In this document: positions 1 through 64,000 of the stretch, one piece after another
Position numbering within the stretch: position 1 is the first letter of the stretch
How the letters are laid out: every line of letters begins with the position of its first letter
Sequence record: PQ356295.1
Length of the DNA: 64,000 nt
Source: Escherichia phage KKE7M
Strand: one strand, 5' to 3'
Notes under the pieces: model-generated
Told to the model about the DNA's origin: nothing
The model's database searches: none
The model's input: the letters and a program-made list of their open reading frames with translations, nothing else
Made by a program: the position numbers and the translations under genes

Positions 1-14
1 CACAAGAAAAAGTA

Positions 15-43
15 TTGACAGTCTCTGAAAAACTTGATAAAGT
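15..43 (+). promoter_or_regulatory. sigma70-like promoter (TTGACA-17 nt-TAAAGT)
   Basis: TTGACA at 15-20, 17-nt spacer, TAAAGT at 38-43, about 55 nt upstream of first ORF. Confidence 0.45.
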
Positions 44-99
44 ATCCTCTGATAATTAATCTATCATAAACCCCCTCAAGGGGGTTATTAGGAGGAGAT

Positions 100-528
100 A
101 TGTTACCAGTACCTGTAATATTTGTAGAAAAAGCCTACTACTCTTTAGAACAAAACTGTAAAAGAGCTAAAAATTTTATTGAAAGTTTAGCAGAACAACG
201 TTACACTGTATCTAAAAAGGGATGGTTTAGAAATTCACAATATTTAGTCAACCCTTTCGGAGAAGTTCGTGTGTTGTACGGCAACACAGAAAACATCTTA
301 GAAAGAATGTTAGAACTAGATAGGATCTCCTCCTGTGATTATCAACTGTTGAAATTTTACGATGTGTCAGAAAACATTAAAAACTTTCTTGACGATTTGT
401 CTAAACGAAAAACAGAAGAAGATACAATACCAGTATCTATGGAAGAATTAACGTTCTTAAGAGATATTATGGTTTTTGAAGAAAACCCTGAAATTACAAA
501 AGAGGAGATTTTAAGTAGTGGCAAATAA
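100..528 (+). CDS. hypothetical protein (142 aa)
   Basis: ORF with AGGAGG RBS 6 nt upstream of ATG; no recognisable motif. Confidence 0.6.
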   Translation: MLPVPVIFVEKAYYSLEQNCKRAKNFIESLAEQRYTVSKKGWFRNSQYLVNPFGEVRVLYGNTENILERMLELDRISSCDYQLLKFYDVSENIKNFLDDLSKRKTEEDTIPVSMEELTFLRDIMVFEENPEITKEEILSSGK

Positions 529-1027
529 GTATGATCGTCCACCAACTGATTACTATCCTACTCCACAAAAATGTATAAATGCATTATTTAGTGTAATAGA
601 TTTTAATAACCTTAAAGAAGAAGGTTTTATTTTTGCAGAACCGTGTAAAGGCGCTGCTGCTGCAATTTATCAACATTTTCCAGAAGGATCAGAATATTGT
701 GAGTTAGAAGAAGGGAAGGATTATTTTAACCACGAATGGCATACTAAGCCGGATATTATAATCACAAATCCACCATTCAGACTTGCACTTGAGTTCTTGC
801 AAAAGAGCTTAAAAGAAGCAGACGTTTGCATATACTTGTTGCGTCTTGGGTTCCTAGAGTCTATTAAACGAAGGGAATTCCATAAACAGAATCCACCAAC
901 AAATTTGATTGTTCTCTCTGAACGACCATCTTTTGTTGCAGGTGGCACTGACAAGACAGCATATGCTTGGTACGTCTACGACCCAAAAAACAGGCTGGGT
1001 TTAACTCAACCTTTCTATTTTGTTTAA
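518..1027 (+). CDS. putative phage DNA N6-adenine methyltransferase (small Dam-like)
   Basis: GTG start overlapping upstream stop with GAGGAG RBS; DYYPTP near N-terminus and IIITNPPF (motif IV-like NPPF) preceded by EPCKGAAAA. Confidence 0.5.
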   Translation: MANKYDRPPTDYYPTPQKCINALFSVIDFNNLKEEGFIFAEPCKGAAAAIYQHFPEGSEYCELEEGKDYFNHEWHTKPDIIITNPPFRLALEFLQKSLKEADVCIYLLRLGFLESIKRREFHKQNPPTNLIVLSERPSFVAGGTDKTAYAWYVYDPKNRLGLTQPFYFV

Positions 1028-1040
1028 GAGGAGCATTTTT

Positions 1041-1271
1041 ATGACCGAGAAATTTATTGTTACTATGGAACTCACCTTTGATGAAGAAGATTTTGATCTT
1101 CACGTATCAACTAAAGCAGATAACATTCACACAACACAGAGTGTTGCAATCGCTATGTTCTTTAAACAAGCAATTGCAAAACAAGCTGAAGTGTGTGCTG
1201 GTTTAGCTGTAGAGTATGCAGAAGTTGTCAAGGTTCTTGAAAATGCTCGTAACAACGATTGGGAAGAATAA
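1041..1271 (+). CDS. hypothetical protein (76 aa)
   Basis: ATG 21 nt inside listed ORF, preceded by AGAGGAG RBS. Confidence 0.55.
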   Translation: MTEKFIVTMELTFDEEDFDLHVSTKADNIHTTQSVAIAMFFKQAIAKQAEVCAGLAVEYAEVVKVLENARNNDWEE

Positions 1272-1474
1272 TGGCATACAATTACTATCTGGTATATTTT
1301 AACGAAACTAAGAAAAAAGACACAGGGACTAATGTTTATGCGGAATCCGAAGAACACGCAAAAGCTATTGGTTCAGTGCTTCTTTCTAGAATAGCAGGTG
1401 AAGAAATTCCTGTAGAAGCTATCTTTGCAGAAGTTGATCCTGGTATTCAAGAAGATGATATTACCACTACTTAA
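1271..1474 (+). CDS. hypothetical protein (67 aa)
   Basis: ATG overlapping upstream stop (TAATGG); coupled translation. Confidence 0.5.
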   Translation: MAYNYYLVYFNETKKKDTGTNVYAESEEHAKAIGSVLLSRIAGEEIPVEAIFAEVDPGIQEDDITTT

Positions 1475-1531
1475 CTGTTGACTTTAACGTTAAGGTAGTG
1501 CATACTTCCTGTAACAGAACAGGAGGGTATT

Positions 1532-2194
1532 ATGAAGTTTGTACTGTATCATCGACTTTCTAAGAAGAAACAACAAGGCAACCAGTATGGTATAGAATCA
1601 CAGGAAGCAGATATCCAACGCTTCCTGGATTCACAAGAAAATTATACTATTGTAGGTAGCTTTGCAGAGTTTTATTCTGGTAAAGGCGATTGGAAGCAAC
1701 GTAGAGAGCTTGTAAAAGCTGTTAATCTTTGCAAAGAAACAGGTGCTACACTTGTTGTTGCTAAGGTTGACCGTCTTGGACGTAACACAGCTTCTGTTGC
1801 AACCTTGTTAGAGATGATTAATGTACGAATAGCAACGATGCCCTCCGCTGAAAATATGATAATAAATATTTTAGCAGTTCTGGCAGAAGAAGAGGCTCGT
1901 GCAATATCGGATCGTGTTAAGAAGAGCCTTAAGGTAGCAAAAGCGAAGGGAACGCTTCTTGGTGCAGCAAACCCTAAATACAAAAGAACAGATTATACGA
2001 AAACGGAAGAAGCAAAACGCTCAAAAGAGTTTGCGCTTTCTTTAAAAGATTCTTTAGTTGCATACAGGGCTTGTAAAACGCCATATATGACGATTGCAAA
2101 GCATCTGAATGAATCAGGAAAGAGAACTATTCGTGGGAGTTTGTTCGATGCCAAAGCGGTACAACGTCTTTGTGCAAAATTGAATATTAAATAA
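1532..2194 (+). CDS. small serine recombinase (resolvase/invertase family)
   Basis: N-terminal YHRLSKKKQ with candidate catalytic Ser, VVAKVDRLGRN resolvase core motif, C-terminal HTH-like segment; AGGAGG RBS. Confidence 0.75.
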   Translation: MKFVLYHRLSKKKQQGNQYGIESQEADIQRFLDSQENYTIVGSFAEFYSGKGDWKQRRELVKAVNLCKETGATLVVAKVDRLGRNTASVATLLEMINVRIATMPSAENMIINILAVLAEEEARAISDRVKKSLKVAKAKGTLLGAANPKYKRTDYTKTEEAKRSKEFALSLKDSLVAYRACKTPYMTIAKHLNESGKRTIRGSLFDAKAVQRLCAKLNIK

Positions 2195-2203
2195 GGAGGA
2201 AAC

Positions 2204-2407
2204 ATGGCAGTTCAATCTTTTGAGGAGACTGTTAAAAAACAATTCCTATCGAAGCGAGCGATGGTTGAATTTTTGCATTTTCTCGAAGTAGATAGGGTAC
2301 TTATTGAGACTACACCAGATGGTAACTGGCAAGTCTCGTATATTGCCACCAGGCATATCGTAGACAGTACGAAAGAAGAAATTTCGGAAGTTACGGTTGC
2401 TAGTTAA
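2204..2407 (+). CDS. hypothetical protein (67 aa)
   Basis: AAGGAGG RBS 5 nt upstream. Confidence 0.55.
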   Translation: MAVQSFEETVKKQFLSKRAMVEFLHFLEVDRVLIETTPDGNWQVSYIATRHIVDSTKEEISEVTVAS

Positions 2408-2418
2408 AGGAGTTAAAT

Positions 2419-2991
2419 ATGCGTTTAGCTTTTAACGGGAAGATAAGCACAGCAAACATATTATCAGCAATAGGATTATTAGGTAAAAAATTCACACCTT
2501 TCAGTTTACCCGTTTGTGTAGATTTTGATCATGTATTTGATATTAATAATCCTTCACGTTGTATCGCCAGAAGTAATATTGATAACCCAAGTGAAAATCT
2601 GTTTTATATTACTAAACCATCCCAAGCAATTTTGAATCAATGGGAAGCAGGTCTGATTAAACCAGGTAAATATTTTGCATTACTACCTTGTAAATCATTG
2701 GCTATAGAGGACAGTCTAAACTATGCAAACAATCTTATTGTTACAGCATTCATTGTCTCAGAAAAAGAAGAAACTGCGGCACTTGCAAACACTGTTAAAT
2801 CTTTGTATGATTCTTTGGGTGTTACTTACACTACATTCGTTTGTGAAGATATTCCTCATTGCGTTGAATTTGTAGTAAATGGTGTAACTGTATGTCGTGT
2901 AGAAACAACGCAAGATGAGGACGTTTTTATTACTGTAGCCGATGTAATATCTGAACCTGTGTTTAGTTACGCAGTTTCATTAACACATTAA
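2419..2991 (+). CDS. hypothetical protein (190 aa)
   Basis: AAAGGAG RBS; no motif recognised. Confidence 0.6.
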   Translation: MRLAFNGKISTANILSAIGLLGKKFTPFSLPVCVDFDHVFDINNPSRCIARSNIDNPSENLFYITKPSQAILNQWEAGLIKPGKYFALLPCKSLAIEDSLNYANNLIVTAFIVSEKEETAALANTVKSLYDSLGVTYTTFVCEDIPHCVEFVVNGVTVCRVETTQDEDVFITVADVISEPVFSYAVSLTH

Positions 2992-3001
2992 GGAGAAGGG
3001 G

Positions 3002-3328
3002 ATGAAAATAACGACAGAACAGGCTTTAATAGACAAAGGAAGGGAAATCTTAGAAAGTCATTTGGAGGATATTCAAAGGACTCCAGGGTATCTCGGCTGG
3101 CGTATACAAGAAGCCGTCGATTTTCTACCCCGAAAAAATAAAGAGATTGAGGTAAGATCTCTATTCCTCCTTGTTAAAGTAGATGGTGACGCTATATACA
3201 AAGATGTAGCGTCTCACATTGAACAAATAGAAGAAAAAGCCTACAAAGAATTTGCAGATCTTGTTGTAGAACATAATATAGAAGGTAAAGTTAATATCTT
3301 TATACTTATGGATTTTGAGGAGAATTGA
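3002..3328 (+). CDS. hypothetical protein (108 aa)
   Basis: AAGGAGAAGGGG RBS directly upstream. Confidence 0.6.
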   Translation: MKITTEQALIDKGREILESHLEDIQRTPGYLGWRIQEAVDFLPRKNKEIEVRSLFLLVKVDGDAIYKDVASHIEQIEEKAYKEFADLVVEHNIEGKVNIFILMDFEEN

Positions 3329-4071
3329 TGCTAGTATATCAAGAAATTAGTGTAAAAGATGATCAAGACCTGTTTATTATTGGTGATTTACATGGTTGCT
3401 TTGATTTGTACCAGAAAGGTGTTAATACTTTAGGTATCCGAGATCAAGATGTTGTTGTATCTTTAGGAGATCTTACAGATCGCGGCAAGCAGAATTTTCG
3501 TTGTACCGTTGAATTCACCAGAAAGCTAAATCGCTATGGTATTCGTGGAAATCACGAAGATATGATGATTAAAGGGTTGCTAGAAGGTGATAGACGATAT
3601 TACGAATGTTGGTTTCAGAACGGAGGCCATACAGTTCTAAATGAGTGTGGAGAAGAAGGTGCAACTGCTCTTGCTTTGATGCTAGAAGACTTACCTGTTG
3701 TACTTGTTGTCAATTATCGTAATATGAAACTAGGCTTTATTCACGGAGGATATCCTTCAGTTTTGGAACATCTGCCAGTGACGGAAGTTTTGCCATTTTG
3801 TTCGAATATGAATAAAGAACAAGTATCTCGATTCACAGAATCTTTAATGTGGGATCGTGATATGATAGATTGCGCCCTTGAAGGGATTCTTCTTCCTAGA
3901 GTTTCAGGAGTAGATTATGTATTTCACGGGCATTCTTATGTTCCTAAACCTGTGATTAGCAGTAATAGGGTATATATGGATACAGGATCTTGCTTCAATG
4001 GTAATTTAACCTTTGCATATTTTGATGATTCAAATACGTTACAATTTTATTCTACTTTAGAGGAGGACTAA
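3328..4071 (+). CDS. calcineurin-like metallophosphoesterase (Ser/Thr phosphatase-like)
   Basis: GDLHG, GDLTDRG and GNHE motifs in canonical order; GAGGAG RBS. Confidence 0.8.
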   Translation: MLVYQEISVKDDQDLFIIGDLHGCFDLYQKGVNTLGIRDQDVVVSLGDLTDRGKQNFRCTVEFTRKLNRYGIRGNHEDMMIKGLLEGDRRYYECWFQNGGHTVLNECGEEGATALALMLEDLPVVLVVNYRNMKLGFIHGGYPSVLEHLPVTEVLPFCSNMNKEQVSRFTESLMWDRDMIDCALEGILLPRVSGVDYVFHGHSYVPKPVISSNRVYMDTGSCFNGNLTFAYFDDSNTLQFYSTLEED

Positions 4072-4391
4072 TGTATAAAGTCACAATTAAAGAGACGGTA
4101 GGGAATATTACGAAAGAAACTACTATTGAAACAGAAGATGTTGAGTTAGTCAAAGAGCTTTTATTTCCAAAACCAGAAATAAAAGATAATGACGAACAGT
4201 TGGATGAAGATAATGAGACAGCAAGGGATAAATGGAAGAAACAACTAGCGGAGATTTGGAAAAAGCCTCAAGTAACGCCTCCATTTGATCCTCGTACACC
4301 TTATAATCCCTGGGAAATTGGAAGCCCTTGGTATACGTATCCTATTACTCCAATTGTTACTCCTAATATTATTCCCAATATTACTTGTTAA
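4071..4391 (+). CDS. hypothetical protein, Pro-rich C-terminus (106 aa)
   Basis: ATG overlaps upstream stop (TAATG); GGAGGA RBS. Confidence 0.55.
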   Translation: MYKVTIKETVGNITKETTIETEDVELVKELLFPKPEIKDNDEQLDEDNETARDKWKKQLAEIWKKPQVTPPFDPRTPYNPWEIGSPWYTYPITPIVTPNIIPNITC

Positions 4392-4401
4392 GGAGAAAAC
4401 C

Positions 4402-4980
4402 ATGAGCGATTTATTCTACACAGGTGTTGGTAGCAGAGACATTACAGACGAAGAATGGGACACTATGGTAGCTGTTGCAAAATGGTTATCTACATGGTTC
4501 ATTTTGCGATCTGGTAAAGCAGAAGGTGCAGATTCCGCATTTGAATGCGGGGTATATGATAGTGGAAACAATACAAAGAAAGAAATATACATTCCTTGGC
4601 CTTCGTTTAAAGGTAATGAGATAGAGGGAGAGGTTATTGTTCTTGACAGACCCGATAGTGTAAACTATGCTCTAACTTTGCAATATGCAAAAGAATTGCA
4701 TCCAGCTTGGGACAGATTATCTCAAGGTGCTAAAAAATTACATCAAAGAAATATCCACCAAGTTCTTGGCAGAGATCTTGAGAATCCAAAACCATCTTGT
4801 TTTCTTTTAGCTTGTGCAAATACAGATAAGAATGGAGATCCTTTAGGTGGTACAAGAACAGCTTGGATGTTGGCTAAAAAGTTTAATGTTCCTTGTTTTA
4901 ATATTCGAGGTAAAAGTAAAAAACAAATCTTCGAATTTATTAAACCTATTTTAGAGGAGAATGGTCTTGTCCAGAAATAA
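4402..4980 (+). CDS. SLOG-superfamily (DprA/Smf-like Rossmann fold) protein
   Basis: GVGSRDIT ... LRSGKAEGADSAFE resembles the DprA/SLOG nucleotide-binding motif; AAGGAGAA RBS; start trimmed from listed ORF to internal ATG. Confidence 0.5.
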   Translation: MSDLFYTGVGSRDITDEEWDTMVAVAKWLSTWFILRSGKAEGADSAFECGVYDSGNNTKKEIYIPWPSFKGNEIEGEVIVLDRPDSVNYALTLQYAKELHPAWDRLSQGAKKLHQRNIHQVLGRDLENPKPSCFLLACANTDKNGDPLGGTRTAWMLAKKFNVPCFNIRGKSKKQIFEFIKPILEENGLVQK

Positions 4981-5485
4981 TATAAGTGTCATTAAAGATA
5001 GCTTTATTGATGTAACAAACGATATTGTACCTACAATACAATATATAGTTGAGGCACAAGGTTTAAACTTCATACGTGATAAAGTTAAGATTGTTTTTCA
5101 TAACACTCCAGGTTTTGTAATAGTAGGTTCAACAGAAACGATGTATCCTACAGATCTGATCACTTTAGACAAAAACTTAACACAAGAAGAAGTAGAAATT
5201 CTTAACCTCTATTGGTTAGGTTTTAAAAGATATGAGGATACAGCTTTATCCCGAATGTCAACTATTTTAGCTAATATTCTGGTGCGGAAAATTTCTAAAA
5301 TATGGGATGAAGAAAACCCAGATGAAATAATTTTACACTTTGCTAAACCGGAAGACGGGGCATATGATATAGACACATCTGAAATGGCTTATGGGTTTAT
5401 TATTTCTGGTAATGTATTACAGATGGAATCTTTATTGTATGTTGAGACAGTAAAACACAATAACAATTACGAGGAGGTTGTATGA
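4961..5485 (+). CDS. hypothetical protein (174 aa)
   Basis: ORF overlapping upstream 3-prime end; GAGGAGAA upstream. Confidence 0.55.
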   Translation: MVLSRNNISVIKDSFIDVTNDIVPTIQYIVEAQGLNFIRDKVKIVFHNTPGFVIVGSTETMYPTDLITLDKNLTQEEVEILNLYWLGFKRYEDTALSRMSTILANILVRKISKIWDEENPDEIILHFAKPEDGAYDIDTSEMAYGFIISGNVLQMESLLYVETVKHNNNYEEVV

Positions 5486-5739
5486 AAGGTTTAGAGTTTA
5501 ACTTTGTAGATGCGTGGGAAGGATGGGATGAACTAGGAGTAGGGGATTTATGTTTTTATGATGTTACCTTGAAGGAAGAATACAAACATCTAGCTCCTAG
5601 TGAAGATTGCGATGTGATTCTATCTATTCTATTAAGTCAGTCTATAGTGCAATTCGATTTCTTAAAAGGTAGTGAATGTATTGAAAGTAAAGCATTCCGT
5701 TTGGAAGTTTCTCTTGGTGAAGAAATTCCTGTAGAATAA
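5482..5739 (+). CDS. hypothetical protein (85 aa)
   Basis: GAGGAGG RBS; ATGA overlap with upstream gene. Confidence 0.55.
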   Translation: MKGLEFNFVDAWEGWDELGVGDLCFYDVTLKEEYKHLAPSEDCDVILSILLSQSIVQFDFLKGSECIESKAFRLEVSLGEEIPVE

Positions 5740-5743
5740 TATA

Positions 5744-5766
5744 AACCCGCTTCGGCGGGTTTTTTG
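5744..5766 (+). terminator. rho-independent terminator
   Basis: ACCCGC-TTCG-GCGGGT hairpin followed by TTTTTG. Confidence 0.7.
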
Positions 5767-5795
5767 TTGACAACACCAGTTTTTTCGAATAAACT
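5767..5795 (+). promoter_or_regulatory. sigma70-like promoter (TTGACA-17-TAAACT)
   Basis: TTGACA immediately after terminator, 17-nt spacer, TAAACT; 26 nt upstream of next RBS. Confidence 0.5.
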
Positions 5796-5821
5796 ACAGA
5801 AAAACAGAAGAGGAGATTAGC

Positions 5822-6235
5822 ATGTACTATAGTGACTATTTTGTAAACCCAACAAAAGAACAACTTCAATCGGCAGTGGATAAGATGCAGATTGTAGTTA
5901 AAGAATGTGAGAAAATAAGAAAACAACTACAAGAAGAAACTGTTGTTGTTAATAAATGGTTTGGTCTTAGAAAGAAGGTTGTTAGTAAACACAATATCAT
6001 CCTTGAAAAAGCAAAAACGACAGGGACTAGTTACGCCTTACAAGGCTTGTTGCTAAATTACATTGATATAGAACAACATTCTCTTCTGCACTGTTGGCTT
6101 CACAGTCCTAGTATTGAGGATCTCTTGTTCTGGTTGTCGTGTGAATCTGTACTTTTAAACGAAAATGAGGCTTACCGTTTAAACTTCTGCCTTAAGGCAG
6201 AGTTACCAGCTAGTGTTAAGGAGAAGAAGCAATAA
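5822..6235 (+). CDS. hypothetical protein (137 aa)
   Basis: AGAGGAG RBS 6 nt upstream. Confidence 0.6.
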   Translation: MYYSDYFVNPTKEQLQSAVDKMQIVVKECEKIRKQLQEETVVVNKWFGLRKKVVSKHNIILEKAKTTGTSYALQGLLLNYIDIEQHSLLHCWLHSPSIEDLLFWLSCESVLLNENEAYRLNFCLKAELPASVKEKKQ

Positions 6236-7224
6236 TGAAAGTTTTAAGTCTTTTTGATGGTATGTCAGGAGGAATGCTTGCACTAAAAAGCGCAGGTATT
6301 GAAGTAGATAAGTATTATGCCTCAGAATTGGACAAATTTGCCATAGCTGAAAGCCAAGCCAATTTTCCAGATATTATTCAATTAGGTGATGTTACAAAAT
6401 GGAGAGAATGGGATATCCCGTGGGGAGAAATTGATCTTTTGTTAGGTGGTAGCCCGTGCCAAGGCTTCTCTTCTTCTGGTAAGGGTTTGAACTTTCAAGA
6501 TCCGCGATCTAAACTGTTCTTTGAATATGTTGAAATTCTTGAACATATTAAAAAGTTTAACCCTAATGTTAAGTTCATGCTTGAAAACGTTAAGATGAAG
6601 GTGGAGTGGGAAAACGTGATCACAAGTTACTTAGGTGTTGATCCCGTATTCATTAACTCCGCAGATTTCACGGCACAGAATAGGCAACGTTTATACTGGT
6701 GCAATTGGGAAATAAAACCTTGGGATATTACCAATGAAGTGTTGCAAGATATCATTGAAGATGATAGTATCGTAGACAGAGATAAGGCTTATTGCATAGA
6801 TGCAAATTATGCCAAAGGTGGTAATATAGAACAGTATTTTGAAAAGAGTCGCAGACAACTGGTTTTTTATCCGGCAGCAATATATGGGCGTAGAATTAAT
6901 GAAAATGGCAAACGTAGTACATCTAAAACTGATCGTTTGGTACATTGTTTGGAAGTTCAGGACAGTGAAAAAACTCGTTGCCTCACGACTGTGCCTAAAG
7001 ACGTACTACTAGCTTACATTCCACCTGGAAGATATCTAGATGCCTTTGAAAAATTGAGTGAAGGCGTACATTATAGAAAGTTAACGGTTAAAGAGTGTTG
7101 CCGCTTACAAGGTGTTCCAGATGATTACTTTAAAGTGAGTAGTAACACACAAGCATATAAGATGTTAGGCAATGGTTGGACTATACCTGTCATTGCGCAT
7201 ATTCTTAAATCTATGGAGGAATAA
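6235..7224 (+). CDS. DNA (cytosine-5)-methyltransferase
   Basis: Motif I LFDGMSGG, motif IV GGSPCQGFS, motif VI FMLENVK in canonical order; AAGGAGAAG RBS. Confidence 0.9.
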   Translation: MKVLSLFDGMSGGMLALKSAGIEVDKYYASELDKFAIAESQANFPDIIQLGDVTKWREWDIPWGEIDLLLGGSPCQGFSSSGKGLNFQDPRSKLFFEYVEILEHIKKFNPNVKFMLENVKMKVEWENVITSYLGVDPVFINSADFTAQNRQRLYWCNWEIKPWDITNEVLQDIIEDDSIVDRDKAYCIDANYAKGGNIEQYFEKSRRQLVFYPAAIYGRRINENGKRSTSKTDRLVHCLEVQDSEKTRCLTTVPKDVLLAYIPPGRYLDAFEKLSEGVHYRKLTVKECCRLQGVPDDYFKVSSNTQAYKMLGNGWTIPVIAHILKSMEE

Positions 7225-7346
7225 TGGAAACATTGTGGAAAGGCTGGAAGACTGCTCTGATAGCTTTTATAATTCCATTAACTTTTCTTGGTTGGTGTTT
7301 TTGGGAATTTATCTTTTGGGTAATTTCCCATATACATTGGGGGTAA
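7224..7346 (+). CDS. small hydrophobic protein (40 aa)
   Basis: ATG overlapping the methyltransferase stop (TAATGG), single predicted TM helix, stop 1 nt before next ATG; not in ORF track (<60 aa). Confidence 0.35.
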   Translation: METLWKGWKTALIAFIIPLTFLGWCFWEFIFWVISHIHWG

Positions 7347-7347
7347 T

Positions 7348-7959
7348 ATGACTCAAAAAGTTGCATATCAAGTAGATCGTGAAGATGGTGAAGGTAGCGT
7401 TGTAGTTTTTGATACACATGGTCTTGCAGCAAGACGCAGAGGCGCTTGTCTATTGGACATTGGTGGTGAAGATGAATACTGCACTGTACGTAGAGTAAAA
7501 GAATTTGATCAATACGCTGAAAAAGGTTTTGTACCTGCAAAAGCACTATTAGAAGCTGGATGGTGGATACCTAGTGCACATGATTATGATATTTTGGAAT
7601 CAGATACAGACGAGTTTAACAGTGAAAATTTTGTTTTCTCTCTGGATGAAAAATGCGTTTGGAAAGATTGGGATGAAATGGAACGCCATGCTTATTTTAT
7701 AAACGAAGCATTAGATCGTAAAACTTGGTTTGAAAATACAGTTAAAGCAGCGTATCCTCAATTTACTTTTACAGAGTTTTGGGGTGGCCCACACCATATT
7801 ACTCATGTGGCATACTTCGAGTTCCCAGGCTCACGCTATAAAGGTACTGTCTACTGGGATTGGGACGAGGACAAAGAACCTTCTGCTCAAGACTTCCGTT
7901 GCTATGTTTGTCAAGGTGATCAAGAAGCCCTTGACAAGTACCTTAAAAGTCTGGTATAA
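7348..7959 (+). CDS. hypothetical protein (203 aa)
   Basis: ORF tightly packed after upstream gene; no motif recognised. Confidence 0.6.
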   Translation: MTQKVAYQVDREDGEGSVVVFDTHGLAARRRGACLLDIGGEDEYCTVRRVKEFDQYAEKGFVPAKALLEAGWWIPSAHDYDILESDTDEFNSENFVFSLDEKCVWKDWDEMERHAYFINEALDRKTWFENTVKAAYPQFTFTEFWGGPHHITHVAYFEFPGSRYKGTVYWDWDEDKEPSAQDFRCYVCQGDQEALDKYLKSLV

Positions 7960-7976
7960 TCCGTAAAACTTAACCA

Positions 7977-8000
7977 AAGCCCCAAGCAGGGGCTTTATTT
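7977..8000 (+). terminator. rho-independent terminator
   Basis: AGCCCC-AAGC-AGGGGCT hairpin followed by TTATTT. Confidence 0.65.
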
Positions 8001-8013
8001 GTCTGGAGGATAT

Positions 8014-8547
8014 ATGGGTTTTGATGACATGTTATTATATGAGGAGGCTTGTGTGAAAGAAGCTATGGCTTTACCAGTTTTATCTATTGATATTACAACA
8101 GTAGACACTTTTTCAGATTGTGAAACGTGTGGATCGTATTCATCTATTGTACATGAAGTCAGTGGGGATTTAGGCACTTACGAAGATGGAGATTATGCAA
8201 GTTGTTTAGGTGATAATCGAGATGGTGAAGTGGCGAATGTTGCAAACTGGATCGCTTCTAAGTTAAAAGAAAGAAATCGTCCGTTCCCTAATCTTCTTAC
8301 ACCAGAATCTATGCTTAAAGCTGAACAAGAGATGGATGACTATGGTTATAAAGTAGATTATGACTATAATGATCCTACTTATAAAAAATTGAGTGACAAG
8401 TATTGGGAACTAGCTAATGCTTATGATAAATACTACTCTACAGAAAACATTGTTAAATTATTTTTAGATTTTGGAGTAGAAATTAATTGGGATTTCGAAG
8501 AGGAAGAGCGTTACGATGCATCTTATTGGGAGGACGAGGGTGAATGA
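8014..8547 (+). CDS. hypothetical acidic protein (177 aa)
   Basis: GGAGGA RBS before internal ATG of listed ORF. Confidence 0.55.
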   Translation: MGFDDMLLYEEACVKEAMALPVLSIDITTVDTFSDCETCGSYSSIVHEVSGDLGTYEDGDYASCLGDNRDGEVANVANWIASKLKERNRPFPNLLTPESMLKAEQEMDDYGYKVDYDYNDPTYKKLSDKYWELANAYDKYYSTENIVKLFLDFGVEINWDFEEEERYDASYWEDEGE

Positions 8548-9284
8548 TAGAACGAAAACCCTTACCAGATAGAGATTACTTGTTATCAAGGTTTAGTGTG
8601 GAGAATGGTCGTCTTGTTTGGAAACCTAAACCTTCTACAACAAAAGAGAACAAAAGGTGGAATAGCAGATACGCAGGGAAGATTGCAGGGACTATTGATA
8701 AAGTTGGTTACTCTCATGTCAAAATAGATGGTATTGTATATTTGGAGCACAGAATTTGTTTTAAAATGTATCATAATTACTGTCCAGATGTTATAGACCA
8801 TGACGACGGCAATAAACTTAATAATGCGGAAAGTAATTTATTGGATAGTAACTATTTATTAAATAATAACAATAGACACGTAGATGGGTTAGAAGGTATT
8901 TATGAAAAGGATGGTGTTTTTCTTTGGGTTATAAACTACAACCAAGAAACTTTCTCTGTTTCAGGTTTCAAAACTAAAGAGGAAGCTACTGTAGCTAGAG
9001 CTTTAGCAAAACAAGAAATTTTGAAAGGATCTTATATCAAAAAAGAAAAGAAGCGTATAGATAACACTTCAGGATTAAGTTGTGTGTTTGTGGCAACAAG
9101 AGAGAGAACATTCTTTTTCAAGTTTGTGTTTGACAAGACCGCTTATTGCAAATATGGTTTCAACGATCCAGAGAGATGTGCTATAGCTCTGGAGAAGTTA
9201 AGGTTGAAGGTGATGAAAGAAAAATATAAACCTGCAAATAAAAGCATTTGCGAAAAATATAAGGAGGAGATTTATGCCGCGTAG
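8544..9284 (+). CDS. HNH homing endonuclease-like protein
   Basis: YLEHRICFKMYHNYCPDVIDHDDGNKLNN matches the HNH_3-type motif (H..DH.DGNK.NN) typical of phage homing endonucleases. Confidence 0.7.
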   Translation: MIERKPLPDRDYLLSRFSVENGRLVWKPKPSTTKENKRWNSRYAGKIAGTIDKVGYSHVKIDGIVYLEHRICFKMYHNYCPDVIDHDDGNKLNNAESNLLDSNYLLNNNNRHVDGLEGIYEKDGVFLWVINYNQETFSVSGFKTKEEATVARALAKQEILKGSYIKKEKKRIDNTSGLSCVFVATRERTFFFKFVFDKTAYCKYGFNDPERCAIALEKLRLKVMKEKYKPANKSICEKYKEEIYAA

Positions 9285-10089
9285 AGTCATATTCATAACT
9301 GGCGCAGGACTATCTGTGGATAGCGGTATCCCAGCTTTTAGAACAGATACTTCTTCAGGGGAGGCGTTATGGTCTTCTTATGATCTTTCTGAGGTCTGTG
9401 ACATTTTCAACTTCCGTGATGGTTATCAGCAAGAACAAGGTGTTCTTGATGCTATGGGTGGTTTAGATGCGGAAGGATATAACCTCTACCGTAAAACTCA
9501 CGACTTTTACAATAAACGTCGCGTGGAATTAGCGAAAGTTGACCCGAATCCAGCACATCTTCAGATTGGAGAATGGTTCAAAAAATATGGCCCAGAACGA
9601 ATTCTTAACATTACTACTAACGTGGATGACCTCCTTGAACGAGCAGGAGTAAATAGGGAAGAAGTGCTACATGTGCACGGTTTTCTTCCTGAAATTACTT
9701 TTCAAAGAAAAGCTGGACAACCTACAATTGTAAAAGATGTTGGTTATCAAGCCATAGATGTAGATGACTACCATTATGTAAAACCTAATGTAATTTTCTT
9801 TGGAGAAGCTGCTCCACTTTACACAGATATGTATCATATTCTTGATACACTAACGGCTCAAGATATGGTTGTAGTAGTAGGATGTTCAAACCAAGTTATC
9901 AATTTTAATTGGGAATTATTCCCTGCACTTAATATGGGTACAAAAATGATCGTTGTTAACCCAGGAATTAATTACGAAGAAACTCTTCTTTACGAAGATA
10001 GAGGAGTCTTTGTTTATCGAGAAAAGGCCGCAGATGCTTTTAGCAATCCTGCTTTCATAAAAATGATAGAAGATCATTTGACTAAATAA
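9274..10089 (+). CDS. Sir2-family NAD-binding protein
   Basis: FITGAGLSVDSGIPAFR Rossmann motif (GAGxSxxSGIPxFR) and downstream HVHG catalytic His; AAGGAGGAG RBS. Confidence 0.8.
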   Translation: MPRRVIFITGAGLSVDSGIPAFRTDTSSGEALWSSYDLSEVCDIFNFRDGYQQEQGVLDAMGGLDAEGYNLYRKTHDFYNKRRVELAKVDPNPAHLQIGEWFKKYGPERILNITTNVDDLLERAGVNREEVLHVHGFLPEITFQRKAGQPTIVKDVGYQAIDVDDYHYVKPNVIFFGEAAPLYTDMYHILDTLTAQDMVVVVGCSNQVINFNWELFPALNMGTKMIVVNPGINYEETLLYEDRGVFVYREKAADAFSNPAFIKMIEDHLTK

Positions 10090-10097
10090 CTTAACCA

Positions 10098-10121
10098 AGG
10101 GGGCGAAAGCCCCTTTTCTTA
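10098..10121 (+). terminator. rho-independent terminator
   Basis: GGGGGC-GAAA-GCCCC hairpin followed by TTTTCTT. Confidence 0.65.
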
Positions 10122-10133
10122 TAGGAGAATATT

Positions 10134-10391
10134 ATGACCACAGAACAAATCGTTAAAGACCATTTTATGATGCACTACGTTTATTACTTCAATAATAATC
10201 AGCAGAAAGGTGAGGGATTTTGTTATCTATCCGCACAACAAGGTTTTGGTATCCGTCAAGCAGATATTAACGGGGCAGTAGCTGGGATTACAAAAGGCTT
10301 GGTTGCAAACCTTAAAGATAATGTTGTTGTTGTCCCAACGTGCATTTCTTATCTCTCAACCTGTCCTGAAGAAGATTTTATGCATTCCTAA
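10134..10391 (+). CDS. hypothetical protein (85 aa)
   Basis: AGGAGAA RBS; last gene of forward block. Confidence 0.5.
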   Translation: MTTEQIVKDHFMMHYVYYFNNNQQKGEGFCYLSAQQGFGIRQADINGAVAGITKGLVANLKDNVVVVPTCISYLSTCPEEDFMHS

Positions 10392-10461
10392 AACCTCCTG
10401 TAACGCATTCTAACGCACTTTTTATTTTAGTAATACGTTTCCCTACCTTATGCAAACAAAA

Positions 10462-10493
10462 GCCCCTAGAAGCGATTCTAGGGGCTTTATTTT
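10462..10493. terminator. bidirectional rho-independent terminator at convergent junction
   Basis: GCCCCTAGA-AGCGAT-TCTAGGGGC hairpin flanked by A-run and T-run, between converging blocks. Confidence 0.7.
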
Positions 10494-10566
10494 AGTCTTC
10501 TGTAAAATATCCTATGACAACAATGATAAAGATGATTAACACTACAATACTCTCTAATAAAGTCAT

Positions 10567-10788
10567 CTATAGATCTCGTTCATATAGTTCAATTATCAAT
10601 TCATCCTCTGCTGTTATCGTACCAATTTGCCAAGTGTGAAGATAAACCTCTGTATAAGAGTGTATCTTACTATCTAACAAGCACAGCCACGTATTGTTGC
10701 TTACCTTTTCTTGAATATGAACCTTAACCACGAAAGGGTGAGGGTTATCTACTAAGAAACCAATACTACCTTCTACAACTACAGACAT
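10567..10788 (-). CDS. hypothetical protein (73 aa)
   Basis: GGAGG RBS upstream on minus strand. Confidence 0.55.
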   Translation of the reverse strand: MSVVVEGSIGFLVDNPHPFVVKVHIQEKVSNNTWLCLLDSKIHSYTEVYLHTWQIGTITAEDELIIELYERDL

Positions 10789-10848
10789 AATACCTCCTAT
10801 TGTTTATGCTAAAAGTGTTTATAACATATAAAGAGCATATATACAAGA

Positions 10849-10872
10849 AAACCCGCCGAAGCGGGTTTATGC
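10849..10872 (-). terminator. rho-independent terminator (minus strand)
   Basis: ACCCGC-TTCG-GCGGGT hairpin with T-run on minus strand after upstream gene stop. Confidence 0.6.
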
Positions 10873-10873
10873 G

Positions 10874-11197
10874 TCATACAATGTGTTTTGTTTTAACGTG
10901 CGAAGATTTAAAAATCTTGTTATGTAATGAAATACGATTATCACGGAACACATAATAGTTAGCAACATCTGGTTTATCAACACAGAGTGTAGCCACAACT
11001 TTCATAGGTATAGATACATTCTCACGAAGAGTAACACTACCTTTCAAACGTTCAGATGAAATGTGAATCAAACCTTCTTTTTCATCAATGATGACTTCTT
11101 TAACATTTTTGAAATTATAACAAGAGTTATCAATATAAGACACCCTTGCTTTTGTTTGCTTCTGTTTAGGACGAGAACCAGTGTTTATTTTTTGCAT
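10874..11197 (-). CDS. hypothetical protein (107 aa)
   Basis: AAGGAAAA RBS upstream. Confidence 0.55.
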   Translation of the reverse strand: MQKINTGSRPKQKQTKARVSYIDNSCYNFKNVKEVIIDEKEGLIHISSERLKGSVTLRENVSIPMKVVATLCVDKPDVANYYVFRDNRISLHNKIFKSSHVKTKHIV

Positions 11198-11205
11198 AGT
11201 TTTCC

Positions 11206-11493
11206 TTATTTGCTTTCACGAGCAAAATAATAATTTTCATATTCATTACGTGTAACGATTTCTGGATGATCAGGTTCACCGTAACTAAGTTTAACTTCAG
11301 GATACACTTTGGTGTTGAATAGACACGTAACACCTCTCATATAATATCCTGTAGGACTTAAAACAACATCATCTTCACTTACACTTGAGAATTTTATTTC
11401 ACCATTAGTATCTTTGACGACAATAAGAGCATGTTCAGGCCAATCAAGATTCTCTTCTTTTAGTTTTTCATAAACTTCTTGTACTAGTTCCAT
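11206..11493 (-). CDS. hypothetical protein (95 aa)
   Basis: GAGGAGG RBS upstream. Confidence 0.6.
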   Translation of the reverse strand: MELVQEVYEKLKEENLDWPEHALIVVKDTNGEIKFSSVSEDDVVLSPTGYYMRGVTCLFNTKVYPEVKLSYGEPDHPEIVTRNEYENYYFARESK

Positions 11494-11503
11494 ATTGCCT
11501 CCT

Positions 11504-11675
11504 CAGATTACAAATTTTTCTTCTTCTGGTTTCTCGTAGTTGGGAGAATAAACGTGGGATGGATTAAAACCTTTAAAGCTACCTCGCCCTTTTCGTGGAC
11601 AATTGAACGTCTTAGCTTGGTGATCACCAAAAGATTTACCACAATGTACACATTTATAATTGGTATCTTTGAACA
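11504..11675 (-). CDS. small Cys-containing (zinc-ribbon-like) protein, about 57 aa
   Basis: Alternative frame to listed ORF 11508..11705; AAAGGAGAG RBS, CVHC...C...C pattern; coordinates approximate. Confidence 0.4.
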
Positions 11676-11724
11676 TTTTACTCTCCTTTGAAAGATAGGC
11701 TGCACAATAGTACAGCCTTTTAGA

Positions 11725-11832
11725 AAATTAGTGTTTAAATTTTTCGATTACTTCGTCAACTTTAGCGATGATAACATCCTGATACTTGTGACCAAAATAA
11801 CCAACAACAACACCAACAATAAACGTCATCAT
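11725..11832 (-). CDS. tiny hydrophobic protein, about 35 aa
   Basis: AAAAGGAGAAG RBS then ATGATG; not in ORF track; coordinates approximate. Confidence 0.3.
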
Positions 11833-12432
11833 TTACTTCTCCTTTTTAACTATAATGGCTTCTTCATTCAGAGTAAACAGCAAGGAAGATGTATCACCAA
11901 CACACCTTGCACCTGGAATGAGTTCTAAAATTTTAGAGGATATAGCAATAGTAGTGTCATCCAGTACGTATTCCCCAGGTAACAATCTTAATGTTATTGG
12001 AAAATCTACAGATGCCAGACCAGAGAACATCCCATCATTCAGAAGAATAACTTCTAAACCGCTATCTTCTTGTTGTGCATTATGCACTTTTTCAGGTAAG
12101 AAGTCAATACATTGATTTAAAATTTCTACATCTAATTCTACACCAGTCCTAGCCTTATAAACTCTAGCCAAATCTATGATCCGAGAATCAATGCTGGCGT
12201 AAGGAGATTCCAAGTGTTTTGGGTCAATAGGAGCAACGCGTAATTTACTATCGAGAGATATCCACGTTACAATCCACATTTCACCAACCCCAGGTTGATC
12301 TCGCGCAGTAAGGAATTCTACTAATGCTCCAGGATTAGGCATTATGTAATCTTGTGTGATCAACATGTTCTTTACTCGCAAAAGCATTCCTGGCTTTAGC
12401 AAGCCCTTCTCACCACTCCAATATTCTTTCAT
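11833..12432 (-). CDS. hypothetical protein (about 199 aa)
   Basis: Internal ATG preceded by AGGAGTAAAA RBS chosen over upstream alternative start. Confidence 0.6.
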   Translation of the reverse strand: MKEYWSGEKGLLKPGMLLRVKNMLITQDYIMPNPGALVEFLTARDQPGVGEMWIVTWISLDSKLRVAPIDPKHLESPYASIDSRIIDLARVYKARTGVELDVEILNQCIDFLPEKVHNAQQEDSGLEVILLNDGMFSGLASVDFPITLRLLPGEYVLDDTTIAISSKILELIPGARCVGDTSSLLFTLNEEAIIVKKEK

Positions 12433-12445
12433 TTTTACTCCTGAT

Positions 12446-12718
12446 TTAATGTCGTAGTTCACTAAACTTACAAACAAAGTGAACGTTAAGAAAAGTTAGT
12501 TTTCGATCTGGTGTAAACTCTGTTACTGTTTTATACACCTGTGCAATACCGAACCTGTTGACAGCAGGTACTGACAATTGGCTTATACACTTTATAGCTG
12601 ATAGTTTTGCCTCTTCTTCAGATGCAAAATAAGTAAACATACCTTCTTCGTCAACTATAATTTCTTGTGTAACGCAATCTACAAAACAAAAGAAAACGTT
12701 AGGTAATTTTTCCGACAT
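12446..12718 (-). CDS. hypothetical protein (about 90 aa)
   Basis: Start trimmed to internal ATG adjacent to upstream gene stop. Confidence 0.5.
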   Translation of the reverse strand: MSEKLPNVFFCFVDCVTQEIIVDEEGMFTYFASEEEAKLSAIKCISQLSVPAVNRFGIAQVYKTVTEFTPDRKLTFLNVHFVCKFSELRH

Positions 12719-12719
12719 A

Positions 12720-12932
12720 TTAGTTGTTCCTGTACTTAGAGAACAAAGTATTGACCAACCAATCAGCAAACAGTAGTCCAAGTGTACCAATACCGTAACC
12801 AATAAGCATAATGTAAGGCACGGCTTTATTTTCATTACCTGTCATTACTTCAGGAAAAATCAAAAATACGATACCGTTACCAACGATAATCCAGAACATA
12901 AGAAACACAAAAATACGAAGCAACATTGTCAT
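12720..12932 (-). CDS. small membrane protein (70 aa, 2 predicted TM)
   Basis: GGAGGAAG RBS; hydrophobic segments. Confidence 0.55.
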   Translation of the reverse strand: MTMLLRIFVFLMFWIIVGNGIVFLIFPEVMTGNENKAVPYIMLIGYGIGTLGLLFADWLVNTLFSKYRNN

Positions 12933-12933
12933 A

Positions 12934-13116
12934 TTATTCTTCCTCCTTCACTTCTTCAACTTTACGAAGCATACGTTTATCAAATGTAGCTTTCTGTAGT
13001 TGCTCATTAACATCAAACCACACTACTTCGCAAGTATCATAAGTAGATACCATTACAGTCATTAACATTTCTTCACTGGCAAGACGTACAATATCACCTG
13101 TTTTAATATTTACCAT
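12934..13116 (-). CDS. hypothetical protein (60 aa)
   Basis: GGAGGAG RBS upstream. Confidence 0.5.
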   Translation of the reverse strand: MVNIKTGDIVRLASEEMLMTVMVSTYDTCEVVWFDVNEQLQKATFDKRMLRKVEEVKEEE

Positions 13117-13520
13117 AACTCCTCCAGAAGTTTACCAAGTTTAGTTTTAAATTCATTATCCCACGCTGTGCTAACTATGTCAAGATTACCTTGTGAATTA
13201 CGTTTTGTCTCTAAATAGTAACCACCACGCTCATAGCGATGTTTTATATGCTCGATCAGACGTTCTTTATCACTCTTAGATAAATAATCATCAAACTCCC
13301 CATTGAAAAGATCTAAGATTGTTTGTCTATTATCTCCTAATTGAGTGATTCTAAAACTAATCAAACATCCCTGTAAACCTATATCTGTTTGTTTAAGGGA
13401 AAACCCATGACCAAAGCCGCCTGTAACTATAACAAGCGGTTTTCCTGTGATAGAGCTTTTAATAACATCTTGCTTAGGTTCTGCCAAAGATGTTAGAAAC
13501 CCTTTTAACCATTTGAACAT
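13110..13520 (-). CDS. hypothetical protein (136 aa)
   Basis: AGGAGAG RBS upstream. Confidence 0.6.
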   Translation of the reverse strand: MFKWLKGFLTSLAEPKQDVIKSSITGKPLVIVTGGFGHGFSLKQTDIGLQGCLISFRITQLGDNRQTILDLFNGEFDDYLSKSDKERLIEHIKHRYERGGYYLETKRNSQGNLDIVSTAWDNEFKTKLGKLLEELW

Positions 13521-13625
13521 AAACTCTCCTATGTGGCGTGGCTTTGCCTAAGCGCCGAAGGCGCGGATCAAATATAAGCTGAATTTATTACGCCCAGGTA
13601 GCCAGGGCGCATAAATATCAGAAAT

Positions 13626-13874
13626 TTACCATCGAATAACTATTCGAGTAAAGTTTTCATCGTAGTGGGATGTTTCTGTATCAATAAAAGTTGAAAAACC
13701 TTCAGCATCCAAGCTAACTTTTACAAAAGTTGGATAAAGCGTGTAGATAGCAACTTCTCTGTCCCCGTCTTTAGCTGCTCTCTCAATATACGCGTAGATA
13801 TTTTGTAAACTCTCCTTTGCTTTGTTAAGTTCTGCGTTTTCTGCCAGTTCTCTCATTTTATCTGCTACAGTCAT
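13626..13874 (-). CDS. hypothetical protein (82 aa)
   Basis: ATGA overlap with upstream gene; AAAGGATA upstream. Confidence 0.55.
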   Translation of the reverse strand: MTVADKMRELAENAELNKAKESLQNIYAYIERAAKDGDREVAIYTLYPTFVKVSLDAEGFSTFIDTETSHYDENFTRIVIRW

Positions 13875-14134
13875 TTGTCAGTATCCTTTTCAATAAAGCC
13901 TGTGGTTTTACAAGGTACACATTCATACATTTGTCCAACATCTGCAACCACCCAACCCATTCCACTGCAATAAGGACATATTGTTTTGTTCTCTTTAGCA
14001 TACACAGCCAGAAGTCTTTCTTCTAGCTTATTGTAATCAGCAAGAAGAACATAATCCCCTTCTGGATCTGGTACAATATCACATTGACCAGCAGCACCTT
14101 GGCTGTACACCTCTAAACCATATCGTGTAACCAT
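13871..14134 (-). CDS. hypothetical Cys-containing protein (about 87 aa)
   Basis: Start trimmed to ATG with GGAGTGGGAATA upstream; CPYC...CVPC pairs suggest a zinc ribbon. Confidence 0.55.
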   Translation of the reverse strand: MVTRYGLEVYSQGAAGQCDIVPDPEGDYVLLADYNKLEERLLAVYAKENKTICPYCSGMGWVVADVGQMYECVPCKTTGFIEKDTDK

Positions 14135-14352
14135 TATTCCCACTCCGCAATCAGTTTTGGATTTTCTGCACGAGAATAGAATGTTGTAATGTCACCGTAA
14201 GTGTACTCTTGTTCTGACAGCTTTACAAGAGAGATCATTTCACGATCTGGAGTACCAGAGATCCAATCAAATACAGCAACACCTCGTGGTGTTACATAGA
14301 AACCAGATGTATTACCCGTAAACTTATCTTTTGCTTTATATAATTTGTACAC
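14134..14352 (-). CDS. hypothetical protein (72 aa), GTG start
   Basis: GAGGAGTAGAAA RBS then GTG. Confidence 0.5.
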   Translation of the reverse strand: MYKLYKAKDKFTGNTSGFYVTPRGVAVFDWISGTPDREMISLVKLSEQEYTYGDITTFYSRAENPKLIAEWE

Positions 14353-14410
14353 TTTCTACTCCTCATAGATAAAATCTATTAAAAACCTGCTATCAATCAG
14401 TATAAACAGT

Positions 14411-14478
14411 TTTACTTTTCGTAAAAAACATGCTACCCTAATCTTATATACCGAGCGATAGCGAGGTAGAGAATATTC
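14411..14478 (+). repeat. copy A of a ~65-bp element (AAAAACATGCTACCCTAA ... GAGCGA-AGCGAG-TAG)
   Basis: Near-identical to copy B at 42238..42306; lies in a 200-bp gene-free gap. Confidence 0.4.
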
Positions 14479-14559
14479 CATGTTATACATGGAAAGAGTA
14501 TATGTAATGTTACTAACTCTATAACTAACTATATACTCTTTATATCTTACTTACTACTC

Positions 14560-14802
14560 TTATTGCAGTTCAAAGATATCCCCATCTCCATCATATCCAT
14601 ACTCTAACTCTCCTGTATCATATAATACAATAAAGTCTGTATCATCTTCAATAAAAGATTTAGCATAATCTACTAACTCTTCATTATCTTCATAACCTTC
14701 CAGGTACTCAATACGACCATTGATACACTTAGCTGCAACAATTCCTGGGCCATTGCTTGGAGTCCACTCACTGTATACTCGCATCCCTAATTCTTTAATC
14801 AT
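14560..14802 (-). CDS. hypothetical protein (about 80 aa)
   Basis: Start trimmed to ATG with GAGGAGACAAACA RBS. Confidence 0.55.
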   Translation of the reverse strand: MIKELGMRVYSEWTPSNGPGIVAAKCINGRIEYLEGYEDNEELVDYAKSFIEDDTDFIVLYDTGELEYGYDGDGDIFELQ

Positions 14803-15019
14803 TGTTTGTCTCCTCATAATCAATGTAATTGTAACACTTATTCTTTAAGAAATCTTCTGCTTGTTTATTGTGTTTTAGAATGGTGCACTTCTCTATATTG
14901 TGTTCTACATTATTATGTAGCTTGTATAAGTTAGATGCACCATACAGAATACCAATTAACAAAAGCAAAAAGATTGCTGTTGATAACAAAAATTGTTGCA
15001 ACTTGTTTACAGACTTCAT
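14795..15019 (-). CDS. small membrane-anchored protein (74 aa), paralog family B
   Basis: AAGGAGGG RBS; N-terminal TM helix; C-terminal motif shared with 19514..19732. Confidence 0.55.
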   Translation of the reverse strand: MKSVNKLQQFLLSTAIFLLLLIGILYGASNLYKLHNNVEHNIEKCTILKHNKQAEDFLKNKCYNYIDYEETNND

Positions 15020-15072
15020 AAACCCTCCTTATCGTTAGTACATACTGATACTAACAAGAAGTTAAGATCGTG

Positions 15073-15246
15073 TCAACATCTTTGTGTTAATTTTATCCAC
15101 TGTTCACATTCCTCTTTTGTGTCATACTCTACAGGCTTCCCTGTATCATTTCCACAACCATCTCCGAACGTAGCCCACCAGGAGAATAGAAAACAAGTTT
15201 CTCTTACTCTCCACTTATTGGCATAGGGTACAACATAATAACTCAT
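15073..15246 (-). CDS. small Cys-rich protein, about 57 aa
   Basis: ATGA overlap with upstream stop; not in ORF track; coordinates approximate. Confidence 0.4.
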   Translation of the reverse strand: MSYYVVPYANKWRVRETCFLFSWWATFGDGCGNDTGKPVEYDTKEECEQWIKLTQRC

Positions 15247-15494
15247 AAGATTGTGATCCTTAGCTCATTTTCTAAGGTATGTCTCACACACTCTTTGAAA
15301 TTGTTATCAATATACACCACACGTACTCCATGAGGTGTGTCTTTACATTCAAACACATTATATACAGTATCAGATAAGACATGTTGTACGTTTACTTGTC
15401 CAATGCCATCTTTAACCACAACCATTACTTTCAGTAAACTTGTATGGTTTTTAACTTCATCTTCTACGTATGCTACAACATCTTTGATATTCAT
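15243..15494 (-). CDS. hypothetical protein (83 aa)
   Basis: CAGGAGAA RBS upstream. Confidence 0.6.
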   Translation of the reverse strand: MNIKDVVAYVEDEVKNHTSLLKVMVVVKDGIGQVNVQHVLSDTVYNVFECKDTPHGVRVVYIDNNFKECVRHTLENELRITIL

Positions 15495-15790
15495 GGTTTC
15501 TCCTGTTTAAGTACGATATAAGATTGACGAGATTTCCATCGCCCTATCTTAACAAGGCAAATAATGCCTCTCTTTAACAAATATTTCATATCTTCGTCAT
15601 AAGCTGTTTGCAATTGCCACTTACTGTTAACAGGAAGCGAACCATGTACCCTTAAATGAGCTAACAAATACTTTCTTCGCTCTTTTCCATAAGGCAGGTA
15701 TTGCCATTCTTTCTTTGATACAGGTTCATGTACTTTGCGATGCCAGTAAGTAAGGTGTCTTCTTTTATGTAAACCCCTATTCCTTACCAT
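15491..15790 (-). CDS. basic His-rich protein (99 aa)
   Basis: GGAGGTAGAGG RBS; highly basic, His/Arg rich. Confidence 0.55.
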   Translation of the reverse strand: MVRNRGLHKRRHLTYWHRKVHEPVSKKEWQYLPYGKERRKYLLAHLRVHGSLPVNSKWQLQTAYDEDMKYLLKRGIICLVKIGRWKSRQSYIVLKQEKP

Positions 15791-16029
15791 TATACCTCTA
15801 CCTCCGTTACCCCAGGATCTCTAGTCCAGGTGTAGTAGAGCATACCATCTTCTTTCAGTGCAATGCGATCACTTTCGTCTCGAAGATATAGGTCACAAAC
15901 CACACGCAGTTGCGGATCTGATCCTAGTAGTTCGGAAACAATAAAGTCATCACCACTCATACGAGCAACAATCACTGCATATTGACCAGTATCTTCATCA
16001 AAAATTGGTTGTCCGATGTTTAATTGCAT
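15790..16029 (-). CDS. hypothetical protein (79 aa)
   Basis: AAGGAGACAA RBS upstream. Confidence 0.6.
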   Translation of the reverse strand: MQLNIGQPIFDEDTGQYAVIVARMSGDDFIVSELLGSDPQLRVVCDLYLRDESDRIALKEDGMLYYTWTRDPGVTEVEV

Positions 16030-16077
16030 TGTGTTGTCTCCTTATTCAGTACGTTGTTTTGTGCTGCGCACCAGCAC

Positions 16078-16215
16078 TCATAAAAACCTTGGGTTAATGG
16101 CATAGTGTAGTTTCCAGAAGGATCTCTTTCGAGATCCCCCATCTGCATAACAACCACTACCTAAGAACCATTTTTCAAAATCGGATAAATCATCCCAATC
16201 TACACTATGTTTCAT
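16078..16215 (-). CDS. small protein, about 45 aa
   Basis: Internal ATG 1 nt after upstream stop; weak RBS. Confidence 0.3.
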   Translation of the reverse strand: MKHSVDWDDLSDFEKWFLGSGCYADGGSRKRSFWKLHYAINPRFL

Positions 16216-16216
16216 A

Positions 16217-16675
16217 TTATACAGTCTTATACCCGACAATAGCAACCTGATTCGTAGGCTTCCAACGACCAATAATCTCACCAGAAATCTCTGTGCTACT
16301 GTTTATGTATTGGTAATGGGTATCATCATGATTAACCCACGCCATAATGTCAAGGGTAGGGGTTTTCACGTGTACCAGTAGTGTAGCCCATTCTGGGGCT
16401 TCTTTAATATCCACAGAATCTTGCCAATCTTCTTCGATGTGCCAAGTAGGTTCACCATCAACATCTGTAACGAAGAAACGAGCTTTCATACGTTTAAAGA
16501 ACATTGGTGTATACCCATGATCGCACTCTGGGATAAAATCATCCATCGTCTCGTCATAGGTGAAATATTGTCCATCTTTGTAATGAAAAGATGCACAAAA
16601 CAGTTCATTACGAGCAGGAACATGCCATACAGCTACAAAACTACGACCATGTGGATAATGTTTAACCTCTTGCAT
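16217..16675 (-). CDS. hypothetical protein (about 152 aa)
   Basis: Start trimmed to ATG with AAGGAGAAAA RBS. Confidence 0.6.
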   Translation of the reverse strand: MQEVKHYPHGRSFVAVWHVPARNELFCASFHYKDGQYFTYDETMDDFIPECDHGYTPMFFKRMKARFFVTDVDGEPTWHIEEDWQDSVDIKEAPEWATLLVHVKTPTLDIMAWVNHDDTHYQYINSSTEISGEIIGRWKPTNQVAIVGYKTV

Positions 16676-16691
16676 AGTTTTCTCCTTATTT

Positions 16692-17036
16692 TTATTCAAA
16701 AGAATCAATTCGATTTTGTTCTATGTCAATTGCAGCATCTAGGATAAGTTTTAATGCTTCAAATTGCAAGTGTTCTTCTAAAGAGAAGACATATAAAACA
16801 ACGGATTCCAAGTAAGACAGCACCCCAAGACTAAGAGTTGCAATTTCTACTCCTGCATCGGAGAAGCCTGTTTGCAAAACTTCTTTGAAGAAACGTTGTT
16901 TATCAACAATAGCAGATAAAATAAGCGTTTTACGCTCCTCTGCTGATCGTACTGTGCAGTATATGTTGCTAAAAGAGTCCAGCCACATTTTGATCATACC
17001 TTGTCGGTACATAAGGATTTCAATATCAGCCAACAT
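16692..17036 (-). CDS. hypothetical protein (about 114 aa)
   Basis: Start trimmed to ATG with GAGGAGAAATAAT RBS. Confidence 0.55.
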   Translation of the reverse strand: MLADIEILMYRQGMIKMWLDSFSNIYCTVRSAEERKTLILSAIVDKQRFFKEVLQTGFSDAGVEIATLSLGVLSYLESVVLYVFSLEEHLQFEALKLILDAAIDIEQNRIDSFE

Positions 17037-17037
17037 A

Positions 17038-17205
17038 TTATTTCTCCTCTGGAGAGAGATTCGAATTGATTTGATAGTAAAAATCAAAATCCTTGTGTTG
17101 ATTGCACCATTCTTGAGCTTCTTTAAACGACGCAAATTGCATAGTGAATGTTGCCATCCACGTGTTCATATTTTTATTGAACTTGTCGATAAAAAATGTT
17201 TGCAT
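17038..17205 (-). CDS. small protein, about 55 aa
   Basis: GGGAGGAATA RBS before internal ATG. Confidence 0.45.
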   Translation of the reverse strand: MQTFFIDKFNKNMNTWMATFTMQFASFKEAQEWCNQHKDFDFYYQINSNLSPEEK

Positions 17206-17423
17206 TATTCCTCCCATTTTATCCAAAGGCAGTATTCTGGAACATAAACCTCTTTCCCTTTGTTATTCACAAAGGTGTACTCCACAAATTCTGCTTTATA
17301 TGTTTTGTTATATTCCTGTGCTGCTGGCACAGGACATTTTGTAATGCGCGTTTCAGTCCAACGGCGGTGTATAACCGCCTTGTTCTTTGGATCAAACGGA
17401 TGTATAAAGTGTGTTTTACTCAT
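17205..17423 (-). CDS. hypothetical protein (about 72 aa)
   Basis: Internal ATG overlapping upstream gene end by 8 nt. Confidence 0.45.
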   Translation of the reverse strand: MSKTHFIHPFDPKNKAVIHRRWTETRITKCPVPAAQEYNKTYKAEFVEYTFVNNKGKEVYVPEYCLWIKWEE

Positions 17424-17820
17424 GTGCCATTTCCACAAGATTTTTAATCATAGTTTCTCGACAGAGATTCCACATATCTGAAGCAACCATAGAGGCATAT
17501 TCATCGGGGTTGGATTCTGGTAAAATCTCTTTGACTGCTTCTGGTGTCGGATTGCACATAGCAGGTAGTGCTTTAAGTGCATCTTCAATAGAGAGCTTCT
17601 TACCTTCACTGTAAATAATCTCGTAATCATAGTCATTTACATCTTCCGAAATATCCCGATCCAGGTAACGTACAGTGGAGTTATGCATTTTGTTCATAGA
17701 TTCACTAACACCAGCACCACAAAGCTGTGCAACTTCTTTAGAGATACAGTCACAAATAACAACTTCGTAAGGCTTTCCACCATAATACTGCGCATTATAT
17801 TTGATTTTAACAGACCACAT
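17416..17820 (-). CDS. hypothetical protein (134 aa)
   Basis: AAGGAGAG RBS upstream. Confidence 0.6.
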   Translation of the reverse strand: MWSVKIKYNAQYYGGKPYEVVICDCISKEVAQLCGAGVSESMNKMHNSTVRYLDRDISEDVNDYDYEIIYSEGKKLSIEDALKALPAMCNPTPEAVKEILPESNPDEYASMVASDMWNLCRETMIKNLVEMAHE

Positions 17821-17830
17821 ATTACTCTCC

Positions 17831-18517
17831 TTATTTAACGTGTTTTAGCAATTCAATGTTAGCAGAATAGTTTTCACCACAATTAGTAACGCTCAACAGT
17901 GACCATTTACAAGAGAATACACCTTTTAGATGATCTGGAATACACATCAACGGAACATAAACTGTTTCTGAATCTTCTGTTTGCTCTGTTTTGTTAACAT
18001 TGCAACAAAATGGCAATACATCATCATGAATCATTTTACATTCACTCAAATTGTCTAACATATGTGAAACTTGTTCTGAAGTTTCAAACATTTCTGCTTC
18101 ACAAGCCAGTGCACCAACCACTTGATAAGCCTCTCCACACAAATCTTCTAGTTCTAAAATACGTTCAGACATAGTTTCGATGATTGCTGATCGTGCTTTC
18201 ACTTTAGTTTCTGCTTCTTTAATTTTATTCTCAAGTTCGGCAATGTACTTCAGTAGTGCACTAACAACATCTTGAGTATTTTCTTGATCATCTTGGGAAA
18301 TTTTTACCAAAGAAGAAGCTGCTTTGCAGCGCACTTTAGGCTCTACGTAGCCAAAAGTCATATTTTCCGAAGAAGATTGTTGTGAAAACCAGTGTTTGTT
18401 CGAAGAAAACACAGGTTCATCTTCAAACCAGAACACATCCCCAGTAATATCACGAGCCATGAAGTTTGCATTATCTGGAACTTCGTAACGATGCCCTTCA
18501 AACATAATCTCTTTCAT
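17831..18517 (-). CDS. hypothetical protein with coiled-coil segment (228 aa)
   Basis: GGAGGATG RBS upstream. Confidence 0.65.
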   Translation of the reverse strand: MKEIMFEGHRYEVPDNANFMARDITGDVFWFEDEPVFSSNKHWFSQQSSSENMTFGYVEPKVRCKAASSLVKISQDDQENTQDVVSALLKYIAELENKIKEAETKVKARSAIIETMSERILELEDLCGEAYQVVGALACEAEMFETSEQVSHMLDNLSECKMIHDDVLPFCCNVNKTEQTEDSETVYVPLMCIPDHLKGVFSCKWSLLSVTNCGENYSANIELLKHVK

Positions 18518-19101
18518 TACACATCCTCCATTTGGAACATCTCTTTGTGGTTAGAATAGATCTGTTTGAAAATCTTGTCAAGGCGTTCATATGATTCTTT
18601 ATGCTCTTGTTTCCATCCGTGATTTCGGATTTTATCTGCCAGGTCATAAACCTCGCATAAAACTTTGGCAAAGTTGGTATTATTTATAGCACAAGCCTCA
18701 AAACCTTGAACTAAACCCTCTACATCGTACCACGTATAGTCAGAGTCACTAGGAGGCTTTCCTGCATCGGCTAAACGTTGCCTTACCCATTCAATACGTT
18801 TTTCATTCAAATGGCACTTACCTTCTCTGCACTCTTGTTCTAATTCTTCTTTAGATTCATTGAATGGGTGAAGGACAGGAAGTTCTGCTTTTTGCAATTG
18901 CTCCAGGTATTCACCTACAATGCGCATAGCTTCACTGTGTGTACACTTTCTGCCTGTGTGCCAGTAACGGAAGATACTTTCTGTTAAACAGATGTTTTTA
19001 CTAAACATCGCATTGTCTTTAACATTCGATCTAGTAACCCAGTCTATATAATATACATAAAACTGCAATAATTCATAACTGCTTGGTATAATTTTACTCA
19101 T
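18517..19101 (-). CDS. hypothetical protein (194 aa), paralog family A
   Basis: AAGGAGAAG RBS; shares LLQFY ... LHPFN ... motif set with 19725..20093 and 22021..22386. Confidence 0.65.
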   Translation of the reverse strand: MSKIIPSSYELLQFYVYYIDWVTRSNVKDNAMFSKNICLTESIFRYWHTGRKCTHSEAMRIVGEYLEQLQKAELPVLHPFNESKEELEQECREGKCHLNEKRIEWVRQRLADAGKPPSDSDYTWYDVEGLVQGFEACAINNTNFAKVLCEVYDLADKIRNHGWKQEHKESYERLDKIFKQIYSNHKEMFQMEDV

Positions 19102-19110
19102 GACTTCTCC

Positions 19111-19278
19111 TTAGTTGTGCAAAATGTTATCGATCAGTATGACTAGTAGTACGAGGATAGAAGGGAGCAGGAATAGAAATCTTAACATTATGTGATGCGT
19201 GTGAGAAGCGGCTTTAGCTCCAGCCGCCAATAAGCCTACTAGTCCTACAATAAAGAGGAGTTGTTCAGGGACACCCAT
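19111..19278 (-). CDS. small membrane protein, about 55 aa
   Basis: ATG adjacent to upstream stop; hydrophobic; not in ORF track; coordinates approximate. Confidence 0.35.
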   Translation of the reverse strand: MGVPEQLLFIVGLVGLLAAGAKAASHTHHIMLRFLFLLPSILVLLVILIDNILHN

Positions 19279-19279
19279 A

Positions 19280-19504
19280 TTATGGAACACTTGGATACTC
19301 CGTAAGTTTAGCTAACAGTTGAATATGTGGACACGTAAATTGTTGTCCTGGATAGCGTGAGCTAATATCCTCCAGTAAAGCGATCACAGCATTGTGCAAT
19401 GCTTCGTAATCTTCATAATACACCATTTCTCCATTAGGATCTTCAACAATATCGCAGTGACAAGCGTGAGCAGTACACGCATCCCATTCCAGACGTTTTA
19501 CCAT
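19280..19504 (-). CDS. hypothetical Cys/His-containing protein (74 aa)
   Basis: AAGGAGGA RBS upstream. Confidence 0.55.
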   Translation of the reverse strand: MVKRLEWDACTAHACHCDIVEDPNGEMVYYEDYEALHNAVIALLEDISSRYPGQQFTCPHIQLLAKLTEYPSVP

Positions 19505-19513
19505 AAATCCTCC

Positions 19514-19732
19514 TTACTTATACATTTGATATGATACATAACGATTGCAATCAAGTGCGAGAAACTTTTCAGCATCCCTTTGATGCTTGAACACAATACA
19601 CTGTTCTTTTTTAGCTTCACTTTCACGAGCTTCTCTTGCCATATAATCACCTAAACGAACGATATTAGAGAACAATACGTATGCAAGAATAAGACAAACA
19701 GTAATTGCACAGAAAATTTTAAACTTAACCAT
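19514..19732 (-). CDS. small membrane-anchored protein (about 72 aa), paralog family B
   Basis: Start trimmed to ATG with GGAGGGATACA RBS; TM helix plus C...FKH..AE.FL...C..Y motif shared with 14795..15019. Confidence 0.5.
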   Translation of the reverse strand: MVKFKIFCAITVCLILAYVLFSNIVRLGDYMAREARESEAKKEQCIVFKHQRDAEKFLALDCNRYVSYQMYK

Positions 19733-20093
19733 TGTATCCCTCCATATCACGAATACGATCAATCACCCATTGTACACGTTCTTTGTTAAGGTGTGCAGTG
19801 CCTAGCTCTGTTTCCGTAAAGTAATGTGAGAAATCTGTATTAAATGGATGTAAATGGTTCAAACCCGCTTTCTTAAACTGTTCCTTCATTTCCTCTCGTA
19901 CAGAGGATTGGAGTTTTGATACATTTTCAACATCTTTTATCCAAGCGATGTTATATAAGAAGTCTACAAGACACGTGCAAAGACCATAGTGCTTTTTGCT
20001 AAAGTTTGTATCTTCTTGTTCCAACCACCACTCATAAAATTGTAGCAAATAGGGGCTGCTTTTCATGTTACACACTTTATTATTCTCTTGCAT
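19725..20093 (-). CDS. hypothetical protein (122 aa), paralog family A
   Basis: AAGGAGAAG RBS; LLQFYEWW ... GLCTCL ... LHPFN ... QWVIDRI motifs. Confidence 0.6.
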   Translation of the reverse strand: MQENNKVCNMKSSPYLLQFYEWWLEQEDTNFSKKHYGLCTCLVDFLYNIAWIKDVENVSKLQSSVREEMKEQFKKAGLNHLHPFNTDFSHYFTETELGTAHLNKERVQWVIDRIRDMEGYNG

Positions 20094-20102
20094 GGCTTCT
20101 CC

Positions 20103-20402
20103 TTAATGCCAGTCTACGATCACTGAATCTACAAAACCCTCTTTGGTGTTTAAAGCATACACCTTACTAAGTCCACGCTCTCGTAGTGCTTCCATAGCAA
20201 GATCAATCAAATCAACTTGGCGTTTCCTTGCTTGTTCATTTGTCGGGTAGTCATCCAAACCGAAAACAGATGGTTTAAATGCTTTGGAGTATTTACCAGT
20301 CTTAGCCTGATCATAACAGTCCTGAATGACTTCATCAATAGGAAACCACAAGCCTTCTCCACTTTGTTTTGCAATACAACGCAGTTTTTCTGTAACAGTC
20401 AT
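20103..20402 (-). CDS. hypothetical protein (99 aa)
   Basis: AAAGGAGAGGAAG RBS. Confidence 0.6.
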   Translation of the reverse strand: MTVTEKLRCIAKQSGEGLWFPIDEVIQDCYDQAKTGKYSKAFKPSVFGLDDYPTNEQARKRQVDLIDLAMEALRERGLSKVYALNTKEGFVDSVIVDWH

Positions 20403-20611
20403 TCTTCCTCTCCTTTCAATTTACACTCAAAGATACCATTCTTAATGTTATCTGTCAAATAAAGGCTATCTTCTATCTCTTCTTTTGTATACACATAAGC
20501 CTCCTTTTCCACGTCAGTCAGACCTTGCATCGGAGCTAGTAGCCACCAGCCCCGCCAGTCAAACATAGGAGACTTATCAGATACACGAAGAATGTATCTG
20601 TCATTACACAT
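20399..20611 (-). CDS. hypothetical protein (about 70 aa)
   Basis: ATG close to upstream stop; weak RBS. Confidence 0.45.
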   Translation of the reverse strand: MCNDRYILRVSDKSPMFDWRGWWLLAPMQGLTDVEKEAYVYTKEEIEDSLYLTDNIKNGIFECKLKGEEE

Positions 20612-20612
20612 A

Positions 20613-21065
20613 TTATACAATGTTCACATGAACATCTGCAACACCAATAAGAGAATAGACTTCAACTACACTCTGTGTACGATCCAGCTTGTAACGTTTT
20701 GCCTCTTTTTCAACTTCCTCACGGTAGATGGTTTCCACGATTGGAACTCCATCCACTACAAGCAGGTATTTCTCTTCATGCTTACTTTTTGGTGCTTCTT
20801 CTAATACCTCTACAAAGTATTCAAACTCACTCTCTACAAGCAATGTGTAACACTGAAGAAAATCTCCTTCATTTTGAGTGATAATTTCTTGCTCTCCTGC
20901 TAAGGATTGCAAAGAAGTGACACCATACCAGTCATCAATATCTAATACACGAAAATAGGAATCACCTAAGAAAGAAGCAATCCTGCTATTGAACTCAGAC
21001 ACATTAGCAAACTTACGGATATAAGATTCGTTCTTAAAACGATACACTTTACCAATTTCAAACAT
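20613..21065 (-). CDS. hypothetical protein (150 aa)
   Basis: AAGGAG RBS upstream. Confidence 0.6.
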   Translation of the reverse strand: MFEIGKVYRFKNESYIRKFANVSEFNSRIASFLGDSYFRVLDIDDWYGVTSLQSLAGEQEIITQNEGDFLQCYTLLVESEFEYFVEVLEEAPKSKHEEKYLLVVDGVPIVETIYREEVEKEAKRYKLDRTQSVVEVYSLIGVADVHVNIV

Positions 21066-21076
21066 TACACAACTCC

Positions 21077-21259
21077 TTATTGTTCAATAGTAAAAGGAAT
21101 GATTTCACCATAACTGTGTTGCATTTGCATGGCATCCACTTCTGCTTCTGCGCGTTGTGCTAGTTCTAATGTTGCACAGATCTTGTAAGGGACAGTGCTG
21201 CATTGGTTCCAGTCTAGGGTATTCTTTGTTACTAAGTACACAGTAGTTTGTTTATCCAT
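21077..21259 (-). CDS. hypothetical protein (60 aa)
   Basis: AGAGAGGAAAAG RBS. Confidence 0.5.
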   Translation of the reverse strand: MDKQTTVYLVTKNTLDWNQCSTVPYKICATLELAQRAEAEVDAMQMQHSYGEIIPFTIEQ

Positions 21260-21274
21260 CTTCTTTTCCTCTCT

Positions 21275-21490
21275 TTAAACAGTATATTCGTGTGGAAGGA
21301 AAACATAGTCTTCTCCTTCAACAACATCAACTACTTCCCAATTCCAGCCAGGTACTTGGCTCATTGTCTTGAATGACACATAAGCAACTCCGCTGTAAGC
21401 TATATCGGCATCCAATATAAGAGGGAAAGCAACGTGTGTCAACCCCAGATAGCCACAATTATTCTCGATACACACCCTAATGCTTTTCAT
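21275..21490 (-). CDS. hypothetical protein (about 71 aa)
   Basis: Start trimmed to ATG with GGAGCATAAC RBS, 1 nt after upstream stop. Confidence 0.5.
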   Translation of the reverse strand: MKSIRVCIENNCGYLGLTHVAFPLILDADIAYSGVAYVSFKTMSQVPGWNWEVVDVVEGEDYVFLPHEYTV

Positions 21491-21491
21491 G

Positions 21492-21950
21492 TTATGCTCC
21501 ATTAAAGACGGGGCGTGTAGCGTTACGTTCATCATTCACTGTAATAAGGTTTTTCATAACCATAACACCCTGAATATAGCCTAGCCAACGATGGCGTTTG
21601 GTTTCAGACATACCATTACACCCATCCTGAATTTCATTCAACATCCACAGCAAGTGGGAAGCACCTGTTTCACTAGTATCTGGATCTTCTACAGAACTAA
21701 GAATCGTTTCATAGCGTTCACAAATTTCTGGGTAGAATTCATAATCCTGTAGTACATCTCGCATTTCTTGAATGAAGTGACGAGCAATAGGTTTTCCACG
21801 AAAATATTCATTGAGGAAATCAATAACACACATCTCACTGCCTGTCACCACGGAAGGCTTTCCTATGTTAAATTGAACACTCACACCGCATTCTTTTACA
21901 AGATTATGTACACGCTCCGTGTTAGCAAGATACAAAGATACAGTTTTCAT
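21492..21950 (-). CDS. hypothetical protein (152 aa)
   Basis: GAGAGGTG RBS upstream. Confidence 0.6.
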   Translation of the reverse strand: MKTVSLYLANTERVHNLVKECGVSVQFNIGKPSVVTGSEMCVIDFLNEYFRGKPIARHFIQEMRDVLQDYEFYPEICERYETILSSVEDPDTSETGASHLLWMLNEIQDGCNGMSETKRHRWLGYIQGVMVMKNLITVNDERNATRPVFNGA

Positions 21951-22020
21951 TTACACCTCTCATTAGTAGTTTGTTATGCGCGATATTGTATATCTTATGG
22001 AACACAGTGTACAGACATTT

Positions 22021-22386
22021 CTATTCAATGCAAGCATTATTTGCATCTTCGATTCTGTCTTTCACCCACTGCAATCTCTTTGGGTTGGTATGGCAAGAAT
22101 GTGTCTTACCTTCATCTTCATAACACAGAAGATCATAATTAAAGGGTAGGAAGGAGGATAGCCCAGCACACGTGAATTGCAGTTTCATCTCTTCCAGTGT
22201 TTTACTACGAACCATCTTGAAATATTCTATATCTTCTTCCGTAGGTTTTTTCTTTGACATAGTGGTTGCCAGGTAATCCATAAGGCAATTACACAAACCA
22301 ACATTCTCACGATGCATTGAGGAATGATCTTCCATCCATGCTTTGTAAAATTCTAACAGCAGAGGACTGCTAAGAGGAACACACAT
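22021..22386 (-). CDS. hypothetical protein (about 121 aa), paralog family A
   Basis: Start trimmed to ATG with AAAGGAGTC RBS; LLLEFY ... GLCNCL ... LPFN ... LQWVKDRI motifs. Confidence 0.55.
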   Translation of the reverse strand: MCVPLSSPLLLEFYKAWMEDHSSMHRENVGLCNCLMDYLATTMSKKKPTEEDIEYFKMVRSKTLEEMKLQFTCAGLSSFLPFNYDLLCYEDEGKTHSCHTNPKRLQWVKDRIEDANNACIE

Positions 22387-22747
22387 ATCAGACTCCTTTA
22401 TAAATTTACGTTTCATGCTACACATCATACAGCGTCTTTTCATCTATTACAAGAACAGCAACCTAGAAACATCATTAATAGAGGAATTAGTATAGGATTT
22501 CCCTATCAATTATTCTATATATACCTAATATTTTTAACACACCCCTTTGTACATAATATAGACAAATAAATATCTATGCCACAAAAATTTTCCGGTATAC
22601 CCGATTTATTTCGACACACCCCCTTTTCATAAGCGTAAAGCCAATAATATCAATAACTTGCCGCAAAATACTGCTCGCTTGCGAGAGGTGCTTAACGCGA
22701 TTTTTAGCGCCCCCGATTTCTGCCGACCGTCCCCCTCAAATATCAAT

Positions 22748-22776
22748 GAGAATTATTATCATTTGCATTATCATTC
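22748..22776. promoter_or_regulatory. Fur-box-like AT-rich palindrome
   Basis: GAGAATTATTATCATTTGCATTATCATTC resembles GATAATGATAATCATTATC. Confidence 0.3.
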
Positions 22777-22942
22777 AATGACTTATAAGACTTTTGATTA
22801 TTTTCTGAGCAAGAAAGGCACTACTCACAACAAAACAGATAAATTATAAGTAAATCAATGACTTGGCAAGTCTAAACATCTATATACACCTTGCCAAATG
22901 AAATGATCCTGCGTGAAATAGTGCTACCCGTGGAAGATAGCT

Positions 22943-22963
22943 GATAATGATTATCATTTGCAT
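22943..22963. promoter_or_regulatory. Fur-box-like AT-rich palindrome
   Basis: GATAATGATTATCATTTGCAT. Confidence 0.3.
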
Positions 22964-23272
22964 ATTTTCTATACTATAAAACTACCTAAAAATCAAGATA
23001 ATTCTGATTTATTGCGCTTTTAAGAGAATAGGCTCAACAAATAGGCTATAACTATGCTCAACAAATGATAGGTTATATGGGGCAATAGTATGAAAAACCA
23101 TCTATTCAGATATAAATAATTTTGCGCAATAATGGTGATATTTTTCTTGACAAGAAAGATTTCTTTGTGTTCACATAGCGTCCCCTGGAAGGTGGCGCAT
23201 TATGATCATCAATGTCATTGTTCACGATGTTTATTATTGAATAGCTTATTATATGTAGCTTATATTATAGCC

Positions 23273-23456
23273 AATGTTCCAAACATTAGCTAATAATAAC
23301 GCACCGCAACAATGTAAGGGATACAATATACCATGTATATTGTTGCGCTTGCAATTGTTGCAAGCTACATAAGCACAAATAATAACTATCGGTGATGGTT
23401 ATTATGTGGGGTGTGTAGTTGCGTTATTATTAGCCGCCTATGTGTCCGGCATAGGC
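23273..23456. other. nested inverted-repeat (multi-hairpin) structure in gene-free region
   Basis: 15-bp perfect inverted repeat GCTAATAATAACGCA / TGCGTTATTATTAGC encloses three internal hairpins; a fourth GCCTATG / CATAGGC hairpin follows. Confidence 0.5.
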
Positions 23457-23499
23457 TGCTAATGATACGCTTGCTAATTATATTTCTTGTTATAATTAT

Positions 23500-23826
23500 T
23501 GTATGAAATGATTACGGTATGAAATGATTATTTAGGTAATAGATAGTAAGGTAAAGATTAGATCATAAATAGATAGGATATTAATTATTTAGTAATGTTA
23601 CTAACAATTTAATAGTTACTTTGTGCAACAATTCGATAGATTATAGTTATAGTTTTAAAGGTTAGATAGATTATATTTAGCTTGGTAATGATTTATATTA
23701 GTTATTGTTGTTTAATATAAGGTTATCAATGAGATAGTAACAGTAAGTTATAAATAAAGGTGAAATAATTAGCTTTAATTTAGTTAGATAACTTATTATT
23801 TTATAGGTTAGATGGTCATAAGTTAA
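23500..23826. repeat. AT-rich iteron-like short repeats
   Basis: Dense reiteration of TAGATAG / GGTTAGAT / GATTATA words in about 330 bp without ORFs. Confidence 0.35.
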
Positions 23827-23899
23827 GAATGATTATCATTATTGCATTATGCAGTTTATTGCATAAATAATCAGCTATAAATGAGAATGATTATTATTT
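23827..23899. promoter_or_regulatory. pair of Fur-box-like palindromes
   Basis: GAATGATTATCATTATTGCATTATGC and GAGAATGATTATTATTT. Confidence 0.3.
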
Positions 23900-24104
23900 A
23901 AGAGGAAAGACAAGAAAAAGGCTGTTTTTGCCAGATAGTTACATGGAGAAATTAAAAATAAGCGGTCTAAAACACGTTGTAAGCGCCTTATGATCTTCAT
24001 GGTATGGTTGTTCATCTGCTCCTTGATTAGCTCGATACCGCGATCTATTCACTTTTTTCGGTGAACGTTTTTGATAGGTAAAAGCTATCATCTTTATTTA
24101 GGTA

Positions 24105-24130
24105 AAAAGAAAGGGCGCTTTGTGCGCCCT
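24105..24130 (-). terminator. rho-independent terminator (minus strand)
   Basis: GGGCGC-ACAAA-GCGCCC hairpin followed by TTTCTTTTT on minus strand after gene stop. Confidence 0.6.
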
Positions 24131-24145
24131 GGTGTGAAATGTTAT

Positions 24146-24529
24146 TTACTGATAAGCTGGATCGTTTGTTATATCAATCCAATGAGCTAAATTAATTTTA
24201 TTTTTTGCTTTCATTTTCTCGATCAAACGTTCGGCTAATGTCTCGGAACGAATATAAACATGCTCGCTAAAATCTTGCCCCGTTTCCTCGTCGATCATCT
24301 CGCGATATTCAATTTTCCCGATAAACGCATGATTCAGCGCATAAGTTTTACCCGTGTACCAGTTGTGCAAATGAATCTCACATTTATAATCATCGCTATA
24401 ACCTTCGGTTGTTCTAACTTCAACCAGATCGCCTTTAAACACTGATAAGCACCACATAGGATCACGATCTACAGCGCCGTTAAAGTCTTTACCGTTTACA
24501 GTAGCCGCCAGGTTGATGATATTGCTCAT
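24146..24529 (-). CDS. hypothetical protein (about 127 aa)
   Basis: Start trimmed to ATG with CGAGGAAT RBS downstream of a sigma70-like promoter. Confidence 0.6.
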   Translation of the reverse strand: MSNIINLAATVNGKDFNGAVDRDPMWCLSVFKGDLVEVRTTEGYSDDYKCEIHLHNWYTGKTYALNHAFIGKIEYREMIDEETGQDFSEHVYIRSETLAERLIEKMKAKNKINLAHWIDITNDPAYQ

Positions 24530-24575
24530 GGTGATTCCTCGTTTACCGTTTAAAATGATTTGCCCTACGTGATAA

Positions 24576-24604
24576 ATAATAATGTAAGCGCGATCCGGTG
24601 TCAA
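24576..24604 (-). promoter_or_regulatory. sigma70-like promoter (TTGACA-17-TATTAT), minus strand
   Basis: Consensus -35 and good -10 about 45 nt upstream of start codon. Confidence 0.5.
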
Positions 24605-24616
24605 TAAGAAAGTTAA

Positions 24617-24853
24617 TTATTTTGCATAATCAATAACAGCGCAGATTTTATCATTTACATCTTGTAAATCAAAAGCATAGGCGATCTTACCTTGCAATTT
24701 CCCACGGGTGAAACAGATACGATAAACGCCGTTTTTACTATCCTCTTCTGATTTTAGTATTTTTGCAACCGTTGCAATTAACAGATCATCAGAGTAAGCG
24801 ATAAAGCCACCACGTAAAATAGGTGATTTTTTGAGGATCATGACTTCTTTCAT
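24617..24853 (-). CDS. hypothetical protein (78 aa)
   Basis: AGGAAAAAG RBS upstream. Confidence 0.55.
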   Translation of the reverse strand: MKEVMILKKSPILRGGFIAYSDDLLIATVAKILKSEEDSKNGVYRICFTRGKLQGKIAYAFDLQDVNDKICAVIDYAK

Positions 24854-24901
24854 TTTCTTTTTCCTGTTTTCGTTTTGGGTATGTTCTACCCTCTAAAAAC
24901 A

Positions 24902-24930
24902 ATATTAAACTGCTATGATTTATCGGTCAA
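24902..24930 (-). promoter_or_regulatory. sigma70-like promoter (TTGACC-17-TAATAT), minus strand
   Basis: -35/-10 pair about 50 nt upstream of 24853 start. Confidence 0.45.
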
Positions 24931-25275
24931 TAGATGAGATTGTAAAGATTTGATAGTTTATTCCTTTGATGTTTTGTTGTTTGATAGTTATTAGCTATCA
25001 ATATATAGCGGGATCTTCCGGTGATTATCTTCCCCTGTCCCCAGGTGCCGCCCGTTCCATAATAATAATCAAAAGCAGGGTAAAAGGCAAGATAAAAAGC
25101 AAATTATTTCCTATGTGCTTTAAACGCTCTAAACAGCTTTATAACAGCTTTTTCATCCTGGTAAGGGGATTAATCATCCCTACCTTGTTTAAGCGGTTAC
25201 AGTCGGTTTTAGATGGTTTTACGCCACCTTTACGCCTATTCTTTACGTGTTGTTTCCATCGTGAAAAAAGAATAC

Positions 25276-25308
25276 AAAAAAGGGCGCTTAGTGCGCCCCT
25301 TTCTTTTA
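25276..25308. terminator. bidirectional rho-independent terminator
   Basis: GGGCGC-TTAGT-GCGCCC hairpin flanked by A-run and T-run. Confidence 0.6.
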
Positions 25309-25315
25309 CCGTGTA

Positions 25316-25705
25316 TTAATATTCGTTATAATACATCGCTAATTTTTCATCAAAAGCCGATTGACGATCAGCATACTCCCAAAACATTTCCTGATCCTGT
25401 TGGTCATCTTCATCCATCATGTTAAACTGTGCTACTTCCTGGTAAGTGATCGCCATATTATAACGATAGGTGATCTCTTCTGCGATGTTTTCCGGTAAAG
25501 ATGATTCTACACTGTCTAACAGCATATTTAACATCATTTCAGCCGCTTTTTCATCATTATCAAAGCAGTAAGCAGACCATGCCGCATGATGCTTATTCTT
25601 CATCTTTGCAATCAAGCCATTGACTAAAAAAGGCGCTACGTTGTTAACGATACCCTGTAAAGATTGGAATTTTTCAACGTTAGAAACAGAAACCAGGTTG
25701 CGCAT
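25316..25705 (-). CDS. hypothetical protein (about 129 aa)
   Basis: Start trimmed to ATG downstream of promoter-hairpin cassette; AAAAAGG RBS. Confidence 0.6.
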   Translation of the reverse strand: MRNLVSVSNVEKFQSLQGIVNNVAPFLVNGLIAKMKNKHHAAWSAYCFDNDEKAAEMMLNMLLDSVESSLPENIAEEITYRYNMAITYQEVAQFNMMDEDDQQDQEMFWEYADRQSAFDEKLAMYYNEY

Positions 25706-25728
25706 AGTATTTACCTTTTTGATTACCT

Positions 25729-25787
25729 GGCGGGAAACCATTTCCCGCCTACGTGGTAAATAATACCATACTGGGGATCGGTGTCAA
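25729..25787 (-). promoter_or_regulatory. promoter + leader-hairpin cassette 1 (TTGACA-17-ATTATT then GGCGGGAAA-TGG-TTTCCCGCC)
   Basis: On minus strand: consensus -35, -10, then perfect 9-bp GC-rich hairpin, then RBS and ATG. Confidence 0.6.
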
Positions 25788-25793
25788 TACTTT

Positions 25794-26180
25794 TTATTCA
25801 ATATAAATCAAATTATCTTCACCAATGTAAGCATGCACCGATGGCATTAATTTAGCGGCATTTGTTAGGCGGTTCGCCGTGTTAGTGGTGTATATTTCAG
25901 GGCGATCCCAAAAGCCTACGCCGTGACCGTTACGGGTAAAATGTAAATCATTCCCGATCTGGTTTGCTGTAGCGCCGTCGCTCATTGCCTCAGAGATAGC
26001 TGCAACATTGGCATTACAAAAGGCGGTCACATCGCTGGTAATACGTTTCAGGGCGCTAGAAGAAAAATCATAATCGTCTAGATTCTCAATATATTCCCCA
26101 TTGTGATCCGTCGCTGGTTCGGCAAAAATAAAGGCTTCTTTATAGCCGTTGATCATTTCGTTAATGATTTCTGTTTTCAT
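25794..26180 (-). CDS. hypothetical protein (128 aa)
   Basis: ATGA overlap with upstream gene. Confidence 0.6.
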   Translation of the reverse strand: MKTEIINEMINGYKEAFIFAEPATDHNGEYIENLDDYDFSSSALKRITSDVTAFCNANVAAISEAMSDGATANQIGNDLHFTRNGHGVGFWDRPEIYTTNTANRLTNAAKLMPSVHAYIGEDNLIYIE

Positions 26181-26392
26181 GCTGTACGCTCAACAATAAT
26201 AATGGTTTGCGGGATCTCGTTTTCTACTACTATCAAGGCTTTTTTCTGCGTGATAGATATCTTTACCCGCTTCAGCGTGGCGGTAAAGTCTTTCATTTCG
26301 TCACGTGGTGTTTTAGTGCAATACCAGATCTCAGGTTTACCTATTTGCAAGCCGCGTAAAAATTCCGTTTTACCTGTCTTATTCGTGATCAT
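26177..26392 (-). CDS. hypothetical protein (about 71 aa)
   Basis: ATG with AAGGTGA RBS. Confidence 0.5.
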   Translation of the reverse strand: MITNKTGKTEFLRGLQIGKPEIWYCTKTPRDEMKDFTATLKRVKISITQKKALIVVENEIPQTIIIVERTA

Positions 26393-26402
26393 TTGTTTCA
26401 CC

Positions 26403-26507
26403 TTATCCAATACCGTGGGAAGATAGGATCATGTTAGCCATAGTTGCAATCACTCCAACCGATAACGCCAGGCCCACTATTACAACCGTGAAAATTTTCT
26501 CTAACAT
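26403..26507 (-). CDS. tiny hydrophobic peptide, about 34 aa
   Basis: GAGGGTAGC RBS directly downstream of cassette 2; one TM helix; not in ORF track. Confidence 0.35.
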   Translation of the reverse strand: MLEKIFTVVIVGLALSVGVIATMANMILSSHGIG

Positions 26508-26525
26508 GATGCTACCCTCATTAGT

Positions 26526-26587
26526 GGGCGTTGCCTTATTGCCCCGCCCTATGTGATACATATTATCAGCTTATTAGCCGTTGTCAA
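26526..26587 (-). promoter_or_regulatory. promoter + leader-hairpin cassette 2 (TTGACA-16-TAATAT, variant hairpin)
   Basis: Same architecture as cassette 1; hairpin variant GGGCGGGGCAA...GCAACGCCC. Confidence 0.55.
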
Positions 26588-26692
26588 TTACTTTTTTAAA
26601 CTTCTTTCAAAGAGAAGATCATCGATCTCAGAAACAATAAGCGTTATCAAAGGAATAATAACCGCCGCGCACATCATGGTAAGAATAATCAT
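26588..26692 (-). CDS. tiny hydrophobic peptide, about 34 aa
   Basis: ATG downstream of cassette 3; AGAGAGAA ribosome site; not in ORF track. Confidence 0.35.
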   Translation of the reverse strand: MIILTMMCAAVIIPLITLIVSEIDDLLFERSLKK

Positions 26693-26709
26693 TTTAGTTC
26701 TCTCTATTC

Positions 26710-26769
26710 TGGCGGGAAACCATTTCCCGCCCTACGTGGTACACTTTACCAGATAACCGCATATTGTCA
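26710..26769 (-). promoter_or_regulatory. promoter + leader-hairpin cassette 3 (TTGACA-16-TAAAGT + GGCGGGAAA-TGG-TTTCCCGCC)
   Basis: Identical hairpin to cassette 1. Confidence 0.6.
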
Positions 26770-26771
26770 AA

Positions 26772-26966
26772 CTATTTTTTACAAGGGATCAGTAAACTTC
26801 TCGCTACTGCTTCACGAAAACCTTTACTTTTTATTAGATCTATTGTTGCAGGGTGACAAGTAAAAGCCTTTGACCATTTTTGATCACCTGGTTTACGGGC
26901 GAAAATGTATACTTCCCCGTCAATTTCATCCCAACGAGTATTGCTTGTTAGTTTTTTAAGCGCCAT
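26772..26966 (-). CDS. hypothetical protein (about 64 aa)
   Basis: Start trimmed to ATG preceded by AAAGAGAAATC leader downstream of cassette 4. Confidence 0.5.
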   Translation of the reverse strand: MALKKLTSNTRWDEIDGEVYIFARKPGDQKWSKAFTCHPATIDLIKSKGFREAVARSLLIPCKK

Positions 26967-26987
26967 GATGATTTCTCTTTTAGTTGT

Positions 26988-27045
26988 GAGCGGCACTATT
27001 GCCGCCCTACGCAATACATTCTACCCTATTTATAATTGTTGTCAA
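26988..27045 (-). promoter_or_regulatory. promoter + leader-hairpin cassette 4 (TTGACA-16-TAGAAT + GCGGCA-ATAG-TGCCGC)
   Basis: Hairpin variant retains pairing via compensatory changes. Confidence 0.55.
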
Positions 27046-27046
27046 A

Positions 27047-27316
27047 CTATTTTTTCAAGCTCGCCCAGTCAAAACACGGCGGGATCTCGTTAAAACTTGT
27101 GCCCTGTAAAGCACATAATTTTTTAGCAATAGCCGCCGTGACCTGGCGCTGTACGCGCGGATCTGCTACTGATTGGAGAAAGTAGGCGGCTTTATATGTG
27201 ATCATGCTTTCGCCTGTTTCCTTGTTAACATGATGCACTATTTTAGCCTTATCATCTTTTACCAGGGTGTAACCGGATTCGATGGCCTTGATTGCAACGT
27301 CCAATGATATTTTCAT
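27047..27316 (-). CDS. hypothetical protein (89 aa)
   Basis: AAAGAGATAAATC leader then ATG, directly after hairpin. Confidence 0.6.
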   Translation of the reverse strand: MKISLDVAIKAIESGYTLVKDDKAKIVHHVNKETGESMITYKAAYFLQSVADPRVQRQVTAAIAKKLCALQGTSFNEIPPCFDWASLKK

Positions 27317-27335
27317 GATTTATCTCTTTATTGAT

Positions 27336-27355
27336 GGCGGGGAATACTCCCCGCC
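27336..27355 (-). promoter_or_regulatory. intergenic leader hairpin without own promoter (GGCGGGG-AGTATT-CCCCGCC)
   Basis: GC-rich hairpin between two same-operon genes; no U-tract. Confidence 0.4.
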
Positions 27356-27362
27356 TTATTAA

Positions 27363-27533
27363 TTACTCTTCATCGTCGCCGTTGTAGTATTCAATGCCGT
27401 TTTCATCGGTTACGGTAATATTAACGCCACCGATAGCAACACGATCACGGGCAAACGTCATGGCTTCATTTAAATCTTCAGACCAAAAAATATTGTGACC
27501 TTTGCGCGATACGTAAAACATAGTCGGGATCAT
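27363..27533 (-). CDS. small protein, about 56 aa
   Basis: AGAAGAGAAACAAATC leader then ATG downstream of cassette 6; not in ORF track. Confidence 0.5.
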   Translation of the reverse strand: MIPTMFYVSRKGHNIFWSEDLNEAMTFARDRVAIGGVNITVTDENGIEYYNGDDEE

Positions 27534-27557
27534 GATTTGTTTCTCTTCTGCTGTGAG

Positions 27558-27616
27558 CGGGAAACCATTTCCCGCCCTATGTGATAAACTTTACTACGTT
27601 GTTTGCCTACTGTCAA
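27558..27616 (-). promoter_or_regulatory. promoter + leader-hairpin cassette 6 (TTGACA-17-TAAAGT + GCGGGAAA-TGG-TTTCCCGC)
   Basis: Same architecture. Confidence 0.6.
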
Positions 27617-27617
27617 A

Positions 27618-27902
27618 TTATTTTTTAATGTTTTGCCCTACAAAATTGATCACATCTTTAAGCTGTTTCTCAGTCATGATCGTGCCTGGTAGTTCCTCTT
27701 TGATTTCTTGCGGTAAATAGATATTACCGCGCCAGGTTAATAAACAACCGTTTTGATCTTCGCAGATAGAATAAGAGAAGATCCACTCATTATCATTCTC
27801 AAGCTCCCAAAAGCACAAAAAATCTTCTTTCCCTAAGTTTTCAACGGTTAAGCATAAGCCGCGACGTGCTGCATAGTTGGAAAGTGCTTTTGTGATCTTC
27901 AT
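27618..27902 (-). CDS. hypothetical protein (94 aa)
   Basis: AGAAGAGATAAGAT leader then ATG downstream of cassette 7. Confidence 0.6.
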   Translation of the reverse strand: MKITKALSNYAARRGLCLTVENLGKEDFLCFWELENDNEWIFSYSICEDQNGCLLTWRGNIYLPQEIKEELPGTIMTEKQLKDVINFVGQNIKK

Positions 27903-27921
27903 ATCTTATCTCTTCTGTTAA

Positions 27922-27985
27922 GGCGGGAAAACCATTTCCCCGCTCTATGAGATACAATATACCCCTTATCAGGTGTGCTGTCAAT
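27922..27985 (-). promoter_or_regulatory. promoter + leader-hairpin cassette 7 (TTGACA-17-TATATT + GCGGGGAAA-TGG-TTTTCCCGCC)
   Basis: Same architecture, 1-nt hairpin variant. Confidence 0.6.
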
Positions 27986-28308
27986 CAATAATCTTTAATA
28001 TTTTCCACATTTACAAAAGTGTGTTTATTTTCTAAGTTTTCGCCGTACCATTGCCCAATGTTGATTTCTGCGGTGCGCAACCAGGACATGCCGCGTTCTA
28101 TCTTTTTGCTTGCAATGTCGATCCGGCTTTTACATAGTGCTTTCGCTTGCAATGTAAAAACACTATTGCCCTGTAATGCTTCCAGGTCATCATGTGCAAG
28201 GCGATACTCTTTAAAGCCTGATTCTATCATTTCAATAGCATCAAGTAAACGCGCGCGATGATAGAAAAAATCAGAGTTATCCAAATAAACACCGATCACA
28301 GATTTCAT
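27985..28308 (-). CDS. hypothetical protein (about 107 aa)
   Basis: Start trimmed to ATG with AAAAGGG RBS. Confidence 0.6.
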   Translation of the reverse strand: MKSVIGVYLDNSDFFYHRARLLDAIEMIESGFKEYRLAHDDLEALQGNSVFTLQAKALCKSRIDIASKKIERGMSWLRTAEINIGQWYGENLENKHTFVNVENIKDY

Positions 28309-28329
28309 AATTTTACCCTTTTGTTTGCG

Positions 28330-28379
28330 GCCTTTGCCGTTTTCAAGATATAGTTTAAAGCATAACAAAAAATTGTCAA
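28330..28379 (-). promoter_or_regulatory. sigma70-like promoter (TTGACA ... TAAACT), minus strand
   Basis: Consensus -35 with plausible -10 upstream of 28308 start; no GGCGGG hairpin. Confidence 0.4.
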
Positions 28380-28408
28380 GCCTTTAAAGCGTACAACTAT
28401 AAAACCTA

Positions 28409-28528
28409 TTAAAACACAATGTATAACAACATGGCTATAGTAGCAATACAACATAAAGCCATGCTTGTTTTCCTTCCTTCCTCGTATGCTGGATTTATTA
28501 CGCTATATTGTACGGGAATAATTTTCAT
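28409..28528 (-). CDS. tiny hydrophobic peptide, about 39 aa
   Basis: AAGGAAACAGC RBS; not in ORF track. Confidence 0.3.
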   Translation of the reverse strand: MKIIPVQYSVINPAYEEGRKTSMALCCIATIAMLLYIVF

Positions 28529-28537
28529 GCTGTTTCC

Positions 28538-28633
28538 TTAATGTCTTAAAACGTGGTTTACAATAGAAACAAGTATACAGAAGAAAAAAGATCCTGACAA
28601 TAAGATCCCGAAAAATAAATGTAAATAGGGCAT
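28538..28633 (-). CDS. tiny hydrophobic peptide, 31 aa
   Basis: AAGGAGTAAAACC RBS 2 nt after upstream stop; codon-by-codon check gives MPYLHLFFGILLSGSFFFCILVSIVNHVLRH. Confidence 0.35.
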   Translation of the reverse strand: MPYLHLFFGILLSGSFFFCILVSIVNHVLRH

Positions 28634-28637
28634 GGTT

Positions 28638-28940
28638 TTACTCCTTAAAAAAATCATTGACAATTAAACTGATAACGCCCAGCACCAGATCACCAGGTAG
28701 CGCCGCGCTTTCGTTGTTGCTTGTTTGCACTTCCTCACTAGTACCAGCATGATAGATTGCATGGTAAGCAATAGTATAATAACCTTTCGTTATTTCTTTA
28801 AGATTAATGATTAGCACGTTATTTGTTTCATCTTGAAACAATTTAGCGGTGATAGTATTGTTTTCTTTTACACTATCGACTTTTATTGATGGATCATTTA
28901 CACCAGAAAAAAGAAAAAACGTTTTAGCTATGCCGTTCAT
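28638..28940 (-). CDS. hypothetical protein (100 aa)
   Basis: AAAGGAGAAC RBS. Confidence 0.6.
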   Translation of the reverse strand: MNGIAKTFFLFSGVNDPSIKVDSVKENNTITAKLFQDETNNVLIINLKEITKGYYTIAYHAIYHAGTSEEVQTSNNESAALPGDLVLGVISLIVNDFFKE

Positions 28941-28962
28941 GTAGTTCTCCTTTGTTGTGTGT

Positions 28963-28991
28963 ATCTTATAACGTGCTTTCTATGTTGTCAA
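28963..28991 (-). promoter_or_regulatory. sigma70-like promoter (TTGACA-17-TAAGAT), minus strand
   Basis: -35 overlaps stop codon of upstream gene. Confidence 0.45.
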
Positions 28992-29389
28992 TCTTTTATT
29001 TCGGTGCATTTTGCTAGGGTATACGTTGCAAGTGCTGACACTAGTTTTTCATTGTTACGATCTGCGGCTGTACTGTGTACTTTTTGGATACTTTTTAACC
29101 ACGGTGTAAAATTTTGAGTAGTGAGCACACTGGTAATAATTTCACATGGCACGTTTTCATTTAAGCCATTAACAATAGATTTATCTATTTTTGCCGTTAA
29201 TTGTGTAACAGCACCATAAGCGATCATGTGTGAATCCTCCATGATTTCATCGGGGATCGCATTATTAATGATCATGACGTTTTCCATTGCATCAACGGCG
29301 CTTAATTCTGCTACTGTGGAGGATATCGCCGCGTGAGATGTTCCAACCATGCCAAAAGAGATTAAACCAGCGATCAATAATTTTTTCAT
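28988..29389 (-). CDS. putative secreted/periplasmic protein with signal peptide (about 133 aa)
   Basis: MKKLLIAGLISFGMVGTSHA signal-peptide-like N-terminus; GAGGCAAGAA RBS. Confidence 0.6.
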   Translation of the reverse strand: MKKLLIAGLISFGMVGTSHAAISSTVAELSAVDAMENVMIINNAIPDEIMEDSHMIAYGAVTQLTAKIDKSIVNGLNENVPCEIITSVLTTQNFTPWLKSIQKVHSTAADRNNEKLVSALATYTLAKCTEIKD

Positions 29390-29397
29390 TTCTTGCC

Positions 29398-29580
29398 TCA
29401 TATATGTTTTATTGAGATTATATTGTCACTATATACAACGTTTTTCAACGTGTCAATAAAAATTTTATTGTCTTCAATCCCCAGGATCACGCCGCTAGTT
29501 ATAAAGCCATATTGATCACGATATCTGGCGCATAACCTTTGCCCCTGGGCTAGTGCCTTGCTTATTTCGTCTAATTTCAT
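29398..29580 (-). CDS. hypothetical protein (about 60 aa)
   Basis: Internal ATG preceded by CAGGAGC RBS. Confidence 0.5.
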   Translation of the reverse strand: MKLDEISKALAQGQRLCARYRDQYGFITSGVILGIEDNKIFIDTLKNVVYSDNIISIKHI

Positions 29581-29667
29581 TTTTAAAGCTCCTGTAAAGC
29601 CGTCTAACGTTGATTTATAGGCTTGCCCTGGCGTTACCATTGCCTATGGGTAACAAGCCTCTATATA

Positions 29668-29700
29668 AGCTAAAAGGGCGCTTATTGCGCCCTTTTTGTT
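29668..29700. terminator. bidirectional rho-independent terminator
   Basis: AGGGCGC-TTATT-GCGCCCT hairpin flanked by A-run and T-run. Confidence 0.55.
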
Positions 29701-29836
29701 ATTCGTTCCAGTGTCTTTTTGTGCTGCGATCTCTTTTTGTTTTGTTCCGCTTATCGCCTTTCTTGGTAATCTCTTCGTTCCAATTTTTACGCGCCTTGCT
29801 GCGGTTGAATTTTTCGATCTGCTGTGATGCGTTCAT
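29699..29836 (-). CDS. small highly basic protein, about 45 aa
   Basis: AAGAGGAAAAAAC RBS; K/R-rich; not in ORF track. Confidence 0.4.
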   Translation of the reverse strand: MNASQQIEKFNRSKARKNWNEEITKKGDKRNKTKRDRSTKRHWNE

Positions 29837-29851
29837 GTTTTTTCCTCTTAA

Positions 29852-30211
29852 TTACGCAACGTTATGCTGTTTTGCCAGGGTTACAATCATGCTTGCAATA
29901 TATAACCAATAATTTTCCCTCTCACGGGTAACGGTTGTTTCTTTGCTTGTTTCTTTTATGTACTTCCATTCAATTAACAAGTGATCGATCTCGTTATAAT
30001 CAAAAGCAATATTGACTTCTGACGGTAAACCTTGTAACCATGAGGCTATTGCCTTGATCACGTTATAATTGTAACGTTTTTGATTATCGGGATACCAGTA
30101 TTCAGAGTTAAAACGGCGCATCAGTTCGGTGATCTTTTCTTTTTCGGTTGTAGTACCATCAAAAGAAATAGCCGACACAATGTAAGTTTTAATTGCTTTT
30201 ACTGATTTCAT
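29852..30211 (-). CDS. hypothetical protein (119 aa)
   Basis: AAAGAGATAAGATT leader then ATG downstream of cassette 8. Confidence 0.6.
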   Translation of the reverse strand: MKSVKAIKTYIVSAISFDGTTTEKEKITELMRRFNSEYWYPDNQKRYNYNVIKAIASWLQGLPSEVNIAFDYNEIDHLLIEWKYIKETSKETTVTRERENYWLYIASMIVTLAKQHNVA

Positions 30212-30231
30212 AATCTTATCTCTTTATTGAT

Positions 30232-30290
30232 GGCGGGAAACCATTTCCCGCCGTTGTTGTTACTTTACTTATAAATGATGCTACTGTCAA
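30232..30290 (-). promoter_or_regulatory. promoter + leader-hairpin cassette 8 (TTGACA-17-TAAAGT + GGCGGGAAA-TGG-TTTCCCGCC)
   Basis: Identical hairpin. Confidence 0.6.
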
Positions 30291-30297
30291 GCGAATA

Positions 30298-30468
30298 TTA
30301 TTTATTTTTTAACGTTAATGTTCCCAGCTTATCAGCGTGACGCAGACCAGGAAAGATCCATTTTCCTGATTCATCTTTCACCGGGGCTTTAAGCGTAGCG
30401 CCCAGGTTGGCGGCGTTAACTTTACGTGCAACGTTGCGAGCGGCTTCACGGGTGGCGAAAGTGATCAT
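30298..30468 (-). CDS. small protein, about 56 aa
   Basis: AGAAGAGGAAACATC leader then ATG downstream of cassette 9; not in ORF track. Confidence 0.45.
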   Translation of the reverse strand: MITFATREAARNVARKVNAANLGATLKAPVKDESGKWIFPGLRHADKLGTLTLKNK

Positions 30469-30491
30469 GATGTTTCCTCTTCTCTTTGTTA

Positions 30492-30554
30492 GGCGGTGGG
30501 CTATTCCACCGCCTTAATGAATATAATTTACTTTATTGATGGCCCTGGAGTCAA
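30492..30554 (-). promoter_or_regulatory. promoter + leader-hairpin cassette 9 (TTGACT-18-TAAATT + GGCGGTGG-AATAGC-CCACCGCC)
   Basis: Variant hairpin with compensatory substitutions; -35 embedded in a second short palindrome. Confidence 0.5.
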
Positions 30555-30572
30555 GGCCATCTAAAAATAAAT

Positions 30573-30914
30573 TTACTCGTTTTCTTCCAGCTCTGAAAGA
30601 TCTTCTTTCACTTCTTCGAGCTCTGTCTGCAATTCTTGGTACTCTTCATCGTCCTCAATATCCAGGCTGCCGATGTAGTCGCTAAATCCGCAGCGGTAAG
30701 CGATAGGATCTAACTCCTTGAGGATACGCGACGGAAGAAAAGAAATGTCTCCGATCATAATTTCGCCGTAGATCTCGTCTAACCATTCATCATAGTTTTC
30801 GTCGTACTTGTCCTCGTCGATTTCAAAGTTATCGATCTTGTTCTCAAGGTCTGCGATCTGTTTTTTCAGCGCGGCGATCTGCATAGCTTTTTCTGCGGCG
30901 GTCATAGTAGTCAT
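30573..30914 (-). CDS. acidic coiled-coil protein (113 aa)
   Basis: AAAGGAGAAAAC RBS; Asp/Glu-rich with heptad-like pattern. Confidence 0.6.
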   Translation of the reverse strand: MTTMTAAEKAMQIAALKKQIADLENKIDNFEIDEDKYDENYDEWLDEIYGEIMIGDISFLPSRILKELDPIAYRCGFSDYIGSLDIEDDEEYQELQTELEEVKEDLSELEENE

Positions 30915-30939
30915 GGTGTTTTCTCCTTTTGTGTATTCT

Positions 30940-30994
30940 GGGAAGTTTTCCCGTTTACGTGTTTAAGTATATCGATTTTAGTTATCTTGTCAAT
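30940..30994 (-). promoter_or_regulatory. sigma70-like promoter (TTGACA-16-TATACT) with degenerate leader hairpin
   Basis: GGGAA-AAC-TTCCC mini-hairpin downstream of -10. Confidence 0.45.
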
Positions 30995-31001
30995 ATTATT
31001 T

Positions 31002-31229
31002 TTAGTTTAACTGATCCAGGCACAACAAGCGATCAACATTTAGATCGGTTAGGCTAATCGTTGGCACTTGGTAGGCTTCGATGTACTCAACGCTCGACCA
31101 TTGCCCAAAGTTAGCGACCGCCCAGCTATTCAAGGAGGAGTGAAGATCATCCCCTTTCTTCTCGGTGATAACTGCTACTACCTGGGATATTCCAACCGTG
31201 CCGGATACGCGAACAATAACGATAGCCAT
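31002..31229 (-). CDS. hypothetical protein (75 aa)
   Basis: AAAGAAAGG leader then ATG downstream of cassette 10. Confidence 0.55.
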   Translation of the reverse strand: MAIVIVRVSGTVGISQVVAVITEKKGDDLHSSLNSWAVANFGQWSSVEYIEAYQVPTISLTDLNVDRLLCLDQLN

Positions 31230-31251
31230 AATGTTAACCTTTCTTTGATTT

Positions 31252-31311
31252 GGCGGGAAACCATTTCCCGCCCTATGCGATAAACTATACCAGATTAAAA
31301 AACGTTGTCAA
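31252..31311 (-). promoter_or_regulatory. promoter + leader-hairpin cassette 10 (TTGACA-16-TATAGT + GGCGGGAAA-TGG-TTTCCCGCC)
   Basis: Identical hairpin. Confidence 0.6.
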
Positions 31312-31320
31312 CTGCTTTTA

Positions 31321-31560
31321 TTACATTCCTACCATAGCGGCGCGGATACTGGTTTTACTGAATTTATAGCCATCTGGCGTAGTATTTTGGCCCATTTCGT
31401 TAAGTAGTGACATCATTTCACGCGCGGCGTTATCTTTATTGTTGTTCACGGCTATAAATTCTTTTGCCATATTATAAAAACCTGGATCGTTATTAATCCA
31501 AAGGCTTACATTCCAATGAGTTTTATTTTTGTGACCGTTGTACATTTTAGATTTAGCCAT
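31321..31560 (-). CDS. hypothetical protein (79 aa)
   Basis: AAAAGAGATTAACATC leader then ATG downstream of cassette 11. Confidence 0.6.
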   Translation of the reverse strand: MAKSKMYNGHKNKTHWNVSLWINNDPGFYNMAKEFIAVNNNKDNAAREMMSLLNEMGQNTTPDGYKFSKTSIRAAMVGM

Positions 31561-31585
31561 GATGTTAATCTCTTTTTCAGTGAGG

Positions 31586-31642
31586 CGGGAACTATTCCCG
31601 CTCTCGATATAAGTATTATATGCTTTTTATTCGTGCTGTCAA
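31586..31642 (-). promoter_or_regulatory. promoter + leader-hairpin cassette 11 (TTGACA-16-TATAAT + GCGGGAA-TAGT-TCCCGC)
   Basis: Perfect consensus -35/-10; variant hairpin. Confidence 0.6.
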
Positions 31643-31648
31643 TGCTTT

Positions 31649-32014
31649 TTATAAATCTTTTTTGCGTTTAACATCGCTTGCATGACTGTATACAGCGATC
31701 CCATTGTCACGGCAAAAACGGGAAAGGTAAGCATAATTTGAAAAGTCTTTACCTTCCAGGTTGATAACCTTGCTAAACTCTTCCAGGGCAACGGTATCAA
31801 AATGATCACCATAACCATATTGAAACGGAACGTTAACGACTTCAATCAGTTTACCGCCGATCTCAACGTCAACCATCAAAGAGAAATAAGTATTACCATA
31901 CGACTTTTGAAACCAGCGACGGGCGCTAATATGTACCGCTTCAATGCTGGATAGCTCAATTTTAGCAGTGTTAGCCAGGGTAGCATAAGCAGAAACATTG
32001 ATATTTTTAGCCAT
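31649..32014 (-). CDS. hypothetical protein (121 aa)
   Basis: AAAAGAGATTAAAGAC leader then ATG. Confidence 0.6.
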   Translation of the reverse strand: MAKNINVSAYATLANTAKIELSSIEAVHISARRWFQKSYGNTYFSLMVDVEIGGKLIEVVNVPFQYGYGDHFDTVALEEFSKVINLEGKDFSNYAYLSRFCRDNGIAVYSHASDVKRKKDL

Positions 32015-32040
32015 AGTCTTTAATCTCTTTTGATTAGTTA

Positions 32041-32090
32041 GGAGTATTCCCGATAAAAGTTATTATGCTTGTGCTATCGTTCGTTGTCAA
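32041..32090 (-). promoter_or_regulatory. sigma70-like promoter (TTGACA-17-CATAAT)
   Basis: -35/-10 upstream of 32014 start; hairpin degenerate. Confidence 0.45.
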
Positions 32091-32109
32091 TAGCACAAGA
32101 CTAAAACTT

Positions 32110-32289
32110 TTAACGATAATCATCATAGGCTTTATTGACCTGGCGAATATAGCATTCAAAAGCTAGATCAATAGATTTATATTCACGGATATAATCACCA
32201 TAGGAAACCACATACATTTCTATAGCTTCCTCATATGCCAGGATGATAGAATCTAAACCTACGATCTCAGTCTTTGCAATAATAGCCAT
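32110..32289 (-). CDS. small protein, about 59 aa
   Basis: CTAAGGAATAAAAGC RBS; not in ORF track; coordinates approximate. Confidence 0.45.
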   Translation of the reverse strand: MAIIAKTEIVGLDSIILAYEEAIEMYVVSYGDYIREYKSIDLAFECYIRQVNKAYDDYR

Positions 32290-32348
32290 GCTTTTATTCC
32301 TTAGTAATGTTTCAATCTATATAAGCATTATAGCTTACTGATTTCAGG

Positions 32349-32432
32349 TGTCAAGTGATTTTTTATTTCACCTTATGGGGCGTTGCCCCGCTTTATGTGG
32401 TACATATTACGGGGCTTATTTGCATATGTCAA
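32349..32432 (-). promoter_or_regulatory. tandem promoters (TTGACA-17-TAATAT and TTGACA-16-TATAAT) flanking a GGGGC-AAC-GCCCC hairpin
   Basis: Two consensus promoters 70 bp apart on minus strand upstream of 32289 start. Confidence 0.5.
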
Positions 32433-32435
32433 GCC

Positions 32436-32990
32436 TTACACAATGCAATTTTCATAATTTTTTAGGGCTTGTCTTTTTTCCTCTTCTGTCGGCATGTATG
32501 GCTGGATCTCTTCCTCTTCCAGAGTAGGCATGATTTCTTCCTCTTCCTCCTGGTCGCCCTGGTCTTCCTCTTGCGCTATGGTAACAAGTTTATTGATCTT
32601 CTCCTGGGCTTTAATCAATTTTGCATCTAGCACCATTTTAGCGGTGTTGTATACAGTCCAGGCCATGCGCTTTTCTTCGTATGCCTTATCTAGTGCGGCT
32701 AATTTAGCGGGATACTCTTCCAACACCTTAAAAGCCGGATCAATGTTGTACAAGGGATTATTTTTAGCGTCATCGCTTGGATCTGCGGCGCTTGCAATGT
32801 CAGCGTTACCATTCGCCAGCCATCCAGGACGAACGGATCGCGTCCTGGTGTTGCCGTTGCTCTTTGCCGCTCGATTTCCTATCTGCTCCCCGCTATACCC
32901 TACCATGTGATCGATCATGTCATCTGGTATTATGCGCGGATCATTTGCGTCATGCTTTACCCAGGACTGGATCACATATTCACGCCCCAT
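32436..32990 (-). CDS. hypothetical protein with acidic C-terminal region (184 aa)
   Basis: AGAAGAGG RBS upstream. Confidence 0.6.
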   Translation of the reverse strand: MGREYVIQSWVKHDANDPRIIPDDMIDHMVGYSGEQIGNRAAKSNGNTRTRSVRPGWLANGNADIASAADPSDDAKNNPLYNIDPAFKVLEEYPAKLAALDKAYEEKRMAWTVYNTAKMVLDAKLIKAQEKINKLVTIAQEEDQGDQEEEEEIMPTLEEEEIQPYMPTEEEKRQALKNYENCIV

Positions 32991-32991
32991 G

Positions 32992-33252
32992 CTAGTTCGC
33001 CTCTTCTGTTAGTAGTTTACATACCTTAAACATGCTTGCAGCGTCTTTTGACGGTAGCCAGCCTATTCGATACACTCCAGGATCTGGATTAGTTACATCA
33101 GTCAGTTGCGCGTTGCGATGATTAAAAATAGTGTAACCGCCGCCAGCACGGGGATAAACATTATCTTTAAACCTGATAGCGTATCTCGCCAGGTCGAACG
33201 TTGTAGCATGTTCAAAAGCGATCACATTATCAAAAACTTTTAGAAAAAACAA
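32992..33252 (-). CDS. hypothetical protein (86 aa), TTG start
   Basis: GGGGAGGA RBS 5 nt before TTG. Confidence 0.5.
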   Translation of the reverse strand: MFFLKVFDNVIAFEHATTFDLARYAIRFKDNVYPRAGGGYTIFNHRNAQLTDVTNPDPGVYRIGWLPSKDAASMFKVCKLLTEEAN

Positions 33253-33254
33253 GA

Positions 33255-33401
33255 TTATCCTCCCCAGCGTTTAAAGCCCGTTGCACGGTTATTTTTTAGC
33301 TCTCGTTTTAGTCTCTTGCAACGGTTTACAAGTGCAAACCGTGCCGGAGTCGTAACAGTAGCGCCGTTTTTGGTATGAATACTCATTACATATTGTTTCA
33401 T
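33255..33401 (-). CDS. small basic protein, about 48 aa
   Basis: AGGATAAAACTTT then ATG downstream of cassette 13; not in ORF track. Confidence 0.4.
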   Translation of the reverse strand: MKQYVMSIHTKNGATVTTPARFALVNRCKRLKRELKNNRATGFKRWGG

Positions 33402-33420
33402 AAAGTTTTATCCTATATAA

Positions 33421-33473
33421 GCGGGAACAATTCCCGCTTTAAGATAGCTTATCAGGTTTTAGTGCAATGTCAA
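33421..33473 (-). promoter_or_regulatory. promoter + leader-hairpin cassette 13 (TTGACA-16-TAAGCT + GCGGGAA-TTGT-TCCCGC)
   Basis: Same architecture, variant loop. Confidence 0.55.
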
Positions 33474-33479
33474 CCGTTT

Positions 33480-33842
33480 TTATTCGTAAATTTTACCGCT
33501 TTCTACCCATACCATAACACGGCGCATGTTATCCCATGCATCTTGTTGCAGATTTAAGGCATGCAATTCTTCCGTGGTGCTCATACCTAGAACGGGCTTG
33601 CTATATGTTACAAAGAGATCGCCAGCATATTCATAAGCCAGGGTAAGATCACATTGAATCATCTTTTTAATCATAGCATCAAGCATCATATTAGCGGCAT
33701 GTTGATCACGTTTCAGCGGTAACGTTGCGATCTGTGTGCGATAGCTTTCGATCCGTGCATCCACTGCATCACGCGAAAGGTTTTTCACGTCATCGCGGAA
33801 AGATACCAGATTAAACATGATAGTATTGATTTGCTTGCTCAT
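33480..33842 (-). CDS. hypothetical protein (120 aa)
   Basis: AAAGAAAGGGTAACACA leader then ATG downstream of cassette 14. Confidence 0.6.
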   Translation of the reverse strand: MSKQINTIMFNLVSFRDDVKNLSRDAVDARIESYRTQIATLPLKRDQHAANMMLDAMIKKMIQCDLTLAYEYAGDLFVTYSKPVLGMSTTEELHALNLQQDAWDNMRRVMVWVESGKIYE

Positions 33843-33864
33843 TGTGTTACCCTTTCTTTGATTT

Positions 33865-33924
33865 GGCGGGAAACCATTTCCCGCCTTATGTGGTATATAT
33901 TACCAGATTATTTTTCAGTGTCAA
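33865..33924 (-). promoter_or_regulatory. promoter + leader-hairpin cassette 14 (TTGACA-16-TAATAT + GGCGGGAAA-TGG-TTTCCCGCC)
   Basis: Identical hairpin. Confidence 0.6.
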
Positions 33925-33927
33925 GCC

Positions 33928-34200
33928 TTAAAACAAAAATGCTATATCTTGCGCTTTTAGTGTAGTGTCGATCATTTTCGGGCTTTTATAATCGACAAAG
34001 CGCGCGGTTTTTTCAATAACGAAGCCGAGGTAATCTTGTTTATTGAAATCACATTCTTTTTTAAATGTTTCCCGTGCCACTGTGATCGCTGCGTCCAGGG
34101 ATAAACGTCCATCAATATTGATGTTAGCGAAAGATCCGCCACCGCGCATAGGTTTACCAGTGATACCCTTTACGATCATTGATGCGCTATATGATGCCAT
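33928..34200 (-). CDS. hypothetical protein (90 aa)
   Basis: AGAAGAGAGAAATAATC leader then ATG downstream of cassette 15. Confidence 0.6.
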   Translation of the reverse strand: MASYSASMIVKGITGKPMRGGGSFANINIDGRLSLDAAITVARETFKKECDFNKQDYLGFVIEKTARFVDYKSPKMIDTTLKAQDIAFLF

Positions 34201-34224
34201 GATTATTTCTCTCTTCTGTTATGA

Positions 34225-34280
34225 GCGGCACTATTGCCGCCCTATGTGATACATCTTATCAGATTAAAAAACGTTGTCAA
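34225..34280 (-). promoter_or_regulatory. promoter + leader-hairpin cassette 15 (TTGACA + GCGGCA-ATAG-TGCCGC)
   Basis: Same variant hairpin as cassette 4. Confidence 0.55.
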
Positions 34281-34289
34281 GAATATTTT

Positions 34290-34385
34290 TTAGAAAATAA
34301 CAACCGCTACTACAATCCAAAATGGAACGGCTAGAATGATAGCGTTAATCGTTCCAACCGTCAAGCTGTTTTCTTTCTTGATCAT
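34290..34385 (-). CDS. tiny hydrophobic peptide, 31 aa
   Basis: First ORF after the outermost promoter of the array; weak RBS; not in ORF track. Confidence 0.25.
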   Translation of the reverse strand: MIKKENSLTVGTINAIILAVPFWIVVAVVIF

Positions 34386-34512
34386 CGTTATCAACCTTTT
34401 ATAAGTAATGTTATTGTGACGGTGGATTGTGGAGATCCTCACCTTTGCCCGTCCTGCATTGCACCCGCCTTTTATTTATTGTCGTTGTGCCTTGCCCCCC
34501 TCGACAAGATGA

Positions 34513-34541
34513 ATAATATGTTATTACCCTGGTAACGTCAA
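34513..34541 (-). promoter_or_regulatory. sigma70-like promoter (TTGACG-17-TATTAT), outermost promoter of reverse array
   Basis: -35/-10 pair followed by about 120-nt GC-rich leader. Confidence 0.4.
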
Positions 34542-34651
34542 CCATTTTTTTAATCTTTTTTCATTTCTTTTTTGCTTGCTATCTATAAAGGAAACGGCTA
34601 TTATCTTTCTACCGCGCCAACCAGGGCGCACATCAAAGAAAGGGCGATACC

Positions 34652-34918
34652 ATGACAAATACTCCTTTACATCTCATGCACTCATTGGGCTGGCAAGGCG
34701 GCACGGTGCACCAGGTAGCAAGCGCAACGGGCTTAAAGGTTGAAACCGTTCTCAACCTGGGCGATCATAAGGTGGAAGAGATAGATCATTTTGATACGTT
34801 CGCAAATGGTTATCTATGGGCTTGCAGTGGCGGCGGGGAAAGCAAGATCCCACCAGGGGCGCGGGGCGACATGTATTTTTGGTTAGGTGTCCTATCCTGG
34901 CAAGAAAACAAAAAATAA
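34652..34918 (+). CDS. hypothetical protein (88 aa), GC-rich codon usage
   Basis: Forward ORF in otherwise gene-free region; weak RBS; composition differs from neighbours. Confidence 0.4.
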   Translation: MTNTPLHLMHSLGWQGGTVHQVASATGLKVETVLNLGDHKVEEIDHFDTFANGYLWACSGGGESKIPPGARGDMYFWLGVLSWQENKK

Positions 34919-34921
34919 TCT

Positions 34922-34950
34922 TGACAAGCCCAGGGATCGGGCTTATACTG
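34922..34950 (+). promoter_or_regulatory. sigma70-like promoter (TTGACA-17-TATACT) driving GC-rich non-coding transcript
   Basis: Consensus -35/-10 with no credible ORF downstream for more than 700 nt. Confidence 0.45.
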
Positions 34951-35180
34951 TTTTACATACAGAAGAGGAAGCGCCACCCCCACGGCGTAAAGGCGGGGCT
35001 AACATACCAGGGGGGCACTGGTTGGAAGGTTGATCGCCGGTAGCTCGTCTAAAATAAATTTGTAAAGAAATGTAAAGATAAAAATAATCGCTTGCTTTTG
35101 TTGTTGGTTATGCTATTCTTATTGTATGGCGAGGGGACACGGGAGCGCGAGACAAACACCACCCCTGCGCGTTATTCTCT

Positions 35181-35292
35181 AAATGAGAAAAATTCTCATT
35201 TGCTAACGATTCTCATTCTCTTACTGAGAATGATTATCACTTACATAATTAAATGATAATGATTCTCATTTACAAATGAGAATGATTATCAT
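35181..35292. promoter_or_regulatory. cluster of Fur-box-like palindromes
   Basis: AAATGAGAAAAATTCTCATTT, GAGAATGATTATCAC and AAATGATAATGATTCTCATTTACAAATGAGAATGATTATCAT. Confidence 0.35.
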
Positions 35293-35313
35293 ACGCACAC
35301 CTATAAAAACACG

Positions 35314-35520
35314 AAATTGAACTTTTCATTTTTGATTTTTCTACGGAAAAAGGCAAAAAAACTTTAAATAAACTGGGGAATTTTTAAAAAATTGAAGTTT
35401 TCATTTTCAAAATCTGGATAGAAATACATACAAAAACTTTAAATAATTTTGACCAAACTTGAACTTTTCATTTTCTAAATTTGTACCCAAAAATCTGTAA
35501 AAACTTTAAATAATTTTGTA
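35314..35520. repeat. three tandem direct repeats of about 67 bp
   Basis: Units start at about 35314, 35387 and 35455; each is AAAtTGAAcTTTTCATTTT ... AAAAACTTTAAATAA. Confidence 0.6.
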
Positions 35521-35732
35521 CTTTTTATAAAAATGATTTTACTGTTCTGTTATAAGTAGTAGTTAAGAGATAGTATGTCTTTTAAAGATCAGATACCATA
35601 GTCCAACAAACAAATTAAATACTTTATTAACAGGGTATAGAATACTACTTACTCTGGATATATTATTCAGAGGGTGAATTTCCGTACATGAAACCCACAC
35701 CCCTTTTTATAAAAATAAAAATTTTCAAAATA

Positions 35733-36284
35733 TCAGGAAATATCAGATTGTGCTTTTAGATAAACAGCAAGGTCTGTATGCCATTTTCCTAAAAGATTTT
35801 GTCCTTTCCAACAATCCTTATTTTCCACGTCACGATCCCACATCCCCATTTTGATACCATAAATAGAATCATAAGGGCTTGCCTCTACGAACTCCTTATC
35901 TGCGTAAGCGATAAGTTTATTTTTGAGATCTTCATTTTGTGTGTATTTAAGATACAAACCACGCTTGACAATCTTCTCCCGTAAAGAAGCCCAAGTATCT
36001 TCATCGTAATCTTTAACTAATCTACCTAGTCGCTTATAATATGCCTGTTCTTTTTCTCCTGTATATCTTAGATCTCCGGTTAAAATAGAAGATGCAATGT
36101 TGTAATCATAAAACAAACATGCTTTTCTCCACATCATATATTGTTCCACACAAGTAAATTCAACAGAACTTGTAATAGAATTATTATACTTGGGTGCTAA
36201 AGGTTCAATAAAAGATGATAGATACCAGTTGCTAAATTCATCTTTTGCTGAAAAGAAGAACACATACTTATCAGTAATCCGCAT
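35733..36284 (-). CDS. NADAR (YbiA-like, DUF1768) domain protein
   Basis: FFF...FSNWY.S.F ... EQYMMWRKA.LFYD pattern of the NADAR family; AAGGAG RBS. Confidence 0.7.
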   Translation of the reverse strand: MRITDKYVFFFSAKDEFSNWYLSSFIEPLAPKYNNSITSSVEFTCVEQYMMWRKACLFYDYNIASSILTGDLRYTGEKEQAYYKRLGRLVKDYDEDTWASLREKIVKRGLYLKYTQNEDLKNKLIAYADKEFVEASPYDSIYGIKMGMWDRDVENKDCWKGQNLLGKWHTDLAVYLKAQSDIS

Positions 36285-37274
36285 TTACATCTCCTTACTG
36301 TATACTAATTTGCCACCATATTGTGTAATAATTTTTTGAAGATTTTCCAAATCAGAAACACTTACTGTTTCTGTATAACCGTCTTTCAACTCTCTTTCCG
36401 TTAAAATACCAGTTTTTAATTTTTTCTTTATAGCTCTTTCAGCAGCCTTACATTGTTTTACTGTGCTAAAATCATATAAACAAATACGCTCCATAGGAAA
36501 CATATTACGGCTATTTTGAATTTTTAATCGTCTATCACTATCTTTAGCTATACCAAACTTAAGAGCAACTATAATATTATCATCCTTAACAATATTAATA
36601 TATAACTGCTGCTGACTATGACCAGCACACATAGGACAACCTCGACCGAGGCTTAATAAATTATGAGCACTCCCTATCTGCTCACCATGCACAAGACAAA
36701 AATATTTAAACTTACCTATAGAAGAGGGTTTGGTAATCCAATCTACCCAGACATACCCTTTCCCTTCTACTTCCTTTTTTACCCTATAGGTGATCTGGTC
36801 TTCTGTATACCGATAGTTCCCACAACGACACGGAATATACCCTCGTTTAAGGTTATCTCCTTCAGAGTAAAATTTACCATCACAAACACCTGCTTGAACA
36901 TATTCATCATGAGAGCAAACAGGACATTCAACCATCCAGATAATATTCCTACATCCTTTACCCCGTGTTCCTGTGTTAGTGAAGATAGTGCCTTCCTTAA
37001 ATTCCCCTGTAGAAAAGAAATCTGCAATATGTTGATCGTCGGACATTGTTTGTGACTTCCTTATATTCTTCCTCCTACATTGTGGACAACCGCTACCACA
37101 TTTAAAACTGTTAATACTTGTAGTATCCCATTTATAACCACAATGGCACAACAAATCAAGTTTTGTGTGGACCCCTTTCCATTGTCCCGTCCATCCTAAG
37201 ATTTGGATTTGCTTACTCTCTGCTATTGGTATACACTCTTCTTTATATTGTTCCCATGATTTTGGTGCTGCCAT
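36285..37274 (-). CDS. Cys-rich zinc-ribbon repeat protein with C-terminal T5orf172/GIY-YIG-like domain
   Basis: Four or more CxxC pairs (GSGCPQC, ECPVCSHDEY, IPCRCGNY, GRGCPMCAG) then KFGIAKDSDRRLKIQNS ... AERAIKKKL ... DGYTETV; AAGAGGAG RBS. Confidence 0.55.
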   Translation of the reverse strand: MAAPKSWEQYKEECIPIAESKQIQILGWTGQWKGVHTKLDLLCHCGYKWDTTSINSFKCGSGCPQCRRKNIRKSQTMSDDQHIADFFSTGEFKEGTIFTNTGTRGKGCRNIIWMVECPVCSHDEYVQAGVCDGKFYSEGDNLKRGYIPCRCGNYRYTEDQITYRVKKEVEGKGYVWVDWITKPSSIGKFKYFCLVHGEQIGSAHNLLSLGRGCPMCAGHSQQQLYINIVKDDNIIVALKFGIAKDSDRRLKIQNSRNMFPMERICLYDFSTVKQCKAAERAIKKKLKTGILTERELKDGYTETVSVSDLENLQKIITQYGGKLVYSKEM

Positions 37275-37313
37275 CTACTACTCCTCTTATTAAATCTGGC
37301 ATTAATGCAAGAA

Positions 37314-37337
37314 AACCCGCCGAAGCGGGTTTTTATT
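37314..37337 (-). terminator. rho-independent terminator (bidirectional-capable)
   Basis: ACCCGC-CGAA-GCGGGT hairpin with flanking T/A runs after AAA ATPase gene. Confidence 0.65.
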
Positions 37338-37348
37338 TGCTGGCTTAC

Positions 37349-38476
37349 TTAAAACACACTTGCCAAAGTTGCACCATTGGTGATAGTTGGTTCCAGAACA
37401 ATACGGAAAGAATCTTCTGGATCATCACTAAACACAACGATTTTACCGCCTGTGATAAGATCTGCTTTCATTTTTGTCGCATTCAATGGAATTCGAGCAT
37501 CGCCTTCATCATCAAAAACCACGTAAGAGCTATTAGCAAGGGCTTCTTTAGAGTCTGCATCACTTGGAGATGACAAGTACACGTCTAGTGTGCACGAACC
37601 ACCTAAAAAGATTGCAGGTGTAAAGTTATGCCAACTAGATACCCAGCTAACTTTCTGAAGTTTTCCATTAATAACAACGCTGCTGATATCCCATTTATTA
37701 CCACCACCTAAAGAAACGCCCATCATAGAGATGCATTCTTTAAAGGATAAATCAGGGTAGAAATTAAGTTCTTCTACTATACCTTGGATCACATCAAAGG
37801 ACAACTCTAAACTTACATCCCAAAGTCTTTGGAAATTATCAAAGTGTGCTTTGTTATCCAGGTTTTTATCTAAATAGTCAATCATAGTTTCTAGTGAGAT
37901 TTTATCATAATTAAAATTATAAAACACACGACTAGGACGATTTAAAAAGAATTCAGAGATAAAACCACTGTTTTTAGTCAGAATAAACAGTTTATTACCA
38001 CTGCCAGTACCATCTAACAAAGTGAGAAGTGCTTCTTGATCTTGTTTCTTCTCATATACTTTATCAAACTCGTCAAAAATAATCACTGCTTTGTCGGTGA
38101 TCTTGCTAATAAGTTCAATGAAATTAGCATCACTGTAGGCTTGAGTAACCATAATAGTTGGAATACCTTCTTCTACAAGATCACGACTAATGAGTTTGGC
38201 TAACATAGTTTTACCACTACCCTTAGTTCCTGTCAGAAGCAAGCCTGTATTTTTACCTTGTGCACTCCGGCGATGGAATGTACGGATAACGTGATTTGCT
38301 CGTTTTTCTGTTTCACCATACAGAACATCCGGTACACCTGTTAGATTACCACGGCTTAAAAAATAATTGCCAAGGGGATCACGACTAACAGTATAGAATC
38401 CAGGTGGAAGATAGTTAGATTCCACGCCCATATCTTTATTTACACTTACAATATCACCATAAATCGTGTATTTCAT
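37349..38476 (-). CDS. AAA-family ATPase (paralog 1)
   Basis: Walker A GTKGSGKT, Walker B IIFDEFDK, downstream LLTLLDG ... LFILTKN; about 45 percent identical to 52455..53615. Confidence 0.8.
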   Translation of the reverse strand: MKYTIYGDIVSVNKDMGVESNYLPPGFYTVSRDPLGNYFLSRGNLTGVPDVLYGETEKRANHVIRTFHRRSAQGKNTGLLLTGTKGSGKTMLAKLISRDLVEEGIPTIMVTQAYSDANFIELISKITDKAVIIFDEFDKVYEKKQDQEALLTLLDGTGSGNKLFILTKNSGFISEFFLNRPSRVFYNFNYDKISLETMIDYLDKNLDNKAHFDNFQRLWDVSLELSFDVIQGIVEELNFYPDLSFKECISMMGVSLGGGNKWDISSVVINGKLQKVSWVSSWHNFTPAIFLGGSCTLDVYLSSPSDADSKEALANSSYVVFDDEGDARIPLNATKMKADLITGGKIVVFSDDPEDSFRIVLEPTITNGATLASVF

Positions 38477-38487
38477 TTTAACCCCTT

Positions 38488-38925
38488 TTATTTTTGTTGA
38501 GATGAACGAATTAAATCAGCAGCAAATTCAATCAGATACACTTTTGGTGCAATAATGATTTTTAGCCAATCAAAATTCGAAAAGAAAATAACAAATCCTA
38601 AAAAGAAAAAGAAAGCACAGACAACAAGACCAACAATAGGTAAAGCAGATACTTCACCATAACGATCTCGTGACCACAGGCATTCTTTATCTTTAATTGC
38701 TTTTACGATGTTCCGCACAGCAATAAAAGTAATAAACATAAAGCAAATACTAAAAAGTTGCCATAAACCTGCGGATACTGCTTTCCACACTAATAATTGA
38801 TGGATTACTTCTGGAATTTGTTGTTTTCCAAACTCTACAACATCACTCATTGTTTGAATAGTGACGTTAACCATGTTCAGAAGTACATCCGTTGCTTTAT
38901 CTGCGATTACGTTTGTTTTACTCAT
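38488..38925 (-). CDS. membrane protein (145 aa)
   Basis: GAGGAATAAAGA RBS; several hydrophobic helices. Confidence 0.6.
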   Translation of the reverse strand: MSKTNVIADKATDVLLNMVNVTIQTMSDVVEFGKQQIPEVIHQLLVWKAVSAGLWQLFSICFMFITFIAVRNIVKAIKDKECLWSRDRYGEVSALPIVGLVVCAFFFFLGFVIFFSNFDWLKIIIAPKVYLIEFAADLIRSSQQK

Positions 38926-38940
38926 TCTTTATTCCTCACT

Positions 38941-39113
38941 TACCTTTTAAGGAAACCAATCATAATGAAGAACCACATCCAGGCAGGAGAGATAATAAAG
39001 CCAAAGAAACCGCAAATAACCGCTTTCTTAATCTCTTCCAGACAACCCACTAGGAAAAGAACGAGTGAGACTACAATCCAAATAGCCATAAATACTGTAA
39101 CAAAGAAACTCAT
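38941..39113 (-). CDS. small membrane protein, about 57 aa
   Basis: ACGGGAGAAAGGT RBS; hydrophobic; not in ORF track; coordinates approximate. Confidence 0.35.
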
Positions 39114-39133
39114 ACCTTTCTCCCGTCTGTATT

Positions 39134-39385
39134 TTAAAATTCAACCACCACTTTATCGAGGTGCTCTGCTTCAACTTGATCTAATGTTAACACCTCAACT
39201 AAACCCTTGTCAATACCTAATTTAATAACATCAACATATTGTCCAAACAGATCCTGGATAGATATCTTGTGTTCGACAACAACAACCACTTCATTCCCTT
39301 TTGTGAATTCTCTCCATACACGTCCACATTTGAAAATAAAGTCTGCTTCATCTGCTGTTATCATTTTAGGTTTGATACTTAACAT
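39134..39385 (-). CDS. hypothetical protein (83 aa)
   Basis: ATGA overlap with upstream gene. Confidence 0.55.
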   Translation of the reverse strand: MLSIKPKMITADEADFIFKCGRVWREFTKGNEVVVVVEHKISIQDLFGQYVDVIKLGIDKGLVEVLTLDQVEAEHLDKVVVEF

Positions 39386-39936
39386 TATAAAACTCCGTAT
39401 TCCGGCTCAAAATCATATTTTTCACAAATCATGTCCCAGCGTTCGTTACCGAAGCTGCGACCACAAATTGCATCGTAAGCATAATGCTCTGCTAACCATT
39501 TTACAACAGTGTCTACATCATTATCAAGTGGTAATCTGAATTCTTTGCCATAGCGCATACGAAGAACAAATTCACCCCCTTCTTCAAACAAGTGCATATG
39601 GCTTTTTGCATAAGAAGCCAGGTTGAAAAAAGATACCTCTTCCCAGCATTCTTTTTCCACTGCAATCCCGTGATCAACAACTAAAGCACCGATGACGCGA
39701 TACATAATAGGGCTAAACAGTGCGCTTGAGTTAGGCTGATCTTCAACTATAGACCAACCTGTTCCCTGCCAAATTTCATTTTTGAACCATTGTTCCATGT
39801 TATTTCCTTTTTCGTCTACAAGGGATTGGTTACGCATTTCAAACCATTCCCCTTCGCAAAAGTATGTATGTTTAACACGTTTGCCTTTTAACATTGCTTC
39901 TTTGGCTTCTACCCAAGTCAGATCGGTGTTTTGCAT
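39385..39936 (-). CDS. hypothetical protein (about 183 aa)
   Basis: Start trimmed to ATG with GAGGAGATAAACGA RBS downstream of promoter. Confidence 0.6.
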   Translation of the reverse strand: MQNTDLTWVEAKEAMLKGKRVKHTYFCEGEWFEMRNQSLVDEKGNNMEQWFKNEIWQGTGWSIVEDQPNSSALFSPIMYRVIGALVVDHGIAVEKECWEEVSFFNLASYAKSHMHLFEEGGEFVLRMRYGKEFRLPLDNDVDTVVKWLAEHYAYDAICGRSFGNERWDMICEKYDFEPEYGVL

Positions 39937-39968
39937 TCGTTTATCTCCTCTCATTTGTGTATGCATTA

Positions 39969-39996
39969 AGATTAGCACAATAAAACAGTATGTCAA
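39969..39996 (-). promoter_or_regulatory. sigma70-like promoter (TTGACA-16-TAATCT) at divergent junction
   Basis: -35/-10 pair about 30 nt upstream of first gene of reverse operon. Confidence 0.45.
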
Positions 39997-40052
39997 TACT
40001 TGATCTGAAATTAGTTTCTGGTACTCTGTGTGTATCGTAACAAAAGAGGTAG

Positions 40053-40346
40053 ATGATGAACATTACTTTAGCAACTAAGAATATTTCTGAAACAATTAAC
40101 GGTTTTGGTGTGATTGTAGCCTTGCACGGTAACAATGAGAAATGGTTGGCTTCTTTTGAAGAGGATCGTCAGCACAACATCATTTTAGATGCTCCTATAA
40201 AAGTTATGCATATTGTTGGTGAAAGCAAAGTGCTCACTTCCTCCCGTTCAAGGGAACAAATTACAAATGAATTAGTAAAACTGCTTGACAATGTTCTTAA
40301 CATGTTTGATGATGCTCCCATCAACACAAAACGTGTCTTAATGTGA
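40053..40346 (+). CDS. hypothetical protein (97 aa)
   Basis: AAAGAGGTAGATG RBS; first gene of forward block. Confidence 0.6.
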   Translation: MMNITLATKNISETINGFGVIVALHGNNEKWLASFEEDRQHNIILDAPIKVMHIVGESKVLTSSRSREQITNELVKLLDNVLNMFDDAPINTKRVLM

Positions 40347-40358
40347 GAGGAGAACCAA

Positions 40359-40646
40359 ATGTATTATTCACAAGACGAAGTAGCAAACATTAAACTGGCA
40401 GTGGGCGATCTTATTGTGTCACCTAACTACTATTGGGATAACACAGACTTGGTTGAAGTAGTAACCTATGTTGGAGTTGAAGGTATTGTGCTCTACACAC
40501 TAGGTGGAGGTGTTGTTGGGGAAATGGAACGTTATACGACAACGAAGAAACTGGTAAGCTCTTATCACATGTTTTTACACCAAGGTTCGGAAGAGTATAC
40601 AGATTTCTTGTTGAAATTAGATGCAGATCGGGAGAAGGCACGATGA
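40359..40646 (+). CDS. hypothetical protein (95 aa)
   Basis: GAGAGGAGAACC RBS. Confidence 0.6.
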   Translation: MYYSQDEVANIKLAVGDLIVSPNYYWDNTDLVEVVTYVGVEGIVLYTLGGGVVGEMERYTTTKKLVSSYHMFLHQGSEEYTDFLLKLDADREKAR

Positions 40647-40996
40647 AAATTGTACACGATGAAATTCAATTTGAAGAGAGTGATCTTCTTGATCTGGATG
40701 TGACACTAAGTAAACTGATCTACAATGCACTTTCTGCGTATCGTGCAAAAGTGATAGCCACAAACAATGTTAAAATTCCTAGTGGGTTACTTCGTCGGAT
40801 GTACCCACACGCTAAAGGTGACTATCTACCTTATATGGAAGAACGAGCAGCAGAACACTGGTTAGAAATTCTTGAAAAAATGGAGTCTTCTTTTAAGGAC
40901 TCAACTCCACCAGAAGAAGTTAATGAAAAACAACGGCAAGATCGTTTAGAAGGTCGTATTTTGTTTGCTAAGTATTTTCATAACCTGTGGATGTAA
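40643..40996 (+). CDS. hypothetical protein (117 aa)
   Basis: ATGA overlap; GGAGAAGG upstream. Confidence 0.6.
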   Translation: MKIVHDEIQFEESDLLDLDVTLSKLIYNALSAYRAKVIATNNVKIPSGLLRRMYPHAKGDYLPYMEERAAEHWLEILEKMESSFKDSTPPEEVNEKQRQDRLEGRILFAKYFHNLWM

Positions 40997-41008
40997 CAAG
41001 GAGTAAAG

Positions 41009-41164
41009 ATGGTTATCTACAAAAATAAGTTCACTGGCTGTCTGCGTAAATTTATTGACAAAAAAGGGTATGTTTCTGTTGACAATGGTGTTACGTGGGT
41101 GCAAAATGGCACTTCAGAACAACTGATCAGGGCTTTACCTTACTACGAGGAGTCTACAAAATGA
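41009..41164 (+). CDS. small protein, 51 aa
   Basis: ACAAGGAGTAAAG RBS; stop overlaps next ATG; not in ORF track. Confidence 0.5.
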   Translation: MVIYKNKFTGCLRKFIDKKGYVSVDNGVTWVQNGTSEQLIRALPYYEESTK

Positions 41165-41361
41165 CAGAATGGGTAAAAGTAGAAGATCCATACGATATCC
41201 CACTAGGTGAGTATGTGGTGGTAATGGAAGATGGTGGAAAAGGGTATTGTGAAGTGCATAAAAGTATGTCTGGTAAGATTATTGTGGTGAACCATCATTT
41301 TCACTTTGATTACCCTCCCATTGTGGCATATATGCCTTTACCTAAATATGAAGGGGATTAA
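41161..41361 (+). CDS. hypothetical protein (66 aa)
   Basis: CGAGGAG RBS before internal ATG of listed ORF. Confidence 0.55.
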   Translation: MTEWVKVEDPYDIPLGEYVVVMEDGGKGYCEVHKSMSGKIIVVNHHFHFDYPPIVAYMPLPKYEGD

Positions 41362-41508
41362 ATGTTATTCTTTAGACTTAATATTGCTTTTTGTTTGTTT
41401 GCAAATATTGCATTCTGGGTATTGGGTAGTGTAAAATTAGGCTACTTCTTTATTGTACTACAAGCTATTTGTTTAGCTGGTCAAATAATCACTAAGGGGC
41501 GAGTATGA
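41362..41508 (+). CDS. small membrane peptide, 48 aa
   Basis: AAGGGGATTAA then ATG; hydrophobic; stop overlaps next start; not in ORF track. Confidence 0.4.
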   Translation: MLFFRLNIAFCLFANIAFWVLGSVKLGYFFIVLQAICLAGQIITKGRV

Positions 41509-41933
41509 CACAACAAATCCAAGACAAGTTTAATGAACTCTATCCAGCAAGCGAAAGCGGCACTCATAACGTGCGTAAATCGCTCTATAACGTCTTTAAA
41601 GCAGGATGGGAGGCTTGCCTTCAGGCTCAAGAGGAACCAGCGTCAGGGACGCGTAACGGCTTTTATATCCCGATTGTTGAAAGTGAGGAAGGATGGGGTA
41701 GCAAACATGATGGTTATATGGTAGGATTCACCATAGAAGATCTTGAAGAACGCCGTAAAGTCTTTGAGGCAGCTAATACAGAAAAGTATGGCTACTATTA
41801 TGAACGACCTGTTCGTTACATTCCTGTTGTGCTTAGTCCTAAAGCTGTTGAAACAATGTCTGCAACAGAAAAAGAAAGGACTCGCCATTGTGTATGGTTT
41901 GATGATATTGACGATTTTCGATTTGGAGAATAA
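41505..41933 (+). CDS. hypothetical protein (142 aa)
   Basis: AAGGGGCGAGT RBS. Confidence 0.6.
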   Translation: MTQQIQDKFNELYPASESGTHNVRKSLYNVFKAGWEACLQAQEEPASGTRNGFYIPIVESEEGWGSKHDGYMVGFTIEDLEERRKVFEAANTEKYGYYYERPVRYIPVVLSPKAVETMSATEKERTRHCVWFDDIDDFRFGE

Positions 41934-41936
41934 ATT

Positions 41937-42209
41937 ATGAAAAATAAACACCCTTACTATAAATTATTGCATGTACTGCGCCGATTGCGCAATAAACAGA
42001 TTGAAGATTTCCGTCACTTCAAGCGTGATCGTGTGAATCGTCAATGGATGGATCATCGTTTCTTCTCTCTAACTATACGTAAGTTCCGTGAAGAGATTAA
42101 GAAGACAGACCAGGTAATTGCAGGTGCTAAACGTGCAATCTCTATGTCAAAGATCACAGGTGTAAATCATATGTACGACTTCAAAACAGACTCTGTTGTA
42201 CCTATGTAA
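41937..42209 (+). CDS. hypothetical basic protein (90 aa)
   Basis: GGAGAATAAATT upstream. Confidence 0.55.
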   Translation: MKNKHPYYKLLHVLRRLRNKQIEDFRHFKRDRVNRQWMDHRFFSLTIRKFREEIKKTDQVIAGAKRAISMSKITGVNHMYDFKTDSVVPM

Positions 42210-42237
42210 AAGTATTTTGTAAAGTTTTGTGGAGAGT

Positions 42238-42306
42238 ATTGACTTTTTCAGAAAAACATGCTACCCTAAACCTGAAAGGTGACGAGCGAAGCGAGTTAGT
42301 ATTCTC
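42238..42306 (+). repeat. copy B of the ~65-bp element (TTGACTTTTTCAGAAAAACATGCTACCCTAA ... GAGCGAAGCGAGTTAG)
   Basis: Matches copy A at 14411..14478; here begins with TTGACT and precedes a forward gene. Confidence 0.4.
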
Positions 42307-42373
42307 TATAGATATTGTTCCTGTCACTCATGGAGGGGCAGGAACAGAGTATATTACTGTATAGGAGAATACT

Positions 42374-42640
42374 ATGGATGTTACTACACTAAGGTTTATA
42401 CTTCTCTTCTTACTTATAGTTATAGGATTAATTGTTATACCCTATCTATATGTCTACATGTTATCTTGTAAGTATGGTTATGATCGTATACCATTTTACT
42501 ATTTAATACCTGTCTTAATTATCTATCTATTTCTCTTTTGTAGATATTGCCCTGAATTAGTCCCTGAACACTGGAAGTTAGAACCTGTTGAAGTTTACTA
42601 TTGTGAATGGAAGACAGAATACAGATCTAACAGTAATTAG
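42374..42640 (+). CDS. membrane protein (88 aa)
   Basis: ATAGGAGAATACT RBS; two hydrophobic helices. Confidence 0.55.
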   Translation: MDVTTLRFILLFLLIVIGLIVIPYLYVYMLSCKYGYDRIPFYYLIPVLIIYLFLFCRYCPELVPEHWKLEPVEVYYCEWKTEYRSNSN

Positions 42641-42700
42641 TTATTGACTCTATCTACTAAATAATCTAGACTCTATGTAAAATTTACTAAGGAGACTACT

Positions 42701-42865
42701 ATGCAAAACATTTCTATCACTAAAACAAAAAGATCTGTACCTAAACTTACTCACTCTACATATCCTGTTATCATCCGTAAAGGAAAAGAATGGATTAAAG
42801 ATGATCATGGTGGTTATGTAGAAGTGTCAAAGCTGAAAGAAGCAGAAGTTAACTTTGTACGCTAA
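42701..42865 (+). CDS. small protein, 54 aa
   Basis: CTAAGGAGACTACT RBS; not in ORF track. Confidence 0.5.
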   Translation: MQNISITKTKRSVPKLTHSTYPVIIRKGKEWIKDDHGGYVEVSKLKEAEVNFVR

Positions 42866-42875
42866 GGAGTAGACT

Positions 42876-43157
42876 ATGACTGAAGAATTTAAGCAATGGT
42901 TTGATAAAACCTTCCCACCACATATGTGGCCTAACGAAGAAGAACGTCAAGAAGTGATGATCTACACTTGGCTTGCCTGGCGGGATGGTATCCGTAGCAA
43001 AGAAGCACAGGAAGAGGAACCTATTGCCTACATCTTTAAACATCCAGCAGGTAAGTTGTTTTGGGCTTTAACAGATGAAAGTAATAAAGATCAACACGAT
43101 GTTATTCCTGTGTATACCAAGAGCAATGTAAAGGATCAATCAGATGACAAGGTATAG
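42876..43157 (+). CDS. hypothetical protein (93 aa)
   Basis: GCTAAGGAGTAGACT RBS. Confidence 0.6.
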   Translation: MTEEFKQWFDKTFPPHMWPNEEERQEVMIYTWLAWRDGIRSKEAQEEEPIAYIFKHPAGKLFWALTDESNKDQHDVIPVYTKSNVKDQSDDKV

Positions 43158-43626
43158 CATATGGGGTAGAATGGGCGAAGACCATGATTACTATTGCTTG
43201 AAAAGTAATGTTGAACAGGCAGATGTTGATAAAATTATAAAGCACTACCTAAAAACATGGCGTGAAGTGGAGTTTAGAGAGTTCGCTATCCTCCATAGTC
43301 AAGAAGGAGAAAAGGAGATAGACATGAGTACACTAACTAAAGCAGTACAAACGCATAAGGAGTATGAGGAAGCAGTTAAAGATGAAGTGAACCCTACTTC
43401 ACTGACGTTCGAAAACCTCACCCCTTTGTTTTGGTCATATGATGGTAATGAAATTTTTACACATGATACACCAGAGGCTGTTAAAAATTGGGAAGGCTGT
43501 TGTAATTCCTATGAGGTGTTATATGTTGTAGAAGAAGATGATACGTACATTATGTTCCGCATAGATAACGGTTGTGGTGATCAGTGGGATATTGTTCTTT
43601 CTAAACATTTGCAATTGGGTGGTTAA
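43144..43626 (+). CDS. hypothetical protein (160 aa)
   Basis: ORF overlapping upstream gene end. Confidence 0.6.
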   Translation: MTRYSIWGRMGEDHDYYCLKSNVEQADVDKIIKHYLKTWREVEFREFAILHSQEGEKEIDMSTLTKAVQTHKEYEEAVKDEVNPTSLTFENLTPLFWSYDGNEIFTHDTPEAVKNWEGCCNSYEVLYVVEEDDTYIMFRIDNGCGDQWDIVLSKHLQLGG

Positions 43627-43627
43627 A

Positions 43628-43990
43628 ATGCTAAAGTACCTGATGATCACTTGGTTATGTTTACTTTCATTTGCGGGGCATGCAACAGAAGGTTTTAAAC
43701 TTGGTGCTGACGGTACTAAATTCTTTACATATTGGGGTGGGAAAGCCTTATACCAAGAAGAAAAGAATAGCATAGAATGTACGGTTAGTAAGAAGATTAA
43801 ATCAGTAGATCAATATGGGGATGCCTATACTGGTGTAGGTTTTAACTGTGGAAAAGATTTATTTCTATTTGTTAAGAAGTATTTAGATGTTAACCTTGTA
43901 TTGCTTATTGTTATAGATCCTGCTAAGTTTGAAGAGCGTAAAGCATATCGTGCAGATATGTTCCTAGAATATGATGATAAGGAGAAATAA
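43628..43990 (+). CDS. putative secreted protein with signal peptide (about 120 aa)
   Basis: Start trimmed to MLKYLMITWLCLLSFAGHA signal-peptide-like N-terminus. Confidence 0.55.
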   Translation: MLKYLMITWLCLLSFAGHATEGFKLGADGTKFFTYWGGKALYQEEKNSIECTVSKKIKSVDQYGDAYTGVGFNCGKDLFLFVKKYLDVNLVLLIVIDPAKFEERKAYRADMFLEYDDKEK

Positions 43991-44341
43991 ATGCTTGATG
44001 TAACTATTAATGGTGTTAAATATATTCCTTATGTAGAGAAAAGCAATCCTGATGCCCTGGATGTTATGTTTGAGGATTCAGACCTTGGTACTGTCACTGT
44101 ACGGGAATATTTCCGACAACTACTCTCTACGTTATGGAGAGAAGAAGAGTGTTTTAATGGTAAACGTCCATTTGGTAATTCATGCTGGCAATTTGATATG
44201 ATCCGTGCCTTAATTGAGGCAGGGTATATTGAAGGTACAGTTGTGTACGATGAAGATGGATATCCAGAAGAAACTGATTACGACAGTAAAGAAGCTAATA
44301 AATTTATACAGGGCTTGATTGCACAGATGTGTTTGGGTTAA
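43991..44341 (+). CDS. hypothetical protein (116 aa)
   Basis: AAGGAGAAATAA RBS. Confidence 0.6.
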   Translation: MLDVTINGVKYIPYVEKSNPDALDVMFEDSDLGTVTVREYFRQLLSTLWREEECFNGKRPFGNSCWQFDMIRALIEAGYIEGTVVYDEDGYPEETDYDSKEANKFIQGLIAQMCLG

Positions 44342-44342
44342 T

Positions 44343-44729
44343 ATGAAAGTATTAAATTTCTACCATTTAGGTAAAGTAATACCTGAAGGTGCAGTGTACA
44401 TTGGCAGAGCTATGCCTCATATGGGGTTAAAAGCCTCAAAGTTTGCAAATCCTTTTAAGTTAAAGGATGATGAGCCACGAGGATCAACTATACAAAGATA
44501 TAAAGAGTGGTTGTGGGAGCAAATTCGTTGTGGTAAAATCACTCTTGAAGATTTGTTAGAATTAGAAGGGAAAGACTTAGTTTGCTTCTGCTCACCTCAA
44601 CCTTGTCATGGTGATGTGTTGGTAGCAGCGGTTGCTTGGGCTAGAACAGAGTGGGATAAAAGGCATCCTACTTACACAGATGATTATTGGATTTGGGAGG
44701 ATATTTATGAAGACTACACAAGAAATTAA
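44343..44729 (+). CDS. DUF4326-like protein
   Basis: GRAMPHMGLKASKFANPF ... YKEWLWEQI ... LVCFCSPQPCHGDVL pattern. Confidence 0.5.
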   Translation: MKVLNFYHLGKVIPEGAVYIGRAMPHMGLKASKFANPFKLKDDEPRGSTIQRYKEWLWEQIRCGKITLEDLLELEGKDLVCFCSPQPCHGDVLVAAVAWARTEWDKRHPTYTDDYWIWEDIYEDYTRN

Positions 44730-45072
44730 CGTATTTGATCTGTCAGGTTTAGATATGGAAAAAGCAACCCTGTATCATCACGATAAAGATAACATTACGT
44801 ACATCTACATCGGAGCAGATAAATATAACATTCCTGAAAACTCCCTGGCAGTAATGAAGGAAGGGGATATGCCTTTGCAAGAGAAGATGATTGGTTTTTC
44901 CTTTCGTCAAGATGTTAAGATGGATGGTGTTATTGCTGTCTTCCAGGTGGACGAGTTTTATATGGTTACTTTTGTCACACCAAATTTCACCAATATTAAT
45001 GGGGAAGAGGCAGCAAACGATGTTATTGTTTTAACGTTGGGTAATGCCTTAAAAGATTTAGAAAACGTTTAA
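44707..45072 (+). CDS. hypothetical protein (about 121 aa)
   Basis: GGAGGATATTT RBS before internal ATG. Confidence 0.5.
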   Translation: MKTTQEINVFDLSGLDMEKATLYHHDKDNITYIYIGADKYNIPENSLAVMKEGDMPLQEKMIGFSFRQDVKMDGVIAVFQVDEFYMVTFVTPNFTNINGEEAANDVIVLTLGNALKDLENV

Positions 45073-45093
45073 CAAACCAATAAGGAAAATATA

Positions 45094-45609
45094 ATGTTTT
45101 TTGATGCTCAATCTCCACTTGTTGACTCTGTAAGCAGGGCGGTAATATATCCAGACTTTGATGAAAGAGAAATATGGCTTAAGGAACACCACTATGATCC
45201 AGAAAATGTCAACTGGTGCAATCTGGATGTTGGTAAATATCCGCGAGATAAGGGCATCTTGAAATATTATGCTTGCTATACGGTGGATAACATCTATGAA
45301 TATTATGTGTTTCGTAGTTTGATTATCCATCTAAATAAATTGGGTGCTCTAACAGGGGATTCTCAATTCACTCTAGGCCACTATAAACCATTTAAGAAAG
45401 GTGGAGAGCACTTTCCAAGTAATTGGATTATACAAACATTAAAAGATAATTCTCGTGCTAGTGATGTTATCCCGGACAAAAAAGAAAAGTGGACATGGCA
45501 TGAGCAAATGGAGTATATTATACAACATATGCCACAACGTGTATTGTACGATGAAAAGTTGGTCAACCGTTGTGCCGAGTTAATACAAATTGTTAAGGGG
45601 TTTTACTAG
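45094..45609 (+). CDS. hypothetical protein (171 aa)
   Basis: ATAAGGAAAATATA RBS. Confidence 0.6.
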   Translation: MFFDAQSPLVDSVSRAVIYPDFDEREIWLKEHHYDPENVNWCNLDVGKYPRDKGILKYYACYTVDNIYEYYVFRSLIIHLNKLGALTGDSQFTLGHYKPFKKGGEHFPSNWIIQTLKDNSRASDVIPDKKEKWTWHEQMEYIIQHMPQRVLYDEKLVNRCAELIQIVKGFY

Positions 45610-45617
45610 GGGGAAAT

Positions 45618-46094
45618 ATGTCTAAACGTTTTGGTCGTAATCAAAAAAGAAAGTTAAGTGCTCAACTAGCAGCTTTGCAAAAAGAGGTTAACACTTTACA
45701 AAAAAGTGTTTGTGAACTCAAGGAACAAAACCAGCTTGAAAAAGAGTGTATTCAGCTTACACAGGAAGTTATTGGGGAGTATTTCCCTTCATTAGTGCCT
45801 AAGAAGGTGGCTCTTAGGGAAAATCTACCTTTTGCCTTATCCTTGATGCAAACAAGGGATAGATTCCAAACTGAAACTGATGATTTGATGTTTGCAATGC
45901 ATCAATTACGTGGTTTAGAATATACAGCACGAGTGGATAAACTTCGTAACATGTTATATGTGCGGGTAGAAACACCTAAAGGTGAGACAGTAGCATTTAA
46001 TTATAATTTCCAACAGCTACCTGATCACATTATTGAACAAATTTTAAAACGAGATTTTGTTCCTATGCTTGTTAAACAAATTAAGAGAGGTTGA
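45618..46094 (+). CDS. hypothetical protein (158 aa)
   Basis: GGGGGAAAT RBS. Confidence 0.6.
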   Translation: MSKRFGRNQKRKLSAQLAALQKEVNTLQKSVCELKEQNQLEKECIQLTQEVIGEYFPSLVPKKVALRENLPFALSLMQTRDRFQTETDDLMFAMHQLRGLEYTARVDKLRNMLYVRVETPKGETVAFNYNFQQLPDHIIEQILKRDFVPMLVKQIKRG

Positions 46095-46095
46095 A

Positions 46096-47832
46096 ATGGC
46101 TAAGAAAGAGTTGAGTTTTACTCCAACAGAAGAGCAAACAGCTATTAAGGAGGCTTTTCCAGATCATCGGTTTTTAACTATCCAAGCTAAATCTGGATCA
46201 GGAAAAACGTCAACACTTTATTTGCTGGCTAACAGTACAGAAGATCGCATTCTTTACTTAGCTTTCAATAAAAGCATGGCAGAAGAAGCACGGCGTAAGA
46301 TGCCACCAAATGTAGAATGCCGTACATTGCATTCCATTTGCTATCAATTCCTGGATCATCGTTTACGTGCAAAACTGTCACGACCAGAAGGACAGTATGT
46401 TAACGTTGCAGGTACAGGTAGTGAGATAGCAAAGAAATTTAAGATTAATAATCTTATTGATAAACGAGGGAAAACACTTTTAACTCGTGCTATGATTGGT
46501 TTAATGATCAAGCAAACCGTAGGTAAGTTTGAATTTTCGGATGATCCTTTTATCAGCCGTAAACATTTTCCTGGTGTACATCTTGCAGATATTAAAAGAA
46601 AAGGTATTAACGAACACAAACTAATTACAGAAGTAGTTAAGTATGCAAAACAATTGTGGCGAGAGCGCATTGACCCTAACACAGATACTTTGATGACGCA
46701 CGACACCTATGTAAAATTGTTTGAATTGTCTGGTGCTGACCTTGGTTATGACATTATTTTTGGGGATGAATTCCAGGATGTTAACCCTGCATTCTTGTCT
46801 ATTCTGCGGAATGCTAAATCTGCAAAACAAGTAGTGGTGGTGGGAGATGAATATCAGAGCATCTACCAGTTCCGTGGAAGCCAAAATATGATGAAGGAAA
46901 CCTCTACATATGGGGCAGAGCTTCCATTAACTGCTTGCTTCCGTTTTGGCCCCAAAGTGGCAAATATTGCGAATATGATTTTAAGTGATAAAGAACCTTT
47001 GCGTCATCCTTTGGTTGGTAAAGGCTTTGATACTGTAGTAGGTAGCTACAAATCAGATGTTGTAGACTATACAAAACCTTACACTATCATCTTTCGCAAG
47101 AATTTAACCTTGCTTATGGAGGCAATGGATCGTATTGCAGATGGGGAAGAAATTATTATTAACGTAGATACCAGGGATTTTATCTCTATGGTAGATAGTG
47201 TTAATGCTCTTCGGAGAGGAGATATTGAGAAAGTAAAACATGAAACTGTATTACCTTACGCAGACTGGAATGAATTTGTTGAGTGTGCAGAGGCTGATCC
47301 AGATGCTAAACGCTTGTTAAACATTGTAGTTTCTGGTAAGGCAAACACTATAGCACATACACTTAGAACGCATAGAAATTCTCCTACAGCAAAAGTCACA
47401 CTGACTACAGCACATAAGTCTAAAGGTTTGGAGTGGGATCAGGTTATTGTTGCTAATGATTTTCCTTCCAACTATGATAAAAAGACTGGTGAATGGGTAG
47501 GACTAGAAGAGGCAGAGCGAAACCTACTGTATGTAGCGCATACCCGTTGTGTTAAATGCTTACAATGGAACACAACCGTACAGGAGATTATAGATATCAA
47601 CCGTGTTGCAACAGAGAAAGTACCAACAAGCCCTACTTTACCGATCAATGGTATTAAACTTGGTGTATTTGGCGCTGGCACATCTCGAAAAACTGTAGAA
47701 AAATTTGTTGCAGATTCTTTTGATGGTAACTATAATCATGCACAAGCATATGAGAGTTGGCTAGAGGAAGGTGAAGGTGATTTCTTAGGTGAAATAAATC
47801 TTTTACCAGATATAAATAAACTGGTAAACTAA
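46096..47832 (+). CDS. UvrD/Rep-like superfamily 1 DNA helicase
   Basis: TEEQ then Walker A AKSGSGKTST, Walker B IIFGDEFQD, VVVVGDEYQSIYQFRG helicase motif; AAGAGAGG RBS. Confidence 0.8.
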   Translation: MAKKELSFTPTEEQTAIKEAFPDHRFLTIQAKSGSGKTSTLYLLANSTEDRILYLAFNKSMAEEARRKMPPNVECRTLHSICYQFLDHRLRAKLSRPEGQYVNVAGTGSEIAKKFKINNLIDKRGKTLLTRAMIGLMIKQTVGKFEFSDDPFISRKHFPGVHLADIKRKGINEHKLITEVVKYAKQLWRERIDPNTDTLMTHDTYVKLFELSGADLGYDIIFGDEFQDVNPAFLSILRNAKSAKQVVVVGDEYQSIYQFRGSQNMMKETSTYGAELPLTACFRFGPKVANIANMILSDKEPLRHPLVGKGFDTVVGSYKSDVVDYTKPYTIIFRKNLTLLMEAMDRIADGEEIIINVDTRDFISMVDSVNALRRGDIEKVKHETVLPYADWNEFVECAEADPDAKRLLNIVVSGKANTIAHTLRTHRNSPTAKVTLTTAHKSKGLEWDQVIVANDFPSNYDKKTGEWVGLEEAERNLLYVAHTRCVKCLQWNTTVQEIIDINRVATEKVPTSPTLPINGIKLGVFGAGTSRKTVEKFVADSFDGNYNHAQAYESWLEEGEGDFLGEINLLPDINKLVN

Positions 47833-47842
47833 GGGGGTTAAA

Positions 47843-48094
47843 GTGGCAGGGTATCATTTGAAGGAGATTAGCAAAGAGGAATATGGTTCTGTTGCTAAGA
47901 TTCAAGAAGAGCTTTATGAACTTCAAGATGCTATTGATCAAGATTGCAAGCTGATGCAACTTATTGAGTTATCAGATATTGTAGGCGCTGTTGAAGGTGT
48001 TCTTGAACAGCATTTTCCTGAGATGACGCTTCAAGATTTGATCACTATGTCAAACATTACTAAACGTGCATTCCGCAGCGGAGGTCGATCATGA
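47843..48094 (+). CDS. hypothetical protein (83 aa), GTG start
   Basis: AAGGGGGTTAAA then GTG. Confidence 0.5.
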   Translation: MAGYHLKEISKEEYGSVAKIQEELYELQDAIDQDCKLMQLIELSDIVGAVEGVLEQHFPEMTLQDLITMSNITKRAFRSGGRS

Positions 48095-48663
48095 ATGTTG
48101 CAGTAATAGCTCAAGCTATTGCTTACTATGGTCGGTTTGCACAAATGTTGGAAGTTCCATATCTCGTGGATGCTGATATACTGGCGTACACACTACCAGA
48201 AAATAAAGAGGATCGCCCGTTAGGGCATCCTAACGGTAAATACTATGTAGCTAGTGCAGAACAATCTTTCCTGCAAATGGAGAAGGATGGTTTTGAATTT
48301 GCAGCAGGTAATCCATATATGGCACTAACGCCATGTTACCGTACAGAAGAAAATTTAGATGATACCCATTTTAATATTTTCTTGAAATTGGAGTTGATTG
48401 AGTTCTACCCTGATGCTACAATTGAAGAGTATGCTAACGCTATGCGTTGTTTCTTCTCTACTTATTATGGAGTTAAAACATATTTAGTACCCACTAATAT
48501 TGGGGTTGACGTAGAGGATGAATATGGTTTAGAATTAGGTTCATTCGGTATGAGGGAGTCTCCAAAAGGTCATCCTTATATCTATGCAACAGGTATTGCA
48601 GAGCCTAGGGCTTCACTGGCAATAAACCGTGTTGTAAATAACATTCAAAGCATTAGCAAATAA
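48091..48663 (+). CDS. hypothetical protein (190 aa)
   Basis: GGAGGTCGATC RBS; no confident family assignment. Confidence 0.6.
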   Translation: MNVAVIAQAIAYYGRFAQMLEVPYLVDADILAYTLPENKEDRPLGHPNGKYYVASAEQSFLQMEKDGFEFAAGNPYMALTPCYRTEENLDDTHFNIFLKLELIEFYPDATIEEYANAMRCFFSTYYGVKTYLVPTNIGVDVEDEYGLELGSFGMRESPKGHPYIYATGIAEPRASLAINRVVNNIQSISK

Positions 48664-48675
48664 GAGGAGAATAGA

Positions 48676-49110
48676 ATGTCTATTGTGACACAAATGAAAG
48701 CAGATCGTATCTTAGCACGTACAACCGATAAAGGTGCTTTTGCTTTGTTAACTAATATTATTGGTGAGTTTGACCTTGCTCGTACTCAAAAGGCAAATCT
48801 AAACAAATCAGAAGACGATATTATGATTAACATTGTTAAGATTGGTATTGCACACGCTAAAGAGGAACTAGACTCGCTTAAGAAAGTTAATGCCTCCATT
48901 AGCAAATGTGAGCGAGCTATGCGTGATATCACCACTCTGGAAAAATATTTACCAGAAATGCTATCTGAAGATGATCTTCGCGCTATTGCTGAAGAATTTG
49001 CCTTGACAGGCAAGAAAATGCCAGATATGATGAAACACCTTAAAGCAGAGTATCCGAATCAATATGATGGAAAACTTGCTTCTACCATTGCAAAAGAAAT
49101 TTTAAACTAA
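48676..49110 (+). CDS. GatB/YqeY-domain protein
   Basis: Length and pattern (KADRIL ... EKYLPEMLSEDDLRAIAEE ... MMKHLK) match YqeY-like helical domain. Confidence 0.55.
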   Translation: MSIVTQMKADRILARTTDKGAFALLTNIIGEFDLARTQKANLNKSEDDIMINIVKIGIAHAKEELDSLKKVNASISKCERAMRDITTLEKYLPEMLSEDDLRAIAEEFALTGKKMPDMMKHLKAEYPNQYDGKLASTIAKEILN

Positions 49111-49127
49111 TTTAGAAGGAGAACATA

Positions 49128-50078
49128 ATGATTGCATTTTACGCTAATAAACTGGAAGTTAAAAAAGCAGCAGAAGAGATGGGTATCCTGCATATTCTTA
49201 ACGAAGCAATTCACAAAAGTTTTGGTTACACGTCTGAAGCAGAAATCAATGATCTGATTCACAGTGTTAATGACTTGTTCTTCTACCCTAACTTTCTACA
49301 GCAATTAGATGGTTGTGGATTTGAATATATGGAGCTTCATCCTGAATATACATTTATGGAAGTAACACCTGAAAATTTTCTGGAGATTATTCGTACTGAA
49401 TATCTTGCTAAAGAGGATAAAGAAAAAGATATGGCTGAAAAAGTACAACTGACTGTGCATAATACGTGTTTCCTGGATACTGATGCCACGGAAGAAGATA
49501 TTAGTTATCTGCTTTCCGTTTGTAATCCTCGTTGTCCACAACCACATTGGAAAAATGCAGATCATTATCTAATGTATTCAACTGAAGAAAACATTACTTT
49601 CTTCGATGAAAACAGTGGTATTAATGGTGCACATAAGAATTCTCCATATCGGAAAGATCGGTTTGTAGTTGATGTAAAAACATTTACTAAACTGTTTGAG
49701 GAGTATTATTCAAAAGATGAAAGTAAAACTGAATCTTCACCAAAACCACGTTTTCGCCGACCGCGTAAACCTGTGCCTACTCGTTCTGTAAGTTATGTTC
49801 GTATCATTTACACTACACAGCAGGTATATACTCTTAAGAACGTAAGTGTTCTTACTGTACAAGAAGATGCAATTAATATTGTGCGCAATAATGTTATTAC
49901 AGAGGGTATTGAGGAAAAGATTATGTCTGTTATCGATCCTAAACTTGTTATGGCAATCATTATTAATGAACCAAAAGGTGTAACAACATTGTTCCGAAAT
50001 ATTCACGGTACTTGGGAAACTCAAGTTGACGGTTTGACTTCTGACGGTTGTACACGTATTACCAAAAACCTTGACTAA
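49128..50078 (+). CDS. hypothetical protein (316 aa)
   Basis: GAAGGAGAACATA RBS. Confidence 0.6.
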   Translation: MIAFYANKLEVKKAAEEMGILHILNEAIHKSFGYTSEAEINDLIHSVNDLFFYPNFLQQLDGCGFEYMELHPEYTFMEVTPENFLEIIRTEYLAKEDKEKDMAEKVQLTVHNTCFLDTDATEEDISYLLSVCNPRCPQPHWKNADHYLMYSTEENITFFDENSGINGAHKNSPYRKDRFVVDVKTFTKLFEEYYSKDESKTESSPKPRFRRPRKPVPTRSVSYVRIIYTTQQVYTLKNVSVLTVQEDAINIVRNNVITEGIEEKIMSVIDPKLVMAIIINEPKGVTTLFRNIHGTWETQVDGLTSDGCTRITKNLD

Positions 50079-50126
50079 GATCAAGGACAATCTTACGAAA
50101 AAGATTTAAAATAAAGATCCACCCTA

Positions 50127-50155
50127 AAGCCAGCTTAATGCTGGCTTTTATTTTC
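50127..50155 (+). terminator. rho-independent terminator
   Basis: AAGCCAGC-TTAAT-GCTGGCTT hairpin followed by TTATTTT. Confidence 0.65.
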
Positions 50156-50167
50156 CACGGAGGATTA

Positions 50168-51967
50168 ATGACCCAAAAACTATATGAGGATGTAATCGGA
50201 TTCCTCGAACAAACATCCGAAGAATTTACTCGTGAAAATGCAAACAAACCTGCAATGATTGTTAATACTCACCGAGACTTACTAGCAGGTATCCTAAGCA
50301 AGCACATGGCAATGACCCATATTTTACCGGAAGATCTGGCAGAATGGCATAAAAGTGGGTATGGTCACATTCACGATTTAGATTATTTACTCTCACCTCT
50401 AACTAATTGTTGCCTGGTAAATTACCAAGATATGCTTGAGAATGGTTTCCGTATTGGTAATGCACATATTGAAAAACCAAAATCTATTGGTGTAGCAACT
50501 ACTGTTCTAACTCAAATTATTCAAGCAGTAGCTTCTAGCCAATATGGTGGACAAACTTGTGCACATATTGATACTGGGCTTAGTCAATACGTTAAAGCAA
50601 GTTTTAATAAAATATATGCCGATGTTGGCGATTATGATATTGCTATGCGTATGGTAGATAAACAGGTTTACGATGCAATGCAAACTTTAATCTACCAGGT
50701 GAACACCCTAATGAGTGTAAATGGTCAGTCACCTTTTATAACAATTAGTTTAGGTTTGGATACCTCTGCTTTTGGTAGAATGATCACTAAAAACTACCTA
50801 ATGGTGCACAAACAAGGATTAGGAAAAGATAGGGTAACTCCTGTGTTTCCTAAAGTTATCTTCTTCTTAGAAGATGGTGTTAACATGAAAGCTGGCGATC
50901 CAAACTATGATTTGAAGCAACTGGCAATGGAGTGTTGTGCTGAACGCATTTATCCTGATTTTATCTCTGTACCTTTAAACAAAGAAGTTACAGGATCTTC
51001 AGATGGTCGCGTCACAAGCATGGGTTGCCGTAGTTTCTTGTCATACTATGCAACAGAGCAAGGTGAAAAATATGATGGTCGTTTCAACTTAGGCGTAGTT
51101 TCTTTAAACTTACCTATCATTGCAGCGGAGTCCCGTGAAAAGGGCATCTTATTTACTGAACTGTTGGAACAACATATGGAGATGGCGTATAAGGCACATA
51201 TGCTACGTGTTAACCGTATTAGACATACCAAAGCATCTCAAAACCCTACATTGTTTATGGAAGGGGCTTTAGCTCGACTAGAAGCTAATGAAGAGATTGG
51301 TAAACTATTTGAAGGTGGTTATGCCTCTATTAGTATCGGTTATGTAGGTTTAGCAGAAGCTATGGAGATTTTATACCCAAATAACACCAATCCAAAAGCT
51401 ATGGGTAAAAACATCCTTCAATATATGAAGGATATCTGTTGCACATTTAAAGAACGTTCTGGTTTAGCTTTTAGTTTGTATGGCACACCAGCAGAATCCT
51501 TGTGTTATAAATTTGCCAAAGCATTAAATGATCGCTATCCTGGTTCTATTGATCGTGACTACTTGACAAACTCTTTCCATCAACCTGTATGGATGCACAC
51601 TACCCCGTTCCAAAAGTGGGATTATGAGGAAGGTTTTGCACAAATTAGTAATGGTGGGAACATAGGTTATGTAGAAACACCAAACCTTAAAAATAACTTG
51701 CAAGCACTGGAAACTCTTGTAGATTATGCCTACAATAAAATTCCTTATTTTGGCGTGAACCAACCTGTAGATCAGTGTTTCAAATGTGGTTTTCATGGTG
51801 AATTTAAAGCAACGGCTAAAGGCTTCGAGTGTCCAAGTTGCGGTAATCATGAAGAAGAATCCATATCTGTGATCAGAAGAGTGTCAGGATACCTTTCTGC
51901 CCCTAACTCTCGCCCTTATAATAAAGGTAAAATGCAAGAGGTACTAGAAAGGGAGAAACATTTTTGA
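50168..51967 (+). CDS. nrdD: anaerobic ribonucleoside-triphosphate reductase NrdD
   Basis: Length about 600 aa, C-terminal CxxC ... CPSC zinc site and glycyl-radical motif RRVSGYLS; immediately followed by NrdG. Confidence 0.9.
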   Translation: MTQKLYEDVIGFLEQTSEEFTRENANKPAMIVNTHRDLLAGILSKHMAMTHILPEDLAEWHKSGYGHIHDLDYLLSPLTNCCLVNYQDMLENGFRIGNAHIEKPKSIGVATTVLTQIIQAVASSQYGGQTCAHIDTGLSQYVKASFNKIYADVGDYDIAMRMVDKQVYDAMQTLIYQVNTLMSVNGQSPFITISLGLDTSAFGRMITKNYLMVHKQGLGKDRVTPVFPKVIFFLEDGVNMKAGDPNYDLKQLAMECCAERIYPDFISVPLNKEVTGSSDGRVTSMGCRSFLSYYATEQGEKYDGRFNLGVVSLNLPIIAAESREKGILFTELLEQHMEMAYKAHMLRVNRIRHTKASQNPTLFMEGALARLEANEEIGKLFEGGYASISIGYVGLAEAMEILYPNNTNPKAMGKNILQYMKDICCTFKERSGLAFSLYGTPAESLCYKFAKALNDRYPGSIDRDYLTNSFHQPVWMHTTPFQKWDYEEGFAQISNGGNIGYVETPNLKNNLQALETLVDYAYNKIPYFGVNQPVDQCFKCGFHGEFKATAKGFECPSCGNHEEESISVIRRVSGYLSAPNSRPYNKGKMQEVLEREKHF

Positions 51968-52434
51968 ATTACGCCGGATATGAACCTGTTGACATGCTCA
52001 ACGGTGACGGTGTAAGATGCTCTTTGTGGGTGAGCGGTTGTAGCCACGGCTGTCGTGGCTGCTTTAACCAGAAAGCCTGGTCGTATAACTACGGACAAGA
52101 GTTCACTGCTGAAACATTAGATCTTATCTTGGAAGATTTATCTCGACCTTTCATTAAAGGATTAACAGTTTTAGGTGGTGAACCTCTTGACAAAGAGAAC
52201 ATTGATACTGTAGAGTATGTTCTTGAGAAGGTAAGAGATTGTTTTGGAAACAAAAAAGATATTGTCTTATATACAGGATATCTTTTTGAAGAAATTCCAG
52301 ATAAAATTAAAAAACTGGTTGACATAGTGATAGATGGTAAGTATGATATGAATCAACCAACAACGAAACGTTATAGAGGTTCAGATAATCAACGAATGTG
52401 GGTTAAGAAAGACAACATTTGGGAATCTGACTAA
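51964..52434 (+). CDS. nrdG: anaerobic ribonucleotide reductase activating protein NrdG (radical SAM)
   Basis: MNYAGYEPVDMLNGDGVRCSLWVSGCSHGCRGCFN parallels the NrdG N-terminus including the radical-SAM Cys cluster; TTG start overlapping nrdD stop. Confidence 0.85.
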   Translation: MNYAGYEPVDMLNGDGVRCSLWVSGCSHGCRGCFNQKAWSYNYGQEFTAETLDLILEDLSRPFIKGLTVLGGEPLDKENIDTVEYVLEKVRDCFGNKKDIVLYTGYLFEEIPDKIKKLVDIVIDGKYDMNQPTTKRYRGSDNQRMWVKKDNIWESD

Positions 52435-52454
52435 ATTAAATAGAGGAGAAAACT

Positions 52455-53615
52455 ATGTTTACAGTATTCGGCAATCAAATCTTCCTGCGTCAGAAATCTG
52501 GTACAGATATTGAAGAAATTCCAGCAGGAACTTTTGGTGTAGGTGTTACTCAAAGTGGTGAGTTCTTCTTGTATCCTAAAAACGATATGGAAGTCCCTTC
52601 AGTAACATACGGTGATACTGATGATAAATCAGAACGTATTATCAAAACGTTCCTTAGCCGCAAAGGTAAAAACACAGGTGTTCTCCTTGAAGGTACGAAA
52701 GGTAGCGGTAAAACTTTGCAAGCTAAAATGCTGTCTTCTGCTCTTCGTGAAATGGGTATTCCTACTATTTCTATCGGTAGTGCTTTTAATGGTGAAGGCT
52801 TTATCAATTTTATGTCTAAAACCACACAACCTGTGATGATTATGATCGATGAATTTGATAAACTGTATGCTGAAAAAGATGCACAAGATGGTTTGCTTAC
52901 CCTGCTGGATGGTGTTGGTGGCTACGACAAACTGTTTGTATTGACTAAAAATGATGGTTATGTATCAGAATTTTTGCGTAATCGTCCTAGCCGTATTTTC
53001 TACAGTTTTAGCTATAAGAAACTACCTAAAGCTACTATGGATGATTATCTGGCTAAAAATCTGGAGAACAAAGCCTTCTTACCAGATTTTGAAACGCTTT
53101 ATAATCTCTCCGTGGATTTGAACTTTGATATTGTTCAGTCATTAGTAGAAGAACTTAACCGTTACCCTAATGACAAATTCTCTGATGCACTTGCATTGAT
53201 GGGTATCAGTATTACTGAACACCGCTATGCTGCAAAAGAGGTTAAACTTCTGAAAGTTAACGGTGTAGATCGTACAGGAGATGTTTCGGCAGATACCGAT
53301 ATTGACGGTATGACAGCACAAGGTTTGTTTAGCGGTAATCGTTATGTTGTAGCTGTAGACCATAAACTAGGTGAAGAGCATCTTCCTGAAATGGAAGGGA
53401 TCGTTACCGTAGAAGATAAAGATGAAGAAGGTGACTACTACTGGGGTGTAGACCGTATCTTGCTGACGTATGATGAAAAACACATTCGTACAATGGGTGG
53501 TGACGGTTATCACTTTATGTTCACCGATGATAAAGGTAACAACATTGAAGTTGTTATTAAAAACAAAGAACGTAAAAATTACACAGAGTATGTGTTTGGT
53601 GGTCGTTCTTACTAA
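52455..53615 (+). CDS. AAA-family ATPase (paralog 2)
   Basis: Walker A GTKGSGKT, Walker B IMIDEFDK, LLTLLDG ... LFVLTKN; paralog of 37349..38476. Confidence 0.8.
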   Translation: MFTVFGNQIFLRQKSGTDIEEIPAGTFGVGVTQSGEFFLYPKNDMEVPSVTYGDTDDKSERIIKTFLSRKGKNTGVLLEGTKGSGKTLQAKMLSSALREMGIPTISIGSAFNGEGFINFMSKTTQPVMIMIDEFDKLYAEKDAQDGLLTLLDGVGGYDKLFVLTKNDGYVSEFLRNRPSRIFYSFSYKKLPKATMDDYLAKNLENKAFLPDFETLYNLSVDLNFDIVQSLVEELNRYPNDKFSDALALMGISITEHRYAAKEVKLLKVNGVDRTGDVSADTDIDGMTAQGLFSGNRYVVAVDHKLGEEHLPEMEGIVTVEDKDEEGDYYWGVDRILLTYDEKHIRTMGGDGYHFMFTDDKGNNIEVVIKNKERKNYTEYVFGGRSY

Positions 53616-53623
53616 GTGATAAA

Positions 53624-53650
53624 AGGAGGCGAAAGCCTCCTTTATTTATA
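53624..53650 (+). terminator. rho-independent terminator
   Basis: GGAGGC-GAAA-GCCTCC hairpin followed by TTTATTT. Confidence 0.65.
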
Positions 53651-53661
53651 TGGAGGGTATT

Positions 53662-53853
53662 ATGGATCATTATTTTGTTTTTAAAGATAAAGTTGATACC
53701 GCAGGTGGTCACGTTGCTAAAAATGATCGTGACATTAAAGAAGTATTAGGAGATCTGATTAACATTTTAGAACAAAAAGAGTTGCTTTTAGATAAGGATA
53801 TTGCTAGACTTCTTGGTGTGGGGATAAGTGACATACAAAGATTACCATTCTAA
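53662..53853 (+). CDS. hypothetical protein (63 aa)
   Basis: TGGAGGGTATT RBS before internal ATG. Confidence 0.5.
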   Translation: MDHYFVFKDKVDTAGGHVAKNDRDIKEVLGDLINILEQKELLLDKDIARLLGVGISDIQRLPF

Positions 53854-53864
53854 AGGGGAAGAAA

Positions 53865-54020
53865 ATGCTTACAGATGATGAATATAAAGCTATCCAAGAA
53901 AAACTGACGGAGCTTGAAATTCTTGCTGTCAATATTAAAGATCAATCACATGCTGGAAAGTTACTACGTCAAGAGATTAATAAAATTAAGCAGATGATAT
54001 TCTTTTGGACGGAGGATTAA
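53865..54020 (+). CDS. small protein, 51 aa
   Basis: AAAGGGGAAGAAA RBS; stop 1 nt before next ATG; not in ORF track. Confidence 0.45.
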   Translation: MLTDDEYKAIQEKLTELEILAVNIKDQSHAGKLLRQEINKIKQMIFFWTED

Positions 54021-54021
54021 A

Positions 54022-54678
54022 ATGACTGTTAAGCATATTTCTTTTGATGTATGGAATACTCTTATTACTGCTAACCCTTTGTATGCAGAAGAGCGCAACA
54101 AGGTTATTGCCGAGTATGCCTCTTGTTCTGAGGTAGAAGCAGCTACCGTATATAAAGAGGTAAAAACTCTCCTGGATTTAAAAGCAGAAAAAGGCATTTG
54201 TGGAACATCTAGAAATGCTTGGGAAACACTTTCTGCTCATTTGAACATTGAGCTTGATAAAGTAGATGGGTTAAAAAGAGACTGTTTAGCAATGTTTATA
54301 AAACATCCTCCAACATTAAACCCTGAACTTTGCAAGAAGTTGGAAGAGCTAAGTTCAACCTATTCTTTGAGTATTAAGAGCAATACTAATTTTGTACCAG
54401 GTAGCTTCTTAGCTGTCTATTCTGGCTTGACAAAATTACCATTTGACTTTATGCATTTTTCTGATGAGTTTTGCTTGTGTAAACCAGATCCTAGGTTTTT
54501 TAAACTCTCTTTTGATGAAATGGTAACGTTTGATCTCGCACCAGAGGAGATCTTACACGTTGGAGATAGTTTGATTTATGATGGAAAAGCTGTTGACATA
54601 GGAATGAAGTTCTGTCATATTATTAATCCAGAAGACTTGTTGGCTAAACTTAAAAAAGAGGAACTTATTAATGCGTAA
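54022..54678 (+). CDS. HAD-superfamily hydrolase
   Basis: N-terminal ISFDVWNTLI (motif I with nucleophile Asp) and C-terminal HVGDSLIYDGKAVD (motif IV); GGAGGATTAAA RBS. Confidence 0.7.
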   Translation: MTVKHISFDVWNTLITANPLYAEERNKVIAEYASCSEVEAATVYKEVKTLLDLKAEKGICGTSRNAWETLSAHLNIELDKVDGLKRDCLAMFIKHPPTLNPELCKKLEELSSTYSLSIKSNTNFVPGSFLAVYSGLTKLPFDFMHFSDEFCLCKPDPRFFKLSFDEMVTFDLAPEEILHVGDSLIYDGKAVDIGMKFCHIINPEDLLAKLKKEELINA

Positions 54679-55528
54679 TCAAATTCAACATTTTGCTAAT
54701 ACTTTTACTAACCTGAAGGAAGCAAAATTTAACATTGCAGATTATTCCAAGCTAAAGTTTGGTAGTAACCAGGCAGCAAAAAGAATGGGGCGCATTCTGG
54801 CTGAAAGTTTCTTTTCTAAGTATGAAGAACGACTGGTAAATGAAAGTTTTGTTGTTATTCCATCTCCATATAACTATGTGAAAAATGCAGCTACAGTGTT
54901 ATCTGAACATTTTGTAGATCACCTCAACTACCTAATCTCTATCAAAGGAGGTAAAGCAGTGGAGTGGGATATCGTTCATCGTAAAGTGAGCTACATTAAT
55001 GATTATGGATTTCTTAGCAAAGAAGATCGTAAGGCTTTGATCGATGGTGACACTTTCTCTATCAATCGTGATTTCTGGGGTAATAAAACTCTGATTTTCA
55101 TTGATGATGTTAATATTACAGGAACACACGAAGAAAAACTTATTGAAATTTTAGACAAAGAAGGTGTTGAAAACGATACGTTTTTCCTGTACTTTGCAAA
55201 GTATGAAGGTACAGAAGCCAATACCGAAGCTGCACTTAACTTCAACTATATCAACAATCTGGCAGCTTTTATTAAAATGATTAAGCAAGAAACTGATGCT
55301 AAATGTTTGGTTCGTCCTATTAAGTATCTAATGAGTCAAAGCGAAGTTGATTTTAAAATTGCACTTTCACAACTTCCTTTGTATTATGTAGAACAACTGT
55401 TCTTTGGTTGCCTTGCAGAAGGTTACAATAACGTTGAAAAATACAAAGAGAACTTTGATTTCCTACGTCAATTTTTTGAAAGCAACATTATCAACAAATC
55501 TAATGTTAAAGGGGATTATTATGTCTAA
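54671..55528 (+). CDS. phosphoribosyltransferase (type I PRT fold) domain protein
   Basis: PRPP-binding loop TLIFIDDVNITGTHEEK; overlaps both neighbours. Confidence 0.7.
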   Translation: MRNQIQHFANTFTNLKEAKFNIADYSKLKFGSNQAAKRMGRILAESFFSKYEERLVNESFVVIPSPYNYVKNAATVLSEHFVDHLNYLISIKGGKAVEWDIVHRKVSYINDYGFLSKEDRKALIDGDTFSINRDFWGNKTLIFIDDVNITGTHEEKLIEILDKEGVENDTFFLYFAKYEGTEANTEAALNFNYINNLAAFIKMIKQETDAKCLVRPIKYLMSQSEVDFKIALSQLPLYYVEQLFFGCLAEGYNNVEKYKENFDFLRQFFESNIINKSNVKGDYYV

Positions 55529-56237
55529 TAAAGTAATGACTTTCGGAGATCCTATCACCAATATTACAGAAAAAGATTTTGGGCGTGTAGCAACAGATAA
55601 AGATGGTGTCTTAAGAATTCGTGTGCAAGGTATTACAGCACAGGATGAATACGCTGTGTATGTTTCAGGTCTTAACTATATTGATGATCGCATTACACAA
55701 AACTTTGCACTGATCGGTGGTGTAGAGAAAATGTACTGGGAAGATGAAATTGTAATAAGTTATCCAGCAGGTATCGTTGAGGTATACGGTGATCTTTTAG
55801 CAGCAGCCGAGAGAGGCGATATAGACGCTATAGCACACTGCTGTAACTGTTTTTGCACTATGGGTAGTGGTATTGCACCAAAAATTAAAAGCAAGTGGCC
55901 TGGTGCGTTTAAAGCAGATTGTGCCACTAAACGTGGTGATTATAAAAAATTAGGTACGTTTACCAAATATACAGAAAACAATTTGACAATTTATAATTTA
56001 TATGGACAATATGGTTATAGTAGTCGTGAGGAAGGTAAGCGTGACCTGAATTATGAAGCTATCTACAATGCGCTAGATAGTATGGGAGACGATGTTGTAT
56101 CTTCAGGCGGTAAAATTGTAGGTTTACCAATGCTTGGTTGTGGTTTGGCTGGAGGTTCTTGGAATATTGTAAAACTTATGATCGAAGAAACTCTAGTAAA
56201 CAAAGGTTTAAATGTAATTGTTTACAAACTGAAATAA
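55521..56237 (+). CDS. macro-domain-like (ADP-ribose binding/processing) protein
   Basis: DAIAHCCNCFCTMGSGIAPKI and later GLPMLGCGLAGGSW resemble the two glycine-rich macro-domain loops; about 80-aa N-terminal extension. Confidence 0.55.
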   Translation: MSNKVMTFGDPITNITEKDFGRVATDKDGVLRIRVQGITAQDEYAVYVSGLNYIDDRITQNFALIGGVEKMYWEDEIVISYPAGIVEVYGDLLAAAERGDIDAIAHCCNCFCTMGSGIAPKIKSKWPGAFKADCATKRGDYKKLGTFTKYTENNLTIYNLYGQYGYSSREEGKRDLNYEAIYNALDSMGDDVVSSGGKIVGLPMLGCGLAGGSWNIVKLMIEETLVNKGLNVIVYKLK

Positions 56238-56246
56238 GGAGAAAGT

Positions 56247-56453
56247 ATGGCAGGTGTTTTAGCAGTATTAGGTTGTTTTATTGTTGTGTTCTTGATTGTG
56301 TTAATCCCTAGTTGGCTACTGCTTTTAGCATACAATTATATGATTGACATTATCGGCTTAGACTGGCATCATGTTCCTGTAACGTTTTGGAGTGTAGTCT
56401 GTGTGACGTTCATTCTTGCGGTACTCCGTGGTATCTTTCAATCTAACAAATAA
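56247..56453 (+). CDS. small membrane protein (68 aa)
   Basis: AAGGAGAAAGT RBS; two TM helices. Confidence 0.55.
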   Translation: MAGVLAVLGCFIVVFLIVLIPSWLLLLAYNYMIDIIGLDWHHVPVTFWSVVCVTFILAVLRGIFQSNK

Positions 56454-56467
56454 GAGAGGATCTTTAT

Positions 56468-56716
56468 ATGCGTAAAGTAAATGTTGAAGTGCTTGAAAAA
56501 TTTATAAACACTCGTGATTGTACTATCGGCAAGGTTTACGAGGCTATTCTCATTGAAGATGGAGATGAAGTTCCTGCTCCGTATCATGCCTTTAATGGTC
56601 AGGTTAGCAAAGTGGAAGGTGGTCTTGCTATTTGCTTTATTGATGATGTAGGTGATGCTGTAGCTTTCCCTATCATTAACAAAGAAGATAAACTTAAAAT
56701 TACAGAACTGAACTAG
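56468..56716 (+). CDS. hypothetical protein (82 aa)
   Basis: AGAGAGGATC RBS. Confidence 0.55.
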   Translation: MRKVNVEVLEKFINTRDCTIGKVYEAILIEDGDEVPAPYHAFNGQVSKVEGGLAICFIDDVGDAVAFPIINKEDKLKITELN

Positions 56717-56793
56717 TTGACTTTCTTTAAAAACAGTTTATAGTATAAGACATAGAGCGGAGGATTGTCCTCCGCATTAAAGAGGAGAAGAGA

Positions 56794-57771
56794 ATGCAAC
56801 TGGGTTTCCCAATTATTGATGTGGTTGTTTTAGTGGGTATTTTAGTGTTGTCGATTTGTATTGATTTCTTTGGACACAGAGAAAACAAAGAGATTTCATT
56901 TAAATCGGCAGTTGGTTGGTCAATTTTCTGGATTGGGGTATCATTAGCCTACTATGGTTTTGTATACTTCCAACACGGTGCTGATTTTGCGAGCTTGTTC
57001 TTGAGTGGATATGTGTTGGAGAAATCTCTTTCTGTAGATAACTTAGTAGTATTTGTGGCAGTATTCGCAAGTTTTGGTATTAAAAGCACACACTTGCAAC
57101 ACAAGATTCTACTTTGGGGTATTGCAGGTGCGATTGTCTTCCGAGGTGTGTTTGTAGCAGTAGGCACTTACTTGTTGAGTTTGGGCTGGTATGTTAATAT
57201 CTTCTTCGGTGCGGTCATCCTTTTCTGTGCAGCTAAAATGGTATTCGCGGGAGATAATGACGCAGAAGTTGATTACTCTAAACACTGGGCTACTCGCATT
57301 GTTCGTAAGCTGTTCCCTGTATCTGATCAGATGGATGGTGAGAAGTTCTTCACAATCAAAAATGGTGTTCGTGTACCAACTCCGGCTCTGGTTTGTGTGT
57401 TTGTAATGGAAATGGTTGACGTAATCTTTGCAGTAGACTCTGTTCCAGCAGTAATTGCAGTGACACAAGAACCTCTGCTTGTATTTTCTTCAATGCTGTG
57501 TGCAATTTTAGGTCTACGTGCTCTGTTCTTTGTCCTTAGTGTTGCACTGAAGTATTTGGTTCATCTGGAGAAAGCAGTTATCGTAGTCCTGGTGTTTGTG
57601 GGTGTAAAACTGATGTATCACCCGTTTGCAGAAACTCTGCACGCAAAAGTCAGTTTCCTGCCAGCACACATTGATCCGACGATCAGTATGTATATTGTGT
57701 TAGGTACTCTTGGGCTGGGTGTTATTGCAAGTTTAATCTTCCCTGAAAAAGAAGACCAGACTGTTGCTTAA
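56794..57771 (+). CDS. terC: TerC-family integral membrane protein
   Basis: Multi-pass membrane protein with EKSLSVDNLVVF and AVDSVPAVIAVTQEPLLVFSSMLCAILGLRALFF TerC signatures; AGAGGAGAAG RBS. Confidence 0.8.
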   Translation: MQLGFPIIDVVVLVGILVLSICIDFFGHRENKEISFKSAVGWSIFWIGVSLAYYGFVYFQHGADFASLFLSGYVLEKSLSVDNLVVFVAVFASFGIKSTHLQHKILLWGIAGAIVFRGVFVAVGTYLLSLGWYVNIFFGAVILFCAAKMVFAGDNDAEVDYSKHWATRIVRKLFPVSDQMDGEKFFTIKNGVRVPTPALVCVFVMEMVDVIFAVDSVPAVIAVTQEPLLVFSSMLCAILGLRALFFVLSVALKYLVHLEKAVIVVLVFVGVKLMYHPFAETLHAKVSFLPAHIDPTISMYIVLGTLGLGVIASLIFPEKEDQTVA

Positions 57772-57777
57772 TTCATT

Positions 57778-57800
57778 AAGCCCCTTCGGGGGCTTTGTTG
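57778..57800 (+). terminator. rho-independent terminator
   Basis: AGCCCC-TTCG-GGGGCT hairpin followed by TTGTTG. Confidence 0.6.
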
Positions 57801-57810
57801 AGGTGATCTG

Positions 57811-58017
57811 ATGGTGGTTTTACGTGTTCTTTGGATTCTGTTTGAAAATATTTGTTTTGCTTTAGGGTTATTTTGTTTGATTTTTATCTTGACAACATAT
57901 ATTGATAACCATACAATTACTATCAACAGGAACGGAGAACAGATGTATTGTTTCTCTAGGGATTTTAAAAATTGTGTTGAGACTTTAAATGAGAGGGTTA
58001 CAAATGAAAAACATTAA
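57811..58017 (+). CDS. small membrane protein (68 aa)
   Basis: GAGGTGATCTG then ATG; hydrophobic N-terminus. Confidence 0.45.
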   Translation: MVVLRVLWILFENICFALGLFCLIFILTTYIDNHTITINRNGEQMYCFSRDFKNCVETLNERVTNEKH

Positions 58018-58594
58018 ATCTTTTATTGTTGCAGTTGTATTAGGTAGTGCATTGCTGGTAGGTTGTGATGATTCTGAAAATGTACAAAATCAACGTTACC
58101 AACAAACACCAAATCAGATGGTAGATGAACAATATGTGAATCAGCCTGCACCTCAAGTTGTTCAAGCAGCACCTGCACAACCTTCAACAGTTGTTGTGCA
58201 AGGAGGCGGCAGTGGTTCTTCTGGTGTAGGTGACTTTGCTACAGGTATGCTTCTTGGTCATATGTTGAGTGGTAACAGTGGCGGTGGTGGTTATAGAGAT
58301 GGTGGTAGCAATACAACCATTATTAATAACAATGCTGCCCCTACAACTAACAGTAAATCATATACAACACAAAAGCGTAGTTTTTATGATAAACCTGTAA
58401 ATACATATACAACCACTAAACAAAACACAATTAAGCAGCAAAGTGTACAAACGTATTCACGCCCATCAACAACAAAAGTGAATAGTGATTACTCTGCTCG
58501 TAAGTCTTACTCAAGTCCTATTAGCTCTTATAGTAAGTCTTCGAAAAGTTATTCTTCGTCGAAACGTAGTTTTAGTAGCTCACGTCGTCGTTAA
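58004..58594 (+). CDS. lipoprotein with glycine-zipper and Ser/Tyr/Lys-rich tail
   Basis: Signal peptide ending in lipobox LLVGC; GGGSGSSGVGDFATGMLLGHMLSGNSGGGG glycine zipper; low-complexity C-terminus. Confidence 0.6.
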   Translation: MKNIKSFIVAVVLGSALLVGCDDSENVQNQRYQQTPNQMVDEQYVNQPAPQVVQAAPAQPSTVVVQGGGSGSSGVGDFATGMLLGHMLSGNSGGGGYRDGGSNTTIINNNAAPTTNSKSYTTQKRSFYDKPVNTYTTTKQNTIKQQSVQTYSRPSTTKVNSDYSARKSYSSPISSYSKSSKSYSSSKRSFSSSRRR

Positions 58595-58629
58595 TAATTT
58601 AATACAGATTAAATAAGAAGGAGAAACAG

Positions 58630-59481
58630 ATGAAACTAGAAGTTGGTAAAGTGTATCGCCTGGAAGGTTGGATCTTTAATCAAGAAATTCTTGAGAAGAA
58701 TAAAGATGGTTTTGAGTTTGTTGGTACTACCAAAGAAAGTATGCACGATGACGAATATTGTAAATTCGTTGGTAAAAATACAGGTCAAGAACAATTTTGC
58801 TTTAAAAGCGCAATCGGTGATTATGCTTCTGTAATGCCAACACCAGAAAAAACTTCGAAGCCATATACTGTCTTTGGTGTAAAACTTGAAGAACTGGTAG
58901 AACACCCACGTTTTGAAGAGTTTAAGGTTGCTGCAATGTGCAAGCATTCTGAAATTAAGATACATAATTTGTTTGATTTAGAAGATCGTTTTGATATCTT
59001 TATGTATGATCGCAGGGGAAAGCATTTTGATGCAACGACTTCAAAATTTGCTGCAACAGAGGATATTAAAATCCTTGATGTTGATACCTTTCTTGATAGT
59101 GTATCGTTTGTATTCATTCCTAAGTACAAAAAACGTAGTGATCATAAACGTGTGAAAGGAACTCCTCGTAAGAAACGTACTGTAAACAAAGCAACTTTGC
59201 ATTTCACTTCTGGTGATAAGTATACTCTCAAAGGGTTTGAAAGTGTTTTGTATGATGCTGGAACGGGTAATATCAAGTTTATTATTAAGGCAACCTACAA
59301 AGGTACGGTATTGCACGAAGAGGCTGTTACACTGCCTGTATTCGATATCTCTCGTGTTGAGGTACGGGGTGTTAAAGAGTCCTTCGATCTGGATTTCTTA
59401 ACCACTAATGCTACTGGTTATGTTAATCTGGAAGCAGATGGAGCATTTATTACTACAAATTATTTAGATATGTTTGTTTAA
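58630..59481 (+). CDS. hypothetical protein (283 aa)
   Basis: AAGAAGGAGAAACAG RBS. Confidence 0.6.
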   Translation: MKLEVGKVYRLEGWIFNQEILEKNKDGFEFVGTTKESMHDDEYCKFVGKNTGQEQFCFKSAIGDYASVMPTPEKTSKPYTVFGVKLEELVEHPRFEEFKVAAMCKHSEIKIHNLFDLEDRFDIFMYDRRGKHFDATTSKFAATEDIKILDVDTFLDSVSFVFIPKYKKRSDHKRVKGTPRKKRTVNKATLHFTSGDKYTLKGFESVLYDAGTGNIKFIIKATYKGTVLHEEAVTLPVFDISRVEVRGVKESFDLDFLTTNATGYVNLEADGAFITTNYLDMFV

Positions 59482-59549
59482 TACTTAATTTGTGTTATGA
59501 TGGTGGTACAGAGGTATCACCATCTACTAAAGAATATGGAGGAAATTGA

Positions 59550-60653
59550 ATGTCCAGTCCTTTTATCAGTGCCGTAAAAAGCAAACCGTCTGAAATGAGT
59601 GTATTCACGGCAACAACAGAAAAAAGTAAGTCTTTGTTTGCTCCAAGTGCTATGGATGCAAGTCCTGTATATGCCCCTGCTGTTGCACGACCTGTACAAA
59701 TGCTGCCTCCAATGTCTCGTGAAGAGATTGAACAGGTTGGTGCTGATGCAGGACTTACTCTTCGTAACCTTAATGCTGAAGTGCTTAAACACCAGCGTTC
59801 ATCTCAGGGAGATGAAATGAGTGAACGTTTAACTGCACTTATTAAGCAAGCAAAGCAACTTGATCCTAATTCTATTAAACAATCTAAAGGTTTAGGTAAG
59901 TTAGTTAAGAAAGTATTAGGTATGAAAGAAGATTTGTTTGGAGAATTTGACACCATCAATAATCGTATTGAAGGTTTGGTAAAGACACTACAAACAGACT
60001 TGAAAAAAGAAGAAGATTCTTTACGATATCTGCAACGTTTAGAAGAGGCTATTGCAAAATATGCTCTTAGCTTAAACAGGGATATAGAGCTTCTAACAGC
60101 TACTTATGAAAAAGAAGAAGTTCGCCTTAATACACTACCTGAAAATGAAGTAGAAGAGCGTCAACGTACTCGTGATACTATGGATCTGCTTGAAATTCGT
60201 ATTGCAGACCTGAAAGCCTTGCGTTTACTGTGTGTTCAGATGGGGCCACGTGTACAAAGTATGCAGAAAGTATCTGCAAGTTTGATGCGATCAGCACGTA
60301 ACATTGTGAATAATGTTATCCCTGCTTACTCTGCAAACTTTTCTATGTATATTGAAAGTCTACGCCAGAAGAAAGCAGCCGATACGCAGAACAATGTACT
60401 GAATGAGTTTAATGCTGCTATTGCAATGGGTAGTGATCTGGCTGCACAAAACCAAATTGAAGCTACGCAACTTGCTAATCGTCAAGTATTGGATATTGAA
60501 ACATTACGTCGCGATCAAGAAAACTTAGTTAAAATGTTGGAAGAAACTAACCGAATCAACACTGAAGCCCGTGCTGCTCGTATTGATTACATTCAAGAAG
60601 TGCAATCTCTTGAAGATGGTATGATTCAAACTGTTAAACGTGGTCTACTTTAA
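59550..60653 (+). CDS. telA: TelA-like (toxic anion resistance family) coiled-coil protein
   Basis: About 370 aa, largely alpha-helical/coiled-coil, length and pattern consistent with TelA/KlaA; sits between TerC and TerD. Confidence 0.55.
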   Translation: MSSPFISAVKSKPSEMSVFTATTEKSKSLFAPSAMDASPVYAPAVARPVQMLPPMSREEIEQVGADAGLTLRNLNAEVLKHQRSSQGDEMSERLTALIKQAKQLDPNSIKQSKGLGKLVKKVLGMKEDLFGEFDTINNRIEGLVKTLQTDLKKEEDSLRYLQRLEEAIAKYALSLNRDIELLTATYEKEEVRLNTLPENEVEERQRTRDTMDLLEIRIADLKALRLLCVQMGPRVQSMQKVSASLMRSARNIVNNVIPAYSANFSMYIESLRQKKAADTQNNVLNEFNAAIAMGSDLAAQNQIEATQLANRQVLDIETLRRDQENLVKMLEETNRINTEARAARIDYIQEVQSLEDGMIQTVKRGLL

Positions 60654-60666
60654 GGAGAAATATATT

Positions 60667-60873
60667 ATGAATATTAAAATTTACAAACTGTCTGGTTCTA
60701 TGATCGCTGTCCAGTACGACAATGAAGATCGTTATGTTCTCCTCCAGGATGCTTGGTTAGATGATCCTAATGTATTTACTGTCCTGCGAGAACTACGTTC
60801 TGTCTATACCTATTCTTCTAAAGATGGTTTTGATAGTTCAACGATGGAATTGGTAAAAGAGGAGAATGTGTAA
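60667..60873 (+). CDS. hypothetical protein (68 aa)
   Basis: TAAGGAGAAATATATT RBS. Confidence 0.5.
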   Translation: MNIKIYKLSGSMIAVQYDNEDRYVLLQDAWLDDPNVFTVLRELRSVYTYSSKDGFDSSTMELVKEENV

Positions 60874-61073
60874 TGAGTAAAGATATTCACTTAACTCGTG
60901 AAGAGTTACAAACCATTATGGAAGATGCTTTCATTGATGGTTGGAAACAAGGTCAAGAGTCAGATTGGTATGATGCCGAAGATTTTTTGTATTATCATAT
61001 GACTGCACCTGTAGATGAGCAAACACACTCTGAAACAACTTTGGCTATAATTGATCTTAAGGCTGGTGTATAA
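60873..61073 (+). CDS. hypothetical acidic protein (66 aa)
   Basis: ATG overlaps upstream stop; GGAGAATG upstream. Confidence 0.5.
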   Translation: MSKDIHLTREELQTIMEDAFIDGWKQGQESDWYDAEDFLYYHMTAPVDEQTHSETTLAIIDLKAGV

Positions 61074-61636
61074 TGGGATGTTTTAGTTTCTTGTGCAAAG
61101 AATCTGGTCATGCTGCTCTTTCTACCTCTTTCGATGGCTCTCCTTGCTACCTATTTCTTTTGAAAGGTGGTAAAGTTGTTGAAGAGATGTATGGCAATTA
61201 TGATAGCTATGGTAGTGTTTTCTCTAACGAAGAAGATAAACATGGCAATCGTAAAAGATTCAAGTGGTCTATGCCTTGGGAAGAAGTTTGTAATTTGATG
61301 TTCTCTTCCGATCTTGGGGATGGTATTGCTATGGTGTTAGAAGAGCACTTTACAGGTGAGATCCCAACAGAAAGATCTGAAGAAGACCCTAACCAGGGCT
61401 GGGGTGATGGAGAAGAAGATCCAGATTGCTTCTTCAGCACTGAAAATAATAAATTTAAACGTGTTGACAATCCTTACCACAAAGTGCATAATACTTGCAT
61501 TGAGACAGAAGAAGACTCAAAGCTAGAAATTGAAGATGATTTAGTTGTAACTATCTCTTTAAACGAGTTGCAAAAGATCACCAGAGAGGCTTTCTATTTA
61601 GGCTTGAGAGCAGGTAAAGGAGAAGACAGTGCTTAA
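61073..61636 (+). CDS. hypothetical acidic protein (187 aa)
   Basis: TAATGG overlap with upstream gene. Confidence 0.55.
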   Translation: MGCFSFLCKESGHAALSTSFDGSPCYLFLLKGGKVVEEMYGNYDSYGSVFSNEEDKHGNRKRFKWSMPWEEVCNLMFSSDLGDGIAMVLEEHFTGEIPTERSEEDPNQGWGDGEEDPDCFFSTENNKFKRVDNPYHKVHNTCIETEEDSKLEIEDDLVVTISLNELQKITREAFYLGLRAGKGEDSA

Positions 61637-61898
61637 ATTTAATATCAAAGACGACAAATCAGATGAACCTAAATGTTTTGGAGAACTTGACGCAGGTGAT
61701 ACATTCGTATATTATGTTGCCTATCAAGATGCTGGTTTAGATACGTTCAGAAACTTAGTGTTTATTAAGGTTAATACAAACCAAGCAATGTGTCTGAATG
61801 GTTCACAAAGAGGTCAACTTAACTGTATTTTATATGATACAGAAGTAGTAGAAGTGGATTTAGAAGTTACTAACATTACACTCAGAAAGGAGAAATAA
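61629..61898 (+). CDS. hypothetical protein (89 aa), GTG start
   Basis: AAAGGAGAAGACA then GTG. Confidence 0.5.
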   Translation: MLKFNIKDDKSDEPKCFGELDAGDTFVYYVAYQDAGLDTFRNLVFIKVNTNQAMCLNGSQRGQLNCILYDTEVVEVDLEVTNITLRKEK

Positions 61899-61899
61899 T

Positions 61900-62694
61900 A
61901 TGTCCAATAAAATCAGTCTTAAAAAACGTCAAGAAACTCTTACTGTATCTCTGCGTAAGAAAAAGATTAACGATGTTGTTCTTCGTGTCGGTAGCGCCTT
62001 AGATATTTCGGGCAGTATGTGTGAACTGTATCGTGATGGCACTGTTAGTGATTTTGTAGGTAAACTGCTGCCGTTTGGTATGAAGTTTGATGATAATGCA
62101 CAGATTGACATGTGGGCTTTCAATAGTTCTTCTTTTGAACTGCCTCCTGCAACGGCTGATGTGTATGATGATTATGTCGGCTCTTGCATGTCTAATGTTT
62201 GCATCAACGGTGGTACAGCTTATGCTCCAGTAATGCAAGAGATTTATGATACATACTTCGGCAGTGTACCTATGAAAAATATTACACGCGAAGTCGTTGA
62301 GTATGAAGAAGTCCCAGCTAAGGGTTTCCTTGCTAAACTAACTGGTAAAAAAGAACTTGTAGAAGTAACACGTACTGTTGTAGAACAGGTTGTAGATACT
62401 GATGCACAAGTTGATCGTACTCCTGCAATGATTTTCTTCCAAACTGACGGGGAAAACATGGATACTTCAGCAGTACGTAGCTTACTGAACAAACACCGCA
62501 ATACGCCTGTTTACTGGTTTATGGTTGGTGTAGGTAATGCAAACTTTAAATTCCTGAAAGACTTGGCAAAAGAATACGATAATGTTGATTTTATCGGTAT
62601 TGCAGATTTGTCCTTGTCTGATGAAGAACTTTACGATAAACTGTTATCCGAAGAGTTTGGCGAGTGGGTTAAAAAATTTGGAGCAAAAGCGTAA
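61900..62694 (+). CDS. von Willebrand factor A (vWA) domain protein, TerY-like
   Basis: MIDAS motif LDISGSM after a TerD-like ISLKK ... VSL N-terminal segment; AGAAAGGAGAAATAAT RBS. Confidence 0.65.
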   Translation: MSNKISLKKRQETLTVSLRKKKINDVVLRVGSALDISGSMCELYRDGTVSDFVGKLLPFGMKFDDNAQIDMWAFNSSSFELPPATADVYDDYVGSCMSNVCINGGTAYAPVMQEIYDTYFGSVPMKNITREVVEYEEVPAKGFLAKLTGKKELVEVTRTVVEQVVDTDAQVDRTPAMIFFQTDGENMDTSAVRSLLNKHRNTPVYWFMVGVGNANFKFLKDLAKEYDNVDFIGIADLSLSDEELYDKLLSEEFGEWVKKFGAKA

Positions 62695-62766
62695 AAAACG
62701 CTTGACTTTGTAGAAAAGATTAGTAAAATAGACAACGTAAATTAACAACAAAGGAGATAATAAATT

Positions 62767-63363
62767 ATGACTCAGAAAATTTCCCTGAAAAAAGGTTCTA
62801 GCGAAAAAGTTTCTCTGAAAAAGATTGCACCAGCACTGAAACGCATTCGTCTGGAATTCTCTTGGAAATCTAACGAAAAACTGGATCTGGATGTTAGTGC
62901 TCTGATTTGCCGACACAACGCATCTGGTCTGCCGGAACTGTTGTCTCCTCGCCACCTGGTGTGCTACGCACAGAAATTTGATCCTGAACGTTCTACTTTT
63001 GCAGGTGAAGATGTTCGTGACGGTGTAGGACAAATGGAGCAGATTGATGTTACACTGGATAATATCTCTGCTGAAGCACAGGAAATTGCATTCGTAATTA
63101 CTATTGATGACGAAACGGGTAAGAAACGCCTTGGTCACGCTACCGAAGGTTTCCTTAAAATCTTCGATGATGAACGTAATGTTGAACTGCTGGACTTTGA
63201 CTTCTTGGCTCCAGAACTTGCAGGTAACACCATTTGCCACGTTGCCTCCCTGGTACGGGAAGATAGTGAATGGAAACTGAAAGCATATGGTGTAGGTAAA
63301 GCTGGGCTTGACATTTACGATGTAGTTAAAGCGTTTGGCGCTGGCGACGATTGGTTCGAGTAA
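62767..63363 (+). CDS. terD: TerD-family stress protein
   Basis: ISLKKG ... VSLKK start, LDLDVSALI, GEDVRDGVGQMEQIDV, LLDFDFL and WKLKAYGVG match TerD domain blocks; AAAGGAGATAATAAATT RBS. Confidence 0.8.
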   Translation: MTQKISLKKGSSEKVSLKKIAPALKRIRLEFSWKSNEKLDLDVSALICRHNASGLPELLSPRHLVCYAQKFDPERSTFAGEDVRDGVGQMEQIDVTLDNISAEAQEIAFVITIDDETGKKRLGHATEGFLKIFDDERNVELLDFDFLAPELAGNTICHVASLVREDSEWKLKAYGVGKAGLDIYDVVKAFGAGDDWFE

Positions 63364-63371
63364 TAAATCAT

Positions 63372-63395
63372 AGCGCCCTTCGGGGCGCATATTTA
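63372..63395 (+). terminator. possible terminator (weak T-tract)
   Basis: GCGCCC-TTCG-GGGCGC hairpin followed by ATATTTAAAA. Confidence 0.4.
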
Positions 63396-63415
63396 AAATA
63401 AAAGAGGAGAAAACA

Positions 63416-64000
63416 ATGAGTATTACTTTAGAAGGTCAAAAACTTATTCGTAGCGGCAATTTTCTTGTAGATATTGACAACAATGAAGATTATGCTTTAG
63501 AAGTTAGTGATGTGCTGTTTGATGCTTTGCAGTCTGGTTTCAATTTTGAAGTTTATGAAGTAATCCGTGGAACTAAACTCAGAGAAACCCTTGGATCATC
63601 TAGTGATGTTTATTCGGCAATCTGGCAATATTTCGGGTTAATGGAGGGTAAGACATATCTTACTGATAGTTATTCTGAAGATGTTGTTTATCTTGATATG
63701 GAAGAGTTTCGTCGTCTGTTCAAAAGTGAAGAAAATGAAGAAGAGGGCGAACTTTTTGAAGGAATTACTCTTGAAGGTAATGTTGAAATTGTGTATAAAG
63801 CAGGGAAAACATTCCATTTGCGCGAAAACGGTAAAGCAAAAGTTGATTTTGTAAACAAGACAGTGACAACTGAACATAATTATCTTAAAGATGGTCAACC
63901 AGCTTTTGAACGTGTAAAAATTAAATTTAAAGTGTTGTCTGCACTAGTTACGGATCAAGAACGTATTGATTTTGTAGAAGATGGTGTAGTAACTCATACA
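63416..64000 (+). CDS. hypothetical protein, 3-prime truncated by window end
   Basis: AAAAGAGGAGAAAACA RBS, ATG at 63416, open to end of window. Confidence 0.5.
   Translation, partial: MSITLEGQKLIRSGNFLVDIDNNEDYALEVSDVLFDALQSGFNFEVYEVIRGTKLRETLGSSSDVYSAIWQYFGLMEGKTYLTDSYSEDVVYLDMEEFRRLFKSEENEEEGELFEGITLEGNVEIVYKAGKTFHLRENGKAKVDFVNKTVTTEHNYLKDGQPAFERVKIKFKVLSALVTDQERIDFVEDGVVTHT

Follow-up and report, generated by a model that had tools for sequence, protein, structure and literature searches.

Nine of ten micro-ORFs in the early-gene array of a phi92-like Escherichia phage are probably conserved genes

Ten short frames in a minus-strand cassette array

The DNA analysed here (the window) is a 64,000-nucleotide stretch of Escherichia phage KKE7M (PQ356295.1). 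It matches 297 phage records, the best being Antha (96% identical across 93% of the query), and its sequence places it as a Justusliebigvirus (phi92-like) E. coli myovirus, the genus in which its close relatives are classified. Its minus strand is densely packed with early-gene cassettes from 24.5 to 34.3 kb: each has a near-consensus sigma-70 promoter, a GC hairpin with which the transcript opens, and then a ribosome site ahead of a short gene. From 24576 to 34280 the pattern TTGAC(A/T)-N16-18-TAnnnT occurs 21 times on the minus strand and never on the plus strand, and most of its occurrences are followed 9-14 nt downstream by a GC hairpin, then by AGAGA or AAGAGG, and then by ATG. The cassette hairpins reach about -14 to -19 kcal/mol in leaders of about 50 nt, with z-scores against shuffles of -2.4 to -5.0 for six of them, and the same pairing is preserved at the same position by at least ten different stem sequences. 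Judged from this position, the hairpin likely protects the 5' end from decay and/or attenuates read-through.

Ten micro-ORFs that the first-pass annotation had picked out in this region all lie on the minus strand exactly where it placed them, stop codon included, and each has a ribosome site (Table 1). The cassettes that were said to drive them are real, but four of the ten have no promoter-hairpin cassette of their own in the window. Five frames sit directly behind one (starts 26507, 26692, 27533, 30468 and 33401) and three come second or third in an operon, each behind a ribosome site of its own (starts 29836, 28633 and 28528). One (start 32289) follows a consensus promoter without a hairpin, and the last (34290-34385) has a degenerate cassette here and a canonical one in its Phapecoctavirus relatives.

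Table 1. Micro-ORFs and associated regulatory features in the window
Feature	Position	Strand	Attributes
h34a, 34-aa single-helix membrane peptide	26403..26507	-	ORF with GAGGGT ribosome site
Promoter-hairpin cassette of h34a	26508..26587	-	TTGACA-16-TAATAT, then hairpin GGGCG..GC/GC..CGCCC
h34b, 34-aa peptide	26588..26692	-	ORF with AGAGAGA ribosome site
Promoter-hairpin cassette of h34b	26693..26770	-	TTGACA-16-TAAAGT and GGGCGGGAAAUGGUUUCCCGCC
s56a, 56-aa acidic soluble protein	27363..27533	-	Identical to a protein annotated in phage phAPEC8
Promoter-hairpin cassette of s56a	27534..27616	-	Hairpin -15.8 kcal/mol, z=-3.96
h39, 39-aa tail-anchored membrane peptide	28409..28528	-	TAAGGA ribosome site
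h31a, 31-codon hydrophobic frame, coding status doubtful	28538..28633	-	AAGGAG ribosome site
Promoter of operon 100-aa gene / h31a / h39	28963..28991	-	TTGACA-17-TAAGAT, no hairpin
Terminator-like hairpin directly after s45	29672..29696	.	AAAAGGGCGC...GCGCCCTTTT
s45, 45-aa very basic protein, pI 10.8	29699..29836	-	Pfam PF08200
Promoter of operon 119-aa gene / s45	30262..30290	-	Cassette hairpin next
s56b, 56-aa basic soluble protein	30298..30468	-	Identical to Phi92_gp235
Promoter-hairpin cassette of s56b	30469..30554	-	Hairpin -18.7 kcal/mol, z=-4.62
s59, 59-aa acidic protein, common to rV5-like phages	32110..32289	-	phrog_9374, E=2e-38
Two tandem promoters of s59	32290..32432	-	Distal TTGACA-17-TAATAT with hairpin, proximal TTGACA-16-TATAAT without
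s48, 48-aa very basic protein, pI 11.7	33255..33401	-	Identical to Phi92_gp228
Promoter-hairpin cassette of s48	33402..33473	-	Hairpin -16.3 kcal/mol, z=-4.25
h31b, 31-aa peptide	34290..34385	-	Polar N-terminus, C-terminal membrane helix
Degenerate upstream region of h31b	34386..34541	-	TTGACG-17-TATTAT, 127-nt leader, weak AAAGG ribosome site

The description of these frames as missing from the ORF track does not make them new, as their absence is due only to its 60-aa cutoff. The exact sequences of nine are in public protein sets, eight of these with GenBank 'hypothetical protein' accessions, and eight of the ten frames match PHROG families. Deposited names include Phi92_gp228, gp235 and gp237, phAPEC8 G377_gp254 and members of the FV3_00160 cluster. 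Six products (s48, s56b, s56a, h31b, h34a and h34b) are identical to phage-deposited proteins and s59 carries phage names too; the exact s45 sequence is deposited from an E. coli assembly only. Annotation is inconsistent, with h34a, h31b and h39 left unannotated in many sampled records. Some pipelines call overlapping wrong-frame ORFs in place of the micro-genes. The finding is thus correct but ordinary, most of the micro-genes being already deposited as "hypothetical proteins".

Coding evidence across the ten frames

At the window's composition the chance of an open frame after an ATG is 9-11% for 31-34 codons and about 2% for 56-59 codons; length alone is therefore weak evidence, and the case beyond chance rests on comparative data. 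In a substitution test that pooled distinct codon variants against the window sequence and ignored phylogeny, a synonymous excess appeared in the claimed frame only for eight of the ten (h34a, h31b, h39, s56a, s45, s56b, s59 and s48; p from 0.015 to 1e-11), and in relatives with as little as 42-60% amino-acid identity the aligned part of each ORF keeps its frame open. The soluble ORFs have codon-usage scores inside or near the span of known genes around them; four score best in the claimed frame, and s45 nearly ties with one antisense frame. Codon usage did not discriminate the hydrophobic frames.

The comparative data are good for nine frames and not for 28538-28633. The contention that the frames are not noise thus holds for nine, by in-frame purifying selection or distant annotated homologs, and is doubtful for that one. 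Taken jointly with the wider explanation developed below, it is very probable on this comparative evidence that nine of the ten are conserved, selected protein-coding early genes. Sequence and fold searches found no function for any of the ten frames.

Predicted single-helix membrane peptides

All five hydrophobic frames encode one predicted membrane helix each, with best 17-residue Kyte-Doolittle means of 2.5-3.0 (2.72 for h34a). The first cistron of its operon, h34a is followed by genes of 71 and 128 aa. A longer ORF from an upstream start (26403-26561) also contains this frame; a Shine-Dalgarno-like motif precedes the internal ATG picked by the first-pass annotation, and the upstream ATG lies inside the -10 hexamer and so is absent from the transcript of that promoter. 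Its leader folds at -15.5 kcal/mol (z=-3.15). We found h34a in 228 phage records from the Stephanstirmvirinae and Vequintavirinae, with a match to phrog_14631 (E=2e-22), the exact sequence in GenBank and FV3_00160 in its 90% cluster. Substitutions number 12 synonymous to 10 non-synonymous in frame (p=0.003, on small counts), against 2:13 and 3:19 in other frames.

In h34b an N-terminal membrane helix is followed by SEIDD and a basic tail, and the next -35 directly abuts the stop codon. The protein is identical in 10 phages, and a single base differs in the one close relative compared as DNA; with close relatives near-invariant, support comes from a profile match to phrog_7482 (E=6.5e-10) and from pairwise E-values to distant homologs that are weak (1e-3 to 0.9). 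These homologs, 44-56% identical, are annotated as ORFs in Mooglevirus, Seuratvirus and Vequintavirinae (three other subfamilies), giving the family a range of four phage subfamilies, and they share a conserved Pro and an S/T-E-I/V-D/C/M-D stretch that reads SEIDD in three of five sequences. The cassette hairpin, GGGCGGGAAAUGGUUUCCCGCC, has a fold of -15.4 kcal/mol (z=-2.4). Exactly the unit of h34b plus cassette, 183 bp, is missing from Antha and Paula, where the junction lies inside the cassette repeat: the shared hairpin arm GGGCGG, with the few bases preceding it, joins the h34b promoter to the h34a hairpin. As read from this junction, the unit is a mobile module, and recombination inside the repeat adds or removes it.

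The h31b frame likewise lies within a longer ORF from an upstream start (34290-34442), and a Shine-Dalgarno-like motif precedes the internal ATG. Its substitutions (25.7 synonymous to 23.3 non-synonymous, p=6e-6) show an excess that other frames do not. It occurs in 113 phage records, Klebsiella phages included at 52% identity, with a 31-aa annotation in Ec-G1, 3A1 and phages of the BASEL collection. The leader has no significant structure (z=-0.44), the Phapecoctavirus homologs have a canonical promoter-hairpin-AAGAGG cassette, and the next -35 begins 12 nt past the stop. The remaining peptide, h39, is the third cistron behind a 100-aa gene and h31a. Present in 73 phage records, it matches phrog_10979 ('membrane protein', E=1e-8) and shows a synonymous excess (p=0.015, on small counts); its Phapecoctavirus homologs are 42-48% identical and annotated, each with its own canonical cassette, and the non-hydrophobic motif NPA..EG.K is conserved.

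Short single-helix peptides with a charged tail resemble small membrane toxins in general, and each of these peptides, 31-39 aa long, has one predicted membrane helix and a short charged tail. They could be toxins that damage the membrane or factors that time lysis (type I toxin-like or holin-like) and not modulators of specific host complexes. We consider this very unlikely: the peptides belong to an early array behind strong sigma-70 promoters and not to a lysis cassette, membrane damage early on would abort infection, and the non-hydrophobic conserved motifs of h34b (SEIDD) and h39 suggest specific contacts. That the hydrophobic peptides target membrane complexes, as the first-pass annotation proposed, is plausible.

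The doubtful frame at 28538-28633

A T-rich sequence can read as a hydrophobic ORF by accident, and the possibility that some of the frames are chance openings in regulatory DNA concerns, in practice, h31a, which would then be a T-rich internal promoter for h39. A promoter-like element (28572-28600, TTGTCA-17-TATACT) overlaps the frame and could drive h39; the hexamers read TTGACA-17-TATGCT in most relatives, and of the four positions that vary in this region, three lie in the -35/-10-like hexamers. In Phapecoctavirus a promoter-hairpin cassette occupies the exact slot of h31a before the h39 homolog, and h31a is absent. The frame has no PHROG match, and its exact sequence is absent from a 15-billion-protein set and present in 14 phage records only, annotated in none of the 14. 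Antha and cardinal carry an annotated variant that is 93.5% identical, and among 1.84 billion representatives there are two weak matches, one to a chimera and one to a repetitive hydrophobic protein. The frame is confined to one genus, its substitutions (2 synonymous to 3 non-synonymous) are not significant, and an open frame of 31 codons has an 11% chance of arising.

Against this, a strong ribosome site, AAGGAG, stands 7 nt before the ATG, an internal start preceded by this Shine-Dalgarno-like motif within a longer ORF from an upstream start (28538-28663). The spacing is typical of operons, with the ATG 4 nt past the upstream stop and the end 9 nt before h39, and all four sequence variants keep the frame intact, with S to T and I to M, both conservative, as the two amino-acid changes. 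Frame-specific selection and distant homologs contradict a chance origin for the remaining nine, and overall we regard such an origin as unlikely. No call can be made on h31a itself, which could be a translated frame or just the internal promoter.

Small soluble proteins

Substitutions in s56a (12 synonymous to 2 non-synonymous, p=3e-7) and s56b (28.5 to 6.5, omega about 0.08, p=1e-11) are strongly skewed. We saw s56a on 399 contigs, with a match to phrog_20874 (E=4e-45) and a codon-usage score (0.34) that is best in the claimed frame; s56b is on 389 contigs, matches phrog_13689 (E=3e-36) and has 17 homolog clusters, Klebsiella phages included, with 20 invariant columns. In the s56b cassette a second hairpin overlaps the -35. 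The s59 counts (35.5 to 30.5) compare with an expected synonymous share of 21% (p=2e-9), and the protein is annotated in many phages; its proximal promoter is a perfect consensus with an unstructured leader (z=+0.65). On 346 contigs, s48 matches phrog_8393 (E=5e-21), shows 6 synonymous to 0 non-synonymous changes (p=2e-4, on small counts) and is a first cistron, a homolog of gp229 (86 aa) coming next. Finally, s45 is the second cistron behind a 119-aa gene and is related to T7 gene 1.1 by its PF08200 match (43.2 bits, cutoff 21), with a match to phrog_2490, a synonymous excess (p=9e-6), Phi92_gp237 in its 90% cluster and Phapecoctavirus homologs 58-60% identical.

Behind h34a, s48 and s56a the next cistron begins 2-47 nt downstream with no promoter between, and 3' of s56a a promoterless hairpin and ribosome site precede the following gene. 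Such an arrangement would suit leader ORFs, where the act of translation tunes the next gene and the peptide is functionless. This is highly improbable given the strong amino-acid constraint (omega about 0.04 for s56a, 0 for s48 and 0.29 for h34a). The same proteins also occur in different gene neighbourhoods elsewhere, h34a and s59 (97% identical) both being found in the rV5-like slur16 (Vequintavirus), and s56a has a confident compact predicted fold (AlphaFold2, pLDDT 85, beta-beta-alpha-beta-beta).

A probable hyperplastic early-gene array and its closest known systems

We consider it very likely that a phi92-like (Justusliebigvirus) myovirus has its hyperplastic early-gene array at this locus, and that nine of the ten micro-ORFs there are real genes. 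About 20 near-consensus minus-strand promoters would be fired by host sigma-70 RNA polymerase right after infection, most transcripts starting with a stable GC hairpin followed by a ribosome site and a short gene. The nine products would be s56a, s56b, s59 and s48, four soluble proteins (48-59 aa) for which no relatives are known; s45, the basic 45-aa T7 gene 1.1 homolog; and four single-helix membrane peptides of 31-39 aa (h34a, h34b, h31b and h39), the last group acting in the inner membrane. Their most likely role is as non-essential host-takeover, exclusion or anti-defence accessory factors, as is usual for early ORFan genes. Early expression is likely from the strong sigma-70 promoters upstream; the literature search turned up no study of the transcriptome or proteome of cells infected with phages of this group. 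Genes bounded by cassettes would be modules gained and lost by homologous recombination within the repeat, as the h34b unit shows. As a whole, the first-pass interpretation is partly supported.

The closest parallel is the PeSL (promoter-early stem-loop) cassette of the T4-type phages RB49 and phi1 (Arbiol et al. 2010, PMC2839356; Comeau et al. 2014, PMC4122927). Both systems combine a strong sigma-70-like promoter, a G/C-rich stem-loop and a Shine-Dalgarno site with start codon, place the upstream gene's stop codon just before the -35, are concentrated in a hyperplastic region before small ORFan genes, and allow modular gene gain and loss by recombination between cassettes. The lineages differ, the window belonging to the Stephanstirmvirinae and the PeSL phages being T4-like. 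One PeSL subclass has its stem-loop downstream of the -10, as in the window, where this is almost always so. A terminator role has been shown for PeSLs of T4-type phages (PMC2839356, PMC4122927); the window's stem-loop lies inside the transcript and has no U-tract, so that a 5'-end stabiliser is at least as likely as a terminator.

For the corresponding rV5 region 88 mainly small ORFs were described (Kropinski et al. 2013), and the named small hypothetical proteins of phi92, phAPEC8, rV5/FV3 and the BASEL phages (including bas62_0109) that we compared have no assigned function. The T4 Dmd antitoxin and small phage inhibitors (ClpS-like beta-beta-alpha-beta-beta folds, AcrIF9) are also among the closest systems. 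Among the individual proteins, s45 resembles the T7 gene 1.1 protein in being of similar size, very basic and early, and matches the full length of the PF08200 profile at twice the gathering score, although its carrier is a large myovirus and T7 gene 1.1 belongs to a T7-like podovirus.

Positions and genomic layout of the ten micro-ORFs

All ten micro-ORFs that the first-pass annotation had listed between 26403 and 34385 were re-derived on the minus strand with exact coordinates, and comprise five hydrophobic frames of 31-39 aa (h34a, h34b, h31a, h39 and h31b) and five small soluble proteins of 45-59 aa (s56a, s45, s56b, s59 and s48). Each had also been credited with a dedicated cassette, that is a near-consensus sigma-70 promoter followed by a GC hairpin and a ribosome site. 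A cassette immediately in front was seen for h34a, h34b, s56a, s56b and s48, but not for s59, s45, h31a, h39 and h31b. A Shine-Dalgarno-like motif was found 6-10 nt upstream of all ten (weak for h31b, moderate for s48), and in Phapecoctavirus relatives the h31b gene has a canonical promoter-hairpin-AAGAGG cassette in front of it.

Positions, upstream layout and substitution counts of the ten micro-ORFs (counts classed without regard to phylogeny)
Frame	Position	Strand	Layout	Synonymous : non-synonymous	p
h34a	26403-26507	-	right behind promoter-hairpin cassette	12 : 10	0.003
h34b	26588-26692	-	right behind promoter-hairpin cassette		
s56a	27363-27533	-	right behind promoter-hairpin cassette	12 : 2	3e-7
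h39	28409-28528	-	third cistron after 100-aa gene (Phi92_gp240 homolog)	26.7 : 63.3	0.015
h31a	28538-28633	-	second cistron after 100-aa gene (Phi92_gp240 homolog)		
s45	29699-29836	-	second cistron after 119-aa gene; then a terminator-like hairpin	28.2 : 43.8	9e-6
s56b	30298-30468	-	right behind promoter-hairpin cassette	28.5 : 6.5	1e-11
s59	32110-32289	-	perfect TTGACA-16-TATAAT without hairpin; hairpin-bearing promoter 78 nt further upstream	35.5 : 30.5	2e-9
s48	33255-33401	-	right behind promoter-hairpin cassette	6 : 0	2e-4
h31b	34290-34385	-	only TTGACG-17-TATTAT and an unstructured 127-nt leader	25.7 : 23.3	6e-6

Longer upstream starts for h34a, h31a and h31b were rejected, as they either lack a ribosome site or lie upstream of the predicted transcription start. 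Because s48 (Phi92_gp228) shares a 90%-identity cluster with the adjacent 86-aa gp229 homolog (32992-33252), and because phrog_8393 is 111 aa in length, the two were considered as a single split gene; this idea was also discarded given that no sequence similarity was seen and that both are separately annotated in phi92. Somewhere the pair may exist in fused or read-through form.

Evidence for coding

With a stop probability of 0.068 per codon, the chance of a frame of 31-34 codons remaining open after an ATG is 9-11%, and that for 56-59 codons is about 2%. Frame length alone is therefore weak evidence, and we turned to a substitution test on homologous regions, retrieved by local tblastn from 12 annotated relatives and from five IMG/VR loci on two related contigs. 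Distinct alternative codons in each column were classed as synonymous or non-synonymous and set against the expected share of synonymous sites, ignoring phylogeny, with the same count in the other two frames as control. For all eight ORFs with counts in the table the synonymous share of the claimed frame was clearly above that of the other two frames, again uncorrected for phylogeny. By codon usage the five soluble ORFs scored 0.13-0.37 bits per codon versus 0.08-0.35 for most neighbouring known genes (2 of 17 such genes score approximately zero), and the claimed frame was the best of six in four of the five, s45 being a near-tie. With this measure the soluble ORFs stand apart from decoys and the hydrophobic frames do not. 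A literature search returned no transcriptome, Ribo-seq or infected-cell proteome for Stephanstirmvirinae or Vequintavirinae. As for the original contention that these frames are expressed and not noise, selection or homologs back nine of them, which are real, selected genes and, judging from sequence, probably early-expressed, while h31a is uncertain.

The h31a frame overlies a promoter-like TTGTCA-17-TATACT, which most relatives read as TTGACA-17-TATGCT, and three of its four variable positions fall within those hexamers; at the same slot Phapecoctavirus has a promoter cassette and no h31a. The exact h31a sequence lacks a PHROG match (PHROG being the phage protein family collection), is absent from a collection of 15 billion proteins, and occurs in only 14 phage records, all phi92-like, none of which annotates it (0/14), although in Antha and cardinal a variant of 93.5% identity does carry an annotation. 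A full HMMER scan of 1.84 billion representatives recovered just two proteins, one repetitive and hydrophobic and the other a 33-aa chimera (P0125, from the Logan/ENA metagenome), in which the first 20 residues of h31a are joined to the C-terminus of the 128-aa gene. The chimera maps to approximately 28574-28633 joined to approximately 25794-25830 of the window, which implies that some relative has lost about 2.7 kb, with the deletion junction outside the cassettes. Favouring a gene are the strong AAGGAG ribosome site and tight operon packing, and on balance we put the chances that h31a is translated at about even.

Phage relatives and prior deposition of the micro-proteins

A 9-kb query around the micro-ORF region matched 297 GenBank phage records, which were used because IMG/VR neighbour-gene scans yielded only 2-3 close relatives each. 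The best matches were Escherichia phages Antha (96.2% identity, 93% covered), ESCO8 and BME3, and classification of the annotated relatives places the window in Justusliebigvirus of the Stephanstirmvirinae (phi92-like). Remoter matches were found in Phapecoctavirus (approximately 80-85%), and in patches in rV5-like Vequintavirus and even jumbo phages. With 80% or more of the query covered in just 5 of the 297 records, the early region is mosaic. Some 20 GenBank records named ‘Campylobacter phage’ (e.g. MG065639 A150, 146 kb) are about 95% identical to E. coli phi92-like or rV5-like phages, and are probably mislabelled or contaminant assemblies.

The micro-ORFs had been described as missing, which is true of an ORF track with a 60-aa floor but not of public protein sets, where nine of the ten exact sequences already reside, eight with GenBank accessions. 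Eight of the ten match PHROG families along most of their length (14631, 7482, 10979, 20874, 2490, 13689, 9374 and 8393; E 1e-8 to 4e-45), the same search giving no match for h31a or h31b. Exact counterparts include Phi92_gp228 (s48), Phi92_gp235 (s56b), a phAPEC8 protein (s56a) and bas62_0109 (h31b), and at 90% identity s45 clusters with Phi92_gp237 and h34a with FV3_00160. The finding is already known, insofar as the proteins are deposited and PHROG-grouped. It is standard for large lytic phages to carry small early ORFan genes arrayed behind strong promoters, and for the equivalent region the rV5 genome paper already gives 88 ORFs, mainly small ones (PMC3606486). As a discovery, these micro-ORFs are consequently of small importance.

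One practical point concerns annotation. With a 60-aa floor, ORF tracks of such regions pass over about a quarter of the genes, and public annotation of these peptides is also inconsistent or wrong-framed, with h34a, h31b and h39 left unannotated in many records. In the Antha record (PP925826) we note probable mis-annotations at 4120-4324, 5061-5210 and 10836-10949. There the annotated s56a keeps only its last 32 codons, the h39 homolog is replaced by a 49-aa ORF in the wrong frame, and that of h31b is replaced by a 37-aa ORF on the plus strand, both replacement ORFs crossing promoter cassettes.

Protein families and possible functions

A Pfam search of the ten gave a match for s45 alone, to PF08200 (T7 gene 1.1; 43.2 bits versus a cutoff of 21, E=5.5e-11, profile positions 2-40 of 40). 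T7 gp1.1, itself of unknown function (PMC7064336), is the only named relative among the ten. The soluble proteins s45, s56b and s48 are very basic (pI 10.7-11.7), and s56a and s59 are acidic. PDB sequence searches with s56a, s56b, s59 and s48 returned nothing below E=0.1, and homolog sets were narrow for s56a (4 clusters) and s56b (17 clusters). A structural model of s56a had only weak matches, to common folds, and in BFVD resembled only uncharacterised viral proteins, and assignment of s56a as a T4 Dmd-like antitoxin was set aside as unsupported.

Each of the five hydrophobic frames is predicted to hold one segment of bilayer length (best 17-residue Kyte-Doolittle mean 2.50-3.02), h31b and h39 being tail-anchored and h34b carrying a charged C-terminal tail. 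The h34a sequence was found in 228 phage records, with identity falling to 53-59% for the annotated copy in rV5 itself; h31b was found in 113, among them Klebsiella phages at 52% identity; and h39 was found in 73, its Phapecoctavirus homologs (42-48% identical) being annotated and having a cassette of their own. Identical in 10 close relatives, h34b (phrog_7482, E=6.5e-10) also has annotated homologs, 44-56% identical, in Mooglevirus (Ounavirinae), Seuratvirus (Queuovirinae) and Vequintavirinae. In their alignment a membrane helix bearing a conserved Pro is accompanied by a basic tail and by an S/T-E-I/V-D/C/M-D stretch, which reads SEIDD in three of the five sequences.

As is common for early-gene arrays of this kind, the micro-proteins would be early accessory factors, non-essential to the phage, that serve host takeover, exclusion or anti-defence, and the hydrophobic members would act in the inner membrane. 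A far more specific proposal, which we regard as unlikely when taken as a whole, is that the hydrophobic micro-genes are single-gene modules crossing phage subfamilies by recombination at the cassette hairpin arms, that their products are early effectors which insert into the membrane and have a specific host target, and that s56a, whose sequence is under extreme constraint, could be a Dmd-like inhibitor of a host toxin. Within this doubtful proposal the clearest mobile module would be the h34b family (Stephanstirmvirinae, Vequintavirinae, Ounavirinae and Queuovirinae), and the effectors might, for instance, be aimed at a transporter, at a membrane-anchored defence system or at the route by which a superinfecting phage enters. 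Beyond it, the nine well-supported micro-proteins of phi92-like phages are cheap-to-test candidates for host takeover or anti-defence, and relatives of these phages have been isolated for use in phage therapy.

Flanks of the early array

The E. coli Fur consensus is GATAATGATAATCATTATC, and allowing at most 3 mismatches it has 4 matches versus 0.04 expected. Fur-box-like palindromes were found at 22943-22961, 23825-23843 and 35255-35273, the last within a cluster of TGAGAATGATTATCA-type inverted repeats at 35180-35295, and thereby flank the early array on either side, in non-coding DNA. From the sequence this hints at iron- or Fur-linked regulation, or at Fur titration. Adjoining the cluster, at 35314-35534, are three direct repeats of approximately 70-79 nt (65-72% identity, spacing 67-75 nt), which resemble iterons and may mark an origin or other protein-binding array. 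On the opposite flank, the low-GC (0.33) stretch of about 1.6 kb at 22450-24100 contains almost no ORFs of at least 40 aa, no tRNA and no Rfam match, and recalls the 2.6-kb ‘non-coding’ block of rV5.

The promoter-hairpin cassette and its relation to PeSLs

Between 24576 and 34280 the motif TTGAC(A/T)-N16-18-TAnnnT is matched 21 times on the minus strand and never on the plus strand, several of these promoters meeting 11-12 of 12 consensus positions. The preceding gene's stop codon usually adjoins the next -35. In most cassettes a GC-rich hairpin (commonest form GGGCGGGAAAUGGUUUCCCGCC) begins 9-14 nt past the -10, followed by a purine-rich ribosome site (AGAGA, AAGAGG) and the ATG, giving leaders of approximately 43-56 nt. 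Hairpin stability is -14 to -19 kcal/mol, and six leaders or intercistronic hairpins have z-scores of -2.4 to -5.0 against dinucleotide shuffles. Pairing is kept at the same position by at least 10 different stem sequences, an argument for conservation of the structure itself. No sense-direction U-tract follows the cassette hairpins in the window, and they are thus probably 5'-terminal structures of the mRNAs rather than their intrinsic terminators. Across the whole window we found no Rfam family and no tRNA.

Two hairpins depart from this arrangement. Between s56a and an 89-aa gene (27317-27362) lies a cassette-type hairpin with a ribosome site and no promoter (hairpin at 27336-27355, -17.8 kcal/mol, z=-5.0), suggesting that the cassette hairpin has a promoter-independent function of its own, e.g. 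in RNA processing or stability. An extra hairpin (ATGGCCTTGACTCCAGGGCCAT, 30535-30560) overlaps the -35 of the s56b promoter.

One case of module exchange could be traced within the cassettes. Compared with the window and BME3, phages Antha and Paula lack exactly 183 bp, corresponding to the h34b gene plus one cassette, and at their junction the h34b-cassette promoter is fused to the h34a-cassette hairpin, the point of fusion being a shared GGGCGG hairpin arm and a few preceding bases. Given that this junction lies in the cassette repeat, h34b was gained or lost by homologous recombination within the repeat.

This arrangement closely resembles the promoter-early stem-loops (PeSLs), the cassette architecture of T4-type phages, one subclass of which has its stem-loop downstream of the -10 and for which recombination between cassettes is the proposed mechanism (PMC2839356). 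As in PeSLs, a near-consensus sigma-70 promoter and a stable G/C-rich stem-loop separate successive small ORFans of a hyperplastic region, filling the gap from one gene's stop codon to the ribosome site and start codon of its neighbour, and the hairpin on the s56b -35 has the geometry of another PeSL subclass. Further PeSL traits are terminator or attenuator activity of the stem-loop and the formation of mini-circles; on the sequence side, the hairpins here lack a sense-direction U-tract. Modular gain and loss by recombination between cassettes is likewise shared, the h34b module being the one clear case in the window. However, PeSLs reside in T4-type phages and the window belongs to a Justusliebigvirus of the Stephanstirmvirinae, and therefore the cassette is probably PeSL-like in its working but represents a different family of elements, with PeSL-like exchange extending a T4-type mechanism to another, non-T4 lineage of myoviruses.

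Follow-up and report, generated by a model that had tools for sequence, protein, structure and literature searches.

Downstream of a consensus sigma-70 promoter, the phage DNA studied here carries the predicted gene of a structured non-coding RNA, designated RNA1, homologues of which, as recognised by sequence comparison, are conserved in three groups of lytic phages. We rate RNA1 as a new, uncatalogued family among the phage-encoded small structured RNAs. The favoured reading, to which a probability of about 60% is given, is that RNA1 is a stand-alone, early, structured small RNA (sRNA), in which a pseudoknotted scaffold would present a near-invariant strand to a partner that infections of Aeromonas and of enterobacteria have in common. 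The window (the whole stretch of 64,000 nucleotides that was analysed) matched Escherichia phage 92CQ at 100% identity, and phi92 and other Justusliebigvirus members (Stephanstirmvirinae) at about 97%; it belongs to a phi92-like coliphage of the genus Justusliebigvirus. The RNA1 locus lies among minus-strand genes, which occupy about 10 to 40 kb of the window, and begins with the following features.

34652..34918, plus strand: upstream ORF of 88 aa, phi92 gp224 homologue (phrog_19316), the sole plus-strand gene within the long minus-strand block
34921-34926 (−35) and 34944-34949 (−10), plus strand: promoter P1, TTGACA-17-TATACT, 11 of 12 consensus positions
34926..34944, with T-run to 34954, plus strand: hairpin AAGCCC-AGGGATC-GGGCTT inside the promoter P1 spacer, then the T-run ATACTGTTTT; terminator-like
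34956 to about 35085 (about 110–130 nt), plus strand: RNA1, structured non-coding RNA, supported by covariance model, pair counts and MAFFT/RNAalifold

The TTGACA-17-TATACT sequence given in the preliminary description was recovered, and its coordinates required correction by one base to the left, from 34922..34950 to 34921..34949; the predicted transcription start lies near 34956. Sites with at least 11 of 12 promoter consensus positions numbered 18 in the window vs. 4.0 in block shuffles, and therefore the phage carries many consensus promoters, promoter P1 among them; strong host-type promoters are, as judged from sequence, in use by the phage, and promoter P1 is predicted to be one of these. 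In the true RNA1 homologues a sigma-70 promoter (9–12 of 12 matches) was found with its −10 end 64–77 nt before the invariant core, the distance being 102 and 114 nt in two homologues carrying an insertion; one environmental contig (L070) was the sole true homologue devoid of a promoter of at least 9/12 at that distance. Unrelated pattern hits gave promoter scores of 6–8 at random distances. The hexamers of the homologue promoters were conserved and the spacer was freely variable. The spacer hairpin with its T-run looks like the terminator of the upstream ORF nested in promoter P1, and this hairpin-in-spacer layout was also present in CB7, CR3 and the second RNA1 copy of phage Ro1 and was frequent in relatives. 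Promoter P1 and the conservation of RNA1 are firmly indicated by these comparisons of sequence.

By the sequence criteria applied, the RNA1 region is non-coding. The 814 nt following the 34652-34918 ORF are devoid of annotation in phi92 and phage alia, with the exception of two 'repeat_region' features in alia. More than 700 nt free of a credible reading frame had been claimed downstream of the promoter, and the count obtained here was 783 nt; the sole plus-strand ORF of at least 30 aa starting after promoter P1 (34950 to 35733) was a 54-aa ORF with a TTG start at 35092..35256, which spans a second promoter (promoter P2) and the palindromes listed further below. Translation of the region, named in the preliminary description as an outcome that would speak against an RNA gene, is not indicated by the sequences: no frame is conserved, stops occur in all three plus frames of the stretch 34949-35066 (2–3 each), and the homologues are 104, 109–112, 114–116 and 118–120 nt long, differing by non-multiples of three. 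It is true that the 92CQ record annotates ORFs over the RNA1 region and that one minus-strand frame is open across the element of about 118 nt in 22 of the 48 homologues, as would be expected if a small unannotated protein gene were present. However, one of the 92CQ-annotated ORFs has the TTG of the −35 hexamer as its start codon, no minus-strand ORF of at least 30 aa crosses the element in the window, the lengths vary as given, and conservation and covariation are far above chance, so that such a gene, or a fortuitous promoter preceding junk DNA, is regarded as extremely improbable.

The start of the predicted transcript was GC-rich, as had been proposed: 60.7% over the 89 nt of 34957-35045 vs. 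37.4% for the window (top 0.03% of equal-size windows), and 50% over 34957-35076 (top 1.5%). RNA1 consists of a purine-rich 5′ leader (34956-34971), a folded part and an AU-rich tail reaching to about 35085, with these elements.

34972-34975 with 34984-34987, plus strand: hairpin P1, CGCC/GGCG
34979-34982 with 34995-34998, plus strand: pseudoknot of the hairpin P1 loop with a downstream NNGG, compensatory changes
34993-34994 and 34999-35000 with 35027-35030, plus strand: candidate helix P2 (2+2 bp), RC..CU with AGGU
35003-35009 with 35019-35024, plus strand: hairpin P3 with a bulged U at 35005, CAUACCAG/CUGGUUG
35025-35026, plus strand: fixed 2-nt junction from hairpin P3 to the right strand of helix P2, N-A, the A invariant in 48 of 48 sequences
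35026..35043, plus strand: near-invariant strand AAGGUUGAUCGCCGGUAG (consensus AAGGUNRAUCGCCGGNAG), from column frequencies in 48 sequences
35061..35079, plus strand: TGTAAAGA as a direct repeat of two copies 11 nt apart, situated either within the RNA1 tail or immediately before promoter P2, from reading of the sequence

The TGTAAAGA repeats were kept in most enterobacterial-phage relatives. A covariance model was built from 30 sequences and 48 distinct sequences were then aligned with it; in the window it matched one copy only, at 34949-35066, with 125.5 bits. In the 48-sequence alignment 88.9% of the cells of hairpin P1, the pseudoknot and hairpin P3 were paired and 10 of the 14 pairs had changed on both sides. 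The covariation score was 0.262 vs. 0.078 in shuffles, none of the 500 shuffles reaching 0.262, and slid controls, in which the partner was moved by 1–3 columns, gave at most 0.042. Hairpin P1 is formed in Aeromonas phages by GGAC or AGAC with GUCU, and an A-rich linker follows it. The pseudoknot pairings observed were CCCC/GGGG, CCAA/UUGG, CCAG/CUGG and CCAU/AUGG, the third pair being C-G in 34 sequences and A-U in 10. Hairpin P3 was free to vary in sequence and length, down to a minimum of three base pairs capped by UUCG, and all 6 of its 6 pairs were compensatory. RNAalifold applied to a plain, unfitted MAFFT alignment likewise recovered hairpin P3, with 6 of 15 predicted pairs changed on both sides. 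The G-U pairs of the fold exist on the plus strand only. The fold composed of hairpin P1, the pseudoknot and hairpin P3 is well supported by this comparative evidence. Helix P2, which contains the pseudoknot strand inside it, was 99.5% paired and hardly varied, so that covariation speaks neither for nor against this candidate helix.

Folding of the single sequence was uninformative for both strands (z = −0.04 and −0.02), and therefore the structural evidence is comparative only; structure prediction, recommended as a check in the preliminary description, thus returned a z of about 0 for the single sequence but a supported fold for the 48 sequences. The two hairpins quoted there fared differently: GCGCC-ACCCCCAC-GGCG corresponds to hairpin P1 and is compensatory, whereas GGCGGGGC...GGGGGGC is unsupported, its GGGG being paired with the hairpin P1 loop. 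A closing helix of the 5′ leader with the 3′ tail was rejected, being 68% paired and not above shuffles or slid controls. An alternative helix proposed by RNAalifold, in which the GGCG of the hairpin P1 3′ strand pairs with a downstream CGCC, was dropped because it never varies and is broken in the Aeromonas phages, where hairpin P1 is compensated instead. When all column pairs were screened for additional covarying helices, only phylogenetic noise emerged. The invariance of the 35026..35043 strand is partly built in for the hits from IMG/VR and metagenomes, which were collected with a pattern drawn from this strand, and it holds too in the relatives found by pattern-independent BLAST; the strand is a candidate functional module of RNA1.

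A sensitive blastn search returned matches in 234 phage records. In the distant Vequintavirinae (Cronobacter phages CR3 and CR8, Salmonella phage PVP-SE1, Klebsiella/Raoultella Mydovirus, and Pectobacterium and Erwinia phages) the similarity narrowed to 34952-35078 of the window with 80–88% identity, far beyond that of the flanks, its left edge coinciding with the predicted transcription start. More variants came from pattern scans of IMG/VR and of metagenomes, among them Aeromonas Plateaulakevirus phages such as 2L372D and 4L372D. Among bacterial genomes, one per species, the sole return was a phage contig binned into a MAG, and 5,426 E. coli genomes searched by blastn contained no RNA1 match; RNA1 is therefore restricted to lytic phages. 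A covariance-model search for an RNA1 paralogue in the other non-coding stretch of the window, at 22.5–24 kb, found none.

In Aeromonas phage 2L372D the unit consists of a promoter (TTGCTT-17-TATAAT), RNA1 and then an intrinsic terminator (GCCAGCTTGTTAGGCTGGC+AATTGTTTG), with a predicted transcript of about 145 nt, and it lies in the roughly 290 nt separating its minus-strand neighbours, where a second GC-rich block, palindromes and repeats are lacking. At the position upstream of RNA1, relatives carry either a gp224-type ORF or an unrelated DUF7170 ORF, and the Aeromonas phages carry none. The lone unit of 2L372D and the variable upstream ORF therefore mark RNA1 as a self-contained gene, separable on this sequence evidence from the neighbouring elements. 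The idea that RNA1 depends on the protein of the upstream ORF as an obligate partner was rejected, as different families or no ORF occupy its position.

The small-RNA proposal of the preliminary description is accordingly strengthened at the level of sequence, by the conserved promoter distance, the conservation of the transcript, the three compensated helices, the absence of a frame and the promoter-to-terminator unit of the Aeromonas phages. Its other proposal, a long leader, was not borne out: no co-directional gene follows RNA1 in the annotated relatives examined, an inserted homing endonuclease excepted. The next gene rightward is a convergent NADAR-domain gene (35733-36284, minus strand), and a convergent gene also follows the RNA1 terminator in the Aeromonas phages. 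A riboswitch or cis-regulatory leader was rejected on the same ground, the next gene being convergent both here and in relatives. In the Aeromonas phages RNA1 stands alone with its own promoter and terminator, and it is therefore read as an sRNA, not a leader.

The exception is Raoultella phage Ro1 (L011, 1999-2856), in which an HNH gene (2122-2715) is inserted in RNA1 just after GGATCGC, behind the RNA1 promoter, and is followed at 2723-2856 by a second complete, diverged RNA1 with its own promoter TTGACA-17-CATAAT. This arrangement suggests homing into the invariant strand and retention of an intact RNA1 copy by the phage; together with the conservation in three lineages, the intact second copy beside the endonuclease insertion hints that RNA1 is important to the phage. 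In an IMG/VR contig of 146,850 bp (L016), a 154-aa plus-strand ORF at 4978-5442 starts inside the second GC-rich block described below; by eye it resembles an HNH-type endonuclease (motif ...NNCRFITTSENQRE...) and appears to be another mobile gene using the rightward promoters.

The orientation of RNA1, which always points against its neighbours, might be taken to mean that the locus is a cis element acting on minus-strand transcription, either as an insulator or terminator or as an antisense to read-through from the right-hand minus-strand genes, with the plus-strand RNA being a by-product or the locus working by convergent transcription only. On the minus strand a pyrimidine- or U-rich tract comes after the complement of hairpin P1, an arrangement flagged as terminator-like, and the only strong hybrid in the window was the perfect antisense at RNA1's own locus. 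The hairpin P1 complement is, however, a stem of 4 bp only, and interference needs neither covariation of the pseudoknot and hairpin P3, nor G-U pairs confined to the plus strand, nor an invariant strand; the Aeromonas phages, moreover, already have a bidirectional terminator between RNA1 and the upstream minus-strand gene. We consider this explanation quite improbable.

The homology search against known RNAs that had been recommended was run with Rfam 15 (4227 models), which gave no match for RNA1: none at the gathering threshold over the whole window, three chance-level hits at E ≤ 10 over 34850-35250, none of them plausible, and no hit on the RNA1 element at 14 homologous loci. ARAGORN reported 0 tRNA or tmRNA genes in the window. 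The stretch GCCGGUAGCUCG recalls, to our reading, the 5′ part of a tRNA, with an invariant G in RNA1 at what we take to be the equivalent of the universal A14; the resemblances to tRNA-fMet and tRNA-Sec are presumably coincidental. A search of the literature found no description of RNA1, and neither the papers searched nor the expression atlas yielded a transcript record for any of these phages.

RNA1 is like the stand-alone sRNAs (Hfq- or ProQ-type) in having its own sigma-70 promoter, a length of about 110–150 nt and no ORF, in the AU-rich stretch that precedes the terminator hairpin and U-rich tail of the Aeromonas-phage homologues, and in its short invariant strand, which could serve as a seed. 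A promoter and terminator of its own and the absence of a co-directional ORF, the features looked for in a trans-acting sRNA, were all found, the terminator being that of the Aeromonas phages. RNA1 differs from stand-alone sRNAs in being a pseudoknotted scaffold kept over three phage lineages, far more constrained than typical base-pairing sRNAs, and in that no terminator, which is Rho-independent in sRNAs, was found for it in this window (intrinsic terminators on the plus strand from 34950 to 35700: none).

H-type pseudoknot aptamers with an A-rich third loop include preQ1-I and SAM-II. The 5′ half of RNA1 (hairpin P1, A-rich linker and loop-to-3′ pairing) has the same H-type layout, whereas an Rfam match, a downstream gene and an expression platform are lacking in RNA1, and hairpin P3 and the invariant strand are additional to it. 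A closer likeness in element order is offered by the pistol ribozyme (RF02679), described as a P1 hairpin, an A-rich linker, a pseudoknot of the P1 loop with the strand between P2 and P3, a P3 hairpin and a strictly 2-nt P3–P2 junction, usually G-U, at which cleavage occurs (PMC4604425). RNA1 resembles it in the order of elements, in the A-rich linker, in having a loop pseudoknot and a junction of fixed length (2 nt, N-A, in 48 of 48 sequences) and in the association with phages, which is common to many self-cleaving ribozymes (PMC4604425). From these features one could propose a catalytic or ligand-binding RNA, namely a pistol-like self-cleaving ribozyme cutting at the 2-nt junction and freeing the invariant strand, or a small-molecule aptamer. 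Unlike pistol, RNA1 has a pseudoknot of 3–4 bp instead of 6, a helix P2 of only 2+2 bp split by the pseudoknot strand, a junction of N-A instead of G-U, and a long, strongly conserved strand that continues 3′ of helix P2. No Rfam ribozyme or riboswitch model, including RF02679 with the ten highly conserved nucleotides of pistol, gave a hit at E ≤ 10 on the element or on the 14 homologous loci, and the riboswitch version would have no downstream gene to control. The proposal is held to be very unlikely. A related and wider idea, which we find doubtful on the sequences at hand, is that RNA1 represents a new fold class with a pistol-like pseudoknot, functioning either as a ribozyme that frees the invariant strand or as an early decoy or sponge against a conserved host factor or defence.

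A non-coding RNA with a proven anti-defence role, pseudo-ToxI, is known from the rV5-like Pectobacterium phage phiTE (PMC3475682), and it shows that rV5-like phages deploy RNAs against host systems (PMC3475682). It is, like RNA1, a non-coding RNA locus of the same phage group; it consists of tandem 36-nt repeats (PMC3475682), whereas RNA1 is a single pseudoknotted RNA. An identity of RNA1 with the pseudo-ToxI of phiTE was rejected, both the locus and the architecture being different.

In the favoured reading, that of a stand-alone structured sRNA, host RNA polymerase would transcribe RNA1 from the consensus sigma-70 promoter, against the direction of all neighbouring genes, and the RNA would probably be made early in infection, as the promoter is of the consensus host type. 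The transcript would fold into hairpin P1, the loop–NNGG pseudoknot, the A-rich linker, the probable short helix P2 and the bulged hairpin P3, and this scaffold would present the near-invariant strand, followed by the AU-rich tail. The invariant strand would then act in trans on a partner common to Aeromonas and enterobacterial infections; the candidates are, on the host side, a conserved macromolecule or RNA and, on the phage side, a conserved factor. Transcription, early timing, action in trans and the partner are all inferred here from sequence; RNA1 is probably trans-acting, and that it is regulatory is an assumption. A search for targets of the invariant strand in the 64-kb window gave a best hybrid of −26.7 kcal/mol, within the range of shuffled cores (−24.5 to −30.1 kcal/mol), the antisense at the RNA1 locus mentioned above being the sole strong hybrid.

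Phages of the rV5, phi92, PVP-SE1 and CR3 types are widely isolated and are used in therapy and biocontrol, and their early regions are mostly unannotated. If the favoured reading is true, host take-over or counter-defence by these phages would involve a hitherto undescribed participant, a deeply conserved pseudoknotted RNA made from a consensus promoter of the host type. RNA1 would also be a new RNA family for the databases; it is short, has a testable fold and an obvious candidate functional strand, and occurs in phages with tractable E. coli K-12 hosts.

To the right of RNA1 follow several elements whose order was kept in relatives.

35092..35119, plus strand: second promoter P2, TTGCTT-16-TATTCT, from reading of the sequence
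35124..35177, plus strand: second conserved GC-rich block, RNA2, 67% GC over 35124-35172
35184..35291, no strand assigned: five 7-1-7 palindromes TGAGAATnATTCTCA, Fur-box-like and operator-like
35314..35534, no strand assigned: a direct repeat of about 70 nt present three times, all copies with TTGAACTTTTCATTTT and AAAACTTTAAATAA; local GC content about 24%

Promoter P2 reads TTGCAA, TTGATC or TTGACC with TATATT, TATTAT or GATAAT in relatives, with a varying spacer. RNA2 contains a conserved apical sequence GAGACAAACACC (35149-35160), then UUAUUCUCU, and was missing from the Aeromonas phages. Folded individually, the RNA2 blocks of most relatives gave similar imperfect hairpins, the helix register shifting between clades, and RNAalifold gave no consensus structure for them; an imperfect hairpin is a plausible model of RNA2. 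In the relatives CR3, PVP-SE1 and the Klebsiella and Erwinia phages the palindromes take the form AATGAGAATGATTCTCATT at 29-nt spacing. Within the window, TTGAACTTTTCATTTT and AAAACTTTAAATAA are confined to the three repeats; CR3, 4MG, Av-05 and an Erwinia phage also have three repeats, with a period of 63–78 nt and a different sequence, and many repeats of other genera contain AAAAATTTTTT tracts. The repeats could be iterons, bent DNA or a DNA-unwinding region, and on our analysis the region from 35092 onward (promoter, GC-rich block, palindromes and repeats) may be a regulatory or origin region.

Transcription-dependent origins include the T7 primary origin, T4 oriF and oriG, and ColE1 RNA II. 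By analogy, RNA1 could be read as an origin-activating or primer transcript, promoters P1 and P2 firing toward the palindromes and the AT-rich triple repeat as a replication origin, with the G-rich RNA forming an R-loop or priming DNA synthesis, or with transcription opening the origin. The arrangement of two tandem rightward promoters, operator-like palindromes, three directly repeated units of about 70 nt and a stretch with 24% GC resembles those systems in its tandem promoters into an AT-rich repeated region and its G-rich transcript; it was kept across genera even though the repeat sequence differs, and in the Klebsiella-phage relatives the repeats are immediately preceded by a third rightward promoter. 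The GC skew was positive over 34700-35200, and the rV5 genome paper, whose skew analysis located no origin, draws this stretch as a 'non-coding' box. The linkage of RNA1 to the AT-rich or iteron region is, however, not obligatory, as it is present in the window and in Vequintavirinae and absent in Plateaulakevirus, where RNA1 ends at its own terminator and repeats, palindromes and the AT-rich tract are lacking. The skew showed no inflection at the locus and followed gene orientation, a primer needs neither a compensated pseudoknot nor an invariant strand, and the T7, T4 and ColE1 RNA II primers are without the conserved tertiary fold of RNA1. An origin or control region would account for the promoters, not for the RNA1 fold, and an origin transcript is judged an unlikely explanation of RNA1. 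The adjacent promoters, Fur-box-like operators and triple repeats are nevertheless of interest in themselves: they may constitute the origin or control region for which earlier genome papers could give no location.

Several minor observations concern the neighbourhood of RNA1 and its relatives. In the gp224-type upstream protein (34652-34918) the segment LGWQGGTVHQVA-ATGL-V was kept across genera and the C-terminus was variable; by eye the segment resembles a helix-turn-helix, Pfam contained no family match for the protein, and it might be a small DNA-binding regulator. To the right of the locus (35733-37274) the NADAR-domain protein gene is followed by a CapR/T5orf172-type endonuclease gene; proteins of the NADAR family reverse ADP-ribosylation. 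In Klebsiella phage K45PH128C2 (L004, 1574-2269) GenBank annotates tRNA-Lys, tRNA-Ile and tRNA-Met beside the RNA1 element, and these annotations are probably misplaced because a permissive Rfam scan of the locus detected no tRNA. Several near-identical records name Campylobacter, Acinetobacter, Pseudomonas or Serratia as the phage host and yet are 90–98% identical to coliphages, and their host labels or isolation histories may be unreliable.

The palindromes, as distinct from RNA1, matched the 19-bp Fur consensus GATAATGATAATCATTATC at up to 16 of 19 positions within 35184-35291 and at 17 of 19 at 22943, and are putative Fur boxes as recognised by their sequence; sites with at least 14 of 19 matches numbered 37 in the window vs. 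7.2 in shuffles. The family-wide palindrome half-site TGAGAAT is one base off the Fur half-site. The palindromes could serve a phage regulator as operators, or they could bind or titrate host Fur. A second cluster lies at 22747-22761, 22942-22956, 23824-23838 and 23882-23896, with a perfect 7-1-7 site, TGATAATnATTATCA, at 22942. This cluster falls in about 1.5 kb (22500-24000) devoid of a long ORF, with 32.6% GC over 22001-24000 and a GC skew near zero, where the Fur-box-like sites are often followed by ATTTGCAT.
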